Below are positions 1 to 64,000 of a stretch of DNA of 64,000 bases, piece after piece. The notes beneath the pieces are model-generated. The model had not been told where the DNA came from, did not search any database, and saw nothing but the letters and a program-made list of their open reading frames with translations. The stretch comes from a phage: sequence record PZ386953.1; one strand, 5' to 3'. The position numbers were made by a program, and so were the translations under genes. How positions within the stretch are numbered: the stretch's first letter is position 1; each line of letters starts with the position of its first letter.

Positions 1-1
1 T

Positions 2-226
2 AACGGTAACGGTGATGTAACAATCACTATCCCGCAGACAGGTGTGCAAGACATCAGAATCGGTGCAAGACTTGTTGACGGCGTTTCTGAATCTCCAATT
101 CGCAACGGCTACGTTGTCACAGGCTGGCATTTCGGTGACAAAAAAGAGATGCGTGGTTCAACCTACTGGGCAGGACCTTTACAAAAACTTGTAAATGGTC
201 AATGGATCACTGTTAATTATGCATAG
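2..226 (+). CDS. 3' end of tail-fibre-like gene (partial, starts upstream of window)
   Basis: Open frame from window edge to TAG 224-226; last 30 nt (about 182-211) identical to 2240-2269, giving shared C-terminus QKLVNGQWIT; NGNGDVTI motif also recurs in the giant fibre gene. Confidence 0.5.
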   Translation, partial: NGNGDVTITIPQTGVQDIRIGARLVDGVSESPIRNGYVVTGWHFGDKKEMRGSTYWAGPLQKLVNGQWITVNYA

Positions 227-240
227 ATCGGAGGACTAGC

Positions 241-825
241 ATGAAAATACTTCAAGAGTTTAAACTTTACCAACCGGGATCTGGCGAATACCACCCTAAC
301 AAGGGAACCAAGGAGCTGACCCCTCAAGAGGTTGAGGATTACACCGCATACACTGGGTATTTTTTACGTAATGATGATGGCGATTGGTATGTGCAGTCAC
401 GAACATTACGACAAGAAAATCCGGGTTGTATCTTCCTACTTGTTGACGAGAAGGGAATTCTTAAGACATCTACAGAAGAACCTGATGCCCTATGGCCTGC
501 TCCAGGTCTTCGTGTGGTTATCGCCAAAAAAGAAGAGGTACCAGAAAACATTATGCTTCACCACGACGCTTTGCGTTTAGTTGGTGATGAATTTGTCACA
601 GACAATGAATTCTTTGTTCAACAGGCAGAGGGTGTCATAGAGACAGAACTTGCTTGGGCTACTGCTAGAATTGGTGCCTATCAAGACATGATTGACCTTG
701 AATATGATCTTACTGATGACCAGAAACGTAACATCAGAGATTTGAAAATGTACAGGGTAAAACTTCTTGAAATAGATACATCTAAAGCCCCTGACATTTT
801 CTTCCCGGAGCGACCTACCCTCTAA
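241..825 (+). CDS. hypothetical protein (tail module)
   Basis: 194-aa ORF with GGAGGA SD upstream; no recognisable motif. Confidence 0.5.
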   Translation: MKILQEFKLYQPGSGEYHPNKGTKELTPQEVEDYTAYTGYFLRNDDGDWYVQSRTLRQENPGCIFLLVDEKGILKTSTEEPDALWPAPGLRVVIAKKEEVPENIMLHHDALRLVGDEFVTDNEFFVQQAEGVIETELAWATARIGAYQDMIDLEYDLTDDQKRNIRDLKMYRVKLLEIDTSKAPDIFFPERPTL

Positions 826-836
826 GAGGAGGTGTT

Positions 837-1151
837 GTGGAGTTGGATTTGGCGGCATTGTACGGTATCTGCATGGGTACCGTTGTCCCGATCTGTGTAT
901 GGGCTTTCAACCAGTGGCACACCAAATGGAAAGGCATTTCCAAGAGGTTGGATGAACTGGAGAAAGACCTCATCTTAGTGAAAAACAGTATGGTTACAAA
1001 AGATAAACTTGATTCTATTATCGAGACCCGGTTAAGCAAGCTAGAGGCCGATATTAACGACCTTAAGCAGGATGTTAGGACAGATGTCTCCGGCATCAGA
1101 GCTGATGTACAAAAGATTTTGCACATGCTTGTAGAGCATAGTAAAAGGTAA
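837..1151 (+). CDS. small membrane protein with N-terminal TM helix and coiled coil (spanin/holin-like topology)
   Basis: GTG start after AAGAGGAGG SD; hydrophobic segment LAALYGICMGTVVPICVWAF then heptad-rich C-terminus. Confidence 0.4.
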   Translation: MELDLAALYGICMGTVVPICVWAFNQWHTKWKGISKRLDELEKDLILVKNSMVTKDKLDSIIETRLSKLEADINDLKQDVRTDVSGIRADVQKILHMLVEHSKR

Positions 1152-1237
1152 ACAAAGGTCAGGACGGAAAGGACTCCGTTCTTGCATTTTGTTCACTAAA
1201 GTGTTAAAATAGTCCTAAGGAATTTTCTCAGGAGAAC

Positions 1238-2284
1238 GTGATGACTAAACCAGTTATCCCTCTTGATATTTGGGCCAATCAGGATGTTGTGCTTGAAAAT
1301 ACGGGAGAATTGAATAAGTCCCAACCAAAAAAAGAAGAGAGACTGAAAGGTTGGGATATGACACAAAGAGTGGCATGTGAAGTTGTTAACTTTGAACTTC
1401 ACATGCTTTCTGCGTGGTTAAAGCATTTAACAGAAGATGTTGTCCCAGGATGGGATAATAGATTCTTAAGGGTCACTAATAATCTGGCAGACGTTCCAGA
1501 CAAAGCTGCTGCACGTCAAGTTCTCAATGTATACTCGCCTGAAGAAATGGATGACCTTTATGTTGACAAGGCTGGAGACACAATGATCCAGACTCAAACT
1601 TTAGGTCTTCAAAGAATCGAGTTTGCATCCGCGTCAACAGACAATGCGGCGATATACACCACCATAACTTCAGACAAGACGATGATGGATTTCTGGATTA
1701 TGGACAACATCGGTGGTGCTGACGGCACAGACCTTGATGATCCCTCTCACCAAATAGACGGTTTCCGTTGGAGATTTCAACCTTCTGGTGGGCAGCCTGT
1801 GTTTTCAGCTATGAAGCTCAATGCTATAACTGCCAACCGTGCAAGACTGGCTATCCAAGGAAATCTTGAATGCAACGACGCAAAAAGTTCCTCTGCAAAT
1901 GCCAATGCAGCTACGATACCAAGAGCCACTGTTAATGGACAACAATCCTGTGGAAGCGCTCAAATAGGTGGAAGAGTTGATTGTAACGATGAAACCGTCA
2001 GGGGCCAATATGCAACAGTTGGTGGAAGAAACGTGGTCCGCAGGGTAAATGGTAACAGCGCAGACGGTAGTGGTAACCTTACTATCCCTATGCCCAGCAG
2101 AGGGGTTGATGATGTGAGGATAGCAAACCGTTTCAAAACCACCTACAGAGAGTCAAGAGTCTACCCTGGACATGTGATGTGCTCGGGTAACTACGCTTAT
2201 AAACACCCTTATCAAGGTGATTACTGGACAGGTGCTATCCAAAAACTTGTAAATGGTCAATGGATCACTATATCTTATGCTTAA
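1238..2284 (+). CDS. tail-fibre-like protein
   Basis: 348 aa; C-terminal tail identical to that of the upstream partial gene (YWTGAIQKLVNGQWITISYA). Confidence 0.5.
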   Translation: MMTKPVIPLDIWANQDVVLENTGELNKSQPKKEERLKGWDMTQRVACEVVNFELHMLSAWLKHLTEDVVPGWDNRFLRVTNNLADVPDKAAARQVLNVYSPEEMDDLYVDKAGDTMIQTQTLGLQRIEFASASTDNAAIYTTITSDKTMMDFWIMDNIGGADGTDLDDPSHQIDGFRWRFQPSGGQPVFSAMKLNAITANRARLAIQGNLECNDAKSSSANANAATIPRATVNGQQSCGSAQIGGRVDCNDETVRGQYATVGGRNVVRRVNGNSADGSGNLTIPMPSRGVDDVRIANRFKTTYRESRVYPGHVMCSGNYAYKHPYQGDYWTGAIQKLVNGQWITISYA

Positions 2285-2295
2285 AAAGAGGGTAA

Positions 2296-2562
2296 ATGAA
2301 ACTAACTCAGTTTTTATGGGGACTGGTTGCGGCATCTGATGACCCTACGAAAGTGTCCCAATCTAAGCTATGGTCAAACATAGGTATGGCGGTGATGACT
2401 GGGGTGTTTATTCATATGGGGTATAATGATACGCTTCCTGAATGGTATGCGTGGATATATGCGCCTTCGGTAGCTTGCCCCCAGCTTATTAGCAAATTCA
2501 TCTCGCTCCGGTGGGGTTGCCAGCACCCTGACCACGTTAAAAACGAAGAGCAAAAAGCTTAA
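2296..2562 (+). CDS. small membrane protein (two predicted TM segments; holin-like)
   Basis: 88 aa, hydrophobic stretches LWGLVAA and NIGMAVMTGVFIHMGY. Confidence 0.35.
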   Translation: MKLTQFLWGLVAASDDPTKVSQSKLWSNIGMAVMTGVFIHMGYNDTLPEWYAWIYAPSVACPQLISKFISLRWGCQHPDHVKNEEQKA

Positions 2563-2571
2563 GGAGAGATC

Positions 2572-4317
2572 ATGGCGCAAGACATGACAAGCTTTGAGCA
2601 GGCGGTAGATCAAGTAATTGTTGATTCTGAACGTTTGCACCTGATTGTCAACGGTAACGCTGTGGATGAGGTTGTCGTAGAGGATGGGACCACCATCCCT
2701 ACGGTACGAAAAGCCATGCTTGACACCCTTTATTTTAAAACGCCGCCGATCCCTTGGGCGTATGGTGCATCCACAACAGTTTTTAACCAGCTATATGAGT
2801 TTAAAGGGGACACAGGGCCCCAGTGGTGGTACGCTCCCGCAGCATCAAAATCTAACCCGGTTAGAATGCCAGCAGATCCTTCACAATCCCCAAACTGGAG
2901 ATTATATACTGACTCTGCAGTAATGGCAAAATACTATGCAAAACTTAACAGCCCAAGGTTCGAAGGTGACCCGCGAGTACCTACACCTCCAATGGACGAT
3001 AAGTCAGAGTCTATAGCAAACACAGAGTTTGTTGTTGACTATGTTGATAGTATATTTAAAGCCATGGAGGGGATGAAAGTTACTGTAGGATCTTTGGTGG
3101 TGAAAGGTCTTACAGAACTCGCTAACACCATAGTTGGTGGCACCCTTACCTTACATGGACCTGTTAATGGGGCAGATTCTACTGCACGCTTTAGGAATCT
3201 AATCCTCACGGCAAATACTTCTACACTTACTTTTGCGTGGAGCGATCCTAAGCATGCAGACTGGAGAAGTACAGAGCTGCAACCTCATGAAGTGTCCACC
3301 CACAGGGTTATAGCTGACACTATAACTTCTGGGAAACCAGTGGCTAATAATAACGATGTACATTTTGATGGTCTGGGTAATAACTTTTTTGACTACGTGT
3401 ACATTCGTGGTAATGCCATGAAGGCAGCAACCGAACCGACATTGCAGGTCGATGGGACCACCAGGGTTAAGAACCTTGAGGTGACAGGTACCGTTACAGG
3501 GATAACCTACTCTGTTGATGGCACCATGATCTACCCTAGCTATATTGAAAGCACGGGCGATGCATTGATAAACGGCGATTTGGAGGTTGGCGGGTCTGTA
3601 GTTATCCGAGGTACAGCCTCTATCCAAAATATAGCTCTGAATACTTTAAGAGTCAATGAGCGTGCAACTTTTGAAGGAGAAGGGCTTACAGCCAATAAAG
3701 GTACAATTACTGAGCTGACCACCACCACTTTAACTGCAACAACTGCAAACTCTGAAAACTGCAACATTACCAGAAACTTGCAGGTAAATGGAGATGTTAG
3801 TTTAAACGCCGCAGGGACTGGCACCACCTACCTTCACAATCTTGAAATATCCGGCACAGTGACCGGATGGCTGCCAGACTTCTCTAATGTCAACTTTGTC
3901 TGTAATGGTATTAACTCCAGTGGTAAGATAACCACCTCTCAAGAAATTGAGGCTGGTAAAACCATCACTGCCCCTACTTTCCACGCAGGGAAGGTAGATT
4001 TCGATTTAGAGGAGGTTGACGCGTCCAGTGGGACATGGACACCTAACGGGCAGGCCAGTATGTATGTTGTCCACGCTAAAGGGGATTTTACAATAGGGCA
4101 GTGGCCTGGGACATCAGCGGAAGATAAACCTTATCCATTTACTGCGGTTATCTATGTAATTCAGGATGCTGTAGGTCACAACGTGACTTTGCACGATAAG
4201 TATGCTATCCTGTCGGCAACACCTGTTATTAACAACAAGGCTAACAGTGTTACCTTGCTGCAATTAACGTATTGTGGTGTTGGTGATATCGTAGATGTAG
4301 TAATTGCACAACGTTAA
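2572..4317 (+). CDS. tail fibre / structural protein
   Basis: 581 aa, Thr/Gly/Asn/Val-rich repetitive beta-like composition typical of fibre shafts; SD AAGGAGAGA upstream. Confidence 0.5.
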   Translation: MAQDMTSFEQAVDQVIVDSERLHLIVNGNAVDEVVVEDGTTIPTVRKAMLDTLYFKTPPIPWAYGASTTVFNQLYEFKGDTGPQWWYAPAASKSNPVRMPADPSQSPNWRLYTDSAVMAKYYAKLNSPRFEGDPRVPTPPMDDKSESIANTEFVVDYVDSIFKAMEGMKVTVGSLVVKGLTELANTIVGGTLTLHGPVNGADSTARFRNLILTANTSTLTFAWSDPKHADWRSTELQPHEVSTHRVIADTITSGKPVANNNDVHFDGLGNNFFDYVYIRGNAMKAATEPTLQVDGTTRVKNLEVTGTVTGITYSVDGTMIYPSYIESTGDALINGDLEVGGSVVIRGTASIQNIALNTLRVNERATFEGEGLTANKGTITELTTTTLTATTANSENCNITRNLQVNGDVSLNAAGTGTTYLHNLEISGTVTGWLPDFSNVNFVCNGINSSGKITTSQEIEAGKTITAPTFHAGKVDFDLEEVDASSGTWTPNGQASMYVVHAKGDFTIGQWPGTSAEDKPYPFTAVIYVIQDAVGHNVTLHDKYAILSATPVINNKANSVTLLQLTYCGVGDIVDVVIAQR

Positions 4318-4365
4318 TATATCTAACCGCTCCTGACGGGGCGGTTTTCTTATCTGGAGAACACA

Positions 4366-7300
4366 ATGCTTCCAATCCCTTTGCTAAAACTTGGTCGTCA
4401 TTTCCTCGATAAGAGGGGTGGAATTAAGGAACTTGCTGTTCTGTCATACCCAATAGACAACAGTGATGGTACAAGCAATACAGTATCCTATGTAAATAGC
4501 TTAGCTATACTTTTTGATGATGGTCAGCTTAATATTACTGGTTATAATAGGTTCGGAGAGTGTCGGACTGGAGATCTTGATACAATAAACTATCCTAATG
4601 AGGCAGCTTGGAACGTAGACCATGTTTGGAGAGCTGACCGTGCATTTGTAATCCGCACATTCGATAATAAATTTTTCTATATTGGTTGCACAGCTGGTCT
4701 TATCGGATCGGAGGCAGCAGGTGGAAACGATGTTTGTGTCAGAGAGTGGACACCTTTGCCGGAACAGATCGTAACAGGGTTGCATTTGGACACCCATCCT
4801 GAGAGACTTGTTGAAGTAATGGGTGGCGTAAACAATACAGTGTGGGTAATTGCTGCACCAGAGGCTGATGGTATGCTTCACCTGTACGGCTCTGGCAATA
4901 ATACTTACGGCTCTCTTCATGTTGACAAAAATCAACACGCTACTCCAGTTAAGATTGGTGAAACATCTGAAAGTCCAGAGACAGGTCCTTGGAAAAACCC
5001 AAGAATTAATTGTGAAGTTCATGACAACTCGGTTATTTTTGGTGGTCCTAACGGATTCTGGATTGCAGGTTACGATTTCTTAAGAAATAACAGCAAAAAC
5101 ACACTAATTTATCCAGCCGAGCATGCGACTCTTGACCAGTTTAAAGGCATCTCGGTGGGCGAGACATGGAAAGGGTTTATGTGTGGACCTAATGGTGCAA
5201 TTATAGCCACAGAAAGGATGCACAAACCTGATGACCAACAGCTTGTTAATGTGTTTTATGGTCAGGATGTTTGGGGTGACGACACGTGGAGAAGCCTTAA
5301 CATCACCTATACCCATGAAGTAATTATGGCTCGCGGGTACGGGACTAGTGGAATTTTCTTCAATAATGGTACAAAACAGTACCGTGGTTTCTCCAGAAAC
5401 CTGTGTAACGATATTGGTGCTCAATCTGCTAATAATAATCCTAGGGCCAATTTTATTCATTACAGAGCGCTGGCAACAGCTAAGTTTGTTGAACAGACAG
5501 AGCCAGTAAGCTGGACAGAAAGCGTTTATTTTCAAGGGATCCACAGGGAAGGTTTCTTAGGCACATTCTGTGTGGTAAATGGAAAGCTTTGGTGGTCAGG
5601 TATCCCAAGGGGCAGTTTTTCAGGCTCTAATAACCTGTTCGGCGGCAGACTTAACAGCCAAGGGTTCACAGAGATTCCTGAGAATTGGTATAAAAATGTT
5701 CCGGTAGATAGCTGGAGTATCGAAGACATCTTTGATGTCAATGGTGTAAGCAGTGTTAGCAATATATACATTGGCGACACTGTCAAAATGAAGTTGAAAC
5801 CTCAACCGGAGGGTGCTACGTTCATTATTGACAAGATTGAGCTCGTGAACGCTGCAGGTACTGTTGTTACAGATGCAAACTATCAGTTCTCTACTAGCTG
5901 GAACCATGGCGGTGCTAACGAGGTTGTGGTTACCCAGCATAACCGTAACATCAACAGACGCGGTCTGTATTCTGTCAAGATCACCTATCATGATAAACAT
6001 GGCGCTGGAAGAACCCACACCACACGAAACTTAAACTGGAACATTGTAGTTCCTGCATATCCGTCAGACGGCAAATGGCACACTGTTGGCAGGAAGAAAC
6101 AGTTCCATGTAAACGATACTGTATACTTTGGGCTTAACGGCTCTCAGCCTGCTCCAGAAAGCGATACAGCATATATGGTTAGGCTTCACAGGCAAGATGC
6201 CGGATCTACCACGTATGATGTGACCCAGGAGATCTACGACCAGAGACGCAGTATCTATGACAATCTTGTGAAAACACAAGCCTTGTGGGAGTTCAACCCT
6301 AACGGCAAAGGCGGGAAGATGCTGCAGGTTAACGAGCAGAACGGAACATCGTTAACAGTGCACGAGCATGCTGATCCATGGCCTGATCCTGGTAAGCCTA
6401 ACCCAGGTGCTCGCACACTGAAAGTTGTTAGCCACAACGCAGGGTATTTCGGGATACGTTGGGAAGCTACAGTAAAATATGTTGATGGAACAACAAACAA
6501 TATAGGTATTACTCTGGGTGGTACCAGTGAAGATAGTTCTCTGAAAATTGCCTACACCCCTAGAGGCATCTCTATTGACAATATGGATATAGTTCGTAAC
6601 GGTTACGGTGATGTAAACATCAAAGTTACCCTCGGTGAACATCTTGGTGGAGAAAGGATCATCATGTATGCCTTTGACCATGATCCTCGCACCAATGGAA
6701 CCTATGCAAATCAGGCGTGGAGTTACCTGATAAATGCACCTGAGCCAAATACTAAAGAGTTTTATTATGGTATGAAGCGCGATGTGTGCAAGAAAACAGG
6801 AACACATGACTGGATCGCTATCTGCGTTAAAGATGAGCGGACAGCTTGGGACGAGCCTGTTAACAGATGGTTCATAGGAATCCCAACCAGAAGTGATAAA
6901 TATGTCACAGAATATATTGTGTGCATGGGCGGCACCAACCTGAACCTGTGTTGGAACGAAGATGCAAACAAATATTCCGATTATGACTATATGAGAGATA
7001 TCTCTTGTAATCAGTGGTTTAACCAGACTACAGGTTACCCTCCGCGTCAGGCGAGAGTAAACCCTGCAATCTTCACAGATACGCAGGTTTTCTTGACAAA
7101 ACAGGCCAACGAGGTTCAGACCTTCAAGAACAAATACGACCCTAACAAGTGGTTTTATAACTGTTATGGCGCATTTTTCTGGGGTCCGGGGGAACTACCT
7201 AACGGGGGATCTTGCTTCGAGGCTGCAACCTATGGCAGCGACTATATTATGGGGCAAGTCAAGAAATACAAAATGATCCCTGGTCCTGAAACCCTGGGTA

Positions 7301-10002
7301 ATGCTGTTGACCCGTATATAGTCTTCTCGTCTGTCCATGCAAATATGAACGGAGAGAAGTATCCGTTCGACGTTCCGGTAGCCAATGGATACAGACGTGT
7401 CGTGATGATCATTAAGTGCGACCTGATAGGTAAGCAAGTTCCTGCTGAAAACGGAACATCAACACACCCGTTTGAAATTGCTCTGCACTACCAATTTGCA
7501 GATTCTCCTTTTGCAGGGGATAAGAGAATATCTGATACAGATGCACAGCGTTGTAAGAAGGTATTGTTAGGTGCTGGATGGTGGTGGTATGAGTTTGACT
7601 TGACAGACAAACTCACAGACAACACAAAAACTCTTACAGGTATTCGTCTGGACCTTGGTGAAAACATGCACAAAAGTGTCTGCGATGGCACCTATGGTGA
7701 TCCTACAGTACACTTGAAATATGTTTCTCTTGAGCATCCGGAGGAAACTGTTATTGGCCCCAAACTGAGACTGTTTGGCAGCTGGATTGCTAAAGACAGA
7801 GTAGGAATGGGTAAAAAGGTAAGAGGATTCCTGATGGATGCGGGGACAGAAGACATGCTGGTTAATGCAGTGTGGCCTACTCTAGAGGGAACCGACTACA
7901 ACAATGCTGCAAGATCTGTCAACTGGTTTAACATCCACAGAGCCATGTGGACTACCAACTGCTATTTGTGGAGAGAGCTTAACGATAATGCCTTCGGCTT
8001 CAGCAATGGCAGAAGGATGGCTATCATTTGCTGGACAACACTGCAACGTTGCTATGACCACAACTATGAAATAGGTGGTAGAGCGTGGAAAGACACCAGG
8101 GATAGAATTGTGTACAACTTTGCAGACGACAACGGTGGTGGAGCGTATAACTTCGGCACAAGCAGACTTATCCACTTAAACGGATCCTCGGCCTACAAGA
8201 AAGAAGGTTACTCTGGATCCATGATTGAGTGGGGTCTGGTAAAAGATGCTCGCGTATTGATGGGCCAACAACTTGCTGCTGCAATAGGTCCTAACGCAGT
8301 GCAATCTGTTAAACCAGCGTGGTTCGATATTCCATTGTGGTCATCCGGCACACCAGGGACTGCTGCAATCAATCCTACCACGGGAGATCTGGAAATCTCT
8401 TGGGAAGACTTGAAGCAGGTTGGGGGCTGGGATAAGACAGGGTATCAGGTGCAGTGGTGGAAATCTGACGGATCGTTAGCAGCTGATGAGTTTGTTAAGG
8501 ACAATTTCTACACCATGTCCTCTGCAAAAGCACAGGAATTGTTCGGTCAGGCAACTCCGTCAACGATCACCATGTCCATGTGCTGTAAAGACAACAGGAC
8601 TGGAGCTTTGGGGCCAAGGGTTGCTAAGGTTTTCTCAGGTATTAAATGGAATCCCTCTGTTCAAAGTGTTTCATGGAAGCAAATAGGTGATAACAAGCTG
8701 CTAGTTACCCCCGCCTGTCAGTTCAACGCAACTCTTAACGTTGATCCTGCTGCTGCGGCAAACTCAGCTAAAGCTTCTGACTTCTCTGTGTCTAACACTG
8801 CTATGGCAGATGTGAGGAAGATTGACACACTGAACGCCAGAATTACCTGTAAAAACACTTATGGCACATTCCAAATCATCAACAACTTCACAGATGCTGA
8901 TTCTAAGGTAGTGAGGACAGCAAGCCAGACTCTGAGTTTAGGAACTCTGGCCTATGCGGCCCTGATCACCGAACAGTCGGCAACACTCCAAGGAGGTGGT
9001 GTAGGCAAGTCCATTACAACACCTGTGTGGAAGCCAAATGAGTGGGTTGTGTTTGATTTGACTGTGGACTTCTCCAGCGATAATAACTGGACATGGGTAA
9101 GGAATTGCTTGTCACAACTGATGGGTGGTCCAAGCTCCGTTAGTGATAGCTACGACTCCACTGACCCGAGTGTGTTTCAGGTGGGTAAAACTCACCCGGA
9201 GACTGGAGCAACGTTGCCTGACAGGAAGTATGCTTTGGTTTGCATCTCTTACGGGAAGGCAGATGTCACCTTCTCAGGGACACACACTTATAACGGAACC
9301 TACAACTTCTCAAGGAAGTATAGTCTCAAAGCAGGGAACATTATAGACGAGGTTGGTGTGCTGTATAATCCGGGCAACGGCATAGGGATTGTGGGTGGTA
9401 AACTGCAGATGCAGGAACCTTCTATTACCCCTTCCAACGTATCCGGGATTAGAAAGACTTGGGAAAGTAGTAATACCAACATTGCAACAGTGGATGCCAC
9501 CACAGGACTGGTAACATTTAAAGCTACTGGGAATGTCACCATAAAGTTTGTAGTTACAGATGATGCAGGGCGCAAAACGTCTTCAACATCTTTTACTGTC
9601 AAACAGATGGCACCACAGTGGAGAATGTGGATAGGTACAGCAACAAACGGGGCATACCCTAATCCGGCAGGTACTTCTGGTATGAAGACTTTCTCTACAA
9701 GCAAACCGATGGAGTACGGCAGCGGTCCTAAGGTAGGGCAGATGGTGTACTTTGGTGCGTATATTCCTGAAATTATAGGGCTTCCGAGAAGTCAGCTTCA
9801 GTTGCTGTTTGGGGCTGGTGTTGACGATCTTGCCACTTTCGGGTATAGCGACAACATCGAGGCTGCAAGGAGTTCAGGATGGGTAGGGTTCAGAATGGAG
9901 TCTGGAAAGGAAGGCAGGATTCTAGGGACAGCCTCTATAGGTGTTATGTTCCCTGGTGACCAGCAGTATCGTCTAGAAGCCTACGCAACCTTTTCTCGTT
10001 AA
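4366..10002 (+). CDS. giant tail fibre / adhesin-like protein with Ig-like (Big_2-type) domain
   Basis: 1878-aa uninterrupted ORF; C-terminal region NVSGIRKTWESSNTNIATVDATTGLVTFKATGNVTIKFVVTDDAG resembles bacterial Ig-like group 2 domains; no polymerase motifs. Confidence 0.55.
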   Translation: MLPIPLLKLGRHFLDKRGGIKELAVLSYPIDNSDGTSNTVSYVNSLAILFDDGQLNITGYNRFGECRTGDLDTINYPNEAAWNVDHVWRADRAFVIRTFDNKFFYIGCTAGLIGSEAAGGNDVCVREWTPLPEQIVTGLHLDTHPERLVEVMGGVNNTVWVIAAPEADGMLHLYGSGNNTYGSLHVDKNQHATPVKIGETSESPETGPWKNPRINCEVHDNSVIFGGPNGFWIAGYDFLRNNSKNTLIYPAEHATLDQFKGISVGETWKGFMCGPNGAIIATERMHKPDDQQLVNVFYGQDVWGDDTWRSLNITYTHEVIMARGYGTSGIFFNNGTKQYRGFSRNLCNDIGAQSANNNPRANFIHYRALATAKFVEQTEPVSWTESVYFQGIHREGFLGTFCVVNGKLWWSGIPRGSFSGSNNLFGGRLNSQGFTEIPENWYKNVPVDSWSIEDIFDVNGVSSVSNIYIGDTVKMKLKPQPEGATFIIDKIELVNAAGTVVTDANYQFSTSWNHGGANEVVVTQHNRNINRRGLYSVKITYHDKHGAGRTHTTRNLNWNIVVPAYPSDGKWHTVGRKKQFHVNDTVYFGLNGSQPAPESDTAYMVRLHRQDAGSTTYDVTQEIYDQRRSIYDNLVKTQALWEFNPNGKGGKMLQVNEQNGTSLTVHEHADPWPDPGKPNPGARTLKVVSHNAGYFGIRWEATVKYVDGTTNNIGITLGGTSEDSSLKIAYTPRGISIDNMDIVRNGYGDVNIKVTLGEHLGGERIIMYAFDHDPRTNGTYANQAWSYLINAPEPNTKEFYYGMKRDVCKKTGTHDWIAICVKDERTAWDEPVNRWFIGIPTRSDKYVTEYIVCMGGTNLNLCWNEDANKYSDYDYMRDISCNQWFNQTTGYPPRQARVNPAIFTDTQVFLTKQANEVQTFKNKYDPNKWFYNCYGAFFWGPGELPNGGSCFEAATYGSDYIMGQVKKYKMIPGPETLGNAVDPYIVFSSVHANMNGEKYPFDVPVANGYRRVVMIIKCDLIGKQVPAENGTSTHPFEIALHYQFADSPFAGDKRISDTDAQRCKKVLLGAGWWWYEFDLTDKLTDNTKTLTGIRLDLGENMHKSVCDGTYGDPTVHLKYVSLEHPEETVIGPKLRLFGSWIAKDRVGMGKKVRGFLMDAGTEDMLVNAVWPTLEGTDYNNAARSVNWFNIHRAMWTTNCYLWRELNDNAFGFSNGRRMAIICWTTLQRCYDHNYEIGGRAWKDTRDRIVYNFADDNGGGAYNFGTSRLIHLNGSSAYKKEGYSGSMIEWGLVKDARVLMGQQLAAAIGPNAVQSVKPAWFDIPLWSSGTPGTAAINPTTGDLEISWEDLKQVGGWDKTGYQVQWWKSDGSLAADEFVKDNFYTMSSAKAQELFGQATPSTITMSMCCKDNRTGALGPRVAKVFSGIKWNPSVQSVSWKQIGDNKLLVTPACQFNATLNVDPAAAANSAKASDFSVSNTAMADVRKIDTLNARITCKNTYGTFQIINNFTDADSKVVRTASQTLSLGTLAYAALITEQSATLQGGGVGKSITTPVWKPNEWVVFDLTVDFSSDNNWTWVRNCLSQLMGGPSSVSDSYDSTDPSVFQVGKTHPETGATLPDRKYALVCISYGKADVTFSGTHTYNGTYNFSRKYSLKAGNIIDEVGVLYNPGNGIGIVGGKLQMQEPSITPSNVSGIRKTWESSNTNIATVDATTGLVTFKATGNVTIKFVVTDDAGRKTSSTSFTVKQMAPQWRMWIGTATNGAYPNPAGTSGMKTFSTSKPMEYGSGPKVGQMVYFGAYIPEIIGLPRSQLQLLFGAGVDDLATFGYSDNIEAARSSGWVGFRMESGKEGRILGTASIGVMFPGDQQYRLEAYATFSR

Positions 10003-10015
10003 CAAGGGGGTAAAT

Positions 10016-10046
10016 AAAAAGGGGCCAAACGGCCCCTTTCTTTTTA
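10016..10046. terminator. bidirectional intrinsic terminator between convergent genes
   Basis: A-run, hairpin GGGGCC-AAAC-GGCCCC, T-run; sits between + gene ending 10002 and - gene ending 10050. Confidence 0.8.
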
Positions 10047-10049
10047 TAG

Positions 10050-10250
10050 TTAGTAATACTCCCAACATGCCCCATCTTCAGACGGCTTGACGCGCTTACC
10101 TTTATGGTCAACATAGGTATAGCCACAACCTTCACAAATAACAGGTGCTGCATAGCCTTCCTTCCACTGATCCTCAGTGATCAGACCTTCCAAATCTTTG
10201 CAGTCAAAGCCAAACAACTCTTCAGAGCAATCTTTACAAAAATCAGCCAT
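10050..10250 (-). CDS. small zinc-ribbon protein
   Basis: 66 aa with CxxC...CxxC (CKDC ... CEGC). Confidence 0.45.
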   Translation of the reverse strand: MADFCKDCSEELFGFDCKDLEGLITEDQWKEGYAAPVICEGCGYTYVDHKGKRVKPSEDGACWEYY

Positions 10251-10253
10251 TTC

Positions 10254-10718
10254 TCAGTCCTCGCATTTAACAAATTTTTCTATAGATCCACCAAGCACAG
10301 CTTGTTGTTTGATGGCACTTTCTTCATCATAGTGGATAGACTTATGTTCCGTACCTCCAAACTTACCTGTGTGGAAGGTGTGCACCCAAATCTCTTTAGG
10401 AAGGTATTTATTCTCTTCCTCCACCAACTCCCACATACCCCACAAGTGATCTGTGATATCTCTGATGAAATATCCCTCGCCGAGGTTTGTATTCACACTG
10501 TAAGCTGATTCGTGATCTCCGCAAATATAACGGAAGGCAGTGTACTCTTTACCTGGTGTGAAGTGAGTATCCATTAGTATGGCTGTTAAAGAATAAGGGT
10601 CTCGAAAGCCCAAGAACTTTAGTTTAACAATTTCGACATTTACATCTGCAAGATTATCCATGACGATCTCCTCTGTTTGGTTGGTGAGAATTATATATAG
10701 ATCTGGTGGTGGTGTCAA
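10254..10718 (-). CDS. hypothetical protein
   Basis: 154-aa ORF; true start may be the internal Met (MDNLADV). Confidence 0.45.
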   Translation of the reverse strand: MTPPPDLYIILTNQTEEIVMDNLADVNVEIVKLKFLGFRDPYSLTAILMDTHFTPGKEYTAFRYICGDHESAYSVNTNLGEGYFIRDITDHLWGMWELVEEENKYLPKEIWVHTFHTGKFGGTEHKSIHYDEESAIKQQAVLGGSIEKFVKCED

Positions 10719-10822
10719 GCTTAATTTTAAGAGATCTGAGAGGGTATTTTATTCAGGAAGGCAATCGCACAGGGTGGAGAAATTTATGAAGGAACAGGCC
10801 TCGTTTGAGGCCTTAAATTCTA

Positions 10823-11203
10823 TTATGACACTTTGACATAGCGCTCTGACAAAGCTGGGAAGCCAAAAGTAGTGCCGATACTACCATAGGCTATCCACCA
10901 TTGGAGTTCATCGTGACACCATTTTCCGATCAGGAAGGTGCTGGGATAGCGGGTCAGTATTTTGGCATAAGCTTTAGGATCTACATCTTCTGGGATAATG
11001 ATGCTTGGAATATCTTTGTTATGACCACAGCAGCAGTTTAGCGTTTTCAAACCTGCTGCCCACAAACTCATGATAGGCTTAGCCATACACTTATCAAGGC
11101 ACACACGTTTTTTGCCGTCACGAAGATTTTTAGGCACATCAACGATAACATTTGGATGCTTGGCACCTTTCACTTTCCAATTATAGGATTTACACTTGCA
11201 CAT
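10823..11203 (-). CDS. Cys-rich hypothetical protein
   Basis: 126 aa, CKCKS and NCCCGHNK clusters. Confidence 0.4.
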   Translation of the reverse strand: MCKCKSYNWKVKGAKHPNVIVDVPKNLRDGKKRVCLDKCMAKPIMSLWAAGLKTLNCCCGHNKDIPSIIIPEDVDPKAYAKILTRYPSTFLIGKWCHDELQWWIAYGSIGTTFGFPALSERYVKVS

Positions 11204-11429
11204 TTAATCAGTCTCCGTCTAGAAAGCCGCACTATACGTTTTTGAGGTATACTTTACTTAAAGTCTTTATCACCTGCCACGATTGCATGAATCCACTCAT
11301 TGTGATGCTCAATAGCGGTGAGATGTAACATGATGTAGTGATCGTCATTGCCAAACATGATATGATAGGCTTTGGCAGCATTTTGATATAACTTCCACAT
11401 CAGGTAATGATATCTTCGCCTCATGGCTC

Positions 11430-11900
11430 TTACTCCGGTTCAGGATCTGGGTAATCTTCAATAATAAAGGGCCATCCGTTCCGCTTAGCCTCAGACTTAT
11501 ACTCAATCTCCTTCATTGCAAACTCTAACTGATTCTTAGCCGGAATACATGCCGGAGAATCATCAATCCAGATATCTGGGTAGATATCAAACTGCGCCAG
11601 GTAGGCTGCCTTCTGAACACCACCTGTGTAGAACACACCAACATCGAGCTCCTTGCGCCAATACTCAATGTCTACATTGTCTTGAGTAATGAATCGGAAA
11701 GTCACAAGGTAGACTGTCCACCCCTCCTTCTTCAGATCCCTGATCAGGCTGGAGAAGATGAAAGGGCTCGCATTAAACGTTCCATCAAAGTCGATGGCAA
11801 TGATGTGCGTGCCGTGGCGAGTCTCATATGGATTGCTCGTGGTAAGATTGCTGTAATTAAAAGGGACTTCTTCCCCGCAGTAGCTGTAGTCCATATTCAC
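11430..11900 (-). CDS. HAD-superfamily phosphatase (possible nucleotidase)
   Basis: HAD motif I hhhhDxDGT present as IIAIDFDGT near N-terminus. Confidence 0.5.
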   Translation of the reverse strand: MNMDYSYCGEEVPFNYSNLTTSNPYETRHGTHIIAIDFDGTFNASPFIFSSLIRDLKKEGWTVYLVTFRFITQDNVDIEYWRKELDVGVFYTGGVQKAAYLAQFDIYPDIWIDDSPACIPAKNQLEFAMKEIEYKSEAKRNGWPFIIEDYPDPEPE

Positions 11901-12172
11901 ACCTTCTCGTTGATAAATTTACGGGCGGTTTGGTGAGTTGTTTCTGCTGTCTTCAGAATGATATTAATTTTATCGTCAAGATCATTCATCTCGGCAGTTA
12001 ATTCAGGAATCTCTCCGGCATGCATGGTGAAATCATACATAGACATGCCCAAGATCTCATTGATGCGGCGGTTGCATTCTGCAGCACGCTGGTTCATTTT
12101 CCAAGCTAACACCAAAGCCTCCTGCGTAGCCTCTAGTGCAAAATCTAATACGTCGGCCTCTTCTTTCGTCAT
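11897..12172 (-). CDS. hypothetical protein
   Basis: 91-aa ORF, stop-start overlap with neighbour. Confidence 0.4.
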   Translation of the reverse strand: MTKEEADVLDFALEATQEALVLAWKMNQRAAECNRRINEILGMSMYDFTMHAGEIPELTAEMNDLDDKINIILKTAETTHQTARKFINEKV

Positions 12173-12229
12173 CTTAGTCTCTCCTGTTGTATTGTTGGTA
12201 GGTGTATGAATACCTTATAACTCACCTTT

Positions 12230-12796
12230 TTATTCAAACTGCAATAGTAAGTCCACCACCGCGCTAGGTCTGTCAACAAATTCCCCAGGTCCACATGCCC
12301 ACAGAGGGTATCCGTCTACATACCGCCAAATCCAACCTGCAGTGTGGAGTTCGAGCAGGGCAGTACCGTCCTTACTGTCAACCACTCTTTCCCACAGTGT
12401 CGGGCAGCGAAGCTTGAGGATCGGATCCCCTCCCTTATACCCATCCATGTAGATACCCATTGCAAAGTTCAGCATCATCTTTTTGTGCACTGATCTTTTA
12501 CTGAGGGTACTCATCACTTCCTCTTTGTGAATGTTTGTAAGCTTCTCCTTGGCTACCCGCAGATCGTTGCAACCATTGTTCAGCAGATCTTCCAGACACT
12601 TGATCCGAAGGTCGTGAATGTCTTTGTCGTGTACCGTTGGCACAGGGTCGTAGCGGTATAGCACTGTTGATACAAGGTTGCTCGGGTGTGGGTCTGACAG
12701 CAACCCATAACCCCAATACTCTTCTGTATCTGAAAGGACAAGACACCCAATGTCTCTGTCAAGCTTTCCTGTGTTGTAAGCCACATTGACCGCCAT
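12230..12796 (-). CDS. hypothetical protein
   Basis: 188-aa ORF. Confidence 0.45.
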   Translation of the reverse strand: MAVNVAYNTGKLDRDIGCLVLSDTEEYWGYGLLSDPHPSNLVSTVLYRYDPVPTVHDKDIHDLRIKCLEDLLNNGCNDLRVAKEKLTNIHKEEVMSTLSKRSVHKKMMLNFAMGIYMDGYKGGDPILKLRCPTLWERVVDSKDGTALLELHTAGWIWRYVDGYPLWACGPGEFVDRPSAVVDLLLQFE

Positions 12797-12798
12797 GA

Positions 12799-13044
12799 CT
12801 ATAGCTCCACTAGCAAAGTGCTTTCAAAGTGCCGTTCATGCAAACCGTTGTAAGGGACCACTTCTACAACGCCATCACGGACATATGGGGCCATCATGGT
12901 GGTATAATCTCCAAACGGGTTGGTATTGTCACTAACCACAACCACCTTCTGCCCTTCCTTGGCAGAGTGCCAAATAGATCTGCACTTCATCAGGTGTTCG
13001 AGAGCTCCAGGTAAAATTTTGTTACGTTCTTTACGGGTCTTCAT
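12799..13044 (-). CDS. hypothetical protein
   Basis: 81-aa ORF tightly packed with neighbours. Confidence 0.4.
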   Translation of the reverse strand: MKTRKERNKILPGALEHLMKCRSIWHSAKEGQKVVVVSDNTNPFGDYTTMMAPYVRDGVVEVVPYNGLHERHFESTLLVEL

Positions 13045-13490
13045 AGCAGGTATAGCTCCTTATGAAAGTGATCTTTTAATTTCTCACTGAGAAACCTCTT
13101 GATACCTTCCTCTAAAGTGTTTTCGATGTAGTCCAGCTTAACTGCTTCGATGGACATATCATAGATTGCCAGCTCTAAGCTGTCAAGTCCCATCATAGCA
13201 TGAACCATAAGATTTTCATCTTCAGATACATTCAGGGGACTTCCTATAACATCTGGAGGCAGAATAGTTTCCCAATTATTCTGGGTGGTAGTTCTCCCGC
13301 CATCTACTTTACGGCGCAGTTCGAATGTGTTCTTAGTGTAGAACACTTCATAAGAAACGATACGACTGTCACTCTCATAATAAACGAAGTTCAGGTAGGA
13401 GCCTAGCCGCAGTCGGCAAACTTCCACCCCAAACCATTGTTTCTTATAAGAATTCAGGCTAATGCTGTCGCATTCACGTTTGCTCAACAC
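13041..13490 (-). CDS. hypothetical protein
   Basis: 149-aa ORF. Confidence 0.45.
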   Translation of the reverse strand: MLSKRECDSISLNSYKKQWFGVEVCRLRLGSYLNFVYYESDSRIVSYEVFYTKNTFELRRKVDGGRTTTQNNWETILPPDVIGSPLNVSEDENLMVHAMMGLDSLELAIYDMSIEAVKLDYIENTLEEGIKRFLSEKLKDHFHKELYLL

Positions 13491-13506
13491 GGCTATCTCC
13501 TTTTTG

Positions 13507-13740
13507 TTAATCTTCGTAAATCAGGATTTCTGCTTTAGGTTTTCGTGCTTTCAGGTCCAGCTCTATCCAGTGCACCATAGCTGTTTCAAGAAAAACAGCT
13601 TGGATGCATCCGTCCTCAGCGTGCCCCACCAACATAACGAGATCTTCACCTTCGTCATCTGCATCACGAACATAAAGAATCTCTCCAGATTCGAAGTCTT
13701 TCACAACCTGATTGCTAGATAATTTTCTAATTTTTGCCAT
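13507..13740 (-). CDS. small protein, possible divergent member of the adjacent tandem paralog array
   Basis: 77 aa, acidic; abuts the three 87-aa paralogs. Confidence 0.4.
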   Translation of the reverse strand: MAKIRKLSSNQVVKDFESGEILYVRDADDEGEDLVMLVGHAEDGCIQAVFLETAMVHWIELDLKARKPKAEILIYED

Positions 13741-13741
13741 A

Positions 13742-14005
13742 TCAGAAACCCTCTAAAAAGCTCTTGTAGAAAACAATCTCAGTATCCACACCAGTCACAA
13801 TCTTGTCGTTCCTGATTTCATCGGTAAGATAGGTGTCAAAACGCAGAACCTGTGTGGTGTTGTCACACATCCACTCAGCTGTGACCATTGCGAAAATCTT
13901 AGCATCTTCATTATCTGGTGTGAATGTTACCACCTCACCGCACTTAAACTTTTCGATAGGCTGAGTGTTAGCTTTCGGTTCTGCGATAGTGATTTTTGTG
14001 GTCAT
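13742..14005 (-). CDS. tandem paralog 1 (87 aa)
   Basis: Same length and shared motifs with the next two genes (CGEVVTF / CGTVVSC / APGTVVMF; all start MTT/MAT). Confidence 0.5.
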   Translation of the reverse strand: MTTKITIAEPKANTQPIEKFKCGEVVTFTPDNEDAKIFAMVTAEWMCDNTTQVLRFDTYLTDEIRNDKIVTGVDTEIVFYKSFLEGF

Positions 14006-14268
14006 TATTCTCCTCCTTCTTTTGAATAGCTTGTCTCTCCAAGGATGGTAATTTTGGTGTCAAGCTCTGTAACTTTCATGTTTGGCGGCAGATCGTACAA
14101 CTCATTATTTTCTAAATCGAACCCCCACACACAATGTTCTCCTGTTTTGACAATCATAACTATGTTTTGAATGCCGTCTCCGTCGCAACTTACCACGGTC
14201 CCACACGGAAAACTGTCTGCACGCTTTTTGTTCTTCACCTTAGAATTGAATACAATGCTGGTAGCCAT
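14005..14268 (-). CDS. tandem paralog 2 (87 aa)
   Basis: See paralog 1; ATGA start-stop overlaps. Confidence 0.5.
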   Translation of the reverse strand: MATSIVFNSKVKNKKRADSFPCGTVVSCDGDGIQNIVMIVKTGEHCVWGFDLENNELYDLPPNMKVTELDTKITILGETSYSKEGGE

Positions 14269-14531
14269 TATTGTTCCTCCACCATAACTTCGCCAAGAAT
14301 TTCTATGCAGGCATCCATTTCTGTAACAACCAAACTGTGAGGCAGTTCTACAAACACCTTTCTGAACAGGTCAAATACCCCAACATATATGTTTGCAGGA
14401 TGTGATTTTACAACAAGTGCTGTATTCACATCCCCAAGTTCATCAACAAACATCACCACAGTGCCTGGAGCTACTGAGGACAGATACTTCTTAGTTTTAC
14501 GGTTTGATGCAAATTTTAACTCTGTTGCCAT
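14268..14531 (-). CDS. tandem paralog 3 (87 aa)
   Basis: See paralog 1. Confidence 0.5.
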   Translation of the reverse strand: MATELKFASNRKTKKYLSSVAPGTVVMFVDELGDVNTALVVKSHPANIYVGVFDLFRKVFVELPHSLVVTEMDACIEILGEVMVEEQ

Positions 14532-14546
14532 AAATAACCTCCTCTC

Positions 14547-16028
14547 TTACTTAGCGTACTCGATTAATTCCACAGTTTTCCCAAAGCTCGGGATATAATT
14601 TTTATTATACCCCTCAGTGAGGACCCATAGAGTATCGTACTTTTTCCACTTGTTGTCAACAACCTTTTGTTCAAAGTTATGCTCAAAGTATAGGTCGGTC
14701 AGGACGATGACATCTTTTGCATTAGGTATGTTGGCATCCAGATACTCGAACACGCAAGCAGCTGTTGTGCCCCATGTTGAGTGGACCTCATAGTTGACCA
14801 TCTCGTCTATGTTGCCGCGAGTGTATACTTTAACCTCTCCAACCTCAGTTGACCAACAGAACATTGTAACCTTAAACTCTTTATACAGATTGCACAATCC
14901 GGTGATTTCATTGAACATTTTCTTTAAAGTTCTTTGAGAGATCGAGCCAGAAACGTCTAAAGCCACCACAATATCTATAGTGTTTTCCGGATTACGACCA
15001 GGAACAATAACGTGCTGGTTCTTGTTTATAGCCCCAACTTTTCGCATTGTGCTGGTCAAAGACCCAGATCGGCGACCAGGTTTTCTGTAGGTCAGTTCGG
15101 CCTTTCTTTTAGACAACATACGTTGCTTAATGATGTCTATATAGTTGATTACAGGCTTACCTCTGTTCTTGACAAACTCACGCACCGCCTCAGGGCAACG
15201 GCCTCCGGACGCTTGCATTGCTGCCTCCAGCATATCACCAGAGTCCTGCATGGCCTGATCTTTATCAGATTGGCTGATTACAGGTTGTGGCTGATCATAC
15301 CCCATAGCCTTTCCAAGATTATCACTGGTGCCACCGTTCCCACTCATGTGATCATCGGTTTGTCGCTTATCACTTTGAGAGTTCTCACCTTTACCGTTCT
15401 TACTTTTACCGTTATTCTGATCTCTTTGCTTATCAAGAACTGCATAAACGTTCTCAGCAATCCATCCATGAAACTTCATGTCGCAGTAGCAGCTGGCTAA
15501 GAAGCCAAAAGGCTTACCTTTCATGAACGTAGTGCTTTTCCCCTTCGGGAAGAAAACACAAGGAGGTTTGCTAAAGTCAACCACAAGGCCTGTGTTGATA
15601 ACGTGATCACAAGCAATATTGAACAGTTCCGGCTCAAAGCTTTTACCACGGACTAGGTGATCACAGATAATATGCCCCACCTCATGTGACAGAAGGAAGG
15701 CCACCTCTTTCACAGATTTTGGGGAATAGAAAACTTCAGCCATCTCAAACTGCTCGTCAGTTAGAGAAGCCTTAAGAATAGCCTTGCGTTCATCAGCCAA
15801 TCCCATAATGAACTCAGGACTGTAATAGATGCGTTTATGGTCGGTTGCCATGGTGGAGCACCATGTGTGGTTTTCTACGAACTGCAACCCTGACAGTAGT
15901 GTGCCATAAAACGGCAACTTTTCAAGGAGATACATACGTGCAGCCTGCAACATTCTCAGGGCATCATCTTTCTGCGAGGCAATGATTTCTGAACTTCTGC
16001 TATCCATTAAAACTCCAGGAGGGGCCAT
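14547..16028 (-). CDS. HExxH metallopeptidase-like + von Willebrand factor A (VWA) domain protein
   Basis: LLSHEVGHIICDH (HExxH) in N-terminal half; VWA MIDAS motif DxSxS as VVALDVSGSIS in C-terminal half; domain pairing typical of MoxR-associated VWA proteins. Confidence 0.65.
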   Translation of the reverse strand: MAPPGVLMDSRSSEIIASQKDDALRMLQAARMYLLEKLPFYGTLLSGLQFVENHTWCSTMATDHKRIYYSPEFIMGLADERKAILKASLTDEQFEMAEVFYSPKSVKEVAFLLSHEVGHIICDHLVRGKSFEPELFNIACDHVINTGLVVDFSKPPCVFFPKGKSTTFMKGKPFGFLASCYCDMKFHGWIAENVYAVLDKQRDQNNGKSKNGKGENSQSDKRQTDDHMSGNGGTSDNLGKAMGYDQPQPVISQSDKDQAMQDSGDMLEAAMQASGGRCPEAVREFVKNRGKPVINYIDIIKQRMLSKRKAELTYRKPGRRSGSLTSTMRKVGAINKNQHVIVPGRNPENTIDIVVALDVSGSISQRTLKKMFNEITGLCNLYKEFKVTMFCWSTEVGEVKVYTRGNIDEMVNYEVHSTWGTTAACVFEYLDANIPNAKDVIVLTDLYFEHNFEQKVVDNKWKKYDTLWVLTEGYNKNYIPSFGKTVELIEYAK

Positions 16029-16040
16029 TGGCCCCTGTCA

Positions 16041-17081
16041 TTATTTAACGTGTTTGAAAATACCTGCCAACTCGGTCATTGTCATGCGGGTGGTCTTCAT
16101 AAGATCTGTCATAGCTTTCTCCATAATTGGAGATACTACCATAAAGTTTCCTTTAGTGAAACCTTTATTCCAGTCGGTCACCAACAGGGGTTTAAGTCCA
16201 GCTCCAAGACGTTCACCAGTTAAAGCACAGCATTTGCGAATATACGAACTCTTAAATTGGCTGAACGACAGATCAACTTTCATACCTACATCGTAGAACG
16301 TTTGACAATAGAAAGTGTAAGCTTTGGCAATCTCAACATCATCAGGTAGTGCAGGAACCTCTTCTGTAAGCCCCTCTTCGACCTCCTGAGTCTCTTTTTC
16401 CTCTTCATGCACCTGTTGCGTCATTTCTTCAATCTCTTCTGTGATAGGCTCGTTTACAATGTCGGAAATGTGCTTCTTGGGTGCACGATAAGTAACTTTA
16501 GACATCGGTAGCATATCTTCCTCCTCTTCTTCGTCAAAGAGTGCTAGTTTATCCTCTTCCGTTCCATATTGCAAGATGAAATCTTCAAAAGTATAATCAC
16601 CTTTCAATTTCTCCATACGCTCTTCGCTCAGGTGGAGCATCATCTGCTGGACAATTTTTCGATCAGTTTCGTCTTTAATCAAGACTGCAGTCTTTTTATC
16701 TACCAGACAGTCCTTTAGAGAGTTGCATCTCAATCCCACCACACAACAGTTATCAACCGCATAAGGACCTTCATCATCTATCCGCTCCAGGGATGGGTAG
16801 AAAGGATTCCCCAGCCCGTTTTCATCTGTGTGCATGTCAAAAGGTATAAGGGTATAGTCGCATACTCCATCTCCTAAAAGTTTTTTACCAAATAGGAGGT
16901 ATTCTTCCCATGACAGGTCGAACTCTATATCTCGTTTCCGTGCGTTATTCTGTTTGCGTCTATATTTTTTGAGCAAGCGCTCTAACTCTTCTGGTGTATA
17001 ATATTTTTCAAGATTCATGAGTCGTCTCTCGTGCTCTGTAAGTGAAGAAATCGTATCAATTGTCTCAACAGATGTCAACAT
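16041..17081 (-). CDS. acidic hypothetical protein (possible degenerate HNH-like region; internal SD+ATG)
   Basis: 347-codon ORF from TTG at 17084, ATG one codon later; poly-acidic stretches; internal GAGGAGG+ATG at the MSKVTYRA motif. Confidence 0.45.
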   Translation of the reverse strand: MLTSVETIDTISSLTEHERRLMNLEKYYTPEELERLLKKYRRKQNNARKRDIEFDLSWEEYLLFGKKLLGDGVCDYTLIPFDMHTDENGLGNPFYPSLERIDDEGPYAVDNCCVVGLRCNSLKDCLVDKKTAVLIKDETDRKIVQQMMLHLSEERMEKLKGDYTFEDFILQYGTEEDKLALFDEEEEEDMLPMSKVTYRAPKKHISDIVNEPITEEIEEMTQQVHEEEKETQEVEEGLTEEVPALPDDVEIAKAYTFYCQTFYDVGMKVDLSFSQFKSSYIRKCCALTGERLGAGLKPLLVTDWNKGFTKGNFMVVSPIMEKAMTDLMKTTRMTMTELAGIFKHVK

Positions 17082-17091
17082 CAAAAACGTG

Positions 17092-17120
17092 TTGACTTTA
17101 CTCTAACTCCACAATATAGT
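17092..17120 (+). promoter_or_regulatory. sigma70-like promoter in divergent intergenic region
   Basis: TTGACT - 17 bp - TATAGT about 40 bp upstream of gene at 17161. Confidence 0.5.
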
Positions 17121-17160
17121 GCACCCATTCGAAAGAAAACTAACATAGGAGCACTTACTT

Positions 17161-18060
17161 ATGGCAAATCTTAACAGTTTTAGTACGCGGTGGAAACAGG
17201 ACATAACAACCAATCTTTCAGCTGGGGACATCCTTTCTGCAATTTACGAGGCTTTAGATGATAAAGCTACTTCAAAAGCGGTTTGTACCAACCCATTAAT
17301 TCCTATAGTGATGAAGGTTATTGAGCGTAGATTGGTATCTGGGTCTGATAAGTGGACATATTTAGATAATGAAGGACACACCTATTCCAATGGGTATGTC
17401 GATATAAAAGTAGAATACGCGGTATCATACCGCCGGAGCGGTTCTGTAACTTTCAACTTCTCTGGAGGTTTTCGATCTCTGGCTACCTCACCTTTTGTTT
17501 CCTCGGAGGAGAAGTATGAGCTGCCATTTCTTTGGATGATGGCTAACGCGACAGGAAAAACCCCCGTTAGCATCCGAGTAAAATACAACTACAACGGATC
17601 TAGTAAGATCTATGCCGAAAGTGTCTCAGCAAGTTTTTATTTTGTGATGGGGGATGGAATCCTCAAACATATAAAGATGTGCGATATGCATGATGTTATA
17701 AATGAAGTGACTGATAAGAATGTTCTAGTGAAAGACCTCAACAATTTTTATACACCTGGAGACTATTACGTCAGCCGTCCACTGTGCATCTTTAATGCCG
17801 CACACCCTCTAGGTGAGTATTTGATCGCCAATAGCGATATTGCCAATAACCGCTTCGAGGTAGCAAGAGTTCAGAATGAGGTATTGACATCTTGCAAGAG
17901 CGGTGATAAGTTTACCGAAGAAGAGATGGGTGTTTTAGAAATGATGGGATATAAGTGTAGCCTTTGGGTAGATGAGGTGTTTAATGATTGCATCTATGGA
18001 CAGGATATTTACCCATTAAAGAAGTATACTGATACAAGTTTAATTTATGCGAGGGTTTGA
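17161..18060 (+). CDS. hypothetical protein
   Basis: 299-aa ORF with AGGAG SD. Confidence 0.5.
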   Translation: MANLNSFSTRWKQDITTNLSAGDILSAIYEALDDKATSKAVCTNPLIPIVMKVIERRLVSGSDKWTYLDNEGHTYSNGYVDIKVEYAVSYRRSGSVTFNFSGGFRSLATSPFVSSEEKYELPFLWMMANATGKTPVSIRVKYNYNGSSKIYAESVSASFYFVMGDGILKHIKMCDMHDVINEVTDKNVLVKDLNNFYTPGDYYVSRPLCIFNAAHPLGEYLIANSDIANNRFEVARVQNEVLTSCKSGDKFTEEEMGVLEMMGYKCSLWVDEVFNDCIYGQDIYPLKKYTDTSLIYARV

Positions 18061-18335
18061 CTATGATGAAGGCATGTGGTAATGTATATTACGTCGGTGA
18101 ACATGTTCAGGCAGACAGTGTGTGGAAATCTATTAAGTCCACCACTGACGATGCCTTTCTGAGTGGACTATGTTTCCCCAATCCGGGAGACATCCTCCCT
18201 CATCCTGGAGATTTTGTTGTCAACAAGATGGACGGTTATACCGTGTGCCTGATGGTTGAAAAAATCTTTTTAGACACTAGACACAATCACCGTCTTGTGT
18301 TAAAATTTCAAGAATGTAAAATGACAATTGCCTAA
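18057..18335 (+). CDS. hypothetical protein
   Basis: 92-aa ORF, ATGA overlap with upstream gene. Confidence 0.4.
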   Translation: MTMMKACGNVYYVGEHVQADSVWKSIKSTTDDAFLSGLCFPNPGDILPHPGDFVVNKMDGYTVCLMVEKIFLDTRHNHRLVLKFQECKMTIA

Positions 18336-18348
18336 GGAGACCTTACCG

Positions 18349-18705
18349 ATGTCTAAAGTTACTTATCGTGCAGCTATTTACTGCAATGAACACCCAATCA
18401 ATAATGATGGTCACTGCCTTTTTAAAGAAAATCAATTGGGCTGTATTGTCCTCCCCGATGAAGGGGAAGGTTATCTGATTGCATTGACAGGGTTTGAACC
18501 TGAGGCTCTGGAAGCCAATCTGGACTACCTGGTAGAAGAGGGTGCTGCAGACCTGGTTGCCAATGGCCTCTCCATAAGCCTTGACGAAGTAGAGCGCTTC
18601 ATGGGCAATTACCGTGTAGTGCGTGAGTTTACTATCGAGGTGGAAACTCCCGAGTGGGGTAGCCATGAAACTAATGCCGAAGAAAAAGAAGAGGAGGTAG
18701 AATAA
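18349..18705 (+). CDS. acidic hypothetical protein
   Basis: AAGGAGA SD 8 nt before ATG at 18349; first 8 codons MSKVTYRA lie in the 29-bp inverted repeat shared with gene 16041-17081. Confidence 0.5.
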   Translation: MSKVTYRAAIYCNEHPINNDGHCLFKENQLGCIVLPDEGEGYLIALTGFEPEALEANLDYLVEEGAADLVANGLSISLDEVERFMGNYRVVREFTIEVETPEWGSHETNAEEKEEEVE

Positions 18706-18962
18706 TGAAAGTGCAGATCTTGACTAATGCTGAGAAGATGTTTATTGAAGATACACCTTTTGAAGCTGGTGAGCTACAGTTCGTTTATTTTGTTGACTTA
18801 GATAAGGTGTTTCCTGCACTGAATCTAGGTTTGGATGAAGTTCCTCATAAGGTTTTGTGCCGAGTTGTTCGTGCCTTAGCGGCAGAGGGGGAGTTCCACA
18901 CCCTTCAAGATGTCCAGACCTACGGGTATCTTGAACTACAACGAGAAGAAGAGGTGGACTGA
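18705..18962 (+). CDS. hypothetical protein
   Basis: 85-aa ORF, SD GAGGAGG, start overlaps upstream stop. Confidence 0.45.
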   Translation: MKVQILTNAEKMFIEDTPFEAGELQFVYFVDLDKVFPALNLGLDEVPHKVLCRVVRALAAEGEFHTLQDVQTYGYLELQREEEVD

Positions 18963-18964
18963 TA

Positions 18965-19345
18965 ATGGCTCAGTGGAAGACAACAGTTGACCTTCATGAT
19001 CAGTGGTTAGGACGCATCACTGAAGACGGGAAGCTAGTGGAGTGGGACAATAAGCATGTTAGCGAGTTGGCAAGTATTGTGGCTGGCAAGTTACGCTCCA
19101 AGTTCCCTGAACAACTGGATCCTGATAGTTCAAAGTTCGATCCTGAGTTAGAGGATGTTGTATACTACTTCGACACCGTTGATGACTACGACGCGTGGTT
19201 TGCAGCACGGGAGCTTTACCCACAAGGCTCTGCTATGCGCCAGATGGAAGAAGATTATCCTCCGTGTGAGCAATTCAATAGTGCAATGACTTGCCTCTAT
19301 GATTGGGCAGATAAGAACCTTGTCTGGATTCGGACTGCATTTTAG
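18965..19345 (+). CDS. hypothetical protein
   Basis: 126-aa ORF. Confidence 0.45.
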   Translation: MAQWKTTVDLHDQWLGRITEDGKLVEWDNKHVSELASIVAGKLRSKFPEQLDPDSSKFDPELEDVVYYFDTVDDYDAWFAARELYPQGSAMRQMEEDYPPCEQFNSAMTCLYDWADKNLVWIRTAF

Positions 19346-19389
19346 TGGGCAGGAATGGCGGCAAGGATGCTGCTTAAGGAGTAGTAGAG

Positions 19390-19659
19390 ATGTTATACCA
19401 GCAATATGAACTTCGTGCAGAAAAAGAGTTAAATTTTGACAAAGATATTCACAGATATTATTATGGGAAAGTTAGAGGGCAAGCAAGAAAGTGTACTCCA
19501 ACACTCTTTTATGCCAGCAGACGACTAGCGCCAGAAGAGGCAACAGCAGAAAGGGTTGCGTACAACTGGAGAGTCACGTATGATATTGACAGATTCGATG
19601 TGATATCTGTTTTGGAAAACTTTGAAAACACTTACACACAAGTAGAGGACTTTTACTAA
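19390..19659 (+). CDS. hypothetical protein
   Basis: 89-aa ORF with AAGGAG SD. Confidence 0.45.
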   Translation: MLYQQYELRAEKELNFDKDIHRYYYGKVRGQARKCTPTLFYASRRLAPEEATAERVAYNWRVTYDIDRFDVISVLENFENTYTQVEDFY

Positions 19660-20843
19660 TGTCAAGAAACGTATTCGAAAGTGGTCAAATCACTGTCCGT
19701 GAGTTGCCAGCTATTATTCAGTTTGCCCAACGTCATAGCCGATCTGTCCTAATTTTGGGACCAATGGGTGTGGGTAAAAGCCAGGTGATGAAGCAGATCG
19801 CTGATAATATGTTCGGTGAGCGAGATGACAACCTTGTTGACGTGCGACTGTCAGATAAAGATCCTGCCGACTTATCTGGGCTACCTATCCCTGTAGAAGC
19901 GGATGGAACTACACGTACAGTGTTTGCAATTCCAGAATTTTGGCCTGCGAATCCTGACTGGAGCGGAATTATCTTTCTGGATGAGCTCACTCATGCAGAT
20001 AACTACCTGCAAAAGGTTGCAATGCAAATTATGCTTGACCACAAGTGCGGCACCTATGCATTCCCTAAGGGCTCTGTTTTTGTGGCTGCGGGTAACCGTT
20101 CTACAGATGGTGCGGTTCTTTCGGCGCTCGAAGCCCCTCTGGCTAACCGTTTTATCATTGTAGAGGTTACAAGCAATGCAGAGGTGTTTATTGAGGACTA
20201 CGCATTCCTCAACGGGGTTCACTCCTCTGTAATTGGGTATCTGAAAAGAGTTCCATCAGCTATTGATAATTATGAGGCTATGGCTGAGATTAATTGTCCA
20301 TCTTTTGCCACACCACGATCTTGGGTTGCTGCATCTGACATCTTGCACGATTTTGACAGCGGTATTATTTCTGACGCTATGGCCCGTGTTCTTCTGCAAG
20401 GTGCTATTGGTCACACTGCAGCGGTAGAGATCTGGACTTACCACACCAAGAAACGTAATTTACCGGAAATCGGTCGGATTATGGCAGGTGGCTGCAAAGA
20501 ATATGTAGGTCCTAAGCAGCCAGACATTTTGTGGATTCTTGGATCTGAAGGTTGTATCGCTATTCGCAATATGATGGAAAATGCAAGTATCTCAGACGAA
20601 GATCTTGTCAGCTGCGTGGCAAACTTCCTCGATTTCCTTTGGGAAAACTTCAAGGACGAGAACCGAGATTTTGTATTCTCAGTCTTTATGGCGATGATGA
20701 AACCTAATGCCTTAGGAAATGCCTTGCTTATCGGTAAAGGGCGTGACAAGATTGTTGCTCAGCTGATCAAAGCATACCCAAACCTGATGAAGATTGTAAA
20801 AGAGTTTGGTGAAGAGTTTAGCGCCATTTTGGCTAAAGCTTAA
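19659..20843 (+). CDS. MoxR-like AAA+ ATPase (AAA_5 type)
   Basis: Walker A LILGPMGVGKSQV, Walker B IIFLDELTHAD, sensor region VFVAAGNRS. Confidence 0.75.
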   Translation: MSRNVFESGQITVRELPAIIQFAQRHSRSVLILGPMGVGKSQVMKQIADNMFGERDDNLVDVRLSDKDPADLSGLPIPVEADGTTRTVFAIPEFWPANPDWSGIIFLDELTHADNYLQKVAMQIMLDHKCGTYAFPKGSVFVAAGNRSTDGAVLSALEAPLANRFIIVEVTSNAEVFIEDYAFLNGVHSSVIGYLKRVPSAIDNYEAMAEINCPSFATPRSWVAASDILHDFDSGIISDAMARVLLQGAIGHTAAVEIWTYHTKKRNLPEIGRIMAGGCKEYVGPKQPDILWILGSEGCIAIRNMMENASISDEDLVSCVANFLDFLWENFKDENRDFVFSVFMAMMKPNALGNALLIGKGRDKIVAQLIKAYPNLMKIVKEFGEEFSAILAKA

Positions 20844-20853
20844 GGGGGGTTGT

Positions 20854-21234
20854 ATGGCTAAAGTAGGTAAGCGGGGAAACTACCTGGTGGTATTGACCGA
20901 GGAGCCGGAGAAGGAGTACGAATGCAGCTCCACTTGCGTGATCGATATCCGAGAAAAAGATGTAGATGAAGTCTGGTTTAAAATATTGGACGCTTGCGAT
21001 AGCAGTGATTATTTCTTCATTTATGTCAACGATAAGGCTGGATTCTTCCATGACGACGGAGAGTTGCCGTATGAAATCTATGAACTTGTAGAGGCTTGCC
21101 ATCGTGGAGATGCGGAGTTGTTTGGCCTACGGCTGAAAAGCGGTAAATTCTTCTATCAAGATGAGTGCATGAATCTTCATAACTTTGTAGAGGGAACTTG
21201 CAACGATGGAGAGATTTTGGCACACTACGATTAA
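20854..21234 (+). CDS. hypothetical protein
   Basis: ATG at 20854 preceded by AAGGGGGG SD; Cys/acidic-rich. Confidence 0.45.
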   Translation: MAKVGKRGNYLVVLTEEPEKEYECSSTCVIDIREKDVDEVWFKILDACDSSDYFFIYVNDKAGFFHDDGELPYEIYELVEACHRGDAELFGLRLKSGKFFYQDECMNLHNFVEGTCNDGEILAHYD

Positions 21235-21246
21235 TTTCTAAGACCT

Positions 21247-21273
21247 CCCCCGCTTCGGCGGGGATTTTCTATT
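21247..21273 (+). terminator. intrinsic terminator
   Basis: Hairpin CCCCGC-TTCG-GCGGGG followed by ATTTTCTATTT. Confidence 0.7.
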
Positions 21274-21283
21274 TGGAGTCATT

Positions 21284-21784
21284 GTGAAAATTAAGATCTT
21301 TGCTATTATTTTGAGCGCACTTTTATCGCTGCCTGTTGTTGCAGCACCAAAACAAAAAGTATATCATACTTGCAAGCCATCAGATACTAAGGAAAACATT
21401 CTGGCATGCAATATCTACAGGGAAGCTAGAGGAGATGGCACGATGGGTATGCTGGCATCTGGGTTTGCCACACTAAACAGGAAATCCCACCCTAAATACC
21501 CAGACACTATAAGAAAGATTGTCTACCAACCTAACCAGTTTTCGTGGACAAACCACGGCAAAACTTTTAAGGTGACAGAAAAAGATTCATGGGATCACGC
21601 TAAAAGTCTTGCAAAGATGCTTCTAAAGGTCTATAATAACAACCATGTTGCATACATGGCTATGGACATAACAGGTGGAGCAACACACTACCATACAACC
21701 AAAGTACGACCGAAATGGGCAAAAAAGATGCAGAGGACAGCTCAATTCGGGAGCCATATCTACTACAAGGAGCGCAATAAATGA
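21284..21784 (+). CDS. secreted SleB-like cell wall hydrolase (candidate signal-peptide endolysin)
   Basis: N-terminal signal peptide MKIKIFAIILSALLSLPVVAAP; SleB/Hydrolase_2-like motifs CNIYREARGD ... LNR ... QFSW. Confidence 0.6.
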   Translation: MKIKIFAIILSALLSLPVVAAPKQKVYHTCKPSDTKENILACNIYREARGDGTMGMLASGFATLNRKSHPKYPDTIRKIVYQPNQFSWTNHGKTFKVTEKDSWDHAKSLAKMLLKVYNNNHVAYMAMDITGGATHYHTTKVRPKWAKKMQRTAQFGSHIYYKERNK

Positions 21785-23763
21785 TTGTAAACAGTAATGA
21801 AACTAAAGCAGTGCTGACCGGAAATATGGAGGTCACCAGGGGCTCAATTTCTCTGAACAAAGAGACTTTTGGGCTAATCATTAAAGGGATTTACGAAGAT
21901 AAGGTGCTGGCAAGCTGCCGTGAACCAATCTTCAATGCTGTGGACTCCCATGTTGAGTCTGGACGGGGTGATGTACCGATCATCATTCACTCTCCTACAG
22001 ACCTTGAACCATACTTCTTTGTGCAGGACGTTGGATTGGGCATGTCAGAAGAGATGGTCCGCAACACTTTCATGAATCTCGGGGAGTCAACCAAGCGCAA
22101 CAGCAACGCTCTGGTAGGTAATAAAGGTGTTGGTTCAAAGGCTCCGTTCAGTATGGTGGACACTTTCGATGTTATCAGTGTGCACAATGGTGTTGAAAGC
22201 ACATATCTATTGTTCTTGGATCAGGGTATCCCAAACGTTACCAAGATCCGTGAGCGGAAGACTGAAGAGCACAACGGGGTAAAAGTTCAGTTCCATGTTA
22301 AGAAAGAGCATGTCCTGAAATATCGCACTGCTATTGCATCGTGCTTACGCTATGCGAAGTTTCCGTTCATCGTCACCGATCCTATGACCAGTAAGATGTT
22401 AGAAGGTGACAAGGTTGAGGCACAGTATCATTACGAGAAGGATGGCTGGAAAATGACCATCCTGAAAGGTTATACCAGTTCTGATGAGAGCCGTGTTGTG
22501 ATGGGTCACCAACCTTACCGCTCCAAGTTCCTGGAGACATTGACCGATTACCCTGCAATCTGCGTGGAAATTCCTATTGGGGATTGCAATATTAACCCTG
22601 GGCGTGAATGGACCATAGAGGGCCATGACGACGGTGGATTCCAGGATCGCCTGGAGGCCTTTGTCAAAGAAGGTATACGTCTTCGCGGGGCAGAAGTTAT
22701 TGCAGAACTGGAGACGGCAAAAACCTCCGCAGAAGCACGTGAAATGATGAAGAATAGTGGAGTGTTCGGACACATCTTCGGCAAAAACTTTATGTGGAAC
22801 CGTTGGGAAGAAACAGGGCTTGGCGACTTAGGCGATTGTGAAATTTTCGCTGGCGGCTTAAATAAAGGCCGCATAGGCTATGCTCGTTACGGAAAGTCGG
22901 AGTTCTTACGAGGTGTATACCTTGTATTTAACGACGGAGATGGTAAATATAACCGAAATAAGTGTAACTACTTAAGCGAAATCACCGGACGCAACGTTTT
23001 CTATTGCCGGAACACGGATCTGGTGAAAGAGTTTAAAGAGGCGGCACACCATCCGTTCTTTGCAGATACTGTCAAATTGTTATCAGAGCTCCCTCGCCGA
23101 CCTGCGAAGAAAGGTGAAACAAAAACTCATTACGAGCCAGGTTATTGGGTTAAAAAGCTTGAGAAGGATGGTTACTTCCGTCGTGAACGTATTACTAAGG
23201 CAGAGTTCAAGAAGATTAAGCACTGCATTCCTTATGAGGGTGATATCCAACGTGGAAGTTGTTGGCTGGGACAGCTGAGTAACATCTACCAGCAAAATTA
23301 TGACCGTGTGCGTGCTGCACTCCAGATTCCTGAAGGTGAAGATCTGTACTTGGTATCAGAATCTCGTCTGCTTTGGACTGATCCTGATTGCCAGTATGTT
23401 ACAGAGAAGAATGTGGAACACTTGTTGAAAGAGGATGCTTGGAAATTCTTACTGACTCGCGCAGCAAATGAAACTTCATATGACAGCTTGTATAGACAAT
23501 TAGGGAAAATTATCCCCATGCAGGATTTTGGAAATTATCGGCCACATTTCCACAAGTGGGAAGGTAACACCGCGTGGAAGCACAGTGAGCTAAATCATCG
23601 TGCCAAAATCTTAATCGCCAACCGGGTTAAGTGCGGGAAGGCCTATATTGCAAGATTGGAAAAGAAATATCCACTTTTGAAGCATGTGGGCTTGAAATAT
23701 TGGGACACCCCTGCTATGATTGAATACCGTGAGCTGATCGATACAAAGAATAACATCAAATAA
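21781..23763 (+). CDS. rIIA: rIIA-like protein with N-terminal GHKL ATPase domain
   Basis: GHKL N-box EPIFNAVDSH, G1 box QDVGLGMS, G2 box GNKGVGSKAPF; size and position before an rIIB-sized gene. Confidence 0.55.
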   Translation: MIVNSNETKAVLTGNMEVTRGSISLNKETFGLIIKGIYEDKVLASCREPIFNAVDSHVESGRGDVPIIIHSPTDLEPYFFVQDVGLGMSEEMVRNTFMNLGESTKRNSNALVGNKGVGSKAPFSMVDTFDVISVHNGVESTYLLFLDQGIPNVTKIRERKTEEHNGVKVQFHVKKEHVLKYRTAIASCLRYAKFPFIVTDPMTSKMLEGDKVEAQYHYEKDGWKMTILKGYTSSDESRVVMGHQPYRSKFLETLTDYPAICVEIPIGDCNINPGREWTIEGHDDGGFQDRLEAFVKEGIRLRGAEVIAELETAKTSAEAREMMKNSGVFGHIFGKNFMWNRWEETGLGDLGDCEIFAGGLNKGRIGYARYGKSEFLRGVYLVFNDGDGKYNRNKCNYLSEITGRNVFYCRNTDLVKEFKEAAHHPFFADTVKLLSELPRRPAKKGETKTHYEPGYWVKKLEKDGYFRRERITKAEFKKIKHCIPYEGDIQRGSCWLGQLSNIYQQNYDRVRAALQIPEGEDLYLVSESRLLWTDPDCQYVTEKNVEHLLKEDAWKFLLTRAANETSYDSLYRQLGKIIPMQDFGNYRPHFHKWEGNTAWKHSELNHRAKILIANRVKCGKAYIARLEKKYPLLKHVGLKYWDTPAMIEYRELIDTKNNIK

Positions 23764-23773
23764 GGAGACCAAG

Positions 23774-24979
23774 ATGATTTTCATCTACGAACATTTCAAA
23801 ACCCGTAAAGAAGCACGAGACCGCCGTGCAGAACTTGAGAAGAAGGGTTTCACATGTGCCGTTGAGAAAGGCGACACAACCTGGACACTGGCAGTTGGTG
23901 CCCCAGAGTTGTTCGATCCTGACCGTGACAGCGTCTGCTACACCCGTGAGGATTTTGAAACCCGCGAAGAGGCCCGTTTATTTCGATACGGTCTGGAAGA
24001 TAACGGTAAGTACGCTATGATCTTAGATTTAGGCGAAGGTTCCGTTAAACGTTGGGGCGTGGTATACCCACTGTGTGTTGTTCACGGTGTGGGGTTCACT
24101 GGGGTGGCAATCAAGTCAGAAGAACCTTTAGTAGAAGTCAAAGATCCGGTGCTGGAGGTGGTGAGCAGTGTGTCTCAGCAACAGACTCGAAACATCGAGC
24201 CTTTGGTGGTTATTTGTGGGGAACTCCTCCAGATCACCTGCAACGAAGGCATTTTTGAAATTCGCCGCAGCGAAAGTGAGGAAGTTTACCAGAAAGTCTT
24301 CGACCATATCTCTGTTCAGGAATATGACGAGGCAATTGGTGAAATCCTTGTCTGGTTGGAACGCAAGAATGAGTTCACTACACTTGCAGACAACCTGATT
24401 ATGAAAGATGGTAAGCTCTATTACTACGGTGTAGAGATGCAATCTACCATTGCAAAGAAAATTGAGGAAGATTATATAGATGGAACACTGGACGACCGAT
24501 ATGTTAAATTCCTTGTCCGTCTGCTACGCAACCCGTCTGCAAAATCTGTGAACATGCTCTACGATTTCATGCAGGCTAATGACATCCAGGTTGCAGAAGA
24601 TGGTCGAATCATTTGCTATAAGGGGGTTCAGTTTAACGGAAGCAAGTGGGTGGATTGGCACAGCGGTAAAGTTCCACAATACCAGGGTGCTTTTGTATCC
24701 ATGCCTCGTAACTTTGTAGAAGATGATCCGGAAGCTGCGTGTTCTTATGGCCTGCACTGCGCCAGCAAAGAGTATGCAGCGGGCTATGGCACCGTAATGA
24801 TGGTTATGGTTGACCCTGCGGATGTGGTTAGTGTGCCATACCAACACAACAGTGCTAAGTGCCGTGCATGCCGCTACGAAATCGTAGCAGCACCGGAATC
24901 ACGCAAAGATGGCGATCCGATTGAATACGTGGTTGACCGTGATGGTAACACTATCGACATTCTTTACGAGGAGGCGTAA
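23774..24979 (+). CDS. rIIB: rIIB-like protein (putative)
   Basis: 401-aa ORF immediately downstream of the rIIA-like gene; assignment by synteny only. Confidence 0.3.
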   Translation: MIFIYEHFKTRKEARDRRAELEKKGFTCAVEKGDTTWTLAVGAPELFDPDRDSVCYTREDFETREEARLFRYGLEDNGKYAMILDLGEGSVKRWGVVYPLCVVHGVGFTGVAIKSEEPLVEVKDPVLEVVSSVSQQQTRNIEPLVVICGELLQITCNEGIFEIRRSESEEVYQKVFDHISVQEYDEAIGEILVWLERKNEFTTLADNLIMKDGKLYYYGVEMQSTIAKKIEEDYIDGTLDDRYVKFLVRLLRNPSAKSVNMLYDFMQANDIQVAEDGRIICYKGVQFNGSKWVDWHSGKVPQYQGAFVSMPRNFVEDDPEAACSYGLHCASKEYAAGYGTVMMVMVDPADVVSVPYQHNSAKCRACRYEIVAAPESRKDGDPIEYVVDRDGNTIDILYEEA

Positions 24980-26349
24980 TGGAAAAAGGGCAGTATGATG
25001 TAGGCACAGATGCTGCCCTCGTTGCAATCATGAGCGGTGAGAATGTCTTCGTTTCAGGACCCGCAGGTTGTGGGAAGACGTACCTCATCAACATGATCCA
25101 GTCAATGTATGGAGACTCTTGCATAACGGTTGCCCCGACAGGGGTAGCCGCTTTAAACGTTAATGGAGCAACAGCACACCGAACCTTCGATCTTGCAGCA
25201 GGTGTGAGCATGGAGTCAGACTGGACCGCAATAAGGGCAAAAACAGCAAAGCCTTTGAAGAGCAAGGCATTTACCATCCTAATTATCGATGAAATCTCTA
25301 TGATCCGTGCTGATAAGTTTATAGAGATGGATAGGAAACTCCGCTTCCTTCGAAAAAATGACAAACCTTTCGGAGGCATACAGGTCATATTGTTTGGCGA
25401 TTTTTACCAGGCACCTCCTGTTGTCTCTTCTATGGAGAAGGAAGCCTACTTCAACTTCTACCATACGGACTTGTGTTGCTATACCGAATCTTGGAAAGAG
25501 CTTGACCTCCACAACATAGCCCTAATAGATCAGTTCCGACAGGAGTCTATTCGATTTGCTACAATGCTCAACTGTGTTCGTGAGGGTCGTCGTATAAAAG
25601 AGGTTGTAGCAGAACTTAATGCTCGCTGTTACAAAGGAGGTGTACCAACAGACGCTCTCACAATTTGCGCCACCAACAAACAAGCAGAGGAAGTGAACAG
25701 AAGGTTCTATGATGCCATCAACGCCCCAGAGAAGGTATACACTGGTGAAATGAAGGGTAAGTTTCCCTCTACCTTGCCAGTTGAGCAGGAGATGAAGTTG
25801 AAAATTGGCATGAAAGTTATGATAACCGCCAACGATGTTGACCCGACGCACAAAGTACCTTATTATGTTAACGGAACACGTGCCACAATTGTTAAATTTA
25901 AGAACAAGGCGGTGGTGGTGGAGCTTGAAGATGGAACACAGGTTGACATAGAACAAAGGTTGTGGGAGAATAACGAGTATAAGCCATCTCAAAGATACAA
26001 CATTGCAGAAAGGAAGATGGAGAAGTTTATAGAGAGGGTAGTGATTGGATCATACAAGCAACTCCCTCTGAAATCTGGGTACGCCGTAACATCTCATAAA
26101 AGTCAAGGACTTACGCTAGATTGTTACAACCTGGACCTTGGAAAGAACGGAGCTTTCTCTCCTGGGATGACGTATGTTGCTTTGAGTCGAGTTAAGACAA
26201 TACAAGGAATAAACTTGTTGCGTCCACTAAGAGAAGTTGACATTATTGTTGACCCGCGAGTAGTAGAGTTTTACAATACAACCTTTCCTGACTTAGACAA
26301 AATTGTCAGGAAAGATTTTGAAACCAGAGCAGAAGAGGGGGACGTATGA
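24979..26349 (+). CDS. dda: Dda/RecD/Pif1-like SF1B DNA helicase
   Basis: Walker A VSGPAGCGKTY, motif II ILIIDEISMI, motif III ILFGDFYQAPPV, motif V YAVTSHKSQGLT, motif VI YVALSRVK. Confidence 0.75.
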   Translation: MEKGQYDVGTDAALVAIMSGENVFVSGPAGCGKTYLINMIQSMYGDSCITVAPTGVAALNVNGATAHRTFDLAAGVSMESDWTAIRAKTAKPLKSKAFTILIIDEISMIRADKFIEMDRKLRFLRKNDKPFGGIQVILFGDFYQAPPVVSSMEKEAYFNFYHTDLCCYTESWKELDLHNIALIDQFRQESIRFATMLNCVREGRRIKEVVAELNARCYKGGVPTDALTICATNKQAEEVNRRFYDAINAPEKVYTGEMKGKFPSTLPVEQEMKLKIGMKVMITANDVDPTHKVPYYVNGTRATIVKFKNKAVVVELEDGTQVDIEQRLWENNEYKPSQRYNIAERKMEKFIERVVIGSYKQLPLKSGYAVTSHKSQGLTLDCYNLDLGKNGAFSPGMTYVALSRVKTIQGINLLRPLREVDIIVDPRVVEFYNTTFPDLDKIVRKDFETRAEEGDV

Positions 26350-26687
26350 GTTTGTGGAGAAATATAGTTAACTACGTGTGTGGCAATCCAACTCCTGAAG
26401 AGAAGGATGTTGTGATTCACGATTTTACTAAAAGATCTCGTGAAAAAGATCTACTGCTGACAAAGGTGACTGATAAAGATCCTGCAGTAGGGGACTGGGC
26501 AGGTTTTGCGTTTACATCGGACAAATACACCTTTAACAAAGGTGACTATCTTGTTGTGGATTTTAACGAAGACATCGAGGGTGCTGAACCTTACTATCAA
26601 ACCCTTATTGTTGCAGGGTGTGTTAATCTCTCTGCAGGTATGCACAGTTTGATTCTTTTTGAGCTTGACTCTGAAGACCTTGAGTAG
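26346..26687 (+). CDS. hypothetical protein
   Basis: 113-aa ORF. Confidence 0.45.
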   Translation: MSLWRNIVNYVCGNPTPEEKDVVIHDFTKRSREKDLLLTKVTDKDPAVGDWAGFAFTSDKYTFNKGDYLVVDFNEDIEGAEPYYQTLIVAGCVNLSAGMHSLILFELDSEDLE

Positions 26688-26748
26688 TAAGATGTGAGTA
26701 TAAAGGGGAGGCACTCCTCCCCACAAAAACTAAGGAGAGCACCAAACG

Positions 26749-28074
26749 ATGAGTAAAACCAAATTAGAACTAACCTGGATAGGTAAAAACGAGCGCAAAA
26801 AGTTAGAGCCGCACATTTTGTTAGAAGATTCTAGCAAGTCTTACCACAGCCAGAAAGTGACTGAAAACGATATTTTTGATAATAAACTGATTTTTGGAGA
26901 TAACTTATTAGCATTGAAGGCGCTAGAGCAAGAGTATGCAGGCAAAGTGAAGTGTGTTTACATAGACCCACCATTCAATACTGGAAGGGCTTTTGAGCAC
27001 TACGATGATAGCCTTGAGCATTCCATTTGGCTGGGCTTAATGAGGGATAGGTTAGAAATAATTCGTAATCTTCTAAGTGATGATGGGGTAATATTCGTTC
27101 ACTTAGATGATTGCGAAATGGCGTATTTAAAAGTTTTGATGGACGAGATTTTTGGTCGTGCAAATCAGTTAAATACCATATCGATGACCACAAATTCCCC
27201 TTCGGGATTTAAGGCAATAGGAGCCACAGTTTTCTCCACAGCAAACTTTTTGCTTGTATATGCAAAAGATCGCACCCAGAAACCGCTTAACAAAATCTAT
27301 ATACCTAAAGGGTATGATACAGGATATAACAAATACCTATTAAACCCGGATGACCATTATAAAAATTGGACGTGGTGCGGTATTGCCGATGCGTTTGCAA
27401 AGGCCAATGGCTATAAAGATGCAAAAGAGGCCAAGAAAAAACTGCCTGATACATTCGATGATGAATTAGCACAATTCGCAATTGATAATGCAGAACGTGT
27501 ATTTCAATCTGTTGCAATCGGCGGTGGTGCTAAAATAAAGAGAAAAGAAACTATCGAGAAGTCAAAGAAAGATAGGGATAAGGTTTATGTACATCCAAAT
27601 GAAGATGTTGAAGGATTTTATATCGTAAATGGTAGGCAAATGGTCTTTTACTCCAACAGGCTTTTGGAAATTGACGGTGATATGCAACCTGCGGAACTAA
27701 TAACTGATGTTTGGACAGACATTAGTTGGAATGGAATAGCAAATGAAGGCGGCGTTAGTTTCAAAAATGGGAAAAAACCAGAAGCGCTTTTGAAGCGAAT
27801 TTTCGAAATGTGTACGCGAGAAGGCGATTTGGTATTGGATTCATTCGGTGGTTCGGGAACTACTGCTGCTGTAGCTCACAAGATGAAAAGACGTTGGATC
27901 TCAATCGAGCTGGGTGATCATTGTCATACCCATATTATTCCGCGCTTGGAAAAAGTGATCGATGGTGAAGATCAAGGTGGTATTTCTAAGTCTGTAAACT
28001 GGCAAGGTGGTGGTGGCTTCAGTTATTACAAACTTGCCCCGACCTTAATTGCGAAAGATAAGTCTGATCAATAA
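26749..28074 (+). CDS. DNA methyltransferase (beta-class N6-adenine/N4-cytosine, type III Mod-like)
   Basis: Motif IV DPPF (VYIDPPFNT) N-terminal to motif I FxGxG (LDSFGGSGTT): circularly permuted beta-class order. Confidence 0.7.
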   Translation: MSKTKLELTWIGKNERKKLEPHILLEDSSKSYHSQKVTENDIFDNKLIFGDNLLALKALEQEYAGKVKCVYIDPPFNTGRAFEHYDDSLEHSIWLGLMRDRLEIIRNLLSDDGVIFVHLDDCEMAYLKVLMDEIFGRANQLNTISMTTNSPSGFKAIGATVFSTANFLLVYAKDRTQKPLNKIYIPKGYDTGYNKYLLNPDDHYKNWTWCGIADAFAKANGYKDAKEAKKKLPDTFDDELAQFAIDNAERVFQSVAIGGGAKIKRKETIEKSKKDRDKVYVHPNEDVEGFYIVNGRQMVFYSNRLLEIDGDMQPAELITDVWTDISWNGIANEGGVSFKNGKKPEALLKRIFEMCTREGDLVLDSFGGSGTTAAVAHKMKRRWISIELGDHCHTHIIPRLEKVIDGEDQGGISKSVNWQGGGGFSYYKLAPTLIAKDKSDQ

Positions 28075-28087
28075 AGAGTACAATCAA

Positions 28088-28393
28088 ATGATGAAATGTT
28101 ATAAACCATACACTTTTGAAATCGATTTCGAACTTGACGATATGTTCACTGTGGAAGCTCAGGCAGTTGTCCAGTTGCCAGACCCAGAGTGCCGTGATTC
28201 TGATGTTGACTATTACGGATTTAGACAAATTACCGATGTGCATGTTTACCACAACGGTGAAGAGGTGGACTTCCACCAATTGCCAAACGATATGCGCCAC
28301 TCAATTTACAAACGTGCAGCCCGTGAACTAGAGTCCTATCTGGATGCAGCGACGACAGCAGCTGCATTTGCTGAAGAAGTGGGAGGTTTCTGA
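28088..28393 (+). CDS. hypothetical protein
   Basis: ORF trimmed to first ATG after the methyltransferase stop. Confidence 0.4.
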   Translation: MMKCYKPYTFEIDFELDDMFTVEAQAVVQLPDPECRDSDVDYYGFRQITDVHVYHNGEEVDFHQLPNDMRHSIYKRAARELESYLDAATTAAAFAEEVGGF

Positions 28394-28788
28394 TGATTAC
28401 AGGTGTGAAGATTATCCAATACCACTTAACCAAATTGGAAGATGCTGAAAAAGAGCTTGCAGAAGTTCTAAATAGTGGATATACTTTGCTATCATGCGCC
28501 TGCTCAGACACCTACGCTGTGTGGACACTTATCCGGAAGGAGGAGCCTGCAGGGATCTTGGTGCCAAACCCTAAGATTATCAGTGAAGTGGATGACTGCT
28601 CTCAGGACGGCCTGTCAGAAGACTGGGAAGCATGGGAAGGTGGTGAAAACCCTGCACCAGGTAAGTGGGTAAAATACAAACTACGTAGCGGTGCACAGCA
28701 CGCTGGATACTCTGATAACCTGGACTGGAGTCATTCTTCACCGGAATCATTGGTAAGTGCATATGATATCGTTGCTTTTCAGGAATAA
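28393..28788 (+). CDS. hypothetical protein
   Basis: 131-aa ORF, ATGA overlap. Confidence 0.45.
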   Translation: MITGVKIIQYHLTKLEDAEKELAEVLNSGYTLLSCACSDTYAVWTLIRKEEPAGILVPNPKIISEVDDCSQDGLSEDWEAWEGGENPAPGKWVKYKLRSGAQHAGYSDNLDWSHSSPESLVSAYDIVAFQE

Positions 28789-28800
28789 GGAGAGAGTGTT

Positions 28801-29283
28801 ATGTCAGATTTTATGTGGAAAGTAGGTTATGCCTCTCCTGAAATGTGCGAGGCTTGCTTTGTAAAAATAGGCCGCGAGGATATTGACAAAGTGATCTTTA
28901 AGTTTCGTGATGTATCTGTGATCGGCAACCGAGTGCTTAAGCACTTAAAGAATCTGAAGCTCACCAAAAAGAAGTTCTTCGGACTTTTCGAAGAGAAAGT
29001 TGATGCTTGGACCCATTGCATTCAGGAAGCTAAATCTCACTACAGTGCTATCGTTACCCCAGAACGGGTAGCCAAGATGGAAGGATTCATCAACAGCACA
29101 GAGTTTGAGTGCCTAAAGGCTGCCCTTAATAGTTATCCAAAGTGCCTCAAACACCTTGACAAGTATGTAGAAAAGGATGGGGAAATGTATCTCACCCTGG
29201 ATGCATACTATGAGATGCAAGAAATTTTAAATTTAGATTTGACATTGGTATCCACCGAGTATACAATAGGTATCCGGGTTTAA
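28801..29283 (+). CDS. hypothetical protein
   Basis: 160-aa ORF with AAGGAGAGAG SD. Confidence 0.45.
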   Translation: MSDFMWKVGYASPEMCEACFVKIGREDIDKVIFKFRDVSVIGNRVLKHLKNLKLTKKKFFGLFEEKVDAWTHCIQEAKSHYSAIVTPERVAKMEGFINSTEFECLKAALNSYPKCLKHLDKYVEKDGEMYLTLDAYYEMQEILNLDLTLVSTEYTIGIRV

Positions 29284-29289
29284 CACTAG

Positions 29290-29316
29290 GCCCTGCCCGA
29301 AAGGGTGGGGCTTTTT
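29290..29316 (+). terminator. intrinsic terminator (hairpin identical to the one at 39424)
   Basis: GCCCTGCCC-GAAA-GGGTGGGGC then TTTTT; two G-U wobbles make it strand-specific. Confidence 0.75.
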
Positions 29317-29334
29317 GCATTAGGAGACAGCAAA

Positions 29335-30099
29335 TTGAAATTTATCTATAAAGAACACTACCACAAAGGTGTTGTGTGGAGTCTATTTGACGGATCTGGC
29401 GGTGCAGTCATTGACTGGGCAAAAGCTGGATATCTGTGCCTGTGCTTTAACGCAGAAGGTGCTGACCACGGCAGTTATGCAGAGGTGATCACCGATCATC
29501 CCAACATTCACTATGTGGACTATTGGATTGACCCGTGGTTCCCTCAGGAAACTTTTTGCATGTATCCGGCTCCAGATTTTATTCTTGCATTTCCTCCGTG
29601 CACGCATTTAGCGGTATCAGGTGCTGCACATTTTAAGAAAAAGCTGGCTAAGGACCCCATGATCCAAATTAATGCTGTAAAGGATGCTCGGGTTGCGGAA
29701 GAGCTGGGAGAGATTTACGATTGCCCGTGGCATGTAGAGAATCCTGTGGGTGTTATGTCCACACTGTGGCGCAAACCTGATTACCGTTTTCACCCTTCGG
29801 ATTATGGCGGGTATTTACCGGAAGATGATGTAAACCCATGGTTTCCTGAATTTATAGCTCCACGTGATGCCTATCCAAAAATAACTTGCGGCTGGATAGG
29901 TAATGGATTTATAATCCCAGCCACAAAACCTGTCCCGCAAATAGTTGACGCGGTTAGCGGGTATTCCATGCAACACGCCAAGCTGGGTGGAAAGAGTGCA
30001 AGAACGAAGATGATTCGAAGCCTCACACCACGTGGCTGGGCAAAAGCCGTATTCCTAGCAAACGAGCCTGTAGTAAGGAGCAGAATTAATGGGAAGTAA
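29335..30099 (+). CDS. C5-cytosine methyltransferase-like protein (divergent, short)
   Basis: TTG start 7 nt after AGGAGA SD; motif I FDGSGG, motif IV-like FPPCTHLAVSG (Cys retained, Gln replaced by Thr), motif VI-like VENPVG; no obvious target-recognition domain. Confidence 0.45.
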   Translation: MKFIYKEHYHKGVVWSLFDGSGGAVIDWAKAGYLCLCFNAEGADHGSYAEVITDHPNIHYVDYWIDPWFPQETFCMYPAPDFILAFPPCTHLAVSGAAHFKKKLAKDPMIQINAVKDARVAEELGEIYDCPWHVENPVGVMSTLWRKPDYRFHPSDYGGYLPEDDVNPWFPEFIAPRDAYPKITCGWIGNGFIIPATKPVPQIVDAVSGYSMQHAKLGGKSARTKMIRSLTPRGWAKAVFLANEPVVRSRINGK

Positions 30100-32167
30100 A
30101 TTTATGGCATCTGCATACAACCGTTTCGGTGAGCCAAACCCGAAAGCAACTAAGTATAAAAGTGGGGGAAGTGTGAAACGAGACTATCGTGATGAAAAAG
30201 AAGTTGAAACTGTAGAGACTGTTTTAGAAAATACTAAAATTGTCCCTGTCCCACAACAAAATATCGGTCTGATGGCTGCACAATATTTTGGTGTGCGATC
30301 AGCATTGTCCCAAGAAGACGGTGTGACAGTCACTGCAACATATTTCCCATATTACGACCGCTACGGAAATCTGTCTGGTTTCAAAAAGCGTGACTGGACT
30401 ATTCCTAAAGAGCAAAGGGGCCATTTCTCCGTTGTTGGCATCGTAAAGGCCAACTCCCAGATGTTTGGTCAAAAGCTGTGTGCATCTTCCAACAACCGTA
30501 AGCAGATTAACGTTTGTGAGGGAGAAGGTGATGTTATTGCAGCATGGCAGGCTGCATATCAGATACAAGTAAAAGGGATTCTCACCAACGCTAAAGCCCC
30601 GGCAAAGGTGAAGCAGTGGGCTAAAGAGGTCCAGGACGGGATCGACGCAGTTATCAACGGTGGTGATCTGGCAGGAAAACCCTGCCTGCCTTTTGTTGGA
30701 ATTAACTGTGGATGTGCAAACGCAGTAGATACTTTTGCAAACAATGAGAAGTTTATCCGTAGCTATGGAACAGTTGTGCTGGCAATGGATAACGATGCAG
30801 CTAACGAGGTAGAGAAGCAAAAACACGTCATTAAAGGTGTTGAGGCCACGCACAATATCGCAGCATTTTTGATGGCTGATAACGTTTACCACGTAGAATA
30901 CCCTGGTGAAGTAAATGACCCTGACGGTGTAAAAGATATCCGAGACATGCTGAAGGCTAAAAAGCTGGAAGATATTGTCAACATGTTCCGGCACCCTGTT
31001 AAATATGTGCCTGATGCTGTGTCGGATTTAGAAGACTTCTCTATCGAGTCTTTGCGGAAAAAGACTTCCAACGGGGTAGATATCAGTGCAGAGTTCCCAA
31101 AACTGCAAAAAATGCTAAAAGGCTTGCACAAAGGGACACTTGTAATGCTTACAGGTCCATCAGGCGGCGGTAAAACAACCGTGGCTAAAAAACTGGAACA
31201 CTGTATTGCAAGATACCTAATGGACCCGACATGCCCGAAGGCCGATGACTATGAAGAGGATGATCGTCTATGCATGATTCATCTTGAGGAGGACCCAGAG
31301 GAAGCAATTAACTCCTTGTATGCAAACCAGTTAGGGTTTGATGTTAAAGAGTTTGTTGAAGATCCTAGCCAGTTTTTAACTGATCAAGAACACGCAGAGA
31401 TTCACCAATCATGGGCAAAAGCTGGAAAAATCAAAGTGTTCAAACATTTCGGGTCTATTCCAGTGGACGAGTTGATTACCAAGCTTAAGCAAATGGTTTG
31501 CCTGTACCATTGTCGTTATATTGTGCTGGATCACCTGTCCATGGTAATTTCAGGGCTTAATGTTAAGGATGAGCGAAAAGAACTGGACATGGCTATGACC
31601 CAACTGGCTGCGTTTTGTAAGCAGTTTAACGTGTTTATCTTGGTGATCGCTCACCTCAAACGTACAGAGATTGTGCCCCCTAAGGACAAGGATGGTAACC
31701 CATTACCTTTCTGGTATCCTGTGCGAAAAGAGAATTTGCGAGGATCGGCTGGGCTTGAACAGTTGAGTTGGGTAGTCATAGGTGTCGAGGCCGAAGAAAT
31801 GGTGGATCGTTCTCGTGGACGTGTCCGTCTGGTAGGTCTTAAAAACCGTCCAGCAAAAACTTTAGGTATTGCTGACACTTTAGTTATGGATCCGCATACA
31901 GGTAAGTTCCATGATGCCAGTAATTGGTACTGGGACAAAGAAATGCAGATGTTTACAGACGGAGAAGGTGGGGAGGTTGTTTGGAGACCTCAGGCTATGT
32001 TTGAGGATCAGGAGCATGCAGTTGTAGAAACACCTATGGGCAAGGTTGTGGCTGATAAGGTTGTAACACCCACTGTCAAGCCTATTGACACGCAGGAAGA
32101 CCTCCAATACGATGATCCATCCTCTGATCCGGTCCCTGGTTTTGAGGATGATGAAACACCTTTTTAA
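30089..32167 (+). CDS. primase-helicase (TOPRIM primase + SF4 DnaB-like helicase, T7 gp4-like)
   Basis: TOPRIM Glu (VCEGEGD) and DxD (LAMDNDAANE); Walker A LTGPSGGGKTT; Walker B IVLDHLSMV; acidic C-terminus ...FEDDETPF. Confidence 0.7.
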   Translation: MGSKFMASAYNRFGEPNPKATKYKSGGSVKRDYRDEKEVETVETVLENTKIVPVPQQNIGLMAAQYFGVRSALSQEDGVTVTATYFPYYDRYGNLSGFKKRDWTIPKEQRGHFSVVGIVKANSQMFGQKLCASSNNRKQINVCEGEGDVIAAWQAAYQIQVKGILTNAKAPAKVKQWAKEVQDGIDAVINGGDLAGKPCLPFVGINCGCANAVDTFANNEKFIRSYGTVVLAMDNDAANEVEKQKHVIKGVEATHNIAAFLMADNVYHVEYPGEVNDPDGVKDIRDMLKAKKLEDIVNMFRHPVKYVPDAVSDLEDFSIESLRKKTSNGVDISAEFPKLQKMLKGLHKGTLVMLTGPSGGGKTTVAKKLEHCIARYLMDPTCPKADDYEEDDRLCMIHLEEDPEEAINSLYANQLGFDVKEFVEDPSQFLTDQEHAEIHQSWAKAGKIKVFKHFGSIPVDELITKLKQMVCLYHCRYIVLDHLSMVISGLNVKDERKELDMAMTQLAAFCKQFNVFILVIAHLKRTEIVPPKDKDGNPLPFWYPVRKENLRGSAGLEQLSWVVIGVEAEEMVDRSRGRVRLVGLKNRPAKTLGIADTLVMDPHTGKFHDASNWYWDKEMQMFTDGEGGEVVWRPQAMFEDQEHAVVETPMGKVVADKVVTPTVKPIDTQEDLQYDDPSSDPVPGFEDDETPF

Positions 32168-32225
32168 TGTTTAACAAAGAGTGGGAGGGGTAGTACAACC
32201 GCCTCCCCTTTAAGGAGAACTGTAT

Positions 32226-35003
32226 ATGAGCATGTGGTCGTTCGACTTTGAGTCATCCGGTTTGCTGGAAGATCCAGATCTTTATTATCACTGCGGCCTG
32301 TTTAAAGAGCTGAATAAGAACCGTTTTATGCTGTTCCTTCCTCTAAATGACCGCACACACTACTCCGAAGAGGATATAGAGAAGGCTAAGAACTTTATTC
32401 TGGCAAAGAAAACTCTTCATAAAGATTTTGAAGTTCGCATAGCAGATTTTTCGGAGTTGGAAGGTTGGCTTACAGGCAATTCCGACTGGTCACCAACAGC
32501 TTTGAACTGCCATAACTGCTACAGTTATGACTTTATGCTGATGGAAAGATTATCCGGTATTCATTTTGATATGTTCCGTGATCCTAAATGCATGGGGACT
32601 ATCAACGACCACCAGGTTAACCTGTTTGATACGTTGGCGATGAGCAGAATCTTGTGGCCTGATCGCCCTTTACCAAAAGGTTGTCCGGACTCTGTATTCA
32701 ACCCGGTTACTAAGAAAATGCAGCCTGTTGGTCCTCACGGCCTTATGGCATGGGGCTACGCCCTTGGTAACCAGAAAGTTCAAATTGATGACTGGCGCGA
32801 TCTTCCGTTGTGGAAGTATGTGGATCGTGTATTCGAGGACGTTATCATCCAGGAGCTGCTCTGGAAAGAGCTGGTAGCGGAATCAAAAGGTGTATTCTAC
32901 GGCAAATCTGACATGCAGAACTTTATGTACGATCCAGCCAAAGAGAAGCCGAAAGGGTTCAAGAAAATCACCTGGAAGAACGCATTACGCCGAGGCATGC
33001 TGCAGCACTTCCTGATGGAGCTGCAGGCCCGTCAGGGTGTATACTTCGACATAGATGGAGCTATTGCTTTACGTGACCGTTGTGATGCGTGGATGAAAGA
33101 AATCGCTGATCGTGTTGAACCTCAACTTCCTTTAAAAGAGCTGTCAATGTCTCAGCGGCCCAAGTTCCCTGAAAAGCCGTTTAACCAAGATGGGACAATC
33201 TCCAACAATGGTTGGAAATGGTTAAAAGATAAGCTTGGCTATCCTGTGGACATGAGTGCTTTGGAGTTCAAAGCCCCGCCTAAGCGAGCATTTACCTCCA
33301 CAGGAGATGTCAGCAAGATGGGGATAAAATGGTGTGAAGAGATGGGCTGCAAAGACCCTGATAAGATGGCTGATTTCTTGAGAGGCTATATTAAGGGCAC
33401 TTCCACACCACAACCTTTACCTAAAGAGCTGATGGATCAGGCAATAAGTGATCTACAGCAGAAGCGAATGCCGGACTGCAAGATACCTATGAAAATCAGC
33501 AATCAGGACGACATTAAGCGATACCTGATCAGTGCTGGTTGGCTTCCGACAATGTGGAGAACTAAGGATGTAACTAAAGACAGCAAGAAGAAAGCTCTAC
33601 CTGATGCAGATGTTGATGCACGAGTATATGCATACATGGACGAGCTTTTAGAGTCAGAGTATTGTGACCTGATTATCAACTTCTGGAACAAAACTGATGC
33701 TAAGTTTCAGACAACCGTGCACAAGTTCCGAAGCTTTCCTAACTCCGAAAGGATTAAAAAGGAAGTATTCGGGAAAATACGTAGAAAAGCCAGAGCACTT
33801 ATTACTTCTCCGCAGCTGAAAGATACGTTTGGACACCTATGCCCAAATCTTGAAAAATTGAACGGAGAGATGGCTAAAGATATCGTCTTGTGGTTATCAT
33901 TGCGAAACCGCAGATCGGTCCTTGATCCAATCAAGGAGGATAAGGTTGATACTGGTCTTCTTAATCACCCACGTTTGAAGATTGACCATAAGCTTCCTGC
34001 TAAAAGTTCTGGATTAACAAACACTTCCCGACAGAAACACAGTATTTGTGCAAACATGCCTAAACCATCTCCTAAAGTGGTTATGGGTAAAGAGATGCGC
34101 AGTCTGTGGGGTGTTCCTCCAGGATACTTTGAGATCGGTATTGACGGGTCCAACTTAGAGCAGCTTATCGGGGCTTGGGGTGCCTTTGAGTTCGACAACG
34201 GCCTGTATTACGATGTTGTAAGTAACGGGGATGCCCACCAAAACAATGCTGAGGCATATACGAAAGTAGCAGGTAGAGAGGTGTCTCGTAACGACGGTAA
34301 ACCTATCACGTACGGGGTTATGTATGGGGCACAAAAAGATAAAGTTGCAGACATGCTGGATATCTCCCCAGAGTTGGGGCAAAGGGTAATCGATGCGCTT
34401 TGGGATGCCAACCCTGGTCTTAAAGGGCGTAAAGAGGATCTGGAGAAATTCTGGGAAGCAACGGGTAAGAAGTTTATCTACTCTTTTGATGGTCATGCTA
34501 TCTGGACCCGATCTAAACACTCTTTACTTAATGCATACCAACAAAATGGTGGTGCATCGTTGTGTGACTTAGTTGGGATACTCATGCACCACCAAATGGT
34601 GAAGCGTGGGTGGTACGATGAAGGTGTTCGTCGTATTATTTATTACCATGATGAGTACCAACTTCAGGTCCCTGACACGCCTAAGTATAAGACTGTGTAC
34701 ACCTTCGACACAATTGAAGAATTGGAAGCATTTAAGGCAGAGCAGGAGGCCAAACTTCATGTGTTTGACGGTCATAAGTACAAAAAGGCACGCAAGGATG
34801 AAAACGGAAACGAAGTGGTTGACAGAGACGGAAACACGGTGTACGATCCTATCCTGAACGATGACGGAAAGCTTGAACTTATCTGGAGCCCTGTGGGTGA
34901 AATGGTGGTGCATTGCTTCTGGCAAGCTTCTAAAATGATGGGCGTTCCATTCCAGATCACAGGTGAATACTTGTGTGGTCGGAACTGGGGTGATTGTCAC
35001 TAA
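32226..35003 (+). CDS. family A DNA polymerase with 3'-5' exonuclease domain
   Basis: Exo I FDFESSGL, Exo II NCYSYDF, pol motif B K..YGVMYG, motif C YYHDEYQL. Confidence 0.8.
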   Translation: MSMWSFDFESSGLLEDPDLYYHCGLFKELNKNRFMLFLPLNDRTHYSEEDIEKAKNFILAKKTLHKDFEVRIADFSELEGWLTGNSDWSPTALNCHNCYSYDFMLMERLSGIHFDMFRDPKCMGTINDHQVNLFDTLAMSRILWPDRPLPKGCPDSVFNPVTKKMQPVGPHGLMAWGYALGNQKVQIDDWRDLPLWKYVDRVFEDVIIQELLWKELVAESKGVFYGKSDMQNFMYDPAKEKPKGFKKITWKNALRRGMLQHFLMELQARQGVYFDIDGAIALRDRCDAWMKEIADRVEPQLPLKELSMSQRPKFPEKPFNQDGTISNNGWKWLKDKLGYPVDMSALEFKAPPKRAFTSTGDVSKMGIKWCEEMGCKDPDKMADFLRGYIKGTSTPQPLPKELMDQAISDLQQKRMPDCKIPMKISNQDDIKRYLISAGWLPTMWRTKDVTKDSKKKALPDADVDARVYAYMDELLESEYCDLIINFWNKTDAKFQTTVHKFRSFPNSERIKKEVFGKIRRKARALITSPQLKDTFGHLCPNLEKLNGEMAKDIVLWLSLRNRRSVLDPIKEDKVDTGLLNHPRLKIDHKLPAKSSGLTNTSRQKHSICANMPKPSPKVVMGKEMRSLWGVPPGYFEIGIDGSNLEQLIGAWGAFEFDNGLYYDVVSNGDAHQNNAEAYTKVAGREVSRNDGKPITYGVMYGAQKDKVADMLDISPELGQRVIDALWDANPGLKGRKEDLEKFWEATGKKFIYSFDGHAIWTRSKHSLLNAYQQNGGASLCDLVGILMHHQMVKRGWYDEGVRRIIYYHDEYQLQVPDTPKYKTVYTFDTIEELEAFKAEQEAKLHVFDGHKYKKARKDENGNEVVDRDGNTVYDPILNDDGKLELIWSPVGEMVVHCFWQASKMMGVPFQITGEYLCGRNWGDCH

Positions 35004-35052
35004 TGTAAACTATCAGCACAGGGAGGTGCTGTTGAGCAAAGAGGGGATTTTT

Positions 35053-35337
35053 ATGGTAGTAGAACCAACAAAAACATTTACATCTATGACTATCCCTGTT
35101 ATTATGCAGGTGGAGTGTGTTCAGGTATCTCAAGTGTGGCCTGGCACCAAAATCCCAACAGGGCCTGATTTCTTTCAGGTTGGGAAAGTGTACAATGTCT
35201 GGAAGGCACCAGATTGTTACCCTTTCATTAAAGATGACCGTGGAATGTTGTGGTATCTTGGAAATGATTTGACACTGCACCTTGGGAATGCTATTATTGC
35301 AGTATTCAGACTTAACAAGAAGGAGACCGATCAATGA
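35053..35337 (+). CDS. small protein, paralog family P1
   Basis: ATG at 35053 after GAGGGG SD; shares G-K-Y-V ... D..G..WY core with the next two genes. Confidence 0.4.
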   Translation: MVVEPTKTFTSMTIPVIMQVECVQVSQVWPGTKIPTGPDFFQVGKVYNVWKAPDCYPFIKDDRGMLWYLGNDLTLHLGNAIIAVFRLNKKETDQ

Positions 35338-35561
35338 CAACTTTGGTTAAAGCTACTTTTGTAGAAGAAAAGATGACAGACCTGTCCTTCTTTAAAGAAG
35401 GAAAGACCTACGAGGTTTATTACGATAAAGCTCGTGCAAACAAAATGATTAAAGACGAGGAAGGGGTTGCCTGGTATATCTCTCACCTGGCAAACGGTGA
35501 GTATCATATCTACGGAACCACTTTGCTTGCCAAGTTTGTAGTTGTTGAAGAGGACCTATGA
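35334..35561 (+). CDS. small protein, paralog family P1
   Basis: 75 aa; FKEGKTYEVYYD ... EEGVAWY. Confidence 0.45.
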   Translation: MTTLVKATFVEEKMTDLSFFKEGKTYEVYYDKARANKMIKDEEGVAWYISHLANGEYHIYGTTLLAKFVVVEEDL

Positions 35562-35752
35562 AAGTAAAGTATCTTGCTGAAGGTATGAATAGGTATTTTA
35601 CCCTTGGGGAAGAATATTGGCCCTTTACAAACAACGGTGATGTCTACGTGAAAGATAATTTCGGCACGCCGTGGTTTCTGCACTCTAATGGGCTGGGATA
35701 CTCCATTTACTGCGGTGCAGTGAACAACACAACTCTTGCAGAGTTCGTTTAG
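35558..35752 (+). CDS. small protein, paralog family P1
   Basis: 64 aa; FTLGEEYWPF ... FGTPWF. Confidence 0.45.
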   Translation: MKVKYLAEGMNRYFTLGEEYWPFTNNGDVYVKDNFGTPWFLHSNGLGYSIYCGAVNNTTLAEFV

Positions 35753-35762
35753 AGGAGGTAGG

Positions 35763-36134
35763 ATGTTAGTAAAAGGTACCCACACAGTCAAACAACGTAT
35801 TGAAGTTGAGATTGATGATTGTGAGCTGAAGCATATTTTACGGTCATGCTCCAACGTTTTGCTCCTTAGTATTCTTCAGGAGCGAGCGGAGAACGAGTTC
35901 TTAAATGCATTGGCAGGCCGTCCCGGTGACTTCTGTGTGCGTAAGCGTGGTGACAACAAGTCATGGTTGTGGGAAATCGATGCCGACTGGGATTACCACA
36001 AAAATGAGGGTATAGATGAGCCTATTCGTGAACTGACTGACAAAGAGATTCAGATGTACAATGAAGTTTGTCATTGGGCAACACGCCAACAAATTTACCT
36101 AGACCCTGTGTGGCTGATTGAAAATAGCCATTGA
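35763..36134 (+). CDS. hypothetical protein
   Basis: ATG at 35763 after AGAGGAGG SD. Confidence 0.45.
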   Translation: MLVKGTHTVKQRIEVEIDDCELKHILRSCSNVLLLSILQERAENEFLNALAGRPGDFCVRKRGDNKSWLWEIDADWDYHKNEGIDEPIRELTDKEIQMYNEVCHWATRQQIYLDPVWLIENSH

Positions 36135-36210
36135 CAAGAAGTAAGATTAGATATAAGATGCTTCGCACAAACAGAGTGTTGATTTTTAAATAACTAAGGA
36201 GACTGCTAAG

Positions 36211-36465
36211 ATGAAAATTACTTTGAAGTCAGAATGCGTTGCAAATGACCGAGCTTTTAAAGATTGCACAGTCGGTGCAATTTATGAAGCAGAGTTTTGT
36301 GAGAACCCTCTGGTAAAAGCCCTCCTGGAAGAAGGGGCCCCTTTATCACAAGAAGAGATCGATGAGCTGGAAAACTCAGCACAGTGCCTTACCTTTAAAG
36401 ATGATGAAGGAGACTCTGTCTGGTGCACTGTTAATGAAGTAGTTTTTGTAAAACCTGAACATTAA
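36211..36465 (+). CDS. small Cys-containing protein, paralog family P2
   Basis: RAFKDCTVGAIYEA ... DDEGDSVWCTVNEV; paralogous to next gene. Confidence 0.5.
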   Translation: MKITLKSECVANDRAFKDCTVGAIYEAEFCENPLVKALLEEGAPLSQEEIDELENSAQCLTFKDDEGDSVWCTVNEVVFVKPEH

Positions 36466-36468
36466 TAC

Positions 36469-36497
36469 TTGACAACAGTGATGGAGCCTAATATAAT
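36469..36497 (+). promoter_or_regulatory. sigma70 consensus promoter
   Basis: TTGACA - 17 bp - TATAAT between the two P2 paralogs. Confidence 0.55.
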
Positions 36498-36528
36498 GGC
36501 CCTATCAAAACGAAAGGGGACCACAGCA

Positions 36529-36789
36529 ATGACCAAACAATACCAACGAATTAAAGCCAAGGTTAAGCCAGACTATCTGGAGAAAGACTCTGCTTTTCGG
36601 GACTGCACAGCCGACAAAGTTTACACAGGGGCTGTCCTGTTGAACGATAAACTTGAAGTAGATGTGCTGGGTAAAGAGGCCGTTATCGAGGATGACAACG
36701 GTGACTGTGTTTTCTGCACCACACGGGAGCTAGAAGTCTTAGAATACTTCGGTGAAATCTTCAACTCTTTAGACGACGAGGAAGCGTGA
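36529..36789 (+). CDS. small Cys-containing protein, paralog family P2
   Basis: Start placed at first ATG downstream of promoter (MTKQYQR); SAFRDCTADKVYTG ... DDNGDCVFCTTREL. Confidence 0.45.
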   Translation: MTKQYQRIKAKVKPDYLEKDSAFRDCTADKVYTGAVLLNDKLEVDVLGKEAVIEDDNGDCVFCTTRELEVLEYFGEIFNSLDDEEA

Positions 36790-37178
36790 TGAAAAATATT
36801 TGGGATATTGATATCTTTGAAGCCTCTAAGCTTGACGGTGCTGATGGAGTTATTATGGTGTCTGATGGCAAGGCAACACTAACTTCCGGAGATATCATCT
36901 ATGCCTTGGACGAGCTGGCGCTTCTGAAATCTACCGGTAACACTTTAGAGGAGCGTCTTCAAGGCTTCGCCTTCAAAGAAGGCACAAATACCGCCATGAT
37001 GTGCACCACACGGACAGTTCAGGTTGGTAACGGTGTCTATATGATCATTGCGGTGTGTCCTAAATTCAGCAACGTCAATAAAGATGATGCTGACGCTGTC
37101 AACGATGTGGTTGTTCTCTTCGGAGGTGACGCTATGGCAGACCTGATGAATGCAGGAGAAGCGGCAAATGAAGACTGA
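36786..37178 (+). CDS. hypothetical protein
   Basis: 130-aa ORF. Confidence 0.45.
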   Translation: MMKNIWDIDIFEASKLDGADGVIMVSDGKATLTSGDIIYALDELALLKSTGNTLEERLQGFAFKEGTNTAMMCTTRTVQVGNGVYMIIAVCPKFSNVNKDDADAVNDVVVLFGGDAMADLMNAGEAANED

Positions 37179-37470
37179 AAACATTACCCCAGCAGGGTTC
37201 TTAAAAGTATACCGTGAACTGCTATATACTACAGAGGACAGTGTTCTAGAGTATCCAGAATATCTTTTGCTGTATAAGTATCTGCAGGAGGCTGGTGAAA
37301 ATCTGCCAGTTAGTGCAGAAGGTGGTCCGAACTGGATATACAGCGCATGGAGAAAGGTTGACATTCTCCCAGATCCAGGTAAAGATATGGTAGTTTGGCA
37401 GCTTATCAACAACATTGGGATTCCAATCTTTGATGAAGCTGTTAAAATCTATTTTGAACTTGACGATTAA
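37168..37470 (+). CDS. hypothetical protein
   Basis: ATG at 37168 after GGAGAAG SD. Confidence 0.45.
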   Translation: MKTENITPAGFLKVYRELLYTTEDSVLEYPEYLLLYKYLQEAGENLPVSAEGGPNWIYSAWRKVDILPDPGKDMVVWQLINNIGIPIFDEAVKIYFELDD

Positions 37471-37487
37471 TATCAGGAGACCTTAAG

Positions 37488-37733
37488 ATGACTGAAGTAG
37501 TTGCTCGCGCAGGACAGAAAGTACGTTGTGTTGAAGTAGGTTTTGGTGGCAAAGGGTGTCAAAACTTGACTCAAGGTAAGGAATACGCTGTTATTTCTGG
37601 TGGTGGCGACGAAAGTATTGTGTTCGAGGGCCACATCCTGGATGCTGAAAACTTTGAAATCTTTGACGACGATGGGGATCCGATCACCTGCCTGCTGGAC
37701 GGGAATTGGGGAACTTTCGAAGTGATTGGCTAA
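37488..37733 (+). CDS. small Gly-rich hypothetical protein
   Basis: 81-aa ORF, SD AGGAGA. Confidence 0.45.
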   Translation: MTEVVARAGQKVRCVEVGFGGKGCQNLTQGKEYAVISGGGDESIVFEGHILDAENFEIFDDDGDPITCLLDGNWGTFEVIG

Positions 37734-37816
37734 CAAATACCTATTGTAATTTGCAGAAGGGGATGCTAAAATAGTGTCTCCTTCTATGTTGTTCAAATAA
37801 AATCGGAGATTCCATA

Positions 37817-38182
37817 ATGGAACAAATGAACGATCAAGCGTCGGTTGCGATGAACGAGCAAGAACAACCTCAAGAATTTTTCTTAGGGTTAAGTAAAGAT
37901 CAAGTGTCTCTTCTACTAGTGCTTTCTTCTTTCATGGGAAGACTTCAGGAGCTCACACAACAACCAGAGGCTGAACAATTATTTCAAGCTCTGCGTGAAG
38001 AAGAAAAATATCGTCGTTTGGACTATGCCTTAGGTTGGGTAGCTCAACAACGAGATATGCTGATGGCCCTCTCTGGGACCACAAGTTTTGCAATGGGGCT
38101 GTTGGCTCAAGTTCAGGACAAATTAATTCAAGCAGGGTTTGCACACACGGCAAACACTAACGAAGAACAAGGAGACAAATAA
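37817..38182 (+). CDS. hypothetical protein
   Basis: 121-aa ORF, SD CGGAGA. Confidence 0.45.
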   Translation: MEQMNDQASVAMNEQEQPQEFFLGLSKDQVSLLLVLSSFMGRLQELTQQPEAEQLFQALREEEKYRRLDYALGWVAQQRDMLMALSGTTSFAMGLLAQVQDKLIQAGFAHTANTNEEQGDK

Positions 38183-39408
38183 TGAGCGTTATTCAACAAT
38201 TCGCTAACCCGATGAATCCGCGTGAAACTGTTTTACTGGCTCACGGCATGATTAAACGTGTCAGCATCAAGCCTATCAAAGGTGCTGATCCTACAACAGG
38301 TATTAAAACCACTGTGTGGCAAGGTAAGAAAATTGAATCCAGCCACACCATCTCTTTACTGATTTCTGAACTGGATTCCTCTGATAACCTGCTTCAAGGT
38401 GGTGAAGAAGTTTGGATCAGCATGGGTGATAAGCTGCTTAAACCTGGTCATCAAGACTCTGTCTCTGTTAAAATTGATGACAAGTGGGAAACCGTAACGC
38501 CGGGATGGATCGTAAATATTCCTTTGAAGGCAAACGAGCATAACGGTAAGACCTATTACAAAGGCTCACTGGCTAAGATGGTCAAGCTGGGTGCAGGAGA
38601 GGCTCCAGCAGCGACTCAGCAGCAAAAACAGCAACAAGGTGCACAATCACAAGGCCAGAAGCAGAAACCTCAGCAGAATGCCAATCAGGACGTTTTACGC
38701 ATCTATGGTGATGTGACTCAGATTGTTGGCAACGTGGTTACTGTTAATGACCACAAGATTGGCGAAGGTGCTATGGTTGTAACTGATGAGCAGCTTAAAG
38801 ACCTGGTGGTAGGTGGTCGTGTTGCAGCCATTGTTGACAAAGACACCGGAAACATTATCAGTGGTTTCAAGGCCTATCCTCCTAAGGCAGAGAACGGCAC
38901 TCAAGGCTCTGGTGGCAAGCGTAAATCCTCTTACGACCCTATCGGTGTGGAAACGGGGCATAGCATCAATGCGTTGCAGATCATCCTGGATCGCGGGTTT
39001 AAGGTAGACGACCCACTGGGCGTGGCTAAAACACTGCACGTAGTCACCATTGAGCTTAAGAAAGAGTATGCTCAAGCCACCAACCGAACTGAAGATGAAG
39101 TAGGTGCCAGTGTCGGTAATGCGGTGTTGAACGCTTGTCGCCGTATTGACAAGAAAACGAAAGTTGATGATTTTGCAGTGGCAATTACTGCAGAAGCAAA
39201 AGATGTCTTGACTAATCTAGCTGAGCCGTTGTACGATTGGATCAAGAACGGTGCTGAGTCCACTGACCATCAAGAACCTCAGGCTGCCAAACAGGAAGCA
39301 GCTCCACAGCAAAACACTGTAGACGCTCCTCCTGTAAATGATGCGGAAGATGACCCAATGGATCAGAATCCAGCACAGTACGTCTTTGATGATGACATCC
39401 CATTTTAA
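38182..39408 (+). CDS. ssb: single-stranded DNA-binding protein-like (SSB C-terminal tail)
   Basis: C-terminus ...VFDDDIPF matches the conserved acidic SSB-Ct tip (DDDIPF); Gln/Gly-rich linker precedes it; follows polymerase and primase-helicase. Confidence 0.55.
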   Translation: MSVIQQFANPMNPRETVLLAHGMIKRVSIKPIKGADPTTGIKTTVWQGKKIESSHTISLLISELDSSDNLLQGGEEVWISMGDKLLKPGHQDSVSVKIDDKWETVTPGWIVNIPLKANEHNGKTYYKGSLAKMVKLGAGEAPAATQQQKQQQGAQSQGQKQKPQQNANQDVLRIYGDVTQIVGNVVTVNDHKIGEGAMVVTDEQLKDLVVGGRVAAIVDKDTGNIISGFKAYPPKAENGTQGSGGKRKSSYDPIGVETGHSINALQIILDRGFKVDDPLGVAKTLHVVTIELKKEYAQATNRTEDEVGASVGNAVLNACRRIDKKTKVDDFAVAITAEAKDVLTNLAEPLYDWIKNGAESTDHQEPQAAKQEAAPQQNTVDAPPVNDAEDDPMDQNPAQYVFDDDIPF

Positions 39409-39423
39409 CATTTAGTTAACATA

Positions 39424-39451
39424 GCCCTGCCCGAAAGGGTGGGGCATTTTT
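39424..39451 (+). terminator. intrinsic terminator (same hairpin as 29290)
   Basis: GCCCTGCCC-GAAA-GGGTGGGGC then ATTTTTG. Confidence 0.75.
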
Positions 39452-39470
39452 GTATAAGGAGATCTAAAAA

Positions 39471-39887
39471 ATGACATTAGAAGATATCATTGTTAAACCT
39501 GAGAACTATGACCAATACAACCTGTCAACTCAATCTGTAGACCTTGGATGCGCCACGGTCAGTGCGTGGCTGGTTAACGGAAAAGAGCTGGATAAATGCT
39601 TAGAAGCTCACATGTCTATTAACAAGTTTCTGGATGAAAATACTCACTGGCTTGAGGGTGCAGGAGTATATGCTTCATGGTTGGAAAGTATGGGATTCGA
39701 CTACCAATCTGAAGAAGGGTGGTGGAGCTATTTAGCTATCTGCCCAGAGACGCTGCAATGCTTCATGAAATATTCTGAAGATTTGGAGTACCGGGCGGTG
39801 GTTGATAGTGCTATTGCCCGTTATAGCCGTAAACCTTTTTCCCACGACATTAAAACTGTGGAAGAGTTTGTTGAAGTTTTCTGTTGA
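39471..39887 (+). CDS. hypothetical protein
   Basis: 138-aa ORF with AAGGAG SD. Confidence 0.5.
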   Translation: MTLEDIIVKPENYDQYNLSTQSVDLGCATVSAWLVNGKELDKCLEAHMSINKFLDENTHWLEGAGVYASWLESMGFDYQSEEGWWSYLAICPETLQCFMKYSEDLEYRAVVDSAIARYSRKPFSHDIKTVEEFVEVFC

Positions 39888-39983
39888 CACAGGTGGAAAG
39901 GTGTGCAATTATAACTTCATAGAACGGGAGGACGTGATGAACGAAGAAAACTGGGATGTATAACTAACAGGAGGCCACTGCCC

Positions 39984-40181
39984 ATGATTTATCGAATCCG
40001 TGTAAGAGAAGATGCACCAGGCTGTTACTTTGACTGGCGTGGGTGGTGGTTTCTCCACCCAATGGATGGACTCACGGATAGAATGCTGGATGCTGCCCTT
40101 TATACAGATACCGACATAGAATATAATCTCTATCTGAAGGACGGTATAGATAACGGCCTGTTTGAAGCAATTCCTGTGTAA
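39984..40181 (+). CDS. hypothetical protein
   Basis: 65-aa ORF, SD AGGAGG. Confidence 0.4.
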   Translation: MIYRIRVREDAPGCYFDWRGWWFLHPMDGLTDRMLDAALYTDTDIEYNLYLKDGIDNGLFEAIPV

Positions 40182-40246
40182 GAGACTGTGATAGCTATGT
40201 TTTATGATCTTCCTGTAACACCACCTGTTGAACCCGGAGAACTAAG

Positions 40247-40672
40247 ATGATCTATGAAATGCCAAAACTGATTCGTGACGATGCCCAAAACGCCCACACC
40301 TTTATCATGGGCAAGCGCATGGATATTATTTGTCATAAAGATTTCTGGGAAGGTAGTTACTTCACAGAATATTTTGGTAAACTGGATAATGGTCTGCTGA
40401 TCCAGTTCTACACCGATGCGGAAAACAATATCTGCTGGGAGTTCGAAACTGAAGATATCCATAAACTTTTCACCTTCCTAGGTATTAAGGTTGAGGCCAA
40501 GTTTGAAGAAGGCGAGTGCGACGATTGTGGATTCTACGAGGTAACAGATTTCTATCTCCCAAGTGGTGAGAACCTTTACTATGAAAGCCACTTCGGCAAC
40601 TCAAATATGCCACAAGGTTGGGATGAGTTTTTTGAAATTGCGGAAGAGGAGCTGACATACCGTGATTATTGA
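40247..40672 (+). CDS. hypothetical protein
   Basis: 141-aa ORF. Confidence 0.45.
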   Translation: MIYEMPKLIRDDAQNAHTFIMGKRMDIICHKDFWEGSYFTEYFGKLDNGLLIQFYTDAENNICWEFETEDIHKLFTFLGIKVEAKFEEGECDDCGFYEVTDFYLPSGENLYYESHFGNSNMPQGWDEFFEIAEEELTYRDY

Positions 40673-41120
40673 TACTGTAGCGGGAGATTTAATCTCCCTT
40701 TTTAAGAGCGGTGCTGGTCACCTGATCCACGGTTGTAACTGCTTTCATACAATGGGTGCAGGCATAGCGAAAGATATTGCCCGTGAGTTCCCTCAAGCAC
40801 TGGCAGCCGACAAAGAGACTGCCTATGGTAATCTGGACAAGCTGGGTATGTTTTCTTGTTGGGAGCATTTTGCCAAGAACAGGGTCGTATATGGAATCAA
40901 CCTGTATACCCAGTTCTACCCAGGGCCCAATGCTGAATACTTCTCAATAATGAAAGGTTTTGAGCGAGTCAACGAGGTATTCAAAGGTGTGTCATTGCCG
41001 TTCTACATTCCTAAAATTGGATGCGGTATTGGCGGTCTAAAGTGGGAACATGTAGAAGATGTAATTAATCTTGCAACCACAGATATTGATGTGGTTGTAG
41101 TAGAGTACAAAAAGTGTTGA
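40662..41120 (+). CDS. macro domain protein (DarG/TARG1-like ADP-ribosyl hydrolase fold)
   Basis: GTG start; LIHGCNCFHTMGAGIAKDIAREFP matches the NC..MG.GIA...FP signature of DarG/TARG1-type macro domains; C-terminal GCGIGG glycine motif. Confidence 0.55.
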   Translation: MIIDTVAGDLISLFKSGAGHLIHGCNCFHTMGAGIAKDIAREFPQALAADKETAYGNLDKLGMFSCWEHFAKNRVVYGINLYTQFYPGPNAEYFSIMKGFERVNEVFKGVSLPFYIPKIGCGIGGLKWEHVEDVINLATTDIDVVVVEYKKC

Positions 41121-41371
41121 CGACCATCTTCTGAGGTGATATAGTTTCCACAACAACTAAGAGAGGAGAGCACTGTGGAGACTAAAATCTTAATTCTTGC
41201 TGTGGTAGATACAACCGAAGGAGCTATATTCGAATCTGCAGGGGGGTATTTCTACCTACCATACGGAAAAAGAACTTCCGAGCCAAGTAAAGATTCAATC
41301 CTCAAGGTGTTCCCGTGTGCTTTCTGGCTGGAGATTTTGGTATAAGATTGCAGAGGATTTGGGAGAGAATT

Positions 41372-41566
41372 ATGAGAAACAAGAAAGAGCTTTACTCTGG
41401 TGAGTGGATCAACGATCAACAGGTGGGAGAGGTAACCTGCTTCCGATGTTTTACCAGGTACAATCTTAAAACTGCACCAAAAAGTGTTCCAAAGACTGAT
41501 GGTTATTACATAAAAGAACCTCATTGCCCAAAATGTAAATGCCGATTATACTGGAGTAACCTATAA
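41372..41566 (+). CDS. small zinc-ribbon protein
   Basis: CxxC ... CxxC (CFRC ... CPKCKC); start at internal ATG with GGGAGAG SD. Confidence 0.4.
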   Translation: MRNKKELYSGEWINDQQVGEVTCFRCFTRYNLKTAPKSVPKTDGYYIKEPHCPKCKCRLYWSNL

Positions 41567-41629
41567 AAGATTGACATCTGAAAACTGCAGTGTATAATAT
41601 ATGCATAAACTAACAGAGAGTGATGTATT

Positions 41630-41821
41630 ATGGTAATTTTTAACCGGGATGGTATCATAGTTAGACAGCACCCCTTCCTTGAATACTATCAAATTGAGCA
41701 ATGGTGCTACGGGGATTGCAGTCACTCCTACGGGCAAAGTTGGGGATATCGCACAGTTTTTGAATCAACAGATCTTGATAAAGTAAAACAGAAAGTTTTA
41801 GAACTTCTTAACAACAAGTGA
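41630..41821 (+). CDS. hypothetical protein
   Basis: 63-aa ORF. Confidence 0.4.
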   Translation: MVIFNRDGIIVRQHPFLEYYQIEQWCYGDCSHSYGQSWGYRTVFESTDLDKVKQKVLELLNNK

Positions 41822-41831
41822 GTATCGTGCC

Positions 41832-42164
41832 ATGGTAACTTTGGAAAGACGTAAAGCTATCGCCGCCACACTGGCAGACATCTTTTGGGATTGCAACTTA
41901 AAAGATACCCGAAATTGTGGCGCATCTGTAGATGTATTATTCCCACGGCCCACCATTGTTGCAATGGGAAACCTGTTAAACGTAGTGTACGGAGCATGGG
42001 ACAAAGAAGGTGGATTCTATATCTGGCAACCTGACTACGGAGCCTGGAAAGAGGTAAGGGGTGCGGATGACTTTGGGCCTACAGTTGCTAAGATGGATGG
42101 CTGGGAAATTTATGTTGGAAACGACATGAAGCTGAAAGGCGAGATTGTTTACTGGTTACCTTAA
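41832..42164 (+). CDS. hypothetical protein
   Basis: 110-aa ORF. Confidence 0.45.
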   Translation: MVTLERRKAIAATLADIFWDCNLKDTRNCGASVDVLFPRPTIVAMGNLLNVVYGAWDKEGGFYIWQPDYGAWKEVRGADDFGPTVAKMDGWEIYVGNDMKLKGEIVYWLP

Positions 42165-42184
42165 GAAAGTGCAGGAGATAAAGT

Positions 42185-42430
42185 ATGAACAAAGGGTGGA
42201 CATTTGTAGACGGCGTTAAAAACATGCCTCTAGGAAAGTATATCGTAGCCATGGCTGATGAGGATGGCAATGTAGATTTCGGAGCTTGCGAGGTTGTTCT
42301 TGCAGGATCTGGTAACTATGTGAGTAAAACCGGGATAATTAACGGTCAGTTCTACTTTGATCACAACCCTGTTGTAGCGTATATGGCTATGCCAGAGTTC
42401 AAGTTCCCAAAGGAGGGTGCAGATGTTTAA
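42185..42430 (+). CDS. hypothetical protein
   Basis: 81-aa ORF, SD AGGAGA. Confidence 0.45.
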   Translation: MNKGWTFVDGVKNMPLGKYIVAMADEDGNVDFGACEVVLAGSGNYVSKTGIINGQFYFDHNPVVAYMAMPEFKFPKEGADV

Positions 42431-42620
42431 GCTTAAATCTGCATGGAACATCGCTGTGGGGGACGAGATCCGTATCCCAGGTGGAAAGACCATTATGAAG
42501 ATATCTCGTATTGAGTACGAAGGTGACCGTGTATTCCACATCTTCGCAGAAGATGGTCGAGAAATTTATATACAGGCAGGTTCTCACATCTATATCCGTA
42601 AGAAAGGGGACGACAAATGA
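42417..42620 (+). CDS. hypothetical protein
   Basis: 67-aa ORF overlapping neighbours by a few nt. Confidence 0.4.
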   Translation: MQMFKLKSAWNIAVGDEIRIPGGKTIMKISRIEYEGDRVFHIFAEDGREIYIQAGSHIYIRKKGDDK

Positions 42621-42946
42621 CAGAGATCATCATTTCAACTGCAGGGTATGTGTTCCTGACAATCATTGCACTGACTATTTTGGTGACAGTGTATGGGTTT
42701 GTTATCCTTCCTATCCTTGAGACATTTAGTTTGTGTCGGTGTTGGAGAAAAGCTTACGGTCCACAACCATGGAAGGACTGGCCCCACCTGGTGCGCTTAG
42801 CGTTCTCTTATGCTTACGATCACTACAGTAGTGCATGCATAACCGGATACCACGCCCACAACTGGAGCTGGGAAGGGTTGAGGAAATGGAATGTTACAAA
42901 GACCATACCTCTGCGCATGTACAAACCTAAAAACAAAGACAACTGA
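42617..42946 (+). CDS. small membrane protein
   Basis: N-terminal TM helix IIISTAGYVFLTIIALTILVTVYGFVILPIL. Confidence 0.45.
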   Translation: MTEIIISTAGYVFLTIIALTILVTVYGFVILPILETFSLCRCWRKAYGPQPWKDWPHLVRLAFSYAYDHYSSACITGYHAHNWSWEGLRKWNVTKTIPLRMYKPKNKDN

Positions 42947-43254
42947 TACTTGAAAATTCCTGGCATATCAAGTATAAGGGGGATTTCTAAAATGGATTTC
43001 CTCCTTTTGATATTTCACCGGGCTGGATATTTTAAAATTCTTAGAAAATCAGAAAATGGATCGAAAACTAAAATGTATTTTTCAGAGTAGGCGCGACAAG
43101 CTGAATAACTCATCCTATCGTTTGCACCATATTCCAGGCCACCATTATAGATTTTCCCACACATGCTCACATCCTTCTACCAGAACTTTCCCACTCGCCC
43201 TTGGCCTTTTATGGCAATAATCCAGCCACTATCTTGAAGTTGCGGTACAGCTTT

Positions 43255-43345
43255 CCAAGTACTCGATCTGTTTTTCGTTTCAAAGATTGAATTTTCTGAA
43301 AATTTTTCTCGATAAATTTCCAAGTACTCGATCTGTTTTTCGTTT
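43255..43345. repeat. pair of 26-29 bp direct repeats
   Basis: CCAAGTACTCGATCTGTTTTTCGTTT at about 43255 and 43320, with further GAAAATGGAT-like short repeats around them. Confidence 0.6.
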
Positions 43346-43551
43346 TCTGAATCGGATTTTCTGGAAATCGTTCCAGCTCTCTACCTGAAATTTTTGGGGA
43401 CGAAATCGATTTTTCGTTTTCAGAAATGGATTTTTAAAATTTCTATATGGGAATATTTTATGGGATACTGTTTTATAGGAAATTGTTACGGAGGGTAATT
43501 AGCATGCTAATTAAATTTATTAAATGCGAGGAGTTCTCATTTAGAATTTTG

Positions 43552-43765
43552 AATGATAATCATTCTCGTTTGCAGAATAACGGGCAGGCCCGGTGATTGT
43601 CTCCCGGCCCCTGTTGCCCCGGCTTGTTATTATAGTATCACACAGGACAAAGAAGGCAAGGATTTTTTGCATAAATTTTTAAATGATAATGATAACCGTT
43701 CTCATTTTATGCAGCGCCCATCCCCGGTGGTTGTCTCCCCCGTCACCGGTGCCTGCCGTCCTTTC
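43552..43765 (+). repeat. two tandem diverged copies of a GC-rich structured element
   Basis: AATGATAAT ... GCAG ... CCGGTG(A/G)TTGTCTCCC units at about 43552-43640 and 43682-43765; core GGCAGGCCCGGTGATTGTCTCCC recurs inverted at about 53185. Confidence 0.5.
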
Positions 43766-43962
43766 GATAGGTATATTGTGCCCCCCCTGGCGGGGCCGCT
43801 GTCAACACCTTTTCAAAAAATTTTTCTAACCTGATGCGCTAACCGTTGCAACCTGGCGGGGCCAGCCTGGCAGGACCTAACTGACCAGGTGGGAGAGGGT
43901 GAAATCTTGCAAACCTGGTAGGCCCATGCTGTAGGGTAAACAATTGAAGAGGAGGTACAAAA

Positions 43963-44103
43963 ATGAAAGGTAATGCTACTCACCTGGGAAATGTAGTGAT
44001 TAATGATACAGAAGCGCGGGAACATAAAGAAGAGTACGAAAAAATGGTGGTTAACCTGGCGGGGGCGGCAGGTGGATTCTATCATAAAAATAATTTAAAA
44101 TAA
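43963..44103 (+). CDS. small ORF (46 aa), uncertain
   Basis: Strong SD AGAGGAGG before ATG; lies in a repeat-rich region. Confidence 0.3.
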   Translation: MKGNATHLGNVVINDTEAREHKEEYEKMVVNLAGAAGGFYHKNNLK

Positions 44104-44106
44104 TCG

Positions 44107-44135
44107 TTGACAACAAGGTTAATCATGGTATTATT
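44107..44135 (+). promoter_or_regulatory. sigma70-like promoter
   Basis: TTGACA - 16 bp - TATTAT. Confidence 0.5.
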
Positions 44136-44184
44136 ACCCTACAAGGTGAACAACACCGCACTAACCAGTAAAGAGGATAAAATC

Positions 44185-44382
44185 ATGAACGCATACGGGA
44201 TCAAAGTACGTCGCAACACTCGCCAGGTGGTCACCGATCAAATGGTTTGCCAGGTGGACGTAACCATCAACAACGGGCAAGGCCTTTATAAATTCCGTCG
44301 CGGTCAGAGCTATACCCGGCAACAGCTTAATCGTTGCGCCCTGACAAAAGGACAGATCAACCACTGGTTTAATAAAAAATAA
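44185..44382 (+). CDS. small basic early protein
   Basis: ATG preceded by AAGAGGATAAAA SD; 65 aa. Confidence 0.5.
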   Translation: MNAYGIKVRRNTRQVVTDQMVCQVDVTINNGQGLYKFRRGQSYTRQQLNRCALTKGQINHWFNKK

Positions 44383-44385
44383 GTA

Positions 44386-44414
44386 TTGACATATAGTCCG
44401 ACACCAAATACACT
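44386..44414 (+). promoter_or_regulatory. sigma70-like promoter
   Basis: TTGACA - 17 bp - TACACT. Confidence 0.5.
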
Positions 44415-44446
44415 AAAAGCACAAAAGACACTAAGAGGATAAAATC

Positions 44447-44845
44447 ATGAAAACCACCACCTTTAATTTTGATAATGCGGACTTTTCTTTTTCTGATGTC
44501 AAGAACTGCCGCCGTGATCGTGGATTTTACAAGGCTTATAATCTGGTGGGCCTGGACGATGACAATAATTTGCACGAAGTAGCTGAGATCCGGTATTATG
44601 CCGCCGCCAGCGGGAACACTCACTACTGCGTGTTTTGGATTCACGACAACAAGAACAATAAGTACGGTTATACTGGCGGCAAGGCGAGCGGTCACGGTTA
44701 CGATAAAGCTAACGCAGCACTTGAGAGCGCATTAAATGCTATGGGGATCACTGCCGACGGCTGGATCTACGAAGAAGAGTTTTTGTCGGCACTTGCTGAC
44801 CACCTGGGCTATAAAAAACACATTGTAACATGCGCCCACGAATAA
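44447..44845 (+). CDS. hypothetical early protein
   Basis: 132 aa; SD AAGAGGATAAAA. Confidence 0.5.
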   Translation: MKTTTFNFDNADFSFSDVKNCRRDRGFYKAYNLVGLDDDNNLHEVAEIRYYAAASGNTHYCVFWIHDNKNNKYGYTGGKASGHGYDKANAALESALNAMGITADGWIYEEEFLSALADHLGYKKHIVTCAHE

Positions 44846-44927
44846 AAATCATTGACACGCTGCAAAATTTAAGTAAACTAGACACAAAAGGCGGGAATGT
44901 TTCCCGCCAGCACAAAGGAAAAAGATC

Positions 44928-45323
44928 ATGAATAAGAACGTACGCCGCATCATGAACGAACTGGCAAACGATGAAAAAATTATTGATATGCATTTGGTCA
45001 ACATTTGCCGCCGTTGTGTAACATATAACAACCGCGCCGCAAAAGCGCGTGAGATGAACGCAAAAGGCACCTTAAAGCCCTTTCAGGTGGTTGTAAAATC
45101 TATAACTAGCGCAGCAGGCCAGGCGCAGGACCACAACAACGAGAGCGCTAATATTGATCCGTCTTACGTAATGAAACGGATCCGGACTTGCAAGAATAAA
45201 GAGCAGGTATATAACGTCATAGATTGGCTGGACTCCCTGGGCGATGTGGTTTACAATAGGTTTTCTGCAGCTATCGAGATCCAGCTTGACAGATTGGACG
45301 GGAAAGTACTAAAAACTTATTGA
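44928..45323 (+). CDS. hypothetical early protein
   Basis: 131 aa; preceded by promoter TTGACA and 5'UTR hairpin GGCGGGAA-TGTT-TCCCGCC. Confidence 0.5.
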   Translation: MNKNVRRIMNELANDEKIIDMHLVNICRRCVTYNNRAAKAREMNAKGTLKPFQVVVKSITSAAGQAQDHNNESANIDPSYVMKRIRTCKNKEQVYNVIDWLDSLGDVVYNRFSAAIEIQLDRLDGKVLKTY

Positions 45324-45325
45324 GT

Positions 45326-45370
45326 TTATTTTTAGATGGCCTTGACACCAGGGCCATCAATAAAGTAAAC
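45326..45370 (+). promoter_or_regulatory. conserved 45-bp element, copy 1 (TTGACA held in hairpin loop)
   Basis: TTATTTTTAGATGGCCTTGACACCAGGGCCATCAATAAAGTAAAC; identical copy at 45947, near-identical at 49662. Confidence 0.6.
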
Positions 45371-45403
45371 TAACCACAGTTGAGCGGAAAAGGAGGCTTA
45401 AAG

Positions 45404-45523
45404 ATGAGCACTACACGCCAGCACACAAAGGTAACCATCATCGTTTGCATCATTGGGTACATCCTGGCGCAAATGTTGATGGGTAGCGCCAACGGTGTCG
45501 CAAAATTTTTCTTAAACTTTTAA
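45404..45523 (+). CDS. hydrophobic micropeptide (39 aa)
   Basis: AAGGAGG SD then ATG; sequence MSTTRQHTKVTIIVCIIGYILAQMLMGSANGVAKFFLNF; below the 60-aa ORF cutoff. Confidence 0.35.
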   Translation: MSTTRQHTKVTIIVCIIGYILAQMLMGSANGVAKFFLNF

Positions 45524-45602
45524 TTGACAAGCTAACTTAAATCGATATAATAAGCACATAAACGGGAAAACTTCCCAGAACACACAAAAGGAGAAAAACA
45601 CC

Positions 45603-45944
45603 ATGACTACTATGACCGCCTCAGAAAAAGCTATGCAGATCGCTGAACTGAAAAAACAGATCGCAGACCTTGAGAATAAGATCGATAACTTTGAAATCGA
45701 CGAGGACAAGTACGACGAAAACTATGATGAATGGTTAGACGAGATCTACGGCGAAATTATGATCGGAAACATTTCTTTTCTTCCGTCGCGTATCCTCAAG
45801 GAGCTAGATCCTATCGCTTACCGCTGCGGATTTAGCGACTACATCGACAGCCTGGATATTGAGAACGATGAAGAATACCAGGAATTACAGACAGAGTTAG
45901 AAGAAGCAAAAGAAGAGCTTGCGGAGCTGGAAGAAAACGAGTAA
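45603..45944 (+). CDS. acidic coiled-coil early protein
   Basis: Promoter TTGACA/TATAAT, 5'UTR hairpin GGGAAAACTTCCC, SD AAAGGAG; 113 aa. Confidence 0.5.
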   Translation: MTTMTASEKAMQIAELKKQIADLENKIDNFEIDEDKYDENYDEWLDEIYGEIMIGNISFLPSRILKELDPIAYRCGFSDYIDSLDIENDEEYQELQTELEEAKEELAELEENE

Positions 45945-45946
45945 GC

Positions 45947-45991
45947 TTATTTTTAGATGGCCTTGACACCAGGGCCATCAATAAAGTAAAC
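45947..45991 (+). promoter_or_regulatory. conserved 45-bp element, copy 2
   Basis: Identical to copy 1. Confidence 0.6.
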
Positions 45992-46033
45992 TTTATACTG
46001 TTAACACTGAACGAATGCATAGGAGTTAAAACC

Positions 46034-46279
46034 ATGGCAGCACTAATCACCAAATATTATGCCCCTACCAATACCAAAAGCGCCCGTATCATGGTAAAAG
46101 GCTTCGGACGTAAAAAGGTGTACACCTGGGATTATGCCTTAGACACGGAAGACAACTACACCAACGCAATGACCGATTTTATTAATGAACTAAATAAGCA
46201 GATCTTGACAAGTTATAAAGTGACCGATATTGCTTATATAGGTGAAGGCGGGATCTGTTTTGTAGGCATTGTGAAATAG
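46034..46279 (+). CDS. hypothetical early protein
   Basis: 81 aa; translation initiation region ATAGGAGTTAAAACCATGGC shared with gene at 50624. Confidence 0.5.
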   Translation: MAALITKYYAPTNTKSARIMVKGFGRKKVYTWDYALDTEDNYTNAMTDFINELNKQILTSYKVTDIAYIGEGGICFVGIVK

Positions 46280-46353
46280 TTATTTTTTCGGTGGTCCTGG
46301 TTGCAGGGCCATCTATAAAGATAATTTATTAACACCATGAAAGGAGAAAGTAC

Positions 46354-46707
46354 ATGATCAGCGGGGCAAGTTTTATTATTGGCGCTATTGCTACGGCTTT
46401 AATTGTAAATAAGATCCAGGATAAAAAGGAAAGAGGAAGTACCGCCCTTGCAGAATATCCATTTTGGGCATTCAACGATAACGAAGATTATATTATAAAG
46501 TATAAAAATAAAGAAGGTGACCAAGTAACACCGCGACCGATCCCGGCTTACAAAATGCAGGAAACACTATACCGCCTGAAGGCGGGGGGCGCAAAAATTG
46601 TAGACTTTTGGGGATACGACCACACAGATCAGGAAGTTATAAAGCGCCGTATCCGGGCTATTCAGGCCAATATTGAAGTTAGCAAGGGGGGAATATATGA
46701 AAATTAA
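46354..46707 (+). CDS. early protein with N-terminal TM helix
   Basis: MISGASFIIGAIATALIV; SD AAAGGAG. Confidence 0.5.
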   Translation: MISGASFIIGAIATALIVNKIQDKKERGSTALAEYPFWAFNDNEDYIIKYKNKEGDQVTPRPIPAYKMQETLYRLKAGGAKIVDFWGYDHTDQEVIKRRIRAIQANIEVSKGGIYEN

Positions 46708-46894
46708 TTTCGAGAAAATTGTAAAGCGCCCTCATGATTCCGAAGAGCTGCCAGAACGCCGCCAGCGTAACAATAAACTGAATAAGCCAAAAAGGTTTGG
46801 GAAGATCTGGCGTAATCATTATGATCGTAAATTGCCCGGCCTACTTTTGGAACGTGAACGACAGGCAGAACGATACCGCCATAAAGACAAATAA
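46697..46894 (+). CDS. small basic protein
   Basis: In-frame ATG inside track ORF 46673-46894; Arg/Lys-rich. Confidence 0.4.
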   Translation: MKINFEKIVKRPHDSEELPERRQRNNKLNKPKRFGKIWRNHYDRKLPGLLLERERQAERYRHKDK

Positions 46895-46903
46895 CAACCA
46901 ACT

Positions 46904-46930
46904 CCCCGCCATTGTGCGGGGCTTTTTATT
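46904..46930 (+). terminator. intrinsic terminator
   Basis: CCCCGC-CATTGT-GCGGGG then CTTTTTATTT. Confidence 0.7.
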
Positions 46931-47053
46931 TCTATCCTACGAATAGCGCCCCTGGTTGGCCCTGTAAGCGCCAAAAAGGCCCCCACCTATGCAATCGCCC
47001 CCCTTTAACCTGAAAACATCGCCCATGGCCGTTTCATGGCGTTAAAAATATCA

Positions 47054-47081
47054 TTGACATCGTCAACAGGTTAGCTATACT
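47054..47081 (+). promoter_or_regulatory. sigma70-like promoter
   Basis: TTGACA - 16 bp - TATACT. Confidence 0.55.
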
Positions 47082-47113
47082 AACCACATCAAAGAGAGAA
47101 AGGAGTAAACGCC

Positions 47114-47374
47114 ATGCGTAAATTAAAAAATTTTGATAAAGTTGATGTTATCCTGAATAATTTTTACTACTGCAACAACAAGGCTATTTGGTGGCGTGAT
47201 AGTTCCACCGATAAAGTTAAGGCGCGCTTTCTTCAAGGGCACTGGCAAGGCCGCCCAGTGATTAAAATCATGGGGCAATTGGTAGCTTTCAAAAATTGCC
47301 GCCGTGCTGATGATATCGAAGATATCTTGAACGTTTTACGCTACAACAATTTTAAAAATAGTGTTGACAAGTAA
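47114..47374 (+). CDS. hypothetical early protein
   Basis: 86 aa; SD AAAGGAG. Confidence 0.5.
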   Translation: MRKLKNFDKVDVILNNFYYCNNKAIWWRDSSTDKVKARFLQGHWQGRPVIKIMGQLVAFKNCRRADDIEDILNVLRYNNFKNSVDK

Positions 47375-47391
47375 GATTAAACAAGTATACT
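47364..47391 (+). promoter_or_regulatory. sigma70-like promoter followed by 5'UTR hairpin
   Basis: TTGACA - 16 bp - TATACT; hairpin GGCGGGAAAAATTCCCGCC at about 47402-47420. Confidence 0.55.
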
Positions 47392-47448
47392 TAATCACAT
47401 AGGCGGGAAAAATTCCCGCCACCGCCGAAGAAAATAGGAGAAAATATC

Positions 47449-48072
47449 ATGACTACCGTTAACATTACCGCAGGTTACAATTTATCTTTCGACGTGCTGA
47501 CCGACGAACAAAAAGAAAAAGCCGTTGAAATGGTCCGCGAAAGAGAGGAAAACAGCGGTGATAACTTTTTCGCAGAAAGCGTAATTGAATACTATAAAGA
47601 ATATGTTTTTCCAGAGTATGGCCTTGAAGATACCGAAGTACATTGGTCAGGCTTTTGGTGCCAGGGTGACGGCGCGTCAATCAGTGCTGAAAACGTGGAT
47701 TTAGAAAAATTTTTGCGTAAAGTAAAGGCCCTGACCAAGTTCCGATCAATTCGTCACTTGTTCGGCACAATGCACGATGGCGAGTTATCAGCCAGTGTTG
47801 AACGCGACAAGTACAGCCATTACAGCCATGAAAACACTGTAAGCGGGTACATTGATACCACTTGGCTAGATCTGACCGCCAAACAAGAAAACAAAGTGGA
47901 AGACCTGGAAGAACTGATCACCGAGACGGTACGGGAGCTATCCCGCAAGGTTTACGTAGACCTGGAGGAGGCCTATCTAGAACAGTTCACCGCAGAAAAC
48001 CTGATCGGCCTTATCGAGGCCAATAACTGGCGGTTTGATGTCGATGAATATGGTGAGATGACTTTTTCATAA
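47449..48072 (+). CDS. hypothetical early protein
   Basis: 207 aa; SD ATAGGAGAAAA. Confidence 0.5.
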   Translation: MTTVNITAGYNLSFDVLTDEQKEKAVEMVREREENSGDNFFAESVIEYYKEYVFPEYGLEDTEVHWSGFWCQGDGASISAENVDLEKFLRKVKALTKFRSIRHLFGTMHDGELSASVERDKYSHYSHENTVSGYIDTTWLDLTAKQENKVEDLEELITETVRELSRKVYVDLEEAYLEQFTAENLIGLIEANNWRFDVDEYGEMTFS

Positions 48073-48080
48073 ATAAAGTG

Positions 48081-48108
48081 TTGCAATAACCTAAAAACCT
48101 GCTATATT
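48081..48108 (+). promoter_or_regulatory. sigma70-like promoter
   Basis: TTGCAA - 16 bp - TATATT; 5'UTR hairpin GGGGGCAAGACGTTTGCCCC follows. Confidence 0.45.
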
Positions 48109-48162
48109 AAAACTCAAGGGGGCAAGACGTTTGCCCCAACACAAAACAAAGAGGATAACATC

Positions 48163-48543
48163 ATGAAAAACACTACCAAGGCTATTGACACCGTTATGTT
48201 TAACCTGGTTACATTCCGTGAAGATATGAAAGATCTTCCTCGTGAAACAGTGTGCGACCATATCGAAAACTATCGCAAACTAATCAAAGAGTTGCCTTTA
48301 AAACGTGATCAATATGCGGCTAACGCCATGCTTAATGCCATGATCAAAAAGATGATCCAGTGTGATTTAACCCTGGCCTATGATTATGCAGGCGGTCGTT
48401 TTGCAGTATACAATCAGCCCGTGCCCGGTATGAGCACCACCGAAGAATTGCACGCGCTCAATCTAAAACAAGACGTGTGGGATAGTATGCCTCGCGTGGT
48501 GGTATGGGTAGAAAGCGGAAAGATTTACGGCGATAATTTTTAA
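48163..48543 (+). CDS. hypothetical early protein
   Basis: 126 aa; SD AAGAGGATAACA. Confidence 0.5.
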   Translation: MKNTTKAIDTVMFNLVTFREDMKDLPRETVCDHIENYRKLIKELPLKRDQYAANAMLNAMIKKMIQCDLTLAYDYAGGRFAVYNQPVPGMSTTEELHALNLKQDVWDSMPRVVVWVESGKIYGDNF

Positions 48544-48552
48544 TCAGGTAGC

Positions 48553-48580
48553 AGGCGGCATATTTGCCGCCTTATTGTTA
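48553..48580 (+). terminator. intrinsic terminator (weak T-tract)
   Basis: AGGCGGCA-TATT-TGCCGCCT then TATTGTT. Confidence 0.5.
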
Positions 48581-48607
48581 ATCAGAACTGTAAAAGAGGT
48601 ACATAGA

Positions 48608-48979
48608 ATGGAATTTATTATTTTGGCTGTATTGGTTGCCTTGTTTAACGCCTGGATCGCTGGCAAGATGGGAAGATCCGCCTTTTTATGGTTTATTATA
48701 TCTATTTTCCTGGGGGTGGTTGCAACTATTGTATTGGTTATCCTTGCAATTGTTGACAAGGGGAATAATAGAAAGGGTAAAGTATTTTCAGACCTGTACG
48801 ACGCTCAAACGTTTGTCAACGCCTATTATAGTGATCTTCCAGTCTCCCTACGCTGCAGCCTGGCACAACAGGTTTTTGATGAGGCTAAAACCAGAGATCA
48901 AGCCCATGAGATATGTTTAACTGAGGCGGATCGCCTATTTGAGAGGAATAGAAAATATGTGGGCCAACCGTTTAAATAA
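48608..48979 (+). CDS. small inner-membrane protein (two TM helices)
   Basis: ATG after AAAGAGG SD; MEFIILAVLVALFNAWIAG ... LWFIISIFLGVVATIVLVILAIV. Confidence 0.5.
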   Translation: MEFIILAVLVALFNAWIAGKMGRSAFLWFIISIFLGVVATIVLVILAIVDKGNNRKGKVFSDLYDAQTFVNAYYSDLPVSLRCSLAQQVFDEAKTRDQAHEICLTEADRLFERNRKYVGQPFK

Positions 48980-49089
48980 TGCCACGTTAATTAATCCCTT
49001 TAGTGAAGATTTGAAGCCAGCCGCCTGGCGTGACGGATTCAATAACGAACGCTTTATTTTCAGGCCTGATCTTGAGGAATTTTATAACA

Positions 49090-49215
49090 ATGGATCGAAC
49101 AACAGCGGAGATAATTTTTCTTGTGGTGTGCGTGGTGATGGTACTCCTGGGGGCCATTGTAAACCACGTCACTACTACCAGAAGGAAAGGGGGAGACGAT
49201 GACAACCAAGGATAA
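49090..49215 (+). CDS. hydrophobic micropeptide (41 aa), uncertain
   Basis: Internal Met of track ORF 49030-49215; TM segment IIFLVVCVVMVLLGAIV. Confidence 0.3.
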   Translation: MDRTTAEIIFLVVCVVMVLLGAIVNHVTTTRRKGGDDDNQG

Positions 49216-49318
49216 GCCATGTACCGATAAGGTGCGCCGCGTTATGGTATGGCTTGAGATTATCGCCCTTGAAATATTGCTAGGCGTAGGGATGTACTTT
49301 ATCGCTGTAAGTAACTAA
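49199..49318 (+). CDS. hydrophobic micropeptide (39 aa)
   Basis: GGGGGAG SD; ATGA overlap with upstream stop; TM segment VMVWLEIIALEILLGVGMYFIAV; terminator immediately downstream. Confidence 0.35.
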   Translation: MTTKDKPCTDKVRRVMVWLEIIALEILLGVGMYFIAVSN

Positions 49319-49322
49319 GAAC

Positions 49323-49350
49323 GGCCCCCGATCATGGGGGCCTATCTTTT
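49323..49350 (+). terminator. intrinsic terminator
   Basis: GGCCCCC-GATCAT-GGGGGCC then TATCTTTT. Confidence 0.7.
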
Positions 49351-49457
49351 AAAAAAATTTTTCTTCCGTGGTGTTGCAATCCGATCCGGAATGTGGATAA
49401 TAACAATCAACGGGGAGCTAATCCCCACCACCACAAAAACCAGAAAGGAGAAACAAA

Positions 49458-49658
49458 ATGAGCAACAATATCCGCGTTATTAACTTCAAAAAAGAAGAAA
49501 AAATTGCCGTGCTGATTGACGGTCAAGAAATCTTCAAGGGCGACTATGAAGATCATCAAACGGCGATTAGTATCACTCGCGTGATTGGTTACCATAATTT
49601 CTACCCCCAAGGCGCTGAGGCAGCAGTTAAACGAATCAAAGAGATTGTAGGCCTGTAA
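49458..49658 (+). CDS. hypothetical early protein
   Basis: 66 aa; SD AAAGGAGAAA. Confidence 0.5.
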   Translation: MSNNIRVINFKKEEKIAVLIDGQEIFKGDYEDHQTAISITRVIGYHNFYPQGAEAAVKRIKEIVGL

Positions 49659-49661
49659 AAT

Positions 49662-49706
49662 TTATTTTTAGATGGCCTTGACTTCAGGGCCATCAATAAA
49701 GTAAAT
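49662..49706 (+). promoter_or_regulatory. conserved 45-bp element, copy 3
   Basis: TTATTTTTAGATGGCCTTGACTTCAGGGCCATCAATAAAGTAAAT (3 mismatches to copy 1). Confidence 0.55.
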
Positions 49707-49749
49707 TTAAACCCTGTTAAAATAATCAGTGCAAAAAGGAGTAATGGTC

Positions 49750-50049
49750 ATGTTTATACCCGCCAATAATCTTTATTTCTTTGATGGTCAGATCGTAGAC
49801 GGTGTGGAAGTGGAGATCACTGGGTGCCCTGGTGGTCAGGCTATGACTTTTCGGAATAATGCCTTTGATGATTCTCGTATCGTTATGAGAATGGAAGTTA
49901 CAAAGCTGGACGACAAGAAAACACTCATTGACTATTCCGTGAAAGATCATCCAGACCACCACATGATCTATGGTGATTTGTGCATTGTTGACCGTGACAA
50001 GGTGAGCGGCATTGTGATCGCTATTGTGAACGATGTTTTCTCAAACTAA
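49750..50049 (+). CDS. hypothetical early protein
   Basis: Start chosen 8 nt after AAGGAG SD inside track ORF 49729-50049. Confidence 0.45.
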   Translation: MFIPANNLYFFDGQIVDGVEVEITGCPGGQAMTFRNNAFDDSRIVMRMEVTKLDDKKTLIDYSVKDHPDHHMIYGDLCIVDRDKVSGIVIAIVNDVFSN

Positions 50050-50066
50050 TTTCAGCAGGTGATTTT

Positions 50067-50417
50067 ATGAAAGTTAAATTATATTACCTCAATGAGCTTA
50101 ACCCGCTTGCACAAGTCCACGCCCTGGATAACGCTGTTTATTGTGAAAAGTCTATATACAGTGTTGAGCTTAACGCTATGCGTGAACGCCTTAAAGGCGG
50201 TTACTTTGACATCCATGCTGCAATCAACGGCCTGAATATAGAATTTATCCGCTTACGTAACAGCCGCCAGAATCTGGCAAGAATGGAACAAGATCCGGCC
50301 CACCTTCGTAAGCTGGTTATTGAAAATCATCTGATGTTTAATGCCGATGGTGATTATTACCATTTTCACCGTAAACGCTGGTACCGTAGCGGCAATATAG
50401 GAAAGAATGCAAAATAA
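50067..50417 (+). CDS. hypothetical early protein
   Basis: 116-aa ORF. Confidence 0.5.
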   Translation: MKVKLYYLNELNPLAQVHALDNAVYCEKSIYSVELNAMRERLKGGYFDIHAAINGLNIEFIRLRNSRQNLARMEQDPAHLRKLVIENHLMFNADGDYYHFHRKRWYRSGNIGKNAK

Positions 50418-50452
50418 GGCCCCTGGCAGGGCCTGCAGCGATATAATCACAT

Positions 50453-50486
50453 AAAGGCTATGCGGTTGCATAGCCTTTATTATTTT
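50453..50486 (+). terminator. intrinsic terminator
   Basis: AAAGGCTATGC-GGTT-GCATAGCCTTT then ATTATTTT. Confidence 0.7.
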
Positions 50487-50623
50487 GGCGTTACAGCGGC
50501 CCCCAAGGCGCTTAAAAAATTTTTAAAGAAGTACTTGCATCAAGTCCTACAATATGGATAATAAAGGGTGTCGGGGGGCGGTGAGGCCTCCAATCATTAA
50601 CCGGATAGATAGGAGTTAAAACC

Positions 50624-50908
50624 ATGGCTATTGTTACCGTTGGCGATGTAGTAGAAATGGAAGCCAAATACTTAAAAGCTGGTATGCATATCATACGGAA
50701 TGATCAAGAATTGTTATTAACCATGGTTGAATATAATCCCGGTCAGGATTATCCAAGCATTGACTACTTTTTCCAGTATGTTGATGAAGAATTAAAAGAG
50801 GATGAGGCTTATCAGGGTGAATTTTGTAATTTCTTTTGCTCTGATGAGGTTGTAAAAGTTATCTATCAACCTGGCGTACCTTTCCCGCTGCACGCTATCA
50901 ATAAATAA
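50624..50908 (+). CDS. hypothetical early protein
   Basis: 94 aa; initiation region identical to that of gene 46034. Confidence 0.5.
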   Translation: MAIVTVGDVVEMEAKYLKAGMHIIRNDQELLLTMVEYNPGQDYPSIDYFFQYVDEELKEDEAYQGEFCNFFCSDEVVKVIYQPGVPFPLHAINK

Positions 50909-50964
50909 ACCTGGCGGGGCCGAAAAGGCCCCCCAATTATGAAAATAAAGAGAGGCAAATCATC

Positions 50965-51198
50965 ATGATGGAACAAATTAAACGCGCCGAGGCTATTAAT
51001 GGCAACGTGATCTATTTTGTCAGCAAAAACGAAAAAGGCGTACCCTATGCGGCGGTAATAGTACAGCCTGACGGCGATTATTGGTGCACTGTGTACGGCG
51101 CTTATTCTTTTGGGCGTCCGGTGCATGATAAAATTTTGAAAGTAGCGAACCCTACCGGGAAAAATATTACAGCAGAAAAATTTTTTGAAAATAGTTGA
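50965..51198 (+). CDS. hypothetical early protein
   Basis: 77 aa; SD AAGAGAGG. Confidence 0.5.
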   Translation: MMEQIKRAEAINGNVIYFVSKNEKGVPYAAVIVQPDGDYWCTVYGAYSFGRPVHDKILKVANPTGKNITAEKFFENS

Positions 51199-51274
51199 CA
51201 TGACTATATAAAACTGTAGTATATAAATCAAAGGGGGCAACAAGCCCCACCAACCACAAAGAGGATAAAAAATC

Positions 51275-51454
51275 ATGGCTATTATTGCAAAGACCGAGAT
51301 CGTAGGCTTAGATTCTATTCTCCTCGCATATGAGGAAGCTATAGAAATGTATGTGGTTTCCTATGGTGAGTATATCCGTGAATATGAATCTATTGATCTA
51401 GCTTTTGAATGTTATATTCGCCAGGTTAATAAAGCGTACGATGATTATCGTTAA
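51275..51454 (+). CDS. small acidic protein (59 aa)
   Basis: Promoter TTGACA at about 51195, 5'UTR hairpin GGGGGCAACAAGCCCC, SD AGAGGATAAAAAA; just below ORF cutoff. Confidence 0.4.
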   Translation: MAIIAKTEIVGLDSILLAYEEAIEMYVVSYGEYIREYESIDLAFECYIRQVNKAYDDYR

Positions 51455-51545
51455 AATAGTTTGACAACAAACAACCATCTAACAAAGCATAATACATAAG
51501 GTGGTAGAATGATCCGCCACCCGGAACAAAGAAGAGGTAAACACC

Positions 51546-51791
51546 ATGAAAAGCAATAAAGGTTATAACGGTTACAAAAACAAAACTCATTGGAATGTAA
51601 GCCTTTGGATTAATAACGATGAGTCATTGTACCGGTTGGCCCAAGGATTTATTAACGCTAATGCTAATCGTAATGATGCGGCGCGGGATATGATGCTTTT
51701 TCTGGAGCTAACCGGACAAGATAAGACCCCGGACGGCTTCAAGTACAGCACTACGGCGATCCGTGCCGCGATGGTTGGAATGAAACACTAA
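51546..51791 (+). CDS. hypothetical early protein
   Basis: 81 aa; 5'UTR hairpin GGTGG...CCACC then SD AGAAGAGG. Confidence 0.5.
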   Translation: MKSNKGYNGYKNKTHWNVSLWINNDESLYRLAQGFINANANRNDAARDMMLFLELTGQDKTPDGFKYSTTAIRAAMVGMKH

Positions 51792-51868
51792 AAGCACATA
51801 GCCGCCTTACCCTGGGGCTGTAGTAGCGGCCCCATGAATAAGGTTACTAACAGAAGAGAATAAACACT

Positions 51869-51973
51869 ATGAAACAGAAATTAATCGATGCAGTGATCTT
51901 GGTTATTGCCCTGGGTATTGGCCTGATTGCAACCATGTCTAATATGATCTTGTCTTCCAACGGTATCGGGTGA
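51869..51973 (+). CDS. hydrophobic micropeptide (34 aa)
   Basis: SD AGAAGAGAA; MKQKLIDAVILVIALGIGLIATMSNMILSSNGIG. Confidence 0.3.
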   Translation: MKQKLIDAVILVIALGIGLIATMSNMILSSNGIG

Positions 51974-51982
51974 GGTTGGCAA

Positions 51983-52198
51983 ATGATCACTAACAAAACA
52001 GGCAAAACAGAATTTTTACGCAACTTACAGATCGGCAAGCCTGAGATCTGGTACTGCACTAAAACACCGCGTGACGAAATGAAAGACTTCACCGCCACGC
52101 TGCAACGGGTAAAGATATCTATCACGCAGAAAAAGGCCTTACTAGTGGTGGAAGGGGAGATCCCCCAAACCGTTGTTATAGTTGAGCGTACAGCATAG
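51983..52198 (+). CDS. hypothetical early protein
   Basis: 71-aa ORF. Confidence 0.45.
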   Translation: MITNKTGKTEFLRNLQIGKPEIWYCTKTPRDEMKDFTATLQRVKISITQKKALLVVEGEIPQTVVIVERTA

Positions 52199-52289
52199 TT
52201 TAATTTATACCGATACCCGAAAATTAACCAACAAAGCATAAACAGGCGGTTACCGCCGCCTTAAACGTAGCAGAAAGAGGATAGACACA

Positions 52290-52580
52290 ATGAAAAAGAT
52301 GATCGCAGTGGTTGCCCTGGTTGTTGGACTTAGTGCGCCTGCAATGGCTAATGAGCTGGCAAAAGAGGTTAATCTAACGGATATTCATGCCGTCAATCGA
52401 ATCGGGGTTACTTATCGCTTATGCCTTGCCACTAAAACTTTTAATGACGGTACAACAGAGTACTACGGGTTTGAGGGTATCCGGTGCGGTGAGCTTGCTC
52501 GCGACCTTAAGGAAGATCCAGACCTGGAAGATCTGCCCATCACCGTAAACGGTAAAGCTTACGTAAACCGCCAACAATAA
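52290..52580 (+). CDS. small secreted/periplasmic protein
   Basis: Signal peptide MKKMIAVVALVVGLSAPAMA; SD AGAAAGAGGA; 5'UTR hairpin GGCGGTTACCGCC. Confidence 0.5.
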   Translation: MKKMIAVVALVVGLSAPAMANELAKEVNLTDIHAVNRIGVTYRLCLATKTFNDGTTEYYGFEGIRCGELARDLKEDPDLEDLPITVNGKAYVNRQQ

Positions 52581-52596
52581 GTAAGGGAGATGTAAA

Positions 52597-52788
52597 ATGA
52601 ATACTGAACAAGTTAGAAAGGTATTGGCGGTACTGCGTTATCATAATCATAGAAAGGTCATAGACGATCCTGATTATGTAGATTCAAGCCTGGAAGAAGA
52701 CACGCTACAAGCTATCAGCCATATGCAAGAATTGCTTAAGCGCATGACAGAGAAAAACCGACCGGACTACATAGGGGGTAAAATATGA
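52597..52788 (+). CDS. hypothetical early protein
   Basis: 63 aa; SD AAGGGAGA. Confidence 0.45.
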   Translation: MNTEQVRKVLAVLRYHNHRKVIDDPDYVDSSLEEDTLQAISHMQELLKRMTEKNRPDYIGGKI

Positions 52789-53096
52789 TCGCTATTACGC
52801 CAACCGTTTTAGATTGGTATCGGCAACGCATAGCTCCTCCGCTGGCTATCTTCAAAGATGCGGAATCAAAACAACGCCGGATCTCAATACATGAGATCAT
52901 CAACCTTAACGCTGGAGGCACACCATACCGCCCAGGGCCTGGCCGTGAGATGGACAATACGTTAGCGATCCTGAAGATACGCCGTAAACGGTCCTCCCTT
53001 ACGCTGGACTCCTTACACACAATGCAGTCTCCGTTCCAGGTGACCGGGAAACGGATCGCCAGGTCCTGGACAAAGGCCAATGATCGGACCGTATAA
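52785..53096 (+). CDS. hypothetical early protein
   Basis: 103 aa, ATGA overlap. Confidence 0.45.
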   Translation: MIAITPTVLDWYRQRIAPPLAIFKDAESKQRRISIHEIINLNAGGTPYRPGPGREMDNTLAILKIRRKRSSLTLDSLHTMQSPFQVTGKRIARSWTKANDRTV

Positions 53097-53184
53097 ATAA
53101 AAAGTGCTTTGGTACTGATTTTGGGGGTTGACTTGTTCGGCCCCTTTTGCTATTCTTATTAAACGGGCGGCACTTGGGAACAGG

Positions 53185-53207
53185 GGGAGACAATCACCGG
53201 GCCTGCC
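53185..53207 (-). repeat. inverted copy of the 43.58-kb structured element core
   Basis: GGGAGACAATCACCGGGCCTGCC is the reverse complement of GGCAGGCCCGGTGATTGTCTCCC at about 43583-43605. Confidence 0.55.
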
Positions 53208-53315
53208 TGTCATATAAGAACTATAAAAACCGTTGACATCTGCCAGGTGGTGGGGTAACATTTATCTTGAAGGGGCAAAAGTGCCCACACAACAACCAGA
53301 AGAGAGGAAAACATT

Positions 53316-53588
53316 ATGTCAAGCTGGATTAATCAAGAAGTCGAATCACGTTTTAATGCTATTTGGGATCTCATCGAAAAAGAGGACGGAACATCAAGCC
53401 CTTATCTCAATAATCTTGAATTCCATTTCGTGGAAGCGATGAACGCAGAACATGATCACGAAGGTGGTGCGGATGAGTTCGCTAAAGGGTATGGCTTCAA
53501 CAATGCCAACGAAATGATCGAGGCGGTTGTACTCCAGGCTGAGGAAGATTATCAATTAAAAACGCTTGAATTCTGCCGCCGTAAGTAA
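53316..53588 (+). CDS. hypothetical early protein
   Basis: 90 aa; promoter TTGACA at about 53233, hairpin GGGCAAAAGTGCCC, SD AGAGAGGAAAA. Confidence 0.5.
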   Translation: MSSWINQEVESRFNAIWDLIEKEDGTSSPYLNNLEFHFVEAMNAEHDHEGGADEFAKGYGFNNANEMIEAVVLQAEEDYQLKTLEFCRRK

Positions 53589-53650
53589 TAAGATAATGAC
53601 ACGGGCCAAAAGGCCCACTAAACAAAAACCACATAAAGAGGAAAAACATC

Positions 53651-53914
53651 ATGAAACGTCTTGACCAGCTCAAACTAGTTCAATATATGGCTTATCGTGT
53701 TCTGGAAGTCCAGAAAGGTAGCAAAAAAGAGGTTTGCGAGAAAGCTTATAAGATCTTTACCCGCAAAAAAGATGACTGGATGCTACGCCAGACCAAAAAG
53801 GCTGACATCTTGGGGTACCTGGAAGAAGAGATCCGACTTGAAGAACAAGAAGAGATCCGCCGTAGTGAGGCAGATTATCAGGCAGCTTGGGAAAACTGGA
53901 TGAGCAACAAATAA
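53651..53914 (+). CDS. hypothetical early protein (charged, coiled-coil-like)
   Basis: 87 aa; hairpin GGGCCAAAAGGCCC then SD AAAGAGGAAAAA. Confidence 0.5.
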   Translation: MKRLDQLKLVQYMAYRVLEVQKGSKKEVCEKAYKIFTRKKDDWMLRQTKKADILGYLEEEIRLEEQEEIRRSEADYQAAWENWMSNK

Positions 53915-53980
53915 TACAACAAGTTACATGGTCAGGGGCAATAAAGCCCCTTGATCACATAAAAATTATGCTATCCTTGG

Positions 53981-54009
53981 TTGACAGGGATCGGCAGTTT
54001 TGCTATATT
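53981..54009 (+). promoter_or_regulatory. sigma70-like promoter
   Basis: TTGACA - 17 bp - TATATT. Confidence 0.55.
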
Positions 54010-54059
54010 CTTTTTTGAAGGGAAGTTGTAAGAAAATTAACTGAGAGGTAAAAAACACC

Positions 54060-54479
54060 ATGAACATTAAATCTGATAATCCGGCATATAGCTTTGATAA
54101 CGCTTTTTGTCACGGTCCGGCGGCGAAAGGATTCGAAATCGATGGTAAACTAATTATTGTCAATGTTGACGGGGAAGAGGTTGCAGTATATCCGGTGGCG
54201 GACGTTAAAAGCCGTCTACAATGCCGCATGGATGTTACCGCCTATCAGCTTGATCCGGTCCGCGTAGTTGCCCTGGTCCTGGAGGAAGAGATCAAAGCCA
54301 TGCATCATAGCAACAAGTTTATCGGTGACGCGCAAGATAATATGAAGGTATGCCGCCATAAAGTTAACGAAGTTCTTAAAGAATACGGCTTCAAAGATCT
54401 GATGATCAAGCGTGATGAAAAATTCCGCTATCGTAATGACCTGGCAAATCGAATCTATCAAATATACGAATCATTATAA
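54060..54479 (+). CDS. hypothetical early protein
   Basis: 139 aa; SD GAGAGG. Confidence 0.5.
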   Translation: MNIKSDNPAYSFDNAFCHGPAAKGFEIDGKLIIVNVDGEEVAVYPVADVKSRLQCRMDVTAYQLDPVRVVALVLEEEIKAMHHSNKFIGDAQDNMKVCRHKVNEVLKEYGFKDLMIKRDEKFRYRNDLANRIYQIYESL

Positions 54480-54497
54480 TTTCTTAACTGAACTATC

Positions 54498-54526
54498 AGG
54501 GGCTTTAAAAGGCCCCTTTCTTTTTG
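54498..54526 (+). terminator. intrinsic terminator closing the + strand early block
   Basis: GGGGCTTT-AAAA-GGCCCC then TTTCTTTTT. Confidence 0.7.
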
Positions 54527-55129
54527 TCTGTATTTCTCCTACCACAAACGGCCCCACCTGGCAAGTGGAATAATTGACTAGCCATCAATCCCACACACTG
54601 TACAAATATACATGTAAAATAGCTATTGCATAATCTTTCATTGTGTGGTAGCAGGGCCATTTTTACACGTTTTTCCTTCCAAAATTGCACGTAATGCCGC
54701 TATTGCACAAAATTTAACCTGATGCATATCTTCAGTGTCTTGTCAACAACTAAAAATCTTTATAAGTCATACACTTACACACTCACAAAAGCGTGTTCTA
54801 CGTGAAAAATCGAGTATAACTATAGCCGCCAGATCTCAGAATTTACGTACGTTCACCATTCTATAGTCTGCTAAGTATTTATTCCAACCATAGAATAATG
54901 GAATAGTCAATACCTGCATAAAATAATTATTCGTGTAAACTGCATAACATAAATCAGCTTAGGTGTCAACATTTTTCGTAAACAGCCTGAAATTATCACG
55001 GTGAGTTATCATAAACAGAGAAATCTTTAGTCGTCTAATGTTTACTGTACATTACTATACTTACTGGAATCATTAGATGACTAAGAGAAAGATAAGAAAT
55101 AATTAACAATACAATTATTTTATCTGTAA

Positions 55130-55570
55130 CAATAAGGCAACTATGCAAACGAATGGCATGGCGCGACGGAGTCGCGACATAATATAAAAGCAGTAACCAT
55201 CACCCCCGTGATAGTTTGTCTGCAAACTATTAATCAGATCATAGTTGCCTTGTATTTAGTTAATCATGACATAACAAGCAAGGCAACTATAGATCTGCTA
55301 ATAGTTGCCCTGCTTTTATATTATGTCATATATTATTAACCTGTTAATTGTCAGCTTATTGGCTGTTAGCTTGTCAATTGTTAACTTGTTAATTGTTATC
55401 ATGCAAACGAATGTCATGGCTTATCATCTTTGTGTAAACAGTCAATCATGTAAATGATAAGTATGTGAACAGTTATCCATGTAAACTATTAGACATGTAA
55501 ACAATCAGGTGTGCAAAAGTGTCATAGTATGTCACTATTGTGTCTAAAGTGTCACCAGTATGTCAGACAA
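55130..55570. repeat. iteron-like repeat array (candidate origin / regulatory hub)
   Basis: GGCAACTAT x4 in both orientations incl. a 29-bp palindrome around AGATCT; 20-mer ATGCAAACGAATG(G/T)CATGGC x2; TTAATTGT x4; ATGTAAAC x4; TGTCA x5 phased at 9-11 bp. Confidence 0.6.
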
Positions 55571-56125
55571 GTTTTTCTCCTCTTTGTCAAGTGCTGCATG
55601 AAAAATTTACAAACTGGTATGGTAGCATTTTTGCGGCCCTGTTTACATTCAGCGATGTATGTATAAACCTTGCTGTGTGGGCGTTTAGACGTCTAGACGG
55701 TTGGAAGTCTGCAGGTCAATATCTAATCTATTGGCTGCTAACCATATCCCACACAAATAGTAATAAATATAATTGTTATATGCGTAAACAGTAACTCATG
55801 TTATCAATCCCTGTATGTATCGCCAGTGGTGCGCATAATGGGTATTATGTTAAATTGCCCGTAATGATAACTATTCTCACAATGATAGGTATTCTCATTC
55901 ACCCCCACAAGATAGGTTGCAAATGTTGTGCCACTGTGTGAACGGCCTAGCCTATTAATTTGCCTCACTGCCTTGATATTTGAGAATTGTTATAAGAATG
56001 AGAAGTATTCCCATTTCGTCCGCTTGGCAGCACTCCAGTCGCTACCGGCTCCTGACAGGGCAGCACTCCTGTCGGTCAGGTCAAAATCGTGGTATAACTG
56101 GACCTGTTCAGATATTTCTGGCTGA

Positions 56126-56664
56126 CTCTTCAGGCCTGTGTGGGAAAAGCCGACCCCTCCGGCGGCGGGGAGGGGGTCAATTAAAAAATTTACGGGGTAT
56201 ATGAAGCGCTCTTCAGGTAAGGCAGGTATTATGGGATGAAACCCTCTTCAGGTAATGATATTTGTGGGTGTGATATTTGCTGGAAAGCCAGATATTACGG
56301 GACTCCCGGCGGGGCAGGGGTGGTACAGACAGGGAAAATATGGGGATGTAGTTGGGTAAATTGATCAGACAGGTAGGGTATAGGATATGTTACAAGTATG
56401 TTAAATATGGAGGTTGAATATCTGTAAGATTTGTGTGTAAAATCAAAGACTTAAGTGGTGTTGTGGTATTTTCTATAAATAATTCAAGTTTAATAGGTGA
56501 TATTTGTCCCTATCTACTTTGTGTGGTAAACAGATTCAGATGAGATTGGTTTACGAGTGTATACATAATATACAAATTAAAGATACAAGAAACCCCCTCC
56601 CCCTTCGGCTACCATTCACCTTTTCCTCTGACTGGTACTTAAACACTTATTCAGACTCTTCAGG
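56126..56664. repeat. CTCTTCAGG motif repeats and GC-rich hairpins in ORF-free region
   Basis: CTCTTCAGG at about 56126, 56209, 56245, 56656; inverted repeat GACCCCTCC-GGCGGC-GGGGAGGGGGTC at about 56152-56178. Confidence 0.5.
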
Positions 56665-57013
56665 TTATCACCCATATATCATATGGCAGTGACTGGTGTC
56701 CTCCGGCCCCTCTTTCGTCACCCGTCCGCTTCGCCATGCTAATGCCATAGCCAAATGTTCGGTTGTTCACCATGTTCACTCAGGTGTATCTCCATACCCC
56801 TTCAAACCGAAGAGAACAGAAAACCCGAATTACTCGGTAAAAGAAAAGAGAAGAACTTAATTTTATCAGGATAGGCAAGAATGTCAAGGCATGACTGCTC
56901 ACTAAACAAGCAAACAGTCATGTGTGGAAGGTAAGTGATTGTGGTGGTGGGAAATTTAGTTGAAAGATGTATTGTAGGTGCTCCAGCACTTTAGCCGGGC
57001 AGCTAATTGTGTG

Positions 57014-57229
57014 TCAGTCCAGCGGTTCATCCTCTACTTCACTGAAATCAATGTTCATGGTCTCTTCCCAACCATCGATCTCAGCACAAGAGTGGAGTTC
57101 TTTAGGGTTTACTCCCAAAGCCTCAGCAACAGAGTCTATATTTAACACCTCTGGCAGGTATGATTCATCGAATTCCAGGTAAATCAGGCCACGAGTGTTG
57201 TCAGCTCCACCAAATATTTCTATCTTCAT
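57014..57229 (-). CDS. small acidic protein
   Basis: 71 aa, Asp/Glu-rich; SD GGAGA. Confidence 0.45.
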   Translation of the reverse strand: MKIEIFGGADNTRGLIYLEFDESYLPEVLNIDSVAEALGVNPKELHSCAEIDGWEETMNIDFSEVEDEPLD

Positions 57230-57349
57230 AAAATCTCCTCTGGAAATGAGAGTGTGAACGGGTTTTATACGTCACAATGCACAGGAATTATGCACGTTTG
57301 CCTCTTCAGGCCATGCTTTAGCATGAGGAACCTGTGTGGGCTCGGTGCT

Positions 57350-57562
57350 TCATAGTCTACCACCTCTGAACTCTTCGTGCTCAGGCATAATAGAGAACCA
57401 GATATCTACGATGTCCTCCCACGTCAGGTCATCAGCCTCAGGATCTGTCTGGGACGAAGATGAAGAGTCCTCAGAATCTAAGTTTTCCTCTTTAACTGGC
57501 TCATCCAAGGGACATATGGTCACTCCTTCGGATGTCTCTTCAGATGCATGTGTGTTGATCAT
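57350..57562 (-). CDS. small acidic Ser-rich protein
   Basis: 70 aa, poly-Ser and acidic stretches. Confidence 0.4.
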   Translation of the reverse strand: MINTHASEETSEGVTICPLDEPVKEENLDSEDSSSSSQTDPEADDLTWEDIVDIWFSIMPEHEEFRGGRL

Positions 57563-57922
57563 GTTCCACCCGTGAGTATTCCGGCAACAGCCGCTATGGA
57601 AGTAATGATCATCAGGATCACCACTAAAACTTCAGACAATGTTCTCATTGTGTATTCCATATTCTCCAAACTGTGTGTGGATACTATCACGGGAGCGGTA
57701 ATGTGTCAACAGCAACGCCGCGAGGGTTTGGTTAAAATCCGAGCGTATGGTGATTTTGGTCAAAACGGACGTGCGTTCTCGCTACGCTCGAAAGAGAGAC
57801 TTGTTTGTAGAAAGCTCTTAAACGCTCTGTAACGAGATTATCTGTCCAAGGTATGCAATCGTGCACCAGATAAAGAAAAGGACGCCACAGAGCGTCCTAG
57901 GTGTCTTAAATTTGATATTTTG

Positions 57923-58234
57923 CTATACCCATGAGGGCTTATCAAGGTTGGAGTAGCTGAAAGGTGTCAAAAGGTGACTGTCAAAATCCCTCAAACTATC
58001 CAAATCTTTTTCCTCGTCCTGACACCATCTGTGCCTACATTTATTGTTGTAGTGCATAGAATGCATAGCGTTCTGCAACTTAACAGGTACAAGTGATTCA
58101 GGAGTAGATAGTATTGTTGGGTATGCCAGAATCACCTCAAACAGTGGAAACACATCGAAACTAAAGTCTACCTCTGCAGAGGTTGATGGCATATAGGAGT
58201 ATTTAGCCGCCTTTGTAGACATAATCCACCTCAC
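57923..58234 (-). CDS. hypothetical protein
   Basis: 103-aa ORF, start overlaps upstream stop. Confidence 0.4.
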   Translation of the reverse strand: MRWIMSTKAAKYSYMPSTSAEVDFSFDVFPLFEVILAYPTILSTPESLVPVKLQNAMHSMHYNNKCRHRWCQDEEKDLDSLRDFDSHLLTPFSYSNLDKPSWV

Positions 58235-58557
58235 ACAGGTTTGATAATACCTTTACCGAATAATTCTTCGTATCTAATCTTATCCGGATCCCACTCTTGG
58301 ATAATTTCGAAGACAATATCCAACCCAGGGATAATCACTTCTCCAGTGTCAAGTTTGGCAAGAACAAAACCAGAAGGCTGAATGGTTTCCCAGTTGCGCC
58401 GATTGGAATAGAAGACCTCGAAAATATCGCCGACCTTTATCTGTTGATCAAGATGTTCAAGATTCTCTTTCATATAGACGCAGCGGATTTTTCGTGCAGG
58501 CCATAGACCACCTGCATCACGTTCATTTAGCTCTTTTACAGTAATCGGTATACCCAT
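58231..58557 (-). CDS. hypothetical protein
   Basis: 108 aa; SD AAGGAG upstream on - strand. Confidence 0.45.
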   Translation of the reverse strand: MGIPITVKELNERDAGGLWPARKIRCVYMKENLEHLDQQIKVGDIFEVFYSNRRNWETIQPSGFVLAKLDTGEVIIPGLDIVFEIIQEWDPDKIRYEELFGKGIIKPV

Positions 58558-58580
58558 CTCAAATCTCCTTCATAGATAGT

Positions 58581-58610
58581 AAAAAGAGGGGCCCAAGCCC
58601 CCCTCTTTGT
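58581..58610 (-). terminator. intrinsic terminator (- strand)
   Basis: Read on - strand: AGAGGGG ... CCCCTCT hairpin followed by TTTTT. Confidence 0.5.
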
Positions 58611-58612
58611 CA

Positions 58613-58918
58613 TTATTCTACAGAGCGTTTGAACAGAATGTCTGCCTCAGACATGTGCTCAACCTCTTCTTCGATTTTAGCGCGACGTTTTTCAGCCTCA
58701 TAGCGAATATCGAACTCGGTAGCCACCAGAGATTTGATGAATTTAGGAGAATACAGGTGATCCTGCTTCTCAACGAGAATGATATCCTTAATGGCATCTT
58801 TCAGATCTTTAATCTGAAGTTGGAGTTCTACCAGTTCTTCGATTGTTTTGCGAAGGCGATCACGCTCTGCAGTGTCAGAAGGAAGAGAGGTGAACAGTTC
58901 AACTTTAGATTTAGCCAT
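58613..58918 (-). CDS. charged coiled-coil protein
   Basis: 101 aa; SD AGGAGA. Confidence 0.5.
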   Translation of the reverse strand: MAKSKVELFTSLPSDTAERDRLRKTIEELVELQLQIKDLKDAIKDIILVEKQDHLYSPKFIKSLVATEFDIRYEAEKRRAKIEEEVEHMSEADILFKRSVE

Positions 58919-58946
58919 AGTGAGAGTCTCCTTATGTTGTTTTAAA

Positions 58947-59198
58947 TTAACGTTCTACAAAAATACCGTTCAGTTCAATAACCAGGAATTTCTGGTCTTC
59001 ACTATCGTCTCGTGCCAGCACCTCACAGACGTATCGGTCATCCACATCATCATCGCAGTCAAATACAAGACTGAGGACTTTATCATGGTAAACCTTCGCC
59101 ACTACCGCCTCGTAAGTATTGCCGATTGTGAATCCAAGATAATCTCCGATGCATTTGACAACAACATGGTCTCCAGCATTTAAGTCAATCTTCGTCAT
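58947..59198 (-). CDS. small acidic protein
   Basis: Start set to internal Met (MTKIDL) preceded by AAGGAG SD; track ORF extends to 59264. Confidence 0.45.
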   Translation of the reverse strand: MTKIDLNAGDHVVVKCIGDYLGFTIGNTYEAVVAKVYHDKVLSLVFDCDDDVDDRYVCEVLARDDSEDQKFLVIELNGIFVER

Positions 59199-59353
59199 TA
59201 CTGCGCTCCTTGGGTAATAATACTGTATGTAAAACTTTAACCAGAGATGTGAATAACGCCCCAAAACACACCGATAGCGCTAAAACAGACAAGGCCATCA
59301 TTAAAGCTTCAGTAAAATCAGTCATTCCTCACCTCTTGTTAGTCACTATACTA

Positions 59354-59617
59354 TCATTTATCCTTGTCGTCAAGAACTTTTTTAAATCTTTCAGGGATAT
59401 CTCCCGTTCTTAGATAGTTCATGACCTCGCAAGGTTCCCACTTGAATTTCTTACAGAGCAGGGCGGCTGAGATTGTTTCATTGCGAAAAGAAAGGATATT
59501 AATATCCCACTCTGAGAACCCCAACTTCCGAAGGGTAGCTACAGAAATCCTCACCGCAACCCAGCAGCAAAAACATGCAACAAACGCCACTGCTACAACC
59601 CACATCAGGATGTTCAT
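59354..59617 (-). CDS. small membrane protein
   Basis: N-terminal TM helix ILMWVVAVAFVACFCCWVAV. Confidence 0.45.
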   Translation of the reverse strand: MNILMWVVAVAFVACFCCWVAVRISVATLRKLGFSEWDINILSFRNETISAALLCKKFKWEPCEVMNYLRTGDIPERFKKVLDDKDK

Positions 59618-59706
59618 ATAAGCACCTTACTGAAATACAAGACACAGTGTTAAGGTTACTGACCAGCAAATAATTAACAGTGCCGTTGCAACCTTGGCAA
59701 GATTTA

Positions 59707-59994
59707 TCATAGTGCCTCTAAGATTTCATATCCTTCGGGTCGGAATACAAGCCACTCCGTGGCTCCGTTTGGTCGATACGCTTTATACAGAACAACCTGG
59801 TCTCGGCACATGCACATGGCTACATAGTTTTCATCCACACCTGCAGCCTGCATTGCATCTTCTTCTCCGGCAACTGCTTTGCTTACAACTTCCTTGGTAG
59901 GCAGGTGTGCGATCAGCTCGTCACCATCATTAATTCCAAAATGGCTGAGTTCGCCGTTGGTATCTTTAATCTTAATCTTAACCAGATCTTTCAT
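59707..59994 (-). CDS. small acidic protein (MK.K family)
   Basis: 95 aa; N-terminus MKDLVKIKIKD, acidic, ends YEILEAL. Confidence 0.5.
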   Translation of the reverse strand: MKDLVKIKIKDTNGELSHFGINDGDELIAHLPTKEVVSKAVAGEEDAMQAAGVDENYVAMCMCRDQVVLYKAYRPNGATEWLVFRPEGYEILEAL

Positions 59995-60323
59995 TAGTCT
60001 TCCCCCAGGTTCAAAGGTCCTAAGATTTCATATGCCAGATTAGAAGTTACAAGAGGGTCTTCTGCGTCTTTAGTATTATACCACCCGTGAATAACCAGAG
60101 TCCCACTTTGTTTCATGTCCAACTGGAACTCTTCTGCCGTTTCCTCATCCAGCTCCAAGATTTCCATAAGGTATTTGATGTTAGGGAGGTATGCAGCTGT
60201 TACAGTCCCCTCTACCAGACCTTCAGGCCAACCTACATCTGGATGACAAGTAGGAACCAGGTTGGTCAGCTTAATGGTGTACGCTTTTTCTGCACGAGCC
60301 TTCAGTAACGGGTCAATCTTCAT
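59994..60323 (-). CDS. small acidic protein (MK.K family)
   Basis: 109 aa; starts MKIDP; ATGA overlap. Confidence 0.5.
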   Translation of the reverse strand: MKIDPLLKARAEKAYTIKLTNLVPTCHPDVGWPEGLVEGTVTAAYLPNIKYLMEILELDEETAEEFQLDMKQSGTLVIHGWYNTKDAEDPLVTSNLAYEILGPLNLGED

Positions 60324-60673
60324 TATTCGTCCTCCTCTTCGGTACCTGCTTCCAGTAATAAGTTAAGAATATCTTCTGCACAAGGTTCATAGAACTCTTG
60401 GCCTTCATTATCGATGATTTTGTAGTCATCTCCACGAATAATCAGGGGATCACTCTCAAAATTATCGAGACCTTTAACAACGACAACACGATCGATTGCC
60501 ATCATTGTAAGAACTTTATCGACATCTTCCTCTGCTACACCATACTGCAGCAGAATGTCTTTGGTAGGAGGAACAGCATCCACCACAACGCCGTTACCAA
60601 AACCTTCTGGAAGTTTAGCTAAAATATCTTCCGGAACCACATTCACATCAAAACCGGTAATTTCTACTTTCAT
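60323..60673 (-). CDS. small acidic protein (MK.K family)
   Basis: 116 aa; starts MKVEITGFDV; very acidic C-terminus. Confidence 0.5.
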   Translation of the reverse strand: MKVEITGFDVNVVPEDILAKLPEGFGNGVVVDAVPPTKDILLQYGVAEEDVDKVLTMMAIDRVVVVKGLDNFESDPLIIRGDDYKIIDNEGQEFYEPCAEDILNLLLEAGTEEEDE

Positions 60674-60934
60674 TTACAGCACCTCTTCGTCAACTACTTC
60701 ATAAAAATGGCCTGGGATTGCAATAGCGTTCTCACCTTCACCTACAAACACAGTTCCGTCAAGAATCAACATCATAAGAATTTCTGTAATATCCTCTTCC
60801 GGAACGTTGCCAAAACCTTTAATCAGCTCGTAGGTTGGAATATTTACCTCTAAGATGTCACCATCTTTAGAACGGAAATCAACACCGTCCTGAATCTCTG
60901 CCGTTTCAAGGTTTTTCAATTTAATCTTCATCAA
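60674..60934 (-). CDS. small acidic protein (MK.K family)
   Basis: 86 aa; starts MMKIKLKNLE; ends YEVVDEEVL. Confidence 0.5.
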   Translation of the reverse strand: MMKIKLKNLETAEIQDGVDFRSKDGDILEVNIPTYELIKGFGNVPEEDITEILMMLILDGTVFVGEGENAIAIPGHFYEVVDEEVL

Positions 60935-61010
60935 TCGGTCCCCTGTCTTGTTAAGATGAAGGTATTATTTCACACAGGGTTGGCGTTGTCAACACCTGTG
61001 TGCAAGAAAA

Positions 61011-61406
61011 TTACTGAAACAGTGCGGATAAATTACCTTCTGGTGGGAACTTATCTGCCAAAAACGGTGTTAGCACAGTAGCCTTCTGAAGATCTGGGGT
61101 CCACTCGTTGTTCAGAACATCCCAGTAGTACGCAATGTTGCTGTGTGGGTGCCGCATTACGAACTTTTTCCCTTCGTAGTCATCTGAAACCTCTACAGAA
61201 GAAATAACAACAGAATCTTCAAGGGTTTCTTCATAGAAAGATCCACCTTCAAATTTCCAACGAGATGCAAGAGCCCCTGCCTTGAACGCTGCAGATAACG
61301 GACTGTCGGCAAGAACATACATTTCTTGCACTCTGTCGCTGCGATCTTTGCTTCTTACGTTGTATACAGTATCTGAGCTATACTCAACACGGTATAGGCT
61401 TACCAT
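61011..61406 (-). CDS. family B paralog (131 aa)
   Basis: HPHSNIAYYWDVLNNEWTP aligns with HPDSRVKHYWNARTKTWTP of gene 63218-63616. Confidence 0.5.
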   Translation of the reverse strand: MVSLYRVEYSSDTVYNVRSKDRSDRVQEMYVLADSPLSAAFKAGALASRWKFEGGSFYEETLEDSVVISSVEVSDDYEGKKFVMRHPHSNIAYYWDVLNNEWTPDLQKATVLTPFLADKFPPEGNLSALFQ

Positions 61407-61765
61407 TACCGCACCTCCTCAATAACTTCCACATCTGAACCTACCACAAATGCAAAAGGACAGGTTTCATGAAAGATATCCGGATCGCCGCCAAGCTTGC
61501 TAACAATTTCTCCACCACTAATAAACACAAGCTCACCGATATTCATCAGATTGCTGAAATAGTACCCATAATGATTAAAGAATGCAGCAGGGTCAGGTAG
61601 ACTAGTAGCCTCAAGCACTACATCGGTTGAGGTTACTTTCTTATCATAACCTCTCGCCTTTTGAGATGCAAGATCTGCAGAATCCTCAGGCGACCGGAGA
61701 TGCACAGGAATTGTTTCACCAATAAAGCGTACTTTCATATTATCACCCAACAACCATAGCTTCAA
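61406..61765 (-). CDS. family A paralog (119 aa)
   Basis: C-terminal PFAFVVGSDVEVIEE aligns with YAFGVGSDADIVEL (63629-63883) and the partial gene at the window edge. Confidence 0.5.
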   Translation of the reverse strand: MKLWLLGDNMKVRFIGETIPVHLRSPEDSADLASQKARGYDKKVTSTDVVLEATSLPDPAAFFNHYGYYFSNLMNIGELVFISGGEIVSKLGGDPDIFHETCPFAFVVGSDVEVIEEVR

Positions 61766-62006
61766 AAGGAGTCATGAACGAATAAACGGCATCATCATCT
61801 GCTTCAGGGAATGCTCCCAAAGACTTCATATCTGAGCCCTTGACAAATACAAGGTTTTGATCAAAGGCTTCTTGGGGGTCAATCCGATACATATTTCGTA
61901 AAATATCGCTTACCTCCTCATCAAGAGGTGAGTATGCTGTGCACGTTTTTCCGATCAAGCTTTGAGAATCAGGGTATCCACCTGAAGTTTTAAAATAAAC
62001 AATCAT
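61743..62006 (-). CDS. hypothetical protein
   Basis: 87-aa ORF. Confidence 0.45.
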   Translation of the reverse strand: MIVYFKTSGGYPDSQSLIGKTCTAYSPLDEEVSDILRNMYRIDPQEAFDQNLVFVKGSDMKSLGAFPEADDDAVYSFMTPFEAMVVG

Positions 62007-62097
62007 ATAGTATCACCTCTGGTAAGAGATTGGGACTCCTTTCCCACAAATAATTACAAATCTTCCTTAGCGAGGAAGTATGCTAATCCAAGCAGGA

Positions 62098-62367
62098 TTA
62101 TTCCTCTACAATCTCATACACATCAGGAGTTACAATCAACTCTTCTCCGTTACCCGGTGCAACAAACACCACCAAACCTTCAGGTGTGTGCTTTTTAGCC
62201 ATCTCGATAACATCTTCTCGCAGAGCTGGCTCCATCAGATCAAAACCTTCACCTAGGGCATCACGAACCACCTTCATATAGTCCACTGGTTGTGCTTCAA
62301 CAATCATGCCTTCAACCAGTCCACAATTTTTGTCTGCCAGCTCAGTTTGGAATAATTTAATTTTCAT
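62098..62367 (-). CDS. small acidic protein (MK.K family)
   Basis: 89 aa; starts MKIKLFQTE; ends VYEIVEE; about 22 percent Asp+Glu. Confidence 0.5.
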   Translation of the reverse strand: MKIKLFQTELADKNCGLVEGMIVEAQPVDYMKVVRDALGEGFDLMEPALREDVIEMAKKHTPEGLVVFVAPGNGEELIVTPDVYEIVEE

Positions 62368-62504
62368 TTAGAGGTCTCCTCAATTATTTGATATTAATAG
62401 CCGTAACCTAACACATTAACTACAACTGCGATTGCAAACATAATTTCAAAGCATGCAATCTCTACATTTGGGACTAATTTCTTAATCACACCCATTGTAG
62501 CACC

Positions 62505-62825
62505 TCATTCTCCAAAGTCAATCTTTACTTTGCCTTTCCCCTTACCTTTCTTTCCACCGCATTTAGCCAGCTGACGTGCTGCAACATCTACCATACGGTC
62601 AGTTGCCTCGTAAGCATCACTGCCTTTAGCCTTGGCAATAACTTCTTTTCCAGAATTGTCAAAAATGAACGCCATAACTTCCTGGTGATCATTTTCAACT
62701 TTTACACTCACACGTGCATAGTTAACAGAGGGATGTAAACGCTCCAGCTTGGACATTTTGCGGGAAATAAAAGATACCATACCTTCTGTGATTTCTACAT
62801 TGTTGCCAGTGATTTCAATTTGCAT
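62505..62825 (-). CDS. hpf: ribosome hibernation promoting factor / RaiA (YfiA) family homolog
   Basis: N-terminus MQIEITGNNVEITEG nearly identical to the start of enterobacterial HPF as I recall it; AARQLAK motif; about 106 aa with basic KKGKGKGK tail. Confidence 0.75.
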   Translation of the reverse strand: MQIEITGNNVEITEGMVSFISRKMSKLERLHPSVNYARVSVKVENDHQEVMAFIFDNSGKEVIAKAKGSDAYEATDRMVDVAARQLAKCGGKKGKGKGKVKIDFGE

Positions 62826-62909
62826 AACGTGTTCCTTTTAAGGAAGAGGGAATAACTATCTCTCTTTGAAAACAATGATACTAAATCTGAAGCGTTGTGT
62901 CAACAGTTT

Positions 62910-63200
62910 TTACAGCTTGTTGTCGATAGTTTTTAAAATATCCACAGCAAGATCTGCCATTTTTCGAACATACTCTGCAAACTCAACAGGATCCTTGATC
63001 AAAGAATTCACAGGGTCGTACCCTAGAGCGTTTAAAATGGCTGCAGCATCTACAACCTTCTCATCATTTGCGAAGATCTCTCCGTCAAACTTGTAGGTCC
63101 ATTTTGAGTCAACCTTAGCAGAGCAGGGTTTGTCCATGCTTGTTACACCATCGTCTTTAAACTCTCCTGCGTTATCAATATTTAGAATTAAATCCATCAT
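62910..63200 (-). CDS. hypothetical protein
   Basis: 96-aa ORF. Confidence 0.45.
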   Translation of the reverse strand: MMDLILNIDNAGEFKDDGVTSMDKPCSAKVDSKWTYKFDGEIFANDEKVVDAAAILNALGYDPVNSLIKDPVEFAEYVRKMADLAVDILKTIDNKL

Positions 63201-63217
63201 GGTGACACCTCACTGTT

Positions 63218-63616
63218 TCAGTTTAGCTTTTCTTCAACAACCCCATAACTTGGGGCAGAGTCAAGAGCTTTCTGGTTTAAAAGTGGCGTAGCAGAATCTG
63301 CAAACGGTGTCCAAGTTTTTGTTCTGGCATTCCAGTAATGCTTCACTCTGGAATCTGGATGCACTATAACAAAAACTTTTTCACTTGTCAACACATTAAT
63401 TTCTTCTACACCCTTGCTGATAATTTCTCCGTCATAGCCCCCAGTCTGGTATCCTTCGTACCAGGTTCTTGCATAGGCATAGCCAGCCTGCCAGCATGCA
63501 GCCTCCTCCGAGGTGGAGACTACGTAGAAGTCTTTCTCAAATTCTGGAATACGCCCTTGCTTTACGCTCCAAGCCCCGCGAATTTTCATTGTAACTTTAA
63601 ACAGTTTATTTTTCAC
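63218..63616 (-). CDS. family B paralog (132 aa)
   Basis: Paralogous to 61011-61406. Confidence 0.5.
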   Translation of the reverse strand: MKNKLFKVTMKIRGAWSVKQGRIPEFEKDFYVVSTSEEAACWQAGYAYARTWYEGYQTGGYDGEIISKGVEEINVLTSEKVFVIVHPDSRVKHYWNARTKTWTPFADSATPLLNQKALDSAPSYGVVEEKLN

Positions 63617-63628
63617 AACGGTTACCCA

Positions 63629-63883
63629 TCACAGCTCTACAATATCTGCATCTGACCCTACCCCAAAGGCATAGTAGGACTCTTCCCCGAAATAATATTC
63701 AGGTGCACCAGCGGTGATCAGGTCTGATCCCAAGATAAACACCACGTTGTGGCCTACATAACTGTGATGTTGCCGCACAGGATCATCCCACGGCAACCCT
63801 TCAAAGTATACCGCAGGAACGACCTTTCCATTCAGGAAGGATTGTCCCAAGTAGACGTTAGAATCAAGAATTTTAACCTTCAT
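63629..63883 (-). CDS. family A paralog (84 aa)
   Basis: Paralogous to 61406-61765. Confidence 0.5.
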   Translation of the reverse strand: MKVKILDSNVYLGQSFLNGKVVPAVYFEGLPWDDPVRQHHSYVGHNVVFILGSDLITAGAPEYYFGEESYYAFGVGSDADIVEL

Positions 63884-64000
63884 GATCGTCCTCCACTACC
63901 TCTACATCCTCACCTAGGGCAAAGTTATAGGTCCACTGACTGTCAAAGCATTCCTGAGATGCACCAGCGGCAATAAGATCTGCTCCTTTTATTTTTAAAA
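63873..64000 (-). CDS. family A paralog, 3' end (partial; start beyond window edge)
   Basis: Frame open to window edge; C-terminus ADLIAAGASQECFDSQWTYNFALGEDVEVVEDDHEG aligns with SDLITAGAPEYYFGEESYYAFGVGSDADIVEL. Confidence 0.4.
   Translation of the reverse strand, partial: LKIKGADLIAAGASQECFDSQWTYNFALGEDVEVVEDDHEG

Follow-up and report, generated by a model that had tools for sequence, protein, structure and literature searches.

Promoter and stem-loop cassettes in the small-gene block of an rV5-like phage, with a possible role for 5'-proximal hairpins in mRNA protection

Closest described systems

Stem-loops at the 5' terminus stabilize several Escherichia coli mRNAs, those in the ompA and papA 5'UTRs among them. 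Such stabilization is reportedly the subject of work by Emory et al. in 1992, Bouvet and Belasco in 1992, and Arnold et al. in 1998, all cited by the review PMC3997798. Engineered 5' hairpins and the leader of T7 gene 10 provide further examples. In phage T7, RNase III processing sites lie between early genes, and the enzyme requires roughly two helical turns, or roughly 20 bp. The extragenic palindromes of E. coli known as REP/BIME can protect upstream mRNA.

Stem-loops are also joined to promoters in the promoter-early stem-loop (PeSL) cassettes of the T4-type phages RB49/phi1, T4/PST, and KVP40/nt-1 (Arbiol et al. 2010, PMC2839356; Comeau et al. 2014, PMC4122927). The locus described here resembles them in several respects. 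Its promoters are strong and sigma-70-like, have AT-rich DNA upstream, and adjoin a G/C-rich stem-loop; each cassette closes at its 3' end with a Shine-Dalgarno sequence (SD) and a start codon; numerous copies flank small genes whose function is unknown, within a variable stretch; and close relatives differ by indels or replacements whose junctions fall in the cassettes, even within a stem-loop. PeSL subclasses in which the stem-loop overlaps the -35 or lies downstream of the -10 likewise have counterparts here, termed class B and class A, respectively. The present phages differ in belonging to the Vequintavirinae and Stephanstirmvirinae rather than to the T4-like group, and their cassettes are more weakly repeated (0.60 pairwise identity, whereas PeSLs are reported to be conserved over roughly 100 bp). 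Moreover, class A hairpins lie inside the predicted transcript and are followed by T-free leaders, making them unlikely terminators, whereas PeSL stem-loops have been shown to block transcription. The locus thus adds a well-documented new example to the promoter/stem-loop cassettes already described in T4-like phages, without introducing a new principle.

The gene block and its promoters

The window analyzed, a 64,000-nucleotide stretch of phage DNA (record PZ386953.1), comes from a Vequintavirus, an rV5-like myovirus of E. coli for which there are about 300 related records, and is 97.9% identical to phage JLBYU08. Its variable small-gene block (43963-54479, + strand, as are all features below) holds 30 genes of 34-207 aa, as counted from open reading frames; the initial annotation had recognized small + strand genes but put their number at about 25. 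The genes begin at 43963 (g1), 44185 (g2), 44447 (g3), 44928 (g4), 45404 (g5), 45603 (g6), 46034 (g7), 46354 (g8), 46697 (g9), 47114 (g10), 47449 (g11), 48163 (g12), 48608 (g13), 48957 (g14), 49199 (g15), 49458 (g16), 49750 (g17), 50067 (g18), 50624 (g19), 50965 (g20), 51275 (g21), 51546 (g22), 51869 (g23), 51983 (g24), 52290 (g25), 52597 (g26), 52785 (g27), 53316 (g28), 53651 (g29), and 54060 (g30), with seven of the 30 tightly coupled to the preceding gene. All 30 match PHROG families, every one of unknown function, and only g9 (T7 gp1.1-like) and g22 (DUF7249) have Pfam hits; no recombinase appears among the Pfam or PHROG matches of these genes.

A recognizable sigma-70 promoter of its own precedes 16 of the 30 genes. 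The + strand of the region contains the strict pattern TTGACA-N15-18-TAnnnT 11 times, against 0.2 expected under a first-order Markov model (maximum of 2 in 200 runs). The TTGACA promoters noted earlier are therefore real, but their assignment to most genes was an overstatement, and the spacers are 16-18 bp rather than 15-17. AT content upstream of the -35 reaches 74%, compared with 57% region-wide, and includes A/T tracts. Seven promoters have no downstream hairpin; promoters of this kind include that of g2 (44107-44134, TTGACA-16-TATTAT) and the similar ones of g3 (44386-44414), g10 (47054-47081), and g30 (53981-54009). The match of these promoters to the sigma-70 consensus and the AT-rich tracts upstream of them suggest that the block genes are transcribed early and by the host enzyme, and the terms "early" and "5'-proximal" as used here are predictions from promoter geometry. 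A literature search found no transcription-start, timing, half-life, or expression data for this phage group.

Three kinds of hairpin

The GC hairpins described initially as one kind of element are real, but they comprise three types: class A hairpins in the 5'UTR, a 49-nt repeat enclosing the -35 (class B), and terminators. The class A arrangement, found at nine of the 30 genes (one of them, g19, weak), consists of a 5-8 bp stem beginning 9-12 nt past the -10 hexamer, followed by a leader and an SD. The gaps between the -10 and the stem in the nine cassettes are 10, 12, 10, 10, 10, 10, 11, 9, and 11 nt, which places the stem start at about +3 to +6 of the predicted transcript, and the background frequency of perfect hairpins of this kind in the region is 0.002 starts per nt. 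Leaders after these hairpins are 58% A, 25% C, and 5% T, against 24.5% T region-wide; the ACAAAG previously singled out ahead of the SD belongs to this A/C-rich leader. In the 8 nt 3' of the stem there is no T in eight of the nine cassettes, compared with 5-7 at six terminators, and this lack of a U-tract argues that class A hairpins are not terminators. Whole cassettes have a pairwise identity of 0.60, against 0.53 for shuffled sequences.

In the g4 cassette (44852-44908), TTGACA-16-TAAACT (44852-44879) is followed after 10 nt by GGCGGGAAtgtTTCCCGCC (-14.6 kcal/mol, z -3.4) and a T-free leader, and in that of g11 (47364-47420), TTGACA-16-TATACT is followed after 10 nt ending in CACATAG by GGCGGGAAaaaTTCCCGCC (z -3.35). 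The GGCGGGAA-N3-TTCCCGCC hairpins initially reported at about 44890 and 47402 are found exactly at 44890-44908 and 47402-47420. The -35 of g11 falls within the end of g10. Hairpins also lie 10 nt past TTGCAA-16-(TG)TATATT before g12 (cassette 48081-48137; GGGGCAAgacgtTTGCCCC, 48119-48137, z -3.26) and 10 nt past TTGCAA-16-GATAAT before g16 (49374-49426; GGGGAgctaaTCCCC, 49412-49426, z -2.46). The remaining spacings are 11 nt from TTGACA-16-TAGTAT before g21 (51195-51248; GGGGCaacaaGCCCC, 51234-51248, z -2.75), 9 nt from TTGACA-18-AAGCAT before g22 (51461-51521; GGTGGTaGAatgaTCcGCCACC, 51500-51521, z -2.29), and 11 nt from TTGACA-17-TAACAT before g28 (53233-53286; GGGCAaaagTGCCC, 53273-53286, z -1.84). 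The fold is weak before g6 (45524-45576; TTGACA-16-TATAAT, 12 nt, GGGAAaacTTCCC at 45564-45576, z -1.7), and the g19 cassette (50536-50591; TTGCAT-type -35, GATAAT, 10 nt) has an imperfect hairpin (50573-50591) that is no better than shuffles (z 0.1) and varies among relatives.

Class B is a 49-nt two-helix hairpin present in four copies, each starting at an upstream stop codon and typically enclosing the -35. Copy 1 (45323-45371) runs from the g4 stop codon, encloses TTGACA (45342), contributes its -10 TAAACT to the lower stem, and serves g5 (-24.0 kcal/mol, z -8.1; - strand only -16.3). Copy 2 (45944-45992) lies at the g6 stop codon and serves g7 (z -5.7), and copy 4 (49659-49707) lies directly 3' of the g16 stop codon and serves g17 (z -6.7). 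Copy 3 (46278-46326), at the g7 stop codon, is 71% identical to copy 1 and retains the two-helix fold though its -35 is lost (CTGGTT; -22.0 kcal/mol, z -5.8; - strand only -8.1). Identity among three of the copies is 92-98%. Pairing is preserved in 98% of cells, with four pairs changed on both sides, against 35-56% in slid controls, and through G-U pairs the + strand folds at -22 to -24 kcal/mol versus -8 to -16 for the - strand.

Two helices of roughly 10 bp and a 2x3 internal loop (about 20 bp in all) make up the element, with a T-tract upstream and an A-tract downstream, and the lower helix, almost pure A-U, falls on the UP-like tract and the -10. In its intergenic position among small early-type genes, its length, and its internal loop, class B resembles the RNase III sites of T7, but a promoter lies within it, its lower helix consists of A-U pairs only, and it is a prediction from sequence. 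As a repeated imperfect palindrome at gene 3' ends it also recalls REP/BIME; unlike those elements, however, it occurs only in Vequintavirus, where a genome carries it at about three sites, and none of 5,426 E. coli genomes contains a match.

Terminator-like hairpins whose stems are followed by 5-7 T within 8 nt lie after g9 (46904-46921) and at 48553-48572, 49323-49342, 50451-50480, 53123-53145, and 54498-54517. Outside the block, the terminator GCCCTGCCCGAAAGGGTGGGGCTTTTT (29290-29316) recurs behind a different gene (39424-39450) with 26 of 27 positions identical, in agreement with the initial annotation. Other hairpins have no recognizable promoter, as before g20 (GGGGCCgaaaaGGCCCC, 50912-50935), g23 (51814-51833), g25 (52245-52257), and g29 (53603-53616); in relatives their loops vary and their stems are retained. 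Initiation regions are repeated as well. That of g7, from SD to ATGGC (46005-46038), has a second copy before g19 (50595-50628), and the identical 20 nt, ATAGGAGTTAAAACCATGGC at 46019 and 50609 (0 expected), precede genes with visibly unrelated products, as had been proposed. The 19-nt SD/start region of g2, AAGAGGATAAAATCATGAA (44171-44189), is identical before g3 (44433-44451) and 95% identical before g12 (48149-48167). The strong SD type noted earlier, AAGAGGATAA, serves as SD exactly four times in the region.

Conservation and cassette shuffling

Among 15 genomes, 17% of stem columns are variable, compared with 48% of loop columns (Fisher p = 5e-5) and 27% of flanking columns (p = 0.04). 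The g6 stem does not vary in 13 distinct relatives, and relatives of the g16 cassette retain the stem while loop and leader vary. Compensatory changes in class A stems are few, most stem variation being single mismatches; in the g12 stem of I29 and nom, an A-T to G-C change seen by eye is, in the automated pair count, only a one-sided A-T to G-T. Before the g12 orthologue the layout is constant, with three unrelated hairpin sequences in three lineages, although Av-05 has no hairpin there. This absence, together with the seven promoters without a hairpin, indicates that the class A hairpin is dispensable. In the Stephanstirmvirinae, a hairpin follows the -10 by 11-13 nt at 9 of 23 promoter candidates in phi92 and by 9-14 nt at 11 of 24 in ESCO32, with the motif TAnnnT-nTAnCACATAG-hairpin. 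The class A layout is thus common to phi92-type phages of another subfamily, with different hairpin sequences.

Comparison of 14 Vequintavirus genomes, the check on cassette boundaries proposed in the initial annotation, reveals deletion, insertion, or replacement of whole genes, with junctions in leaders, in hairpins, and at gene edges. Of 19 breakpoints, 17 map between genes or no more than 15 nt from a gene edge, zones that make up 30% of the region (binomial p about 1e-7, with the caveat that the 19 are not independent events). Junctions fall in the SD/leader in the g22 deletion and in the gain of an extra gene before g29, and inside stem-loops in the g30 cassette, between the hairpin at 53937 and the terminator at 54498. 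A replacement of g21-g25 in NHEP1 and JEP1 has its left border at the -35 hexamer (51200), and in nom, I29, Gotham, and RudolfGeigy the g22 promoter and hairpin are fused directly to g23. These comparisons support modular, recombination-driven assembly as read from the genomes, but selection for intact genes after random recombination could give the same breakpoint pattern, so that a causal part of these elements is only putative.

Possible roles of the hairpins

With moderate confidence, we regard the block as a hyperplastic rV5-like region of cassettes in the manner of PeSLs, each with its own regulatory front end, in which class A hairpins would be 5'-proximal protectors of mRNA. Host RNA polymerase would fire the block promoters soon after infection, and a class A hairpin about 3-6 nt from the mRNA 5' end would hinder 5'-end-dependent decay (RppH, RNase E access or scanning) while leaving an unstructured leader and SD free, whichever gene comes next. 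Class B would fold in read-through RNA of the upstream gene and serve there in 3' protection or processing, its DNA doubling as the promoter of the next gene, and short conserved leaders and stems could provide homology enough for recombination to move whole cassettes. The constant 9-12 nt distance from the -10 makes mRNA stabilization by class A hairpins plausible. As in ompA and papA, a short stable hairpin stands a few nt from the predicted 5' end and is followed by an unstructured leader and strong SD; the start here, however, is a predicted one, and 3-6 nt may stay unpaired depending on which A is used. Initiation at the first CA step would leave 5-6 nt unpaired, which may be too many for full 5'-end protection.

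It is unlikely that the stem-loops are instead attenuators or terminators of transcription from upstream cassettes, with each gene driven mainly by its own promoter, a role that has been suggested, and in part demonstrated, for PeSLs. PeSL stem-loops reduce downstream lacZ about as much as rrnB T1 (PMC2839356), class B begins exactly at upstream stop codons and is annotated as terminators in phage Murica, and the hairpins before g20, g23, g25, and g29 have no promoter. Class A hairpins, however, lie downstream of their own promoters and would also stop their own transcripts, and they lack the U-tract of the six canonical T-run terminators in the region; in class B the order of T-tract and A-tract is wrong on both strands. 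Slightly less likely still is the use of the hairpins as RNase III sites, where read-through RNA would be cut to yield stable monocistronic mRNAs in the way known from the T7 early genes. This proposal of the initial annotation may hold for class B, which has the general two-helix shape of the T7 sites, appears selected as + strand RNA, and is placed between genes, although its A-U lower helix overlaps the UP-like tract and -10 and would be constrained in any case; class A stems of 5-8 bp fall far under the roughly 20 bp needed, making that role unlikely for them.

That the hairpins are functionless, leftover terminators or repeats carried along by cassette recombination, is improbable: many promoters have none, one hairpin equals shuffles, and some intergenic hairpins resemble halves of duplicated terminators, as in the g30 event, but the regular spacing in nine cassettes and its recurrence in another subfamily, stems better conserved than loops and flanks, different hairpins occupying one position upstream of an orthologous gene, and covariation in class B all argue against it. 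Marginally more improbable is action as DNA, whether as sites for a phage or host regulator that shuts early promoters off or as targets of site-specific recombination, a possibility left open for PeSLs by Arbiol et al. (PMC4122927). The -35 hexamer lies between the arms of class B, and cassette gain/loss junctions lie inside stem-loops, as in the g30 event. G-U pairing and the large difference in folding energy between the two strands, however, favor RNA over duplex DNA; class A stems, whose sequence changes from cassette to cassette and from lineage to lineage at a constant position, are a poor fit to one DNA-binding protein; and no recombinase is among the Pfam or PHROG matches of the block.

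A class A-type cassette also lies outside the small-gene block, in the replication block (26665-26748), where TTGACT-17-TAAGAT is followed after 11 nt by GGGGAGGcactCCTCCCC and ACAAAAACTAAGGAG.

Cassette Structure of the Small-gene Block

The cassettes of promoter, hairpin, and Shine-Dalgarno (SD) sequence that punctuate the small-gene block are real and statistically solid, although the initial annotation drew them too uniformly, as three kinds of hairpin are present. The block comprises 30 genes on the + strand between 43963 and 54479 (g1 to g30), coding for proteins of 34-207 amino acids that without exception match PHROG families of unknown function; Pfam matches are confined to g9 (T7 gp1.1-like) and g22 (DUF7249). 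The + strand of the region has 11 matches to the strict promoter form TTGACA-N15-18-TAnnnT, against 0.2 expected and a maximum of 2 under a Markov model, and a recognizable promoter can be assigned to 16 genes once weaker -35 hexamers are allowed. The 24 nt upstream of these 16 hexamers have an AT content of 74%, compared with 57% regionally, and contain A/T tracts. Every cassette ends in an SD of the AAGAGGA/AGGAG type, 7-9 nt before the ATG.

The earlier proposal that most genes combine a promoter with a hairpin holds for nine genes, one of them a weak case, and fails as a statement about the majority, seven genes being tightly coupled to the preceding gene. Other repeated modules were recovered as originally described. 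These include the GGCGGGAA...TTCCCGCC hairpins at 44890 and 47402, an initiation region of which 20 nt are the same at 46019 and 50609 (0 expected), and a repeated terminator at 29290 and 39424 (26 of 27 positions identical). Repeats of 19-34 nt are present at SD/start regions of the block. With respect to SD type, the GAGG-type AAGAGGA precedes 13 of the 30 genes of the block and the GGAG-type TAAGGAGA(C) 17 of 30 genes in the replication block; the ratio of GAGG to GGAG types, 13:10 versus 6:17, does not differ significantly (Fisher p = 0.07).

Short Hairpins at a Fixed Distance from the Promoter

Nine cassettes, those of g4, g6, g11, g12, g16, g19, g21, g22, and g28, carry what is here termed a class A hairpin, a GC-rich stem of 5-8 bp with a loop of 3-5 nt that begins 9-12 nt (mostly 10) past the -10 hexamer. 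Eight of the nine fold better than shuffled sequences (z -1.7 to -3.4), the exception being g19. The leader 3' of the stem consists of 58% A, 25% C, and 5% T. Within the genus, alignment columns vary less in stems (17%) than in loops (48%; Fisher p = 5e-5) or flanks (27%; p = 0.04). True compensatory changes are rare; in the g12 stem of phages I29 and nom, an A-T to G-C change is seen by eye, whereas an automated pair count on the same sequences yields only a one-sided A-T to G-T change. The g12 relatives in IMG/VR amount to five loci, too few for covariation.

An analogous small-gene block with the same cassette layout occurs in phi92 and ESCO32, phages of the Stephanstirmvirinae, where TTGACA-16/17-TAnnnT is followed by nTAnCACATAG, a GC hairpin, a purine-rich leader, and an SD. 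A perfect hairpin begins 11-13 nt past the -10 hexamer at 9 of 23 promoter candidates in phi92 and 9-14 nt past it at 11 of 24 in ESCO32, against a background of ~0.002 perfect hairpin starts per nt. For selection on class A, this layout in another subfamily is stronger evidence than the rare compensatory changes within the genus. Moreover, three lineages each have a different, unrelated hairpin sequence ahead of the g12 orthologue, and Av-05 lacks a hairpin there. It is therefore the position of the hairpin that is conserved, not its sequence. A cassette of the class A type, with a promoter, 11 nt, GGGGAGGcactCCTCCCC, and an A/C-rich leader, is also found at 26665-26748 in the replication block, upstream of a gene starting at 26749, so that the layout extends beyond the region for which it was reported.

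A 49-nt Element Enclosing the Promoter

A different architecture is represented by class B, a 49-nt repeat on the + strand with copies at 45323, 45944, 46278, and 49659, each beginning at the stop codon that ends the preceding gene. Its fold (-20 to -24 kcal/mol; z -5.7 to -8.1) comprises two helices of ~10 bp with a 2x3 internal loop between them; the -35 hexamer TTGACA is in the apical part, and the -10 hexamer TAAACT contributes to the lower helix. Three copies are 92-98% identical over the 49 nt. In an alignment of 27 distinct copies drawn from 15 Vequintavirus genomes and one short contig (16 sequences in total), 98% of cells are paired and four pairs of the lower helix have changed on both sides; when the partner is slid by 1-3 columns as a control, pairing falls to 35-56% and the covariation is gone. 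Because several pairs are G-U, the reverse strand folds much worse than the + strand (-8 to -16 versus -22 to -24 kcal/mol). In copy 3, the -35 hexamer has been lost (CTGGTT) and the fold kept. Covariation, strand-asymmetric folding, and retention of the fold in copy 3 together point to + strand RNA as the functional form. This repeat is present in 121 Vequintavirus-type records (some of them labeled Campylobacter or Shigella phage), at about three places per record, and 5,426 E. coli genomes contain no copy.

The region also contains six terminators, located after stop codons and ahead of the next promoter, in which a hairpin is followed by 5-7 T within 8 nt. Four more intergenic hairpins lie before g20, g23, g25, and g29, where no promoter is recognizable. 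A search of the whole window against Rfam at gathering thresholds returned no family match, and a tRNA scan of the window returned zero tRNAs.

Possible Roles of the Hairpins

Start sites of E. coli RNA polymerase usually lie 6-8 nt after the -10 hexamer, with a preference for a purine that follows a pyrimidine, and the CACA step of CACATAG puts an A at position 6 or 8. With the stem beginning 9-12 nt past the hexamer, the predicted mRNA would carry ~3-6 unpaired nucleotides ahead of a class A stem. For protection by a 5'-terminal stem-loop, whose removal shortens mRNA half-life, the limit is 2-4 unpaired nucleotides. Work by Emory in 1992, by Bouvet and Belasco in 1992, and by Arnold in 1998, all among the references of PMC3997798, reportedly showed that a stem-loop near the 5' end slows 5'-end-dependent decay in E. 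coli. By analogy, class A hairpins may slow 5'-end-dependent mRNA decay, while the T-free, unstructured leader would allow strong ribosome loading independent of the gene behind it. Judged from promoter type alone, the block would be expressed early. Class B would most likely form in read-through RNA of the gene before it and serve there in 3' protection or processing.

Several other readings of these hairpins can be weighed against mRNA protection. Intrinsic termination would call for a GC hairpin followed directly by a U-tract, a feature absent from class A and class B; in 8 of the 9 class A hairpins, the first 8 nt behind the stem contain zero T, and the T-free, unstructured leader argues against termination there. 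The converse possibility, that class A hairpins serve as antisense terminators, was rejected, since a real - strand T-run exists at g4 alone and the conserved flank, CTATGTG, provides no U-tract. Cleavage by RNase III at a T7-type site would involve a duplex of about two helical turns, in many cases interrupted by an internal loop, which the 5-8-bp stems of class A do not offer; class B, with 10 + 10 bp and a 2x3 loop, is the sole element here that has this duplex feature and sufficient length for the enzyme.

A single GAAAA loop at 50922 had raised the prospect of antitermination of the lambda boxB/N type, which was rejected because the loops differ in each cassette, and N4-type hairpin promoters were rejected because ordinary sigma-70 promoters precede the hairpins. 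The CACATAG and GC hairpin module is common to Vequintavirinae and Stephanstirmvirinae, with differing hairpin sequences. A more speculative and, in our estimate, quite improbable reading is that the CACATAG start region and the hairpin 9-12 nt past the -10 hexamer mark early transcripts for recognition by a dedicated factor of phage or host origin. Such a factor, for example a nuclease, an RNA-binding protein, or an enzyme that modifies 5' ends, would control when the early genes as a set are shut off or protected, and class B would be the 3' counterpart of this tag. The pattern GGCGGGAA-N3-5-TTCCCGCC was also sought in IMG/VR and set aside, as unrelated contigs were among the matches listed and a generic GC palindrome of this sort is uninformative.

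Gene Gain, Loss, and Replacement among Relatives

Comparison of the window with 14 Vequintavirus genomes reveals some ten differences by indel or replacement, almost all of which fall in 50000-54500. For example, in four phages that lack g22, its promoter, hairpin, and leader are fused to g23 at a shared AGAAGAG-AA-AACA-ATGAAA leader/start. Two phages have an additional gene ahead of g29 with leader repeats on its flanks, and two lack g30 together with its promoter, the junction falling between the hairpin at 53937 and a similar terminator at 54498 so that one hairpin is left. In NHEP1 and JEP1, a replacement of g21-g25 begins at 51200, at the -35 hexamer that precedes g21. Of 19 breakpoints in all, 17 are intergenic or within 15 nt of a gene edge, a zone that makes up 30% of the region (binomial p ~1e-7, with breakpoints that are not independent). 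This distribution supports, and does not prove, recombination at regulatory modules; selection for intact genes would favor the same pattern.

The closest described system is that of the promoter-early stem-loop (PeSL) cassettes of T4-type phages, in which a strong promoter of the sigma-70-like type, preceded by an AT-rich tract, is combined with a G/C stem-loop at one of five positions, among them overlapping the -35 hexamer and downstream of the -10 hexamer; PeSL cassettes end in an SD and start codon, lie beside ORFans in hyperplastic regions, and mediate indels between close relatives (PMC2839356, PMC4122927). Six of nine defining PeSL features are found here. The sigma-70-type promoters, their AT-rich upstream tracts, and the SD and start codon at the 3' end all have their counterparts, as does a stem-loop in or beside the promoter (nine hairpins 9-12 nt past the -10 hexamer and four 49-nt hairpins around the -35 hexamer). 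The setting is likewise hyperplastic, with 30 genes of unknown function whose content varies among the 14 relatives, and indels or replacements have junctions in leaders, hairpins, and a -35 hexamer, although selection could contribute to these. The other three PeSL features are repetition of a motif conserved over ~100 bp, excised cassette mini-circles, and a stem-loop acting as terminator or attenuator. As to repetition, the picture is mixed, with the near-identical class B copies and the SD/start repeats on one side and, on the other, whole cassettes that average an identity of 0.60, versus 0.53 when shuffled and 0.66 in phi92. Against termination or attenuation speaks the sequence behind class A stems; these stems, unlike the PeSL stem-loop, occupy a fixed position inside the predicted transcript without a U-tract, and the phages belong to an unrelated lineage. 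In the rV5 genome paper, 33 promoters and 20 terminators are reported and hairpins go unmentioned, and the literature searched yielded neither a description of these cassettes nor a transcriptome for rV5-like phages.

The cassettes add a further example to an already known type of regulatory cassette in phages and leave current concepts unchanged. Two details are well supported, the fixed-distance 5' hairpins in two subfamilies and the covarying 49-nt RNA element that encloses a promoter. Phages of the rV5 type find wide use in phage therapy and biocontrol directed at E. coli and carry 30 or more small, presumably early genes, all of unknown function, that vary between isolates. If the present reading is right, these genes sit in PeSL-like promoter/hairpin cassettes, and the cassette mode of genome plasticity would reach beyond the T4-type phages to a second, unrelated group of large myoviruses. 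On the same condition, exact cassette borders would be useful for predicting or engineering gene content, and the two hairpin elements would be compact candidate parts for the control of mRNA stability in E. coli.

Genomic Setting and Wider Relationships

The best database match to the region is Escherichia phage JLBYU08 (97.9% identity over 99% of the query), an rV5-like myovirus of the genus Vequintavirus, among matches to ~300 phage records. According to its annotation, the window runs from tail-fiber genes through a - strand block to the replication block (~17800-43000, + strand), followed by a non-coding stretch of 850 nt and the small-gene block. Downstream of the latter, ~2.5 kb (54530-57000) are free of genes, and within them 55566-56023 has a 94.5% match to positions 1-459 of phage Gotham, a 459-bp repeat_region recorded there as a terminal repeat. 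Because of this match, the window probably includes one physical end of the genome, ~1.5 kb past g30, and it is towards this end that the block is transcribed.

The gene-free stretch surrounding the terminal-repeat match has many short direct and inverted repeats, including a perfect 18-nt inverted repeat at 55176-55193 and 55310-55327. The 850-nt stretch contains, at 43249-43434, three direct repeats of ~47 nt (TTTCCAAGTACTCGATCTGTTTTTCGTTT...) spaced by 65-74 nt; they resemble iterons, and their presence could indicate an origin or a regulatory region. Upstream of g1, at 43835-43962, a GC-rich segment of 128 nt (folding energy -40 kcal/mol) holds several CCWGG motifs and no recognizable promoter, and a similar AACCTGGCGGGGCC motif is found again at 50909.

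In phi92, 6500-14700 contains at least twelve promoter/hairpin cassettes that are nearly identical (GGCGGGAAatggTTTCCCGCC or GGGCGGCAatagTGCCGCTC). As these are up to 84% identical to one another and less like the Vequintavirus cassettes before orthologous genes, homogenization within the phi92 genome is suggested. Parts of the window at 47500-51790 are 69-74% identical in nucleotide sequence to the ~350-kb jumbo phages 121Q, PBECO4, and Sharanji, and also to phi92-like phages, which suggests that small genes of the block have been exchanged among phages of widely differing groups. The block at 43960-54530 is also matched, at 92-97% identity, by more than 20 records that bear the name "Campylobacter phage" (MG0656xx) and look mislabeled or contaminated.

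Follow-up and report, generated by a model that had tools for sequence, protein, structure and literature searches.

Hairpin-forming repeats in a cluster of small early genes

The analysed DNA is a window of 64,000 nt (PZ386953.1) from an rV5-like Vequintavirus infecting E. coli, and the region of interest is an early cluster of small genes of unassigned function. All the genes flanking the repeats described here belong to PHROGs without known function, and relatives of the phage show at least five indel sites in 12 kb. Genes, repeats and promoter motifs given below with their coordinates are all on the + strand.

This cluster contains four copies of a repeat of ca. 50 bases, all of them within 4.4 kb. 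As reported in a preliminary description of this DNA, a 45-mer occurs identically at 45326-45370 and 45947-45991 and, with three mismatches, at 49662-49706; the same search on 100 shuffled controls gave no matches. That description missed a fourth, diverged copy (copy 4), situated at 46278-46326 (TTATTTTTTCGGTGGTCCTGGTTGCAGGGCCATCTATAAAGATAATT). A covariance model retrieved from the window these four copies only, and found no further ones when run on the other 82 kb of a near-identical genome.

The repeats directly follow stop codons, as had also been noticed for copies 1 to 3 (TGA at 45321-45323, TAA at 45942-45944 and TAA at 49656-49658, respectively). Copy 1 (45323-45371) starts with the last base of the TGA of a 131-aa early gene of unassigned function (phrog_13245, 44928-45323), whereas the others open inside the stop codons of genes for products of 113 aa (copy 2, 45944-45992; TAA of gene 45603-45944), 81 aa (copy 4; TAG of gene 46034-46279) and 66 aa (copy 3, 49658-49708; TAA of gene 49458-49658). 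The 81-aa gene, between copies 2 and 4, has no assigned function, and its homologs outside the genus are from unrelated siphophages and Pseudomonas phages. The stretch from 45372 to 45992 is a 621-bp unit formed by a gene cassette and one copy of the repeat, and includes, besides the 113-aa gene, a 39-aa hydrophobic ORF (45404-45523) and a perfect TTGACA-16-TATAAT promoter (45524-45551). Downstream of copies 3 and 4 there are a 99-aa gene (49750-50049) and a 117-aa gene (46354-46707), respectively. A promoter scan found no usable promoter between copy 4 and the 117-aa gene, whose expression must therefore depend on transcription running through the hairpin. From the element to the next SD there are 19-29 nt; the 30-45 nt originally given for this distance suit instead the start codon, located 28-43 nt downstream of the hairpin.

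Each copy can be folded into a two-part RNA hairpin. In copy 1 (dG -25.1 kcal/mol, z -6.1; 74.4 bits with the covariance model), the lower stem pairs 45323-45332 with 45362-45371 and the upper stem pairs 45335-45344 with 45349-45358, with a tetraloop ACAC at 45345-45348 and an internal loop UA/AAU. The upper stem of copies 1 to 3 spans 10 bp (GAUGGCCUUG/CAGGGCCAUC), with one U.G pair, and is capped by a tetraloop ACAC or ACUU; below it, a 2x3 internal loop is followed by a 10-bp A/U lower stem that reaches the upstream stop codon. This structure replaces the 7-bp stem around a 9-nt loop that had been proposed. The same hairpin is present in copy 2, with a single mismatch in the outer lower stem (dG -22.3, z -4.4; 74.6 bits), and in copy 3, with the loop ACUU and a lower stem of 11 bp that contains A-U where copy 1 has G-C, a compensatory change (dG -23.6, z -5.5; 78.9 bits). 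Copy 4 (dG -24.4; 71.5 bits) retains pairing in the upper stem (GGUGGUCCUG/CAGGGCCAUC), under a loop GUUG, by means of two G.U pairs, and in the lower stem by A-U/U-A swaps.

RNA structure and the embedded promoter motif

We compared the structure in 36 distinct copies from 15 genomes, among which 97.5% of the pair cells were paired, versus 38-56% in slid controls. Four pairs of the lower stem showed double compensatory changes and five pairs of the upper stem varied through G.U only, with the covariation amounting to roughly ten substitution events among related sequences. Pairing depended on the strand, reaching 97.5% as + strand RNA, 85.0% as - strand RNA and 84.2% when just Watson-Crick pairs were counted, and there were 95 G.U versus 6 A.C pair cells. 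Likewise, the + strand had fold energies of -22 to -25 kcal/mol (z -4.4 to -6.1), with a z of -2.4 for the - strand. Folding as DNA was weak both for copy 1 (-12.3 and -10.7 kcal/mol) and for copy 4 (-7.6 and -4.9 kcal/mol), the latter losing its lower stem. Polymorphism affected 14/44 unpaired positions versus 1-8/40 in the stem arms. The predominance of G.U over A.C and the compensatory changes thus indicate that the structure is selected in RNA, and not as a DNA cruciform. This comparative evidence shows that RNA transcribed from the upstream gene across the repeat would fold into a conserved two-part hairpin. A search of the window against Rfam 15 gave no covariance-model match at the gathering thresholds, and none for the elements at E<=1.

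In copies 1 to 3, a sigma70-like motif is embedded in the hairpin, with its -35 hexamer overlapped by the upper stem and its -10 formed by the 3′ arm of the lower one. The motif occupies positions 45342-45371 in copy 1 (-35 TTGACA, 45342-45347; 18-nt spacer; -10 TAAACT, 45366-45371), is the same in copy 2 (45963-45992) and becomes TTGACT-18-TAAATT in copy 3 (49678-49707). The TAAACT hexamer pointed out earlier is present in copies 1 and 2, at 18-nt spacing. The -35, in turn, had been placed in the hairpin loop, which holds for ACA(C) but not for TTG, included in the stem because the upper stem is 10 bp long. Agreement with the sigma70 consensus is 10/12 in copies 1 and 2 and 9/12 in copy 3, with a 4/6 match for the -10 TAAACT; from motif-scan counts, we estimate a chance of ca. 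1% for a 10/12 match within a given 45 bp. TTGAC was invariant in 26/26 distinct copies of types 1-3, including positions 1-2 of the loop, whereas loop positions 3-4 varied, and polymorphism in the 3′ lower arm, that is, the -10, was 2/40 versus 8/40 in its pairing partner. Copy 4 has CTGGTT in place of the -35, and hence is not a composite; its -10-like GATAAT changes into GATAGT and GACAGT as the lower stem covaries.

The early promoters of this phage display AAAA(N3-5) ahead of TTGACA and a spacer of 16-17 nt. In the element, a GC-rich GATGGCC abuts the -35, and an AT-rich upstream region is present as a T-tract. The element has TTGACAC and AAGTAAACTA in common with promoter P44852, and the right flank of copy 1 contains a stretch, ACTAACCACA, that is also present in P47054. 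Promoters with an embedded hairpin also appear at P53123 and P53981 in the window, as well as in Serratia phage Kashira and Citrobacter phage Tr1; putative promoters with embedded hairpins are, then, a design that recurs both in this phage and in related ones.

Recombination between copies

The 621-bp unit is missing in magaca, ECP32 and the IMG/VR contig L012, with the cassette being found in 115 of ca. 117 records. In magaca and ECP32, exactly 621 bp between copies 1 and 2 are gone, leaving a single chimeric copy with the left flank from copy 1 and the right flank from copy 2, and a matching deletion junction occurs in L012. Both flanks of the site in magaca are 99.3-99.8% identical to cassette-bearing genomes, and the left flank in ECP32 is that of a different lineage, whose members have the cassette; judging from these flanks, the two losses are independent events. 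Additionally, the rare loop variants ACAC and ACUU are each shared between copy 1 and copy 2 within one genome. As read from junctions and variants, these comparisons show that homologous recombination acts on the near-identical copies, that crossover between copies 1 and 2 deleted the 621-bp cassette at least twice, and that the copies evolve in concert.

Acting as a recombination joint, a role that was absent from the preliminary description, is the best-evidenced property of the repeat.

Interpretation and comparison with known elements

We consider it somewhat probable that the repeat is a composite intergenic cassette of the PeSL (promoter-early stem-loop) type, in which ca. 50 bp would perform three jobs, as a hairpin, a promoter and a recombination joint. 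The hairpin would define and protect the 3′ end of the upstream message by endonucleolytic processing and not by intrinsic termination, with host RNase III as the most likely nuclease. The cut is predicted on the 3′ side of the internal loop, between CAAU and AAAG in copies 1 to 3 (after 45361, 45982 and 49697) and between UAU and AAAG in copy 4 (after 46316), after which the GC-rich upper hairpin would remain to stabilize the 3′ end, like in the early sites of phage T7. In copies 1 to 3 only, TTGACA-18-TAAACT might be a moderately good sigma70 promoter that would restart transcription ca. 7 nt beyond the hairpin. Finally, the near-identical copies provide crossover points for the loss of a gene cassette. 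A search of the available literature found no transcript data for any Vequintavirus.

It is less probable, if still worth serious consideration, that the element works solely in RNA as an intercistronic processing or stability signal, comprising an RNase III or RNase E site and a 3′ protective hairpin. The hexamers would then be non-functional by-products, with TTG being needed for the stem and TAAACT being the 3′ arm of the lower stem, and recombination would be incidental, resulting from the sequence identity of the copies. Such a signal would agree with the complete hairpin of copy 4, lacking a -35, and with the drift of its GATAAT along with the lower stem, as well as with a spacer and an upstream context unlike those of the phage's own promoters, with evidence for structure that is entirely at the RNA level, and with a register equal to that of T7 R1.1. 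However, it is at odds with the invariance of TTGAC next to variable loop positions 3-4, with a -10 arm that varies less than its partner arm, with the sequences shared with P44852 and P47054, with the recurrence of promoter-embedded hairpins in related phages and with a 10/12 match that, by our estimate, chance would produce in only ca. 1% of 45-bp stretches.

That the hairpin acts as an attenuator or terminator, stopping or lowering read-through from upstream early promoters, is improbable, even though the record of phage Murica labels the same 45 bp as a terminator at two sites. A stable GC-rich hairpin does lie immediately 3′ of the stop codon, and termination was also proposed for PeSL stem-loops, one of which lowered expression of a downstream lacZ about as much as rrnB T1 (PMC2839356). 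Nevertheless, an intrinsic terminator combines a GC-rich hairpin with an immediate U-rich tract, and here the upper stem is followed by AAUAAAG and the full hairpin by AACCACA, UUUAUAC or AAACCCU, with the T-tract situated on the wrong (5′) side. In agreement with the earlier remark that the lack of a T-tract after the stem is not typical of a canonical terminator, a consensus scan for terminators did not call the elements, and the curated records of rV5 and EdH4 do not label them as such; moreover, the genes past copy 4 have no other promoter and hence require read-through. The original proposal was a structured promoter or operator, possibly sensing supercoiling or bound by a phage regulator; in such a model, extrusion of the inverted repeat as a cruciform, or binding of a dimeric regulator, would gate the embedded promoter. 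Its promoter component is retained, since three of the four hairpins contain a near-consensus sigma70-like motif; the promoter-like hexamers overlap an inverted repeat, and hairpins cover the -35 of other promoters in the window too. A role of the cruciform or of a dimeric operator is, however, very improbable. The pairing is strand-asymmetric, rich in G.U and poor in A.C, and drops to 84% with Watson-Crick pairs only; the half-sites of copy 4 differ at 3/10 positions as DNA but pair fully as RNA, and its DNA folds have no lower stem. A variable loop with covarying stems is also the signature of a folded strand, not of a duplex recognized by a protein. The bias towards the RNA strand, the weak DNA folds and the hairpin without a -35 in copy 4 thus leave a supercoil-sensing cruciform or a palindromic operator unsupported.

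The processing proposed for the PeSL-type cassette has a parallel in the RNase III sites R0.3, R0.5, R1, R1.1 and R1.3 of T7, which are also mutually similar hairpins located right after early-gene stop codons, in a polycistronic message with interleaved promoters, and without a U-tract. When folded, the T7 early sites likewise present a GC-rich upper stem of ca. 10 bp with a tetraloop, an asymmetric internal loop and then an A/U-rich lower stem. The repeat offers about two helical turns of dsRNA (10 bp, the 2x3 internal loop and 10-11 bp), the length given by the published rules for RNase III, in which helices may stack coaxially across small loops. These rules call for at least 11 bp from the scissile bond to the tetraloop, with an internal loop limiting cleavage to one strand, and the 10-bp upper stem plus the A.A position, followed by the internal loop, provide this distance in the register of T7 R1.1. 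They also specify UA/UG in the distal box and exclude GC/CG from positions 2 and 4 of the proximal box, box positions being deduced here from the paper text and the T7 sequence. In copies 1 to 3, the closing pair is followed immediately by U-A/U.G, position 2 is A-U and position 4 is A.A. Counted from the loop, this register is identical to that of R1.1 (closing pair, U-A and U.G, then A-U as the second and a non-canonical pair as the fourth position of the proximal box); elsewhere the sequences are not homologous. According to a review, natural RNase III substrates do not share a conserved distal box, so the UA/UG match is suggestive but not diagnostic. Copy 4 departs in the distal box (U-A/C-G) and at proximal-box position 2 (G.U), for which reason it may be a poorer substrate by the in vitro rules. 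Other differences from T7 are that the rV5-like copies are near-identical to one another and recombine, and that their cleavage is a prediction.

The REP elements of E. coli are imperfect palindromes repeated after stop codons within operons, forming 3′ hairpins in RNA that stabilize the upstream message, and can serve as recombination sites; they are chromosomal, number in the hundreds, are mobilized by RAYT transposases and have no promoter motif. The repeat resembles them as a repeated palindromic hairpin following stop codons, and differs in being phage-borne, in its four copies and in the promoter motif of three of these. With the sigma70-like early promoters of the Vequintavirinae it shares the -35 TTGACA and the location in an early small-gene cluster, but it has an 18-nt spacer and lacks the upstream AAAA tract, which is part of the Certrevirus early promoter consensus, AAAA(N3)TGTTGAC...TATAAT (PMC7344957); it is also absent from the list of rV5 promoters (Table S4, PMC3606486).

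PeSLs were described in the phage pairs RB49/phi1, PST/T4 and nt-1/KVP40 (Arbiol et al., 2010, PMC2839356; Comeau et al., 2014, PMC4122927) and are defined by a stem-loop, often containing G-T pairs, that lies between the -35 and -10 or overlaps them, in a sequence that fits the E. coli sigma70 consensus and has an AT-rich region upstream. They run from the stop codon of one gene, within an AT-rich stretch, to the SD and start codon of the next, are found where small uncharacterized genes make up a plastic region, and have indels between flanking copies (PMC2839356). For PeSLs, activity as promoters and as terminators or attenuators has been demonstrated, and mini-circles can be picked up by inverse PCR. 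The repeat is similarly an intergenic module that opens at the upstream stop codon, with an AT-rich stretch, and its stem-loop (z -4.4 to -6.1, with covariation) contains G-T pairs and, in copies 1 to 3, overlaps a sigma70-like -35/-10; an SD and a start codon follow. All four copies lie between a stop codon and the next SD and start, in a plastic early region of small genes without known function. Also as in PeSLs, two copies with a cassette between them in one phage correspond to a single chimeric copy in a close relative, as seen at the junctions in magaca, ECP32 and L012, which involve independent lineages. The present phage, however, belongs to another subfamily (Vequintavirinae) and has four copies per genome versus ca. 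50 in RB49/phi1, with a sub-consensus promoter (18-nt spacer, -10 TAAACT) that is absent from one copy, and with a 20-bp two-part helix, with a T-tract on its 5′ side and an A-rich 3′ side, unlike the GN-loop-CN or A3-4G3-loop-C3T3-4 hairpins of PeSLs. Our best reading is that the element represents a further case, outside the T4 family, of the PeSL cassettes already described. More tentatively, the PeSL principle could be general in the early regions of large virulent enterobacterial myoviruses (Vequintavirinae, Stephanstirmvirinae), which we regard as possible but rather doubtful; if so, a module of ca. 50 bp would combine an RNase III-type cut, ending the upstream message with a protective hairpin left in place, a promoter within the DNA coding for that hairpin, from which transcription would restart, and a portable homologous joint for swapping small uncharacterized genes within and between phage lineages.

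Copies of the element and their distribution

The repeat reported in the preliminary description is real. The 45-mer occurs identically at 45326–45370 and 45947–45991 and with three mismatches at 49662–49706, always on the + strand and exactly where first placed, and none of the shuffled controls matched it (0/100). One copy had been missed: a looser pattern (TTATTTTT...ATAAAG), together with a covariance model, revealed a diverged copy 4 at 46278–46326. Over the 64-kb window, the model identified only the four + strand copies, with 71–79 bits, their minus-strand echoes scoring 29–41 bits; a search for more diverged members, covering the entire window plus the remaining 82 kb of the EdH4 genome, retrieved none. 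The copies are situated among small genes, in the long early cluster on the + strand, and the flanking genes all belong to PHROG families without known function. Each copy starts within the upstream gene's stop codon; from its end to the next start codon there are 28–43 nt.

The window shows 97.7% identity to records C12 and EdH4, and corresponds to an rV5-like myovirus of the genus Vequintavirus. A blastn search with the element against all phages produced matches in Vequintavirus only (121 records, with around three detectable places each). Scanning IMG/VR with a 17-mer from the 3′ arm returned 18 loci, three of them real relatives and the remainder chance matches within coding sequence. No orthologous copies were found in other genera by tblastn with the flanking 81-aa and 113-aa genes, both of them scattered and of unknown function; no Rfam family matched the elements at gathering or permissive thresholds; and the element sequence was not found in the literature searched, where a search for a Vequintavirus transcriptome also gave nothing relevant. 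The elements are unannotated in the curated rV5 record and absent from the rV5 promoter table.

Some of the records compared deserve a comment. Copy 4 of phage Alma (locus L001, 2280–2328) contains two additional single bases (CGGGTGG and CAGTGGCC), with which the upper stem would bulge, and these may be sequencing errors in the Alma assembly. Additionally, 17 'Campylobacter phage' records flagged as UNVERIFIED (with names such as C12, A12a and A147, and accessions such as MG065635, MG065666 and MG065644) are here 92–98% identical to rV5-like E. coli phages; their host assignment looks doubtful.

Anatomy of the hairpin and candidate functions

Folded as sense-strand RNA, the four copies adopt one common two-part hairpin (−22 to −25 kcal/mol, z −4.4 to −6.1); the fold of the opposite strand has −17 kcal/mol and z −2.4. 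From the tip downwards, the hairpin consists of a tetraloop (GUUG in copy 4, ACAC or ACUU in the others), a 10-bp upper stem (GAUGGCCUUG/CAGGGCCAUC, one U.G pair included), an internal loop of 2x3 (UA/AAU) and an A/U lower stem of 10–11 bp. The preliminary description, with a 7-bp stem and TTGACACCA in the loop, under-described this anatomy, because the TTG of the −35 is paired in the stem and the loop holds ACA(C) only.

The alignment comprised 36 distinct copies, taken from the window itself, from 12 relatives in GenBank and from three loci on two IMG/VR contigs. Standard pairs occupied 97.5% of the pair cells on the proposed structure, versus 38–56% when the partners were slid by 1–3 columns. 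In four pairs of the lower stem both partners had changed (G-C/A-U, U-A/C-G, A-U/U-A, and an A-U, G.U, G-C series); five pairs of the upper stem varied one-sidedly, each time via G.U, and these five were still 99.7% paired. Counted per paralog, polymorphism affected 14/44 unpaired positions versus 1–8/40 positions in the stem arms. The covariation counts, about ten substitution events that are compatible with the structure against three or four that disrupt it, in related sequences, give supportive but not overwhelming backing to selection on the structure. Pairing reached 97.5% for + strand RNA, 85.0% for the − strand and 84.2% with Watson-Crick pairs alone, and the pair cells contained 95 G.U versus 6 A.C. 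This last asymmetry is decisive in assigning the fold to the + strand, and the alignment supports a structure under selection in + strand RNA.

An RNA from the antisense strand was rejected, since it folds more weakly and its model scores around 35 bits lower. A DNA cruciform or operator was likewise discarded on account of the strand asymmetry and the weak DNA folds, in which the lower stem of copy 4 is lost; the same evidence leaves the supercoil-sensing or operator reading proposed initially without support. A translational operator was rejected too, given the position of the hairpin, which ends 19–29 nt ahead of the SD. Two of the elements are labelled as 'terminator' in the Murica record. 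However, the interval from copy 4 to the 117-aa gene contains no other promoter, and transcription must therefore cross the copy 4 hairpin; this requirement for read-through and the lack of a U-tract both speak against a strong terminator, and we rejected an intrinsic one, in agreement with the early observation that the element is not a canonical terminator. Database annotation, where the element is a 'terminator' in one record and unlabelled in others, can be corrected in consequence.

The possibility of an embedded promoter, also raised in the preliminary description, is plausible for three of the copies, but not for copy 4, which lacks a −35 and whose −10-like hexamer drifts with stem covariation. 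Copies 1 and 2 contain TTGACA-18-TAAACT (10/12) and copy 3 contains TTGACT-18-TAAATT (9/12). In favor of promoter function, TTGAC is invariant in 26/26 distinct copies of types 1–3, while the next two loop bases are variable, and the −10 arm is less variable than its pairing partner; besides, the promoters P44852 and P47054 have, respectively, 7+10 nt in common with the element and 10 nt in common with its right flank. Against it, the clear early promoters of the phage have AAAA(N3-5) ahead of the −35 and a spacer of 16–17 nt, a pattern that the element does not fit and that is resembled by the Certrevirus early-promoter consensus (PMC7344957).

Other non-coding features were observed nearby. 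A second conserved hairpin, GGCGGGAA-NNN-TTCCCGCC, is located in the 5′ untranslated region directly downstream of early promoters (44890–44908 and 47402–47420). All Vequintavirus relatives examined have it; Serratia phage Kashira has four occurrences in 8 kb (locus L034: 2631, 3063, 3911 and 7277), and Citrobacter phage Tr1 has a single one (locus L035: 747) besides a GCGGGGAAATGGTTCCCCGC variant. Its conservation therefore extends over two subfamilies, and it might act as a 5′ stabiliser or be bound by a protein. A gene-free stretch of 557 nt (42947–43503), which may be the 'non-coding' box of the rV5 paper, contains long hairpins and three direct repeats of about 47 nt (43249, 43314 and 43388, spaced by 65 and 74 nt); the stretch might be iteron-like, or else represent a non-coding RNA. 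Kashira has a gene-free stretch of 1459 nt with similar CTCGATCGGTTTTTC repeats.

Recombination between copies and cassette loss

In magaca, ECP32 and the IMG/VR contig L012 there is a single copy after the 131-aa gene, flanked on its left as copy 1 and on its right as copy 2. The 621 bp between both copies are exactly missing, and with them a 39-aa ORF, the 113-aa gene and a perfect TTGACA-16-TATAAT promoter. On both sides of this site, magaca is 99.3–99.8% identical to the cassette-bearing window and Alma, and the left flank of ECP32 groups with those of phiWec193, TP14 and rV5, all three carrying the cassette. Since these flanks belong with different cassette-bearing lineages, the junction served on at least two independent occasions. 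With 115 records containing the interior of the cassette and 117 the adjacent gene, loss is indicated to be a rare, derived state. Judging from these junction sequences, the repeated copies demonstrably mediate cassette loss.

The near-identical copies 1–3 draw on a common pool of variants, indicating exchange between copies; the loop sequences ACAC and ACUU, both of them rare variants, are found in copy 1 as well as copy 2 of the same genome. Plasticity is high in this region: among the relatives, 12 kb contain at least five indel sites. Lineage affinity changes close to copies 3 and 4, and these mosaic breakpoints are supportive only, because they are not strictly inside the elements. A second indel (50043–50406) involves a 116-aa gene (50067–50417) missing in rV5, SYGMH1, BP9 and L012; examination of its ends for bounding repeats identified only microhomology and, thus, some indels here bypass the repeats. 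rV5-like phages are in wide use for phage therapy and biocontrol, and the element points to natural, tolerated insertion/deletion joints that could serve for engineering payload genes into them.

The first gene of the cassette, the 39-aa ORF (45404–45523; phrog_16391), codes for the hydrophobic peptide MSTTRQHTKVTIIVCIIGYILAQMLMGSANGVAKFFLNF and is annotated in the curated rV5 record and left out in several others.

Comparison with T7 processing sites and PeSL cassettes

We folded the intergenic gaps of the T7 record in which the five early RNase III sites of this phage lie, at the positions reported by Dunn and Studier (1983). They show a GC-rich upper stem of about 10 bp with a tetraloop, an asymmetric internal loop and an A/U-rich lower stem, which is the same anatomy as in the element; they have promoters alongside and no U-tract, and are cut on the 3′ side of the internal loop. 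According to two published sources (PMC1540722, PMC3867540), E. coli RNase III needs around two helical turns of double-stranded RNA and a cut-to-tetraloop distance of at least 11 bp, with UA/UG as the optimum distal box, a stringent U.G, and GC/CG excluded from proximal-box positions 2 and 4; internal loops confine the cut to a single strand, by which a protective hairpin is left at the 3′ end. A review among them indicates that distal boxes are not conserved in natural substrates. With box positions deduced from the published text and the T7 sequence, copies 1–3 share with T7 R1.1, counting from the loop, the closing pair, U-A, U.G, A-U at position 2 and a non-canonical pair at position 4, whereas copy 4 has UA/CG, as T7 R0.5, and G.U at position 2. 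The cut in copies 1–3 would fall between CAAU and AAAG, after 45361, 45982 and 49697, and the processed 3′ ends are predicted at ...GGCCAUCAAU after these positions and, in copy 4, after 46316. Because the box positions are deduced and natural substrates do not conserve distal boxes, the RNase III mechanism is a 'works like' argument only. By this analogy, the RNA hairpin probably marks an RNase III-type processing/stabilisation site, a base-precise prediction of host RNase III processing that is cheap and easy to test.

The association of hairpins with promoters is not peculiar to this repeat, since it is also seen at the early promoters P53123 and P53981, where hairpins lie over the −35, and in Kashira (Vequintavirinae) and Tr1 (Stephanstirmvirinae). 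Loci from these two phages came up in the tblastn searches with the 81-aa and 113-aa genes. In many of their early intergenic regions (e.g., 6137–6217 and 6620–6700 in L034, and 6788–6858 in L035), near-consensus sigma70 boxes (−35 and −10) are separated or overlapped by a stable hairpin with no U-tract, and in one case the hairpin is a two-part 11+8-bp helix. The Kashira and Tr1 hairpins often hold the −10 TATAAT in the loop. The window sequences 53123–53145 (TTGACT-17-TATTCT) and 53972–53990 (TTGACA-17-TATATT), both with TG ahead of the −10 and a hairpin that overlaps the −35 and is followed by UUUUG, are terminator-promoter composites by their sequence; the P53981 stem CCUUG/CAGGG, its U.G pair included, equals the top five pairs of the upper stem of the 45-mer.

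Literature reports of promoter-early stem-loop (PeSL) cassettes are confined to T4-like phages. These repeated intergenic cassettes pair a sigma70 early promoter with a stem-loop, often containing G-T pairs, that is situated between the −35 box and the −10 box or overlaps them; they start at the upstream gene's stop codon, concentrate in plastic regions with small unknown genes, and their recombination deletes or inserts the flanked genes (PMC2839356). The element resembles PeSLs in structure, position and recombination, and only partly in the promoter. A PeSL-type composite cassette is the best reading of the element by analogy, and would extend the shuffling of genes at promoter/stem-loop recombination joints past the T4-like phages to the rV5-like group.

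What the first reader, a model, noticed from the sequence alone, without database searches (positions are those of the whole stretch)
55130..55570. Iteron-rich AT-rich region: candidate replication origin or regulatory hub
Seen: GGCAACTAT four times in alternating orientation, including a 29-bp palindrome around AGATCT at about 55282-55309; a near-identical 20-mer ATGCAAACGAATG(G/T)CATGGC at about 55143 and 55401; TTAATTGT x4; ATGTAAAC x4; and five TGTCA repeats spaced 9-11 bp (helical phasing) at about 55520-55565. The region follows the terminator closing the + strand early block and contains no convincing ORF. Established: phased short repeats next to AT-rich DNA are hallmarks of iteron origins and multi-site operators.
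Basis: partly seen in the sequence, partly recalled or inferred. Interest (0 to 1): 0.55.

Follow-up and report, generated by a model that had tools for sequence, protein, structure and literature searches.

The report
Repeat arrays beside phage genome end
The repeat-rich stretch is real and non-coding, but it sits directly against the 459-bp terminal repeat that marks the physical ends of this rV5-like phage genome, so it is more likely part of the DNA-cutting and packaging signals at the genome end than a replication origin.

Summary
The window is a Vequintavirus (rV5-like E. coli myophage). The finding lies in a 2.5-kb ORF-free tract (54480-57013) between convergent gene blocks, the "non-coding" box of the rV5 paper.

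The repeats are real and far beyond chance, though some counts were overstated.

The key new fact is that window 55566-56024 is the 459-bp direct terminal repeat (TR). At least six deposited relatives begin or end exactly there, and Korf 2019 reports 458-bp terminal redundancies. The TGTCA array ends at 55565, one base before the TR.

In 16 aligned phages, a TGTCA copy always ends at -1. Array copy numbers vary (TGTCA 2-6, GYRAAYA 1-8).

The GGCAACTAT copies belong to a ~150-nt Y-shaped foldback closed by a perfect 18-nt stem. Four lineages keep a perfect 15-18-nt stem with different sequences. The TTAATTGT zone is dispensable.

T7 shows the same plan: a short TR flanked by phased short repeats.

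Best reading (0.55): cis elements for terminase positioning and TR processing at the concatemer junction. An origin is not excluded (0.2). There is no adjacent initiator gene and no DnaA box.

Novelty: new variant of a known kind. Interest: moderate.

The parts
54480..57013 (.). ORF-free tract between convergent gene blocks. The + strand block ends at 54479. The - strand gene 57014-57229 ends at 57014.
   Evidence: ORF-integrity test. Drawn as the 'non-coding' box between genes 163/164 in the rV5 paper (PMC3606486).
54498..54517 (+). Intrinsic terminator closing the + strand block of small genes
   Evidence: 8-bp stem, 5 GC pairs, T-run. Annotated as a terminator in Murica and EdH4.
55143..55162 (+). 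Direct repeat DR1, ATGCAAACGAATGGCATGGC. It overlaps GGCAACTAT copy 1 (55136-55144).
   Evidence: Equivalent flanking direct repeats with different sequence occur in L008 (5091/5334) and A73.
55162..55176 (.). Small hairpin CGCGAC-GGA-GTCGCG directly 5' of the closing stem. It is part of the conserved motif GGCGCGAC-N6-8-GCGAC.
   Evidence: Fold. The motif is shared by the window, L008, A73 and A5-4.
55176..55327 (.). Y-shaped foldback. A perfect 18-nt closing stem (55176-93 / 55310-27) encloses a CCCC-loop hairpin (55195-55216) and an imperfect inverted repeat with 28-29-nt arms (55224-52 / 55279-306). That inverted repeat carries GGCAACTAT copies 2-4 and two GATC sites.
   Evidence: z-scores -8.8 to -9.9. 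96-99% conserved in 15 relatives. Perfect stems of different sequence in L008, A73 and Schickermooser/L009.
55330..55400 (+). Hypervariable zone holding the TTAATTGT / TGTTAAC-type repeats
   Evidence: It is replaced by a GC-rich hairpin (AACACCCGAAGGGGTGACC) in 8 of the 15 relatives and largely deleted in 4, so it is dispensable.
55401..55420 (+). Direct repeat DR2, ATGCAAACGAATGTCATGGC
   Evidence: Conserved in all 15 relatives.
55433..55503 (+). GYRAAYA (GTAAACA / GTGAACA) array with a unit period of 15-16 nt (copies here lie 31-32 nt apart, two units)
   Evidence: 1-8 copies in relatives, always in the same orientation.
55519..55565 (+). RTGTCA array: 4 exact copies plus 1 variant, 9-11 nt apart, ending 1 nt before the terminal repeat
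   Evidence: 2-6 copies in 16 phages, with the last copy invariably at -5..-1 relative to the TR start.
55566..56024 (.). 459-bp direct terminal repeat (the physical genome ends), present once in this collapsed or re-opened sequence
   Evidence: The EdH4 record has positions 1-459 identical to its last 459 nt, and they map here. HdK5, YN3, ECP2309, Pr121LW, ECP2303 and bov10K2 begin or end at these borders. Korf 2019 reports 458-bp terminal redundancy from abrupt read ends.
56025..56082 (+). Right-flank repeat unit of ~33 nt (GGCAGCACTCCWGTCG...), 2 copies here
   Evidence: family D9. One to more than two copies in relatives. It forms a hypervariable island flush with the TR end.

Best explanation
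The finding is the subterminal DNA that lies just upstream of the 459-bp direct terminal repeat (TR, 55566-56024) in the replicative concatemer of an rV5-like phage.

PROPOSED MECHANISM
1. Late in infection, concatemers carry one TR between genome units.
2. The packaging enzyme, or an accessory DNA-binding protein, is positioned by two same-orientation arrays of short sites: GYRAAYA every 15-16 nt, then RTGTCA about one helical turn apart.
3. The last TGTCA ends exactly where the virion DNA begins, so the cut falls at TGTCA|GAC. The opposite border (...CCGCC|TGGCA) reads TGCCA|GGC on the other strand.
4. One TR must become two, a T7-type problem. The ~150-nt Y-shaped foldback (55176-55327), bracketed by 20-nt direct repeats, is proposed to act once a strand is nicked or displaced. 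It could serve as a snap-back, priming or fork-arrest structure.

SHOWN
- The position of the genome ends in close relatives.
- The arrays are flush with the TR.
- Motif and orientation are conserved while copy number varies.
- Stem complementarity is selected in four lineages.

INFERRED
- Which protein binds the arrays.
- That cutting depends on them.
- Any role of the foldback in TR duplication.
For: GENOME ENDS
- The TR maps to 55566-56024. The EdH4 ends are identical over 459 nt.
- Records from several laboratories start or stop at exactly these borders.
- Read-end evidence comes from Korf 2019.
- The Mydovirus KPP-1 has a 514-bp DTR with 2x coverage and a PhageTerm 'T7 type' call.
- The Phapecoctavirus Schickermooser has a 329-bp DTR in the equivalent tract. 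Its TR starts AGCAAGTTCTC, against GACAAGTTTTTCTC here.

ARRAYS
- A TGTCA copy ends at -1 in 16 of 16 phages, with 2-6 copies at 9-11 nt. GYRAAYA has 1-8 copies at 15-16 nt.
- Hypervariable repeat islands sit just outside both TR borders, while the TR itself is 0.90-0.99 identical.
- The motifs are confined to this tract within the 64 kb.

FOLDBACK
- z-scores are -8.8 to -9.9 on either strand.
- Closing stems are perfect at 18, 17, 16 and 15 nt, with different sequences, in the window, L008, A73 and Schickermooser/L009. The longest inverted repeat in shuffles was 11 nt.

T7 PRECEDENT
- In T7 the TR (1-160) is followed by about a dozen phased copies of the heptamer CCTAAAG (and variants), mostly 13 nt apart. 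CCTAAGG/CCTAAAG repeats precede the right TR.
- The hairpin intermediate in T7 TR duplication is summarised in PMC4281155.
Against: - No experiment links these motifs to terminase.
- No terminase gene lies in the window.
- Two reports call Vequintaviruses circularly permuted or headful by PhageTerm. One of them used transposase libraries, which detect ends poorly.
- The termini were determined in relatives that are 92-97% identical here, not in this phage.
- The function of the T7 flanking repeat arrays is itself unproven (my own knowledge).
- The shared TGYCA at both borders is a post-hoc 5-nt match.
- In KPP-1 no TGTCA-type array is evident next to its TR.
Confidence: 0.55

Rival explanations
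1. Replication origin. The short repeat arrays bind an initiator or helicase loader, the AT-rich DNA melts, and the foldback or hairpins serve as priming signals. This need not exclude a packaging role. T7 has secondary origins (phiOL, phiOR) next to its ends.
For: - GC content is 0.356 at 55-56 kb against about 0.44 elsewhere.
- Repeats are same-orientation and their copy number varies.
- The structure is strong on both strands.
- The distant relative L008 has three perfect DnaA boxes (TGTGGATAA) at 5846-5882 of its equivalent tract.
- T7 phiOL and phiOR are annotated beside its TR.
- T7 plasmid packaging needed both an origin and the junction, going only by the title of Chung & Hinkle 1990 as cited in PMC4281155.
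Against: - The window has no DnaA box within one mismatch between 50562 and 57675.
- No initiator-like gene is adjacent. The replication genes are 20-25 kb away.
- Repeat cores are 5-8 nt, not iteron-sized.
- The rV5 authors' skew analysis only tracked changes in transcription direction.
- The exact abutment of the array on the cut site is unexplained by an origin.
Confidence: 0.2
2. RNA-level element. The foldback is a structured non-coding RNA, or a pair of face-to-face intrinsic terminators that stop convergent transcription from entering the terminal repeat.
For: - Hairpin 55282-55309 followed by CTGCTTTTATATT on the + strand is annotated as a terminator in Murica.
- Hairpin 55216-55195 followed by ACTGCTTTTA on the - strand scores as terminator-like.
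- RNA folds have z-scores of about -8.8.
- A - strand promoter-like site lies at 55347-55320.
Against: - No Rfam match at E <= 1.
- Both strands fold equally well, as expected for a DNA palindrome.
- The promoter-like -35 lies in the dispensable hypervariable zone, and its -10 lies inside the closing stem.
- In L008 and A73 the perfect stem is kept, but the arms are not U-rich and the inner hairpins are not terminator-like.
- A strong terminator already closes the + strand block at 54498.
Confidence: 0.1
3. DNA-entry or host-factor site. Subterminal repeats and palindromes control DNA ejection or the early fate of the incoming end, as proposed for the T5 injection-stop region, or bind host nucleoid proteins.
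For: - The region lies within 1 kb of a physical end.
- Direct and inverted repeats are densely mixed.
- The relative L008 has DnaA boxes.
- The T5 comparison rests on my own knowledge, not on a tool result.
Against: - There is no evidence of stepwise DNA transfer in rV5-like phages.
- No recognisable host-factor consensus scored above background. DnaA boxes are absent, and the Fur-like boxes have 5-6 mismatches.
Confidence: 0.05

Closest known systems
Bacteriophage T7 concatemer junction (160-bp terminal repeat with flanking short-repeat arrays and a hairpin-forming inverted repeat)
   Same: - A short exact DTR.
- Arrays of short same-orientation repeats begin within a few bases of the TR on both sides. 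In T7 these are CCTAAAG copies, mostly 13 nt apart.
- A hairpin-capable sequence lies upstream of the TR on one side (literature).
- The TR must be duplicated during maturation.
   Different: - The host phage is a 136-kb myovirus, not a 40-kb podovirus.
- The TR is 459 bp.
- Two different array motifs lie on one side and a 33-nt unit on the other.
- The hairpin is a ~150-nt three-branched foldback with an 18-bp closing stem and flanking 20-nt direct repeats.
- No phage RNA polymerase promoters flank it, and no terminase genes are nearby.
Iteron-type origins (lambda ori, P4 ori/crr, plasmid oriV)
   Same: - Clustered same-orientation repeats next to AT-rich DNA.
- Copy number varies between relatives.
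- The GTGAACAG unit read in reverse (CTGTTCAC) shares TGTTCAC with the P4 type I iteron TGTTCACC. That P4 sequence is recalled from memory and may be coincidence.
   Different: - Repeat cores are much shorter than 17-22 bp.
- No cognate initiator gene is adjacent.
- There are no DnaA boxes here.
- The location is at a convergent transcription terminus, flush with the genome end.
AAV inverted terminal repeat (T/Y-shaped foldback used as primer and nicking site)
   Same: - Topology only. A long closing stem encloses two smaller hairpins, sits near a genome end, and has a conserved short motif (GGCGCGAC...GCGAC) right beside the stem.
   Different: - There is no homology.
- It lies 240-390 nt inside the unique sequence rather than at the very end.
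- The genome is dsDNA, and no Rep-like nickase was identified.
- This is a resemblance, not a tested relationship.
The 'non-coding' box of phage rV5 (Kropinski et al. 2013, PMC3606486)
   Same: - It is the same locus, between genes 163 and 164, and contains no ORFs.
   Different: - That paper assigns it no function and does not place the termini or describe the arrays or the foldback.

Membership tests
T7-type short-DTR terminus / concatemer junction | Exact direct terminal repeat at defined physical ends | tested here: met
   EdH4 positions 1-459 equal its last 459 nt and map to window 55566-56024. HdK5, YN3 and ECP2309 carry it at both ends. Pr121LW, ECP2303 and bov10K2 are opened at the same borders. 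Korf 2019 linearised contigs where reads ended abruptly. This was shown in relatives, not in this phage itself.
T7-type short-DTR terminus / concatemer junction | Arrays of short direct repeats immediately flanking the TR | tested here: met
   RTGTCA and GYRAAYA arrays end at -1. A 33-nt unit array starts at +1 after the TR. T7 was checked with the same tool.
T7-type short-DTR terminus / concatemer junction | Hairpin-forming inverted repeat near the TR | tested here: met
   The foldback 55176-55327 has z = -9.3. Perfect stems of differing sequence occur in four lineages. Its use in TR duplication is inferred only.
T7-type short-DTR terminus / concatemer junction | Terminase-dependent cutting at both TR borders with TR duplication | not testable with these tools
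   This needs packaging assays or read-end mapping. PhageTerm calls in the literature disagree: 'T7 type' for KPP-1 against 'circularly permuted/headful' for bov phages and BpE1AUH.
Iteron replication origin | Three or more 17-22-bp direct repeats bound by a cognate initiator encoded nearby | tested here: not met
   Repeat cores are 5-8 nt at 10-11 and 15-16 nt periods. Neighbouring ORFs are PHROGs of unknown function with no Pfam match.
Iteron replication origin | AT-rich unwinding element and host-factor boxes (DnaA/IHF) | tested here: inconclusive
   AT-rich: yes (GC 0.356). DnaA boxes: none in the window tract, but three perfect ones in relative L008.
Iteron replication origin | Supports initiation of replication | not testable with these tools
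   No coverage, marker-frequency or plasmid-assay data are available.
Headful pac site (P1 / P22 / SPP1 type) | Site in or next to the small-terminase gene, giving imprecise, permuted ends | tested here: not met
   The ends in relatives are precise and carry an exact 459-bp repeat. No terminase gene was found among the ORFs scanned in the window.
Described structured RNA (Rfam) or tRNA | Match to a curated covariance model | tested here: not met
   No Rfam match at E <= 1 in 53500-58000. No tRNA in the window.

The most novel reading that the evidence does not exclude
A conserved subterminal module is the dedicated machinery-docking and terminal-repeat-duplication site of Vequintavirinae and Phapecoctavirus myophages. 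The module runs: direct repeat, GGCGCGAC...GCGAC motif, Y-shaped foldback with a co-varying perfect stem, direct repeat, then phased arrays ending at the cut site. In this reading the foldback acts as a snap-back primer or resolution structure, mechanistically akin to rolling-hairpin replication. That would be a way of regenerating short terminal repeats not described for large myoviruses.
Probability: 0.2. Interest if true: 0.7.

Novelty: new variant of a known kind. Interest (0 to 1): 0.45.

Why it matters
- rV5-like and phAPEC8-like phages are among the most frequently isolated coliphages and are common in therapeutic and biocontrol cocktails. Their records are opened at arbitrary points and are often labelled circularly permuted.
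- Placing the physical ends, and the probable cis signals beside them, inside the long-unexplained 2.5-kb 'non-coding' box has three uses:
  - it gives a correct genome start for annotation;
  - it defines what must be kept when engineering or rebooting these genomes;
  - it offers a tractable system for studying how short terminal repeats are regenerated outside the T7 group.
- It also warns that 'phased repeats plus AT-rich DNA' should not be read as an origin before the genome termini are located.

Tried and rejected
- Rfam at a permissive threshold and a tRNA scan found nothing.
- Small conserved ORFs were tested. Inside the finding, ORFs are broken in most relatives. ORFs that stay 'intact' elsewhere in the tract lie in ~100% identical DNA, often in overlapping frames, so they are uninformative.
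- A DnaA-box scan found none in the tract.
- Fur-box reading of AATGATAAnnATTCTC: 5-6 mismatches to the consensus here, and better matches lie at 43.5 kb. It was noted but not adopted.
- A sigma-54 reading of the 20-mer was rejected by eye because the -24 GG is missing.
- Sigma-70 promoters: 17 were found against 11 +/- 3.5 expected, none convincingly conserved inside the finding.
- A strand asymmetry of folding, which would have favoured RNA, was not found.
- The 139-aa neighbour as the repeat-binding protein is unlikely. It is 92% identical between genera whose repeats differ, and it has no known domain.
- Assemblies opened inside the tract were first taken as possible evidence for ends. ECO111 5-P is an arbitrary SPAdes break with overlap, so only records with exact border coincidence were used.
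- The tandem TR copies in CM1 and I29 are ambiguous. The CM1 unit is 523 nt and includes 64 nt of array, so they are not counted as proof.
- Literature searches for a described function of this tract found none. The T7 flanking-array papers are not in the library.
- The search for related loci in IMG/VR gave only 3 loci.

Full report
IDENTITY AND SETTING

The 2.6 kb around the finding matches 122 phage records at 90-99% identity. Nearly all are Vequintavirus, the rV5-like E. coli myophages.

The finding lies in an ORF-free tract, 54480-57013. The + strand block of small genes ends at 54479, followed by a strong terminator at 54498-54517. The - strand block ends at 57014. The two blocks therefore converge on the tract.

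The rV5 genome paper draws this locus as a grey 'non-coding' box between genes 163 and 164 and assigns it no function. Its skew analysis only tracked changes in transcription direction (PMC3606486).

Elsewhere the window carries tail-fibre genes, rIIA/B, a Dda-like helicase, a methyltransferase, a T7 gp4-like primase/helicase (30089-32164) and a DNA polymerase (32226-35000).

CHECK OF THE OBSERVATION

Confirmed:
- GGCAACTAT occurs four times in the 64 kb, all within 174 nt and in alternating orientation.
- The 20-mer occurs only at 55143 and 55401.
- TGTCA lies at 55520, 55530, 55550 and 55561, with TGTCT at 55541. Spacings are 10, 11, 9 and 11 nt.

Overstated:
- TTAATTGT and ATGTAAAC each have two exact copies, not four. 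The real second family is GT[AG]AA[CT]A.

Missed:
- A perfect 18-nt inverted repeat lies at 55176-93 / 55310-27. The longest perfect inverted repeat in 30 shuffles of the tract was 11 nt.

ORFs inside 55130-55570 stay open in only 0-6 of 15 relatives, so the region does not code for protein.

CONSERVATION

I aligned window 54300-57100 with 15 Vequintavirus loci.
- The ORF-free tract is more conserved (0.90-1.00 identity per 50 nt) than the neighbouring gene (0.79-0.83).
- The exceptions are hypervariable islands at 55300-55400, 55450-55550 and 56000-56200.
- The palindromic core 55127-55330 is 96-99% identical.
- The TTAATTGT zone is replaced by a GC-rich hairpin in eight relatives and largely deleted in four. 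It is therefore dispensable.
- Between DR2 and 55566 the sequence is made of the same two motifs in every phage, but in different numbers. GYRAAYA has 1-8 copies at a 15-16 nt period. TGTCA has 2-6 copies at 9-11 nt.

THE DECISIVE CONTEXT: THE GENOME ENDS

Korf et al. 2019 state that the Vequintaviruses EdH4 and HdK5 have terminal redundancies of 458 bp. They linearised contigs where most reads ended abruptly (PMC6563267).
- The EdH4 record has its first 459 nt identical to its last 459 nt. These map to window 55566-56024.
- HdK5, YN3 and ECP2309 carry the same segment at both ends.
- Pr121LW starts exactly at 55566. ECP2303 ends there. bov10K2 starts at the other border.

So 55566-56024 is the direct terminal repeat (TR). 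It is present once in this collapsed or re-opened sequence.
- The TGTCA array ends at 55565. A TGTCA copy ends at -1 in all 16 aligned phages.
- The other border is followed at once by a ~33-nt unit present in one to more than two copies.
- Both hypervariable arrays thus sit just outside the two TR borders, while the TR itself is well conserved.

Read towards the TR, the borders are TGTCA|GAC and, on the opposite strand, TGCCA|GGC. This is a weak post-hoc similarity.

WIDER RELATIVES

- The Phapecoctavirus Schickermooser has a 329-bp DTR in the equivalent tract after its homologue of the 139-aa gene. Its TR begins AGCAAGTTCTC, against GACAAGTTTTTCTC here.
- The Mydovirus KPP-1 has a 514-bp DTR with 2x coverage and a PhageTerm 'T7 type' call.
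- Two other reports call Vequintaviruses circularly permuted or headful. I regard these as less reliable than coincident exact ends from several laboratories, but the conflict stands.

THE FOLDBACK

The four GGCAACTAT copies are not independent sites.
- Copies 2-4 lie in an imperfect inverted repeat with 28-29-nt arms (55224-52 / 55279-306).
- That repeat and a CCCC-loop hairpin (55195-55216) are enclosed by the perfect 18-nt stem.
- A small hairpin (55162-76) and the two 20-mers flank this Y-shaped element.

It folds far better than shuffles on either strand, as DNA or as RNA, with z-scores of -8.8 to -9.9.

Three other lineages no longer align by BLAST but keep the same plan with different sequences:

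| Lineage | Perfect closing-stem arms | Arm length (nt) |
|---|---|---|
| Window | GACATAATATAAAAGCAG / CTGCTTTTATATTATGTC | 18 |
| L008 | GACATAATAACGCTGAG / CTCAGCGTTATTATGTC | 17 |
| A73, A5-4 | GACACTATAAAACGAG / CTCGTTTTATAGTGTC | 16 |
| Schickermooser, L009 | GCTAATAATAAGCCA / TGGCTTATTATTAGC | 15 |

- Each stem encloses two hairpins.
- In the window, L008 and A73/A5-4 the stem is preceded by GGCGCGAC-N6-8-GCGAC.
- In the window, L008 and A73 the element is bracketed by direct repeats specific to each lineage.

Complementarity of the arms is therefore under selection. Equal folding of both strands, and the lack of a conserved promoter or terminator logic, favour a DNA-level structure over an RNA.

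COMPARISON WITH T7

Using the same tools on T7, the 160-bp TR is followed by about a dozen phased copies of the heptamer CCTAAAG (and variants), mostly 13 nt apart. CCTAAGG/CCTAAAG repeats precede the right TR. phiOL and phiOR lie just beyond.

T7 maturation must duplicate the TR. A hairpin intermediate has been reported (Chung and Hinkle 1990, as summarised in PMC4281155).

The rV5-type tract has the same logic: a short TR, phased repeat arrays flush with both borders, and a hairpin-forming element upstream. The motifs differ, the branched foldback is much larger, and no terminase genes are nearby.

INTERPRETATION

Most likely (0.55): the finding is the set of cis elements that position the packaging machinery at the concatemer junction and help regenerate the TR.

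A replication origin (0.2) is not excluded and could coexist with packaging signals.
- Against it here: no DnaA box, no adjacent initiator gene, and repeats far shorter than iterons.
- For it: low GC, and three perfect DnaA boxes in the equivalent tract of L008.

An RNA or terminator reading (0.1) and an entry or host-factor reading (0.05) have little support.

The location of the ends is already implicit in deposited records and one sentence of Korf 2019. I found no description of the flanking arrays, the co-varying foldback, or their link to the rV5 'non-coding' box. I rate the finding a new variant of a known kind, of moderate interest.

Noticed in passing
window 43552, 43688, 55863, 55881, 55997 (all + strand): The motif AATGATAAnnATTCTC (Fur-box-like) occurs 5 times against 1.0 expected. 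Two copies lie in a second ORF-free tract (~42950-43960) and three lie inside the terminal repeat. Similar boxes occur in the TRs of Schickermooser and KPP-1, and a 2-mismatch Fur-consensus match is at L009 5629. It may be a phage operator or promoter element, or an iron-responsive site.
   Followed up: partly
window 56126, 56209, 56244, 56656, 57302 (+ strand); also L008, A73 (L029), KPP-1 (L031): CTCTTCAGG is repeated 5 times on the + strand to the right of the terminal repeat (0.6 expected in the whole window). It recurs in the equivalent tracts of distant relatives. Its function is unknown.
   Followed up: partly
L008 5846-5882 (IMGVR_UViG_3300045988_159287): Three perfect DnaA boxes (TGTGGATAA) lie within 45 nt in the tract equivalent to the terminal-repeat region of a distant relative. 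The window has none within one mismatch.
   Followed up: partly
window 56600-56900: About 300 nt of ORF-free DNA is ~100% identical across 16 phages, far above the neighbouring genes. A near-consensus sigma-70 promoter on the - strand (56887-56860, 11 of 12 matches, with TG) points into it. It is a candidate non-coding RNA or another cis element.
   Followed up: no
window 54060-54479 (+): A 139-aa protein (PHROG 12277, no Pfam match) is 92% identical between Vequintavirus and Phapecoctavirus, which belong to different subfamilies. It is always the last gene before the terminal tract. A few Vequintaviruses (HMD-6, A142, VB-EcoM-WM) lack it.
   Followed up: partly
window 42950-43960: A second ~1-kb ORF-poor tract carries 26-nt direct repeats (CCAAGTACTCGATCTGTTTTTCGTTT at ~43260 and ~43320), TTTTCGTTT repeats and GC-rich hairpins. 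It lies upstream of the + strand block of small genes.
   Followed up: no
phage records MG0656xx (e.g. L016 = MG065662.1): Nineteen 'Campylobacter phage' records (those inspected are flagged UNVERIFIED) match this Vequintavirus tract at 90-99% identity; the one opened (MG065662.1) carries Vequintavirus taxonomy. The host labels are probably wrong.
   Followed up: no
L015 (Shigella phage CM1) 1248-1771 of the extracted segment (about locus 2047-2570); I29 ON286975.1 104225-105275: The terminal repeat appears twice in tandem in these assemblies. The CM1 unit is 523 nt: TR plus 64 nt of array. This is either an assembly artefact of terminal redundancy or a real duplication.
   Followed up: partly
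window 55237-55240 and 55292-55295: Two GATC sites sit opposite each other in the arms of the imperfect inverted repeat (55224-52 / 55279-306). CAGATCTG is kept in L008. The phage encodes a DNA methyltransferase at 26749-28071. Methylation-sensitive recognition, as at the P1 pac site, is conceivable.
   Followed up: no
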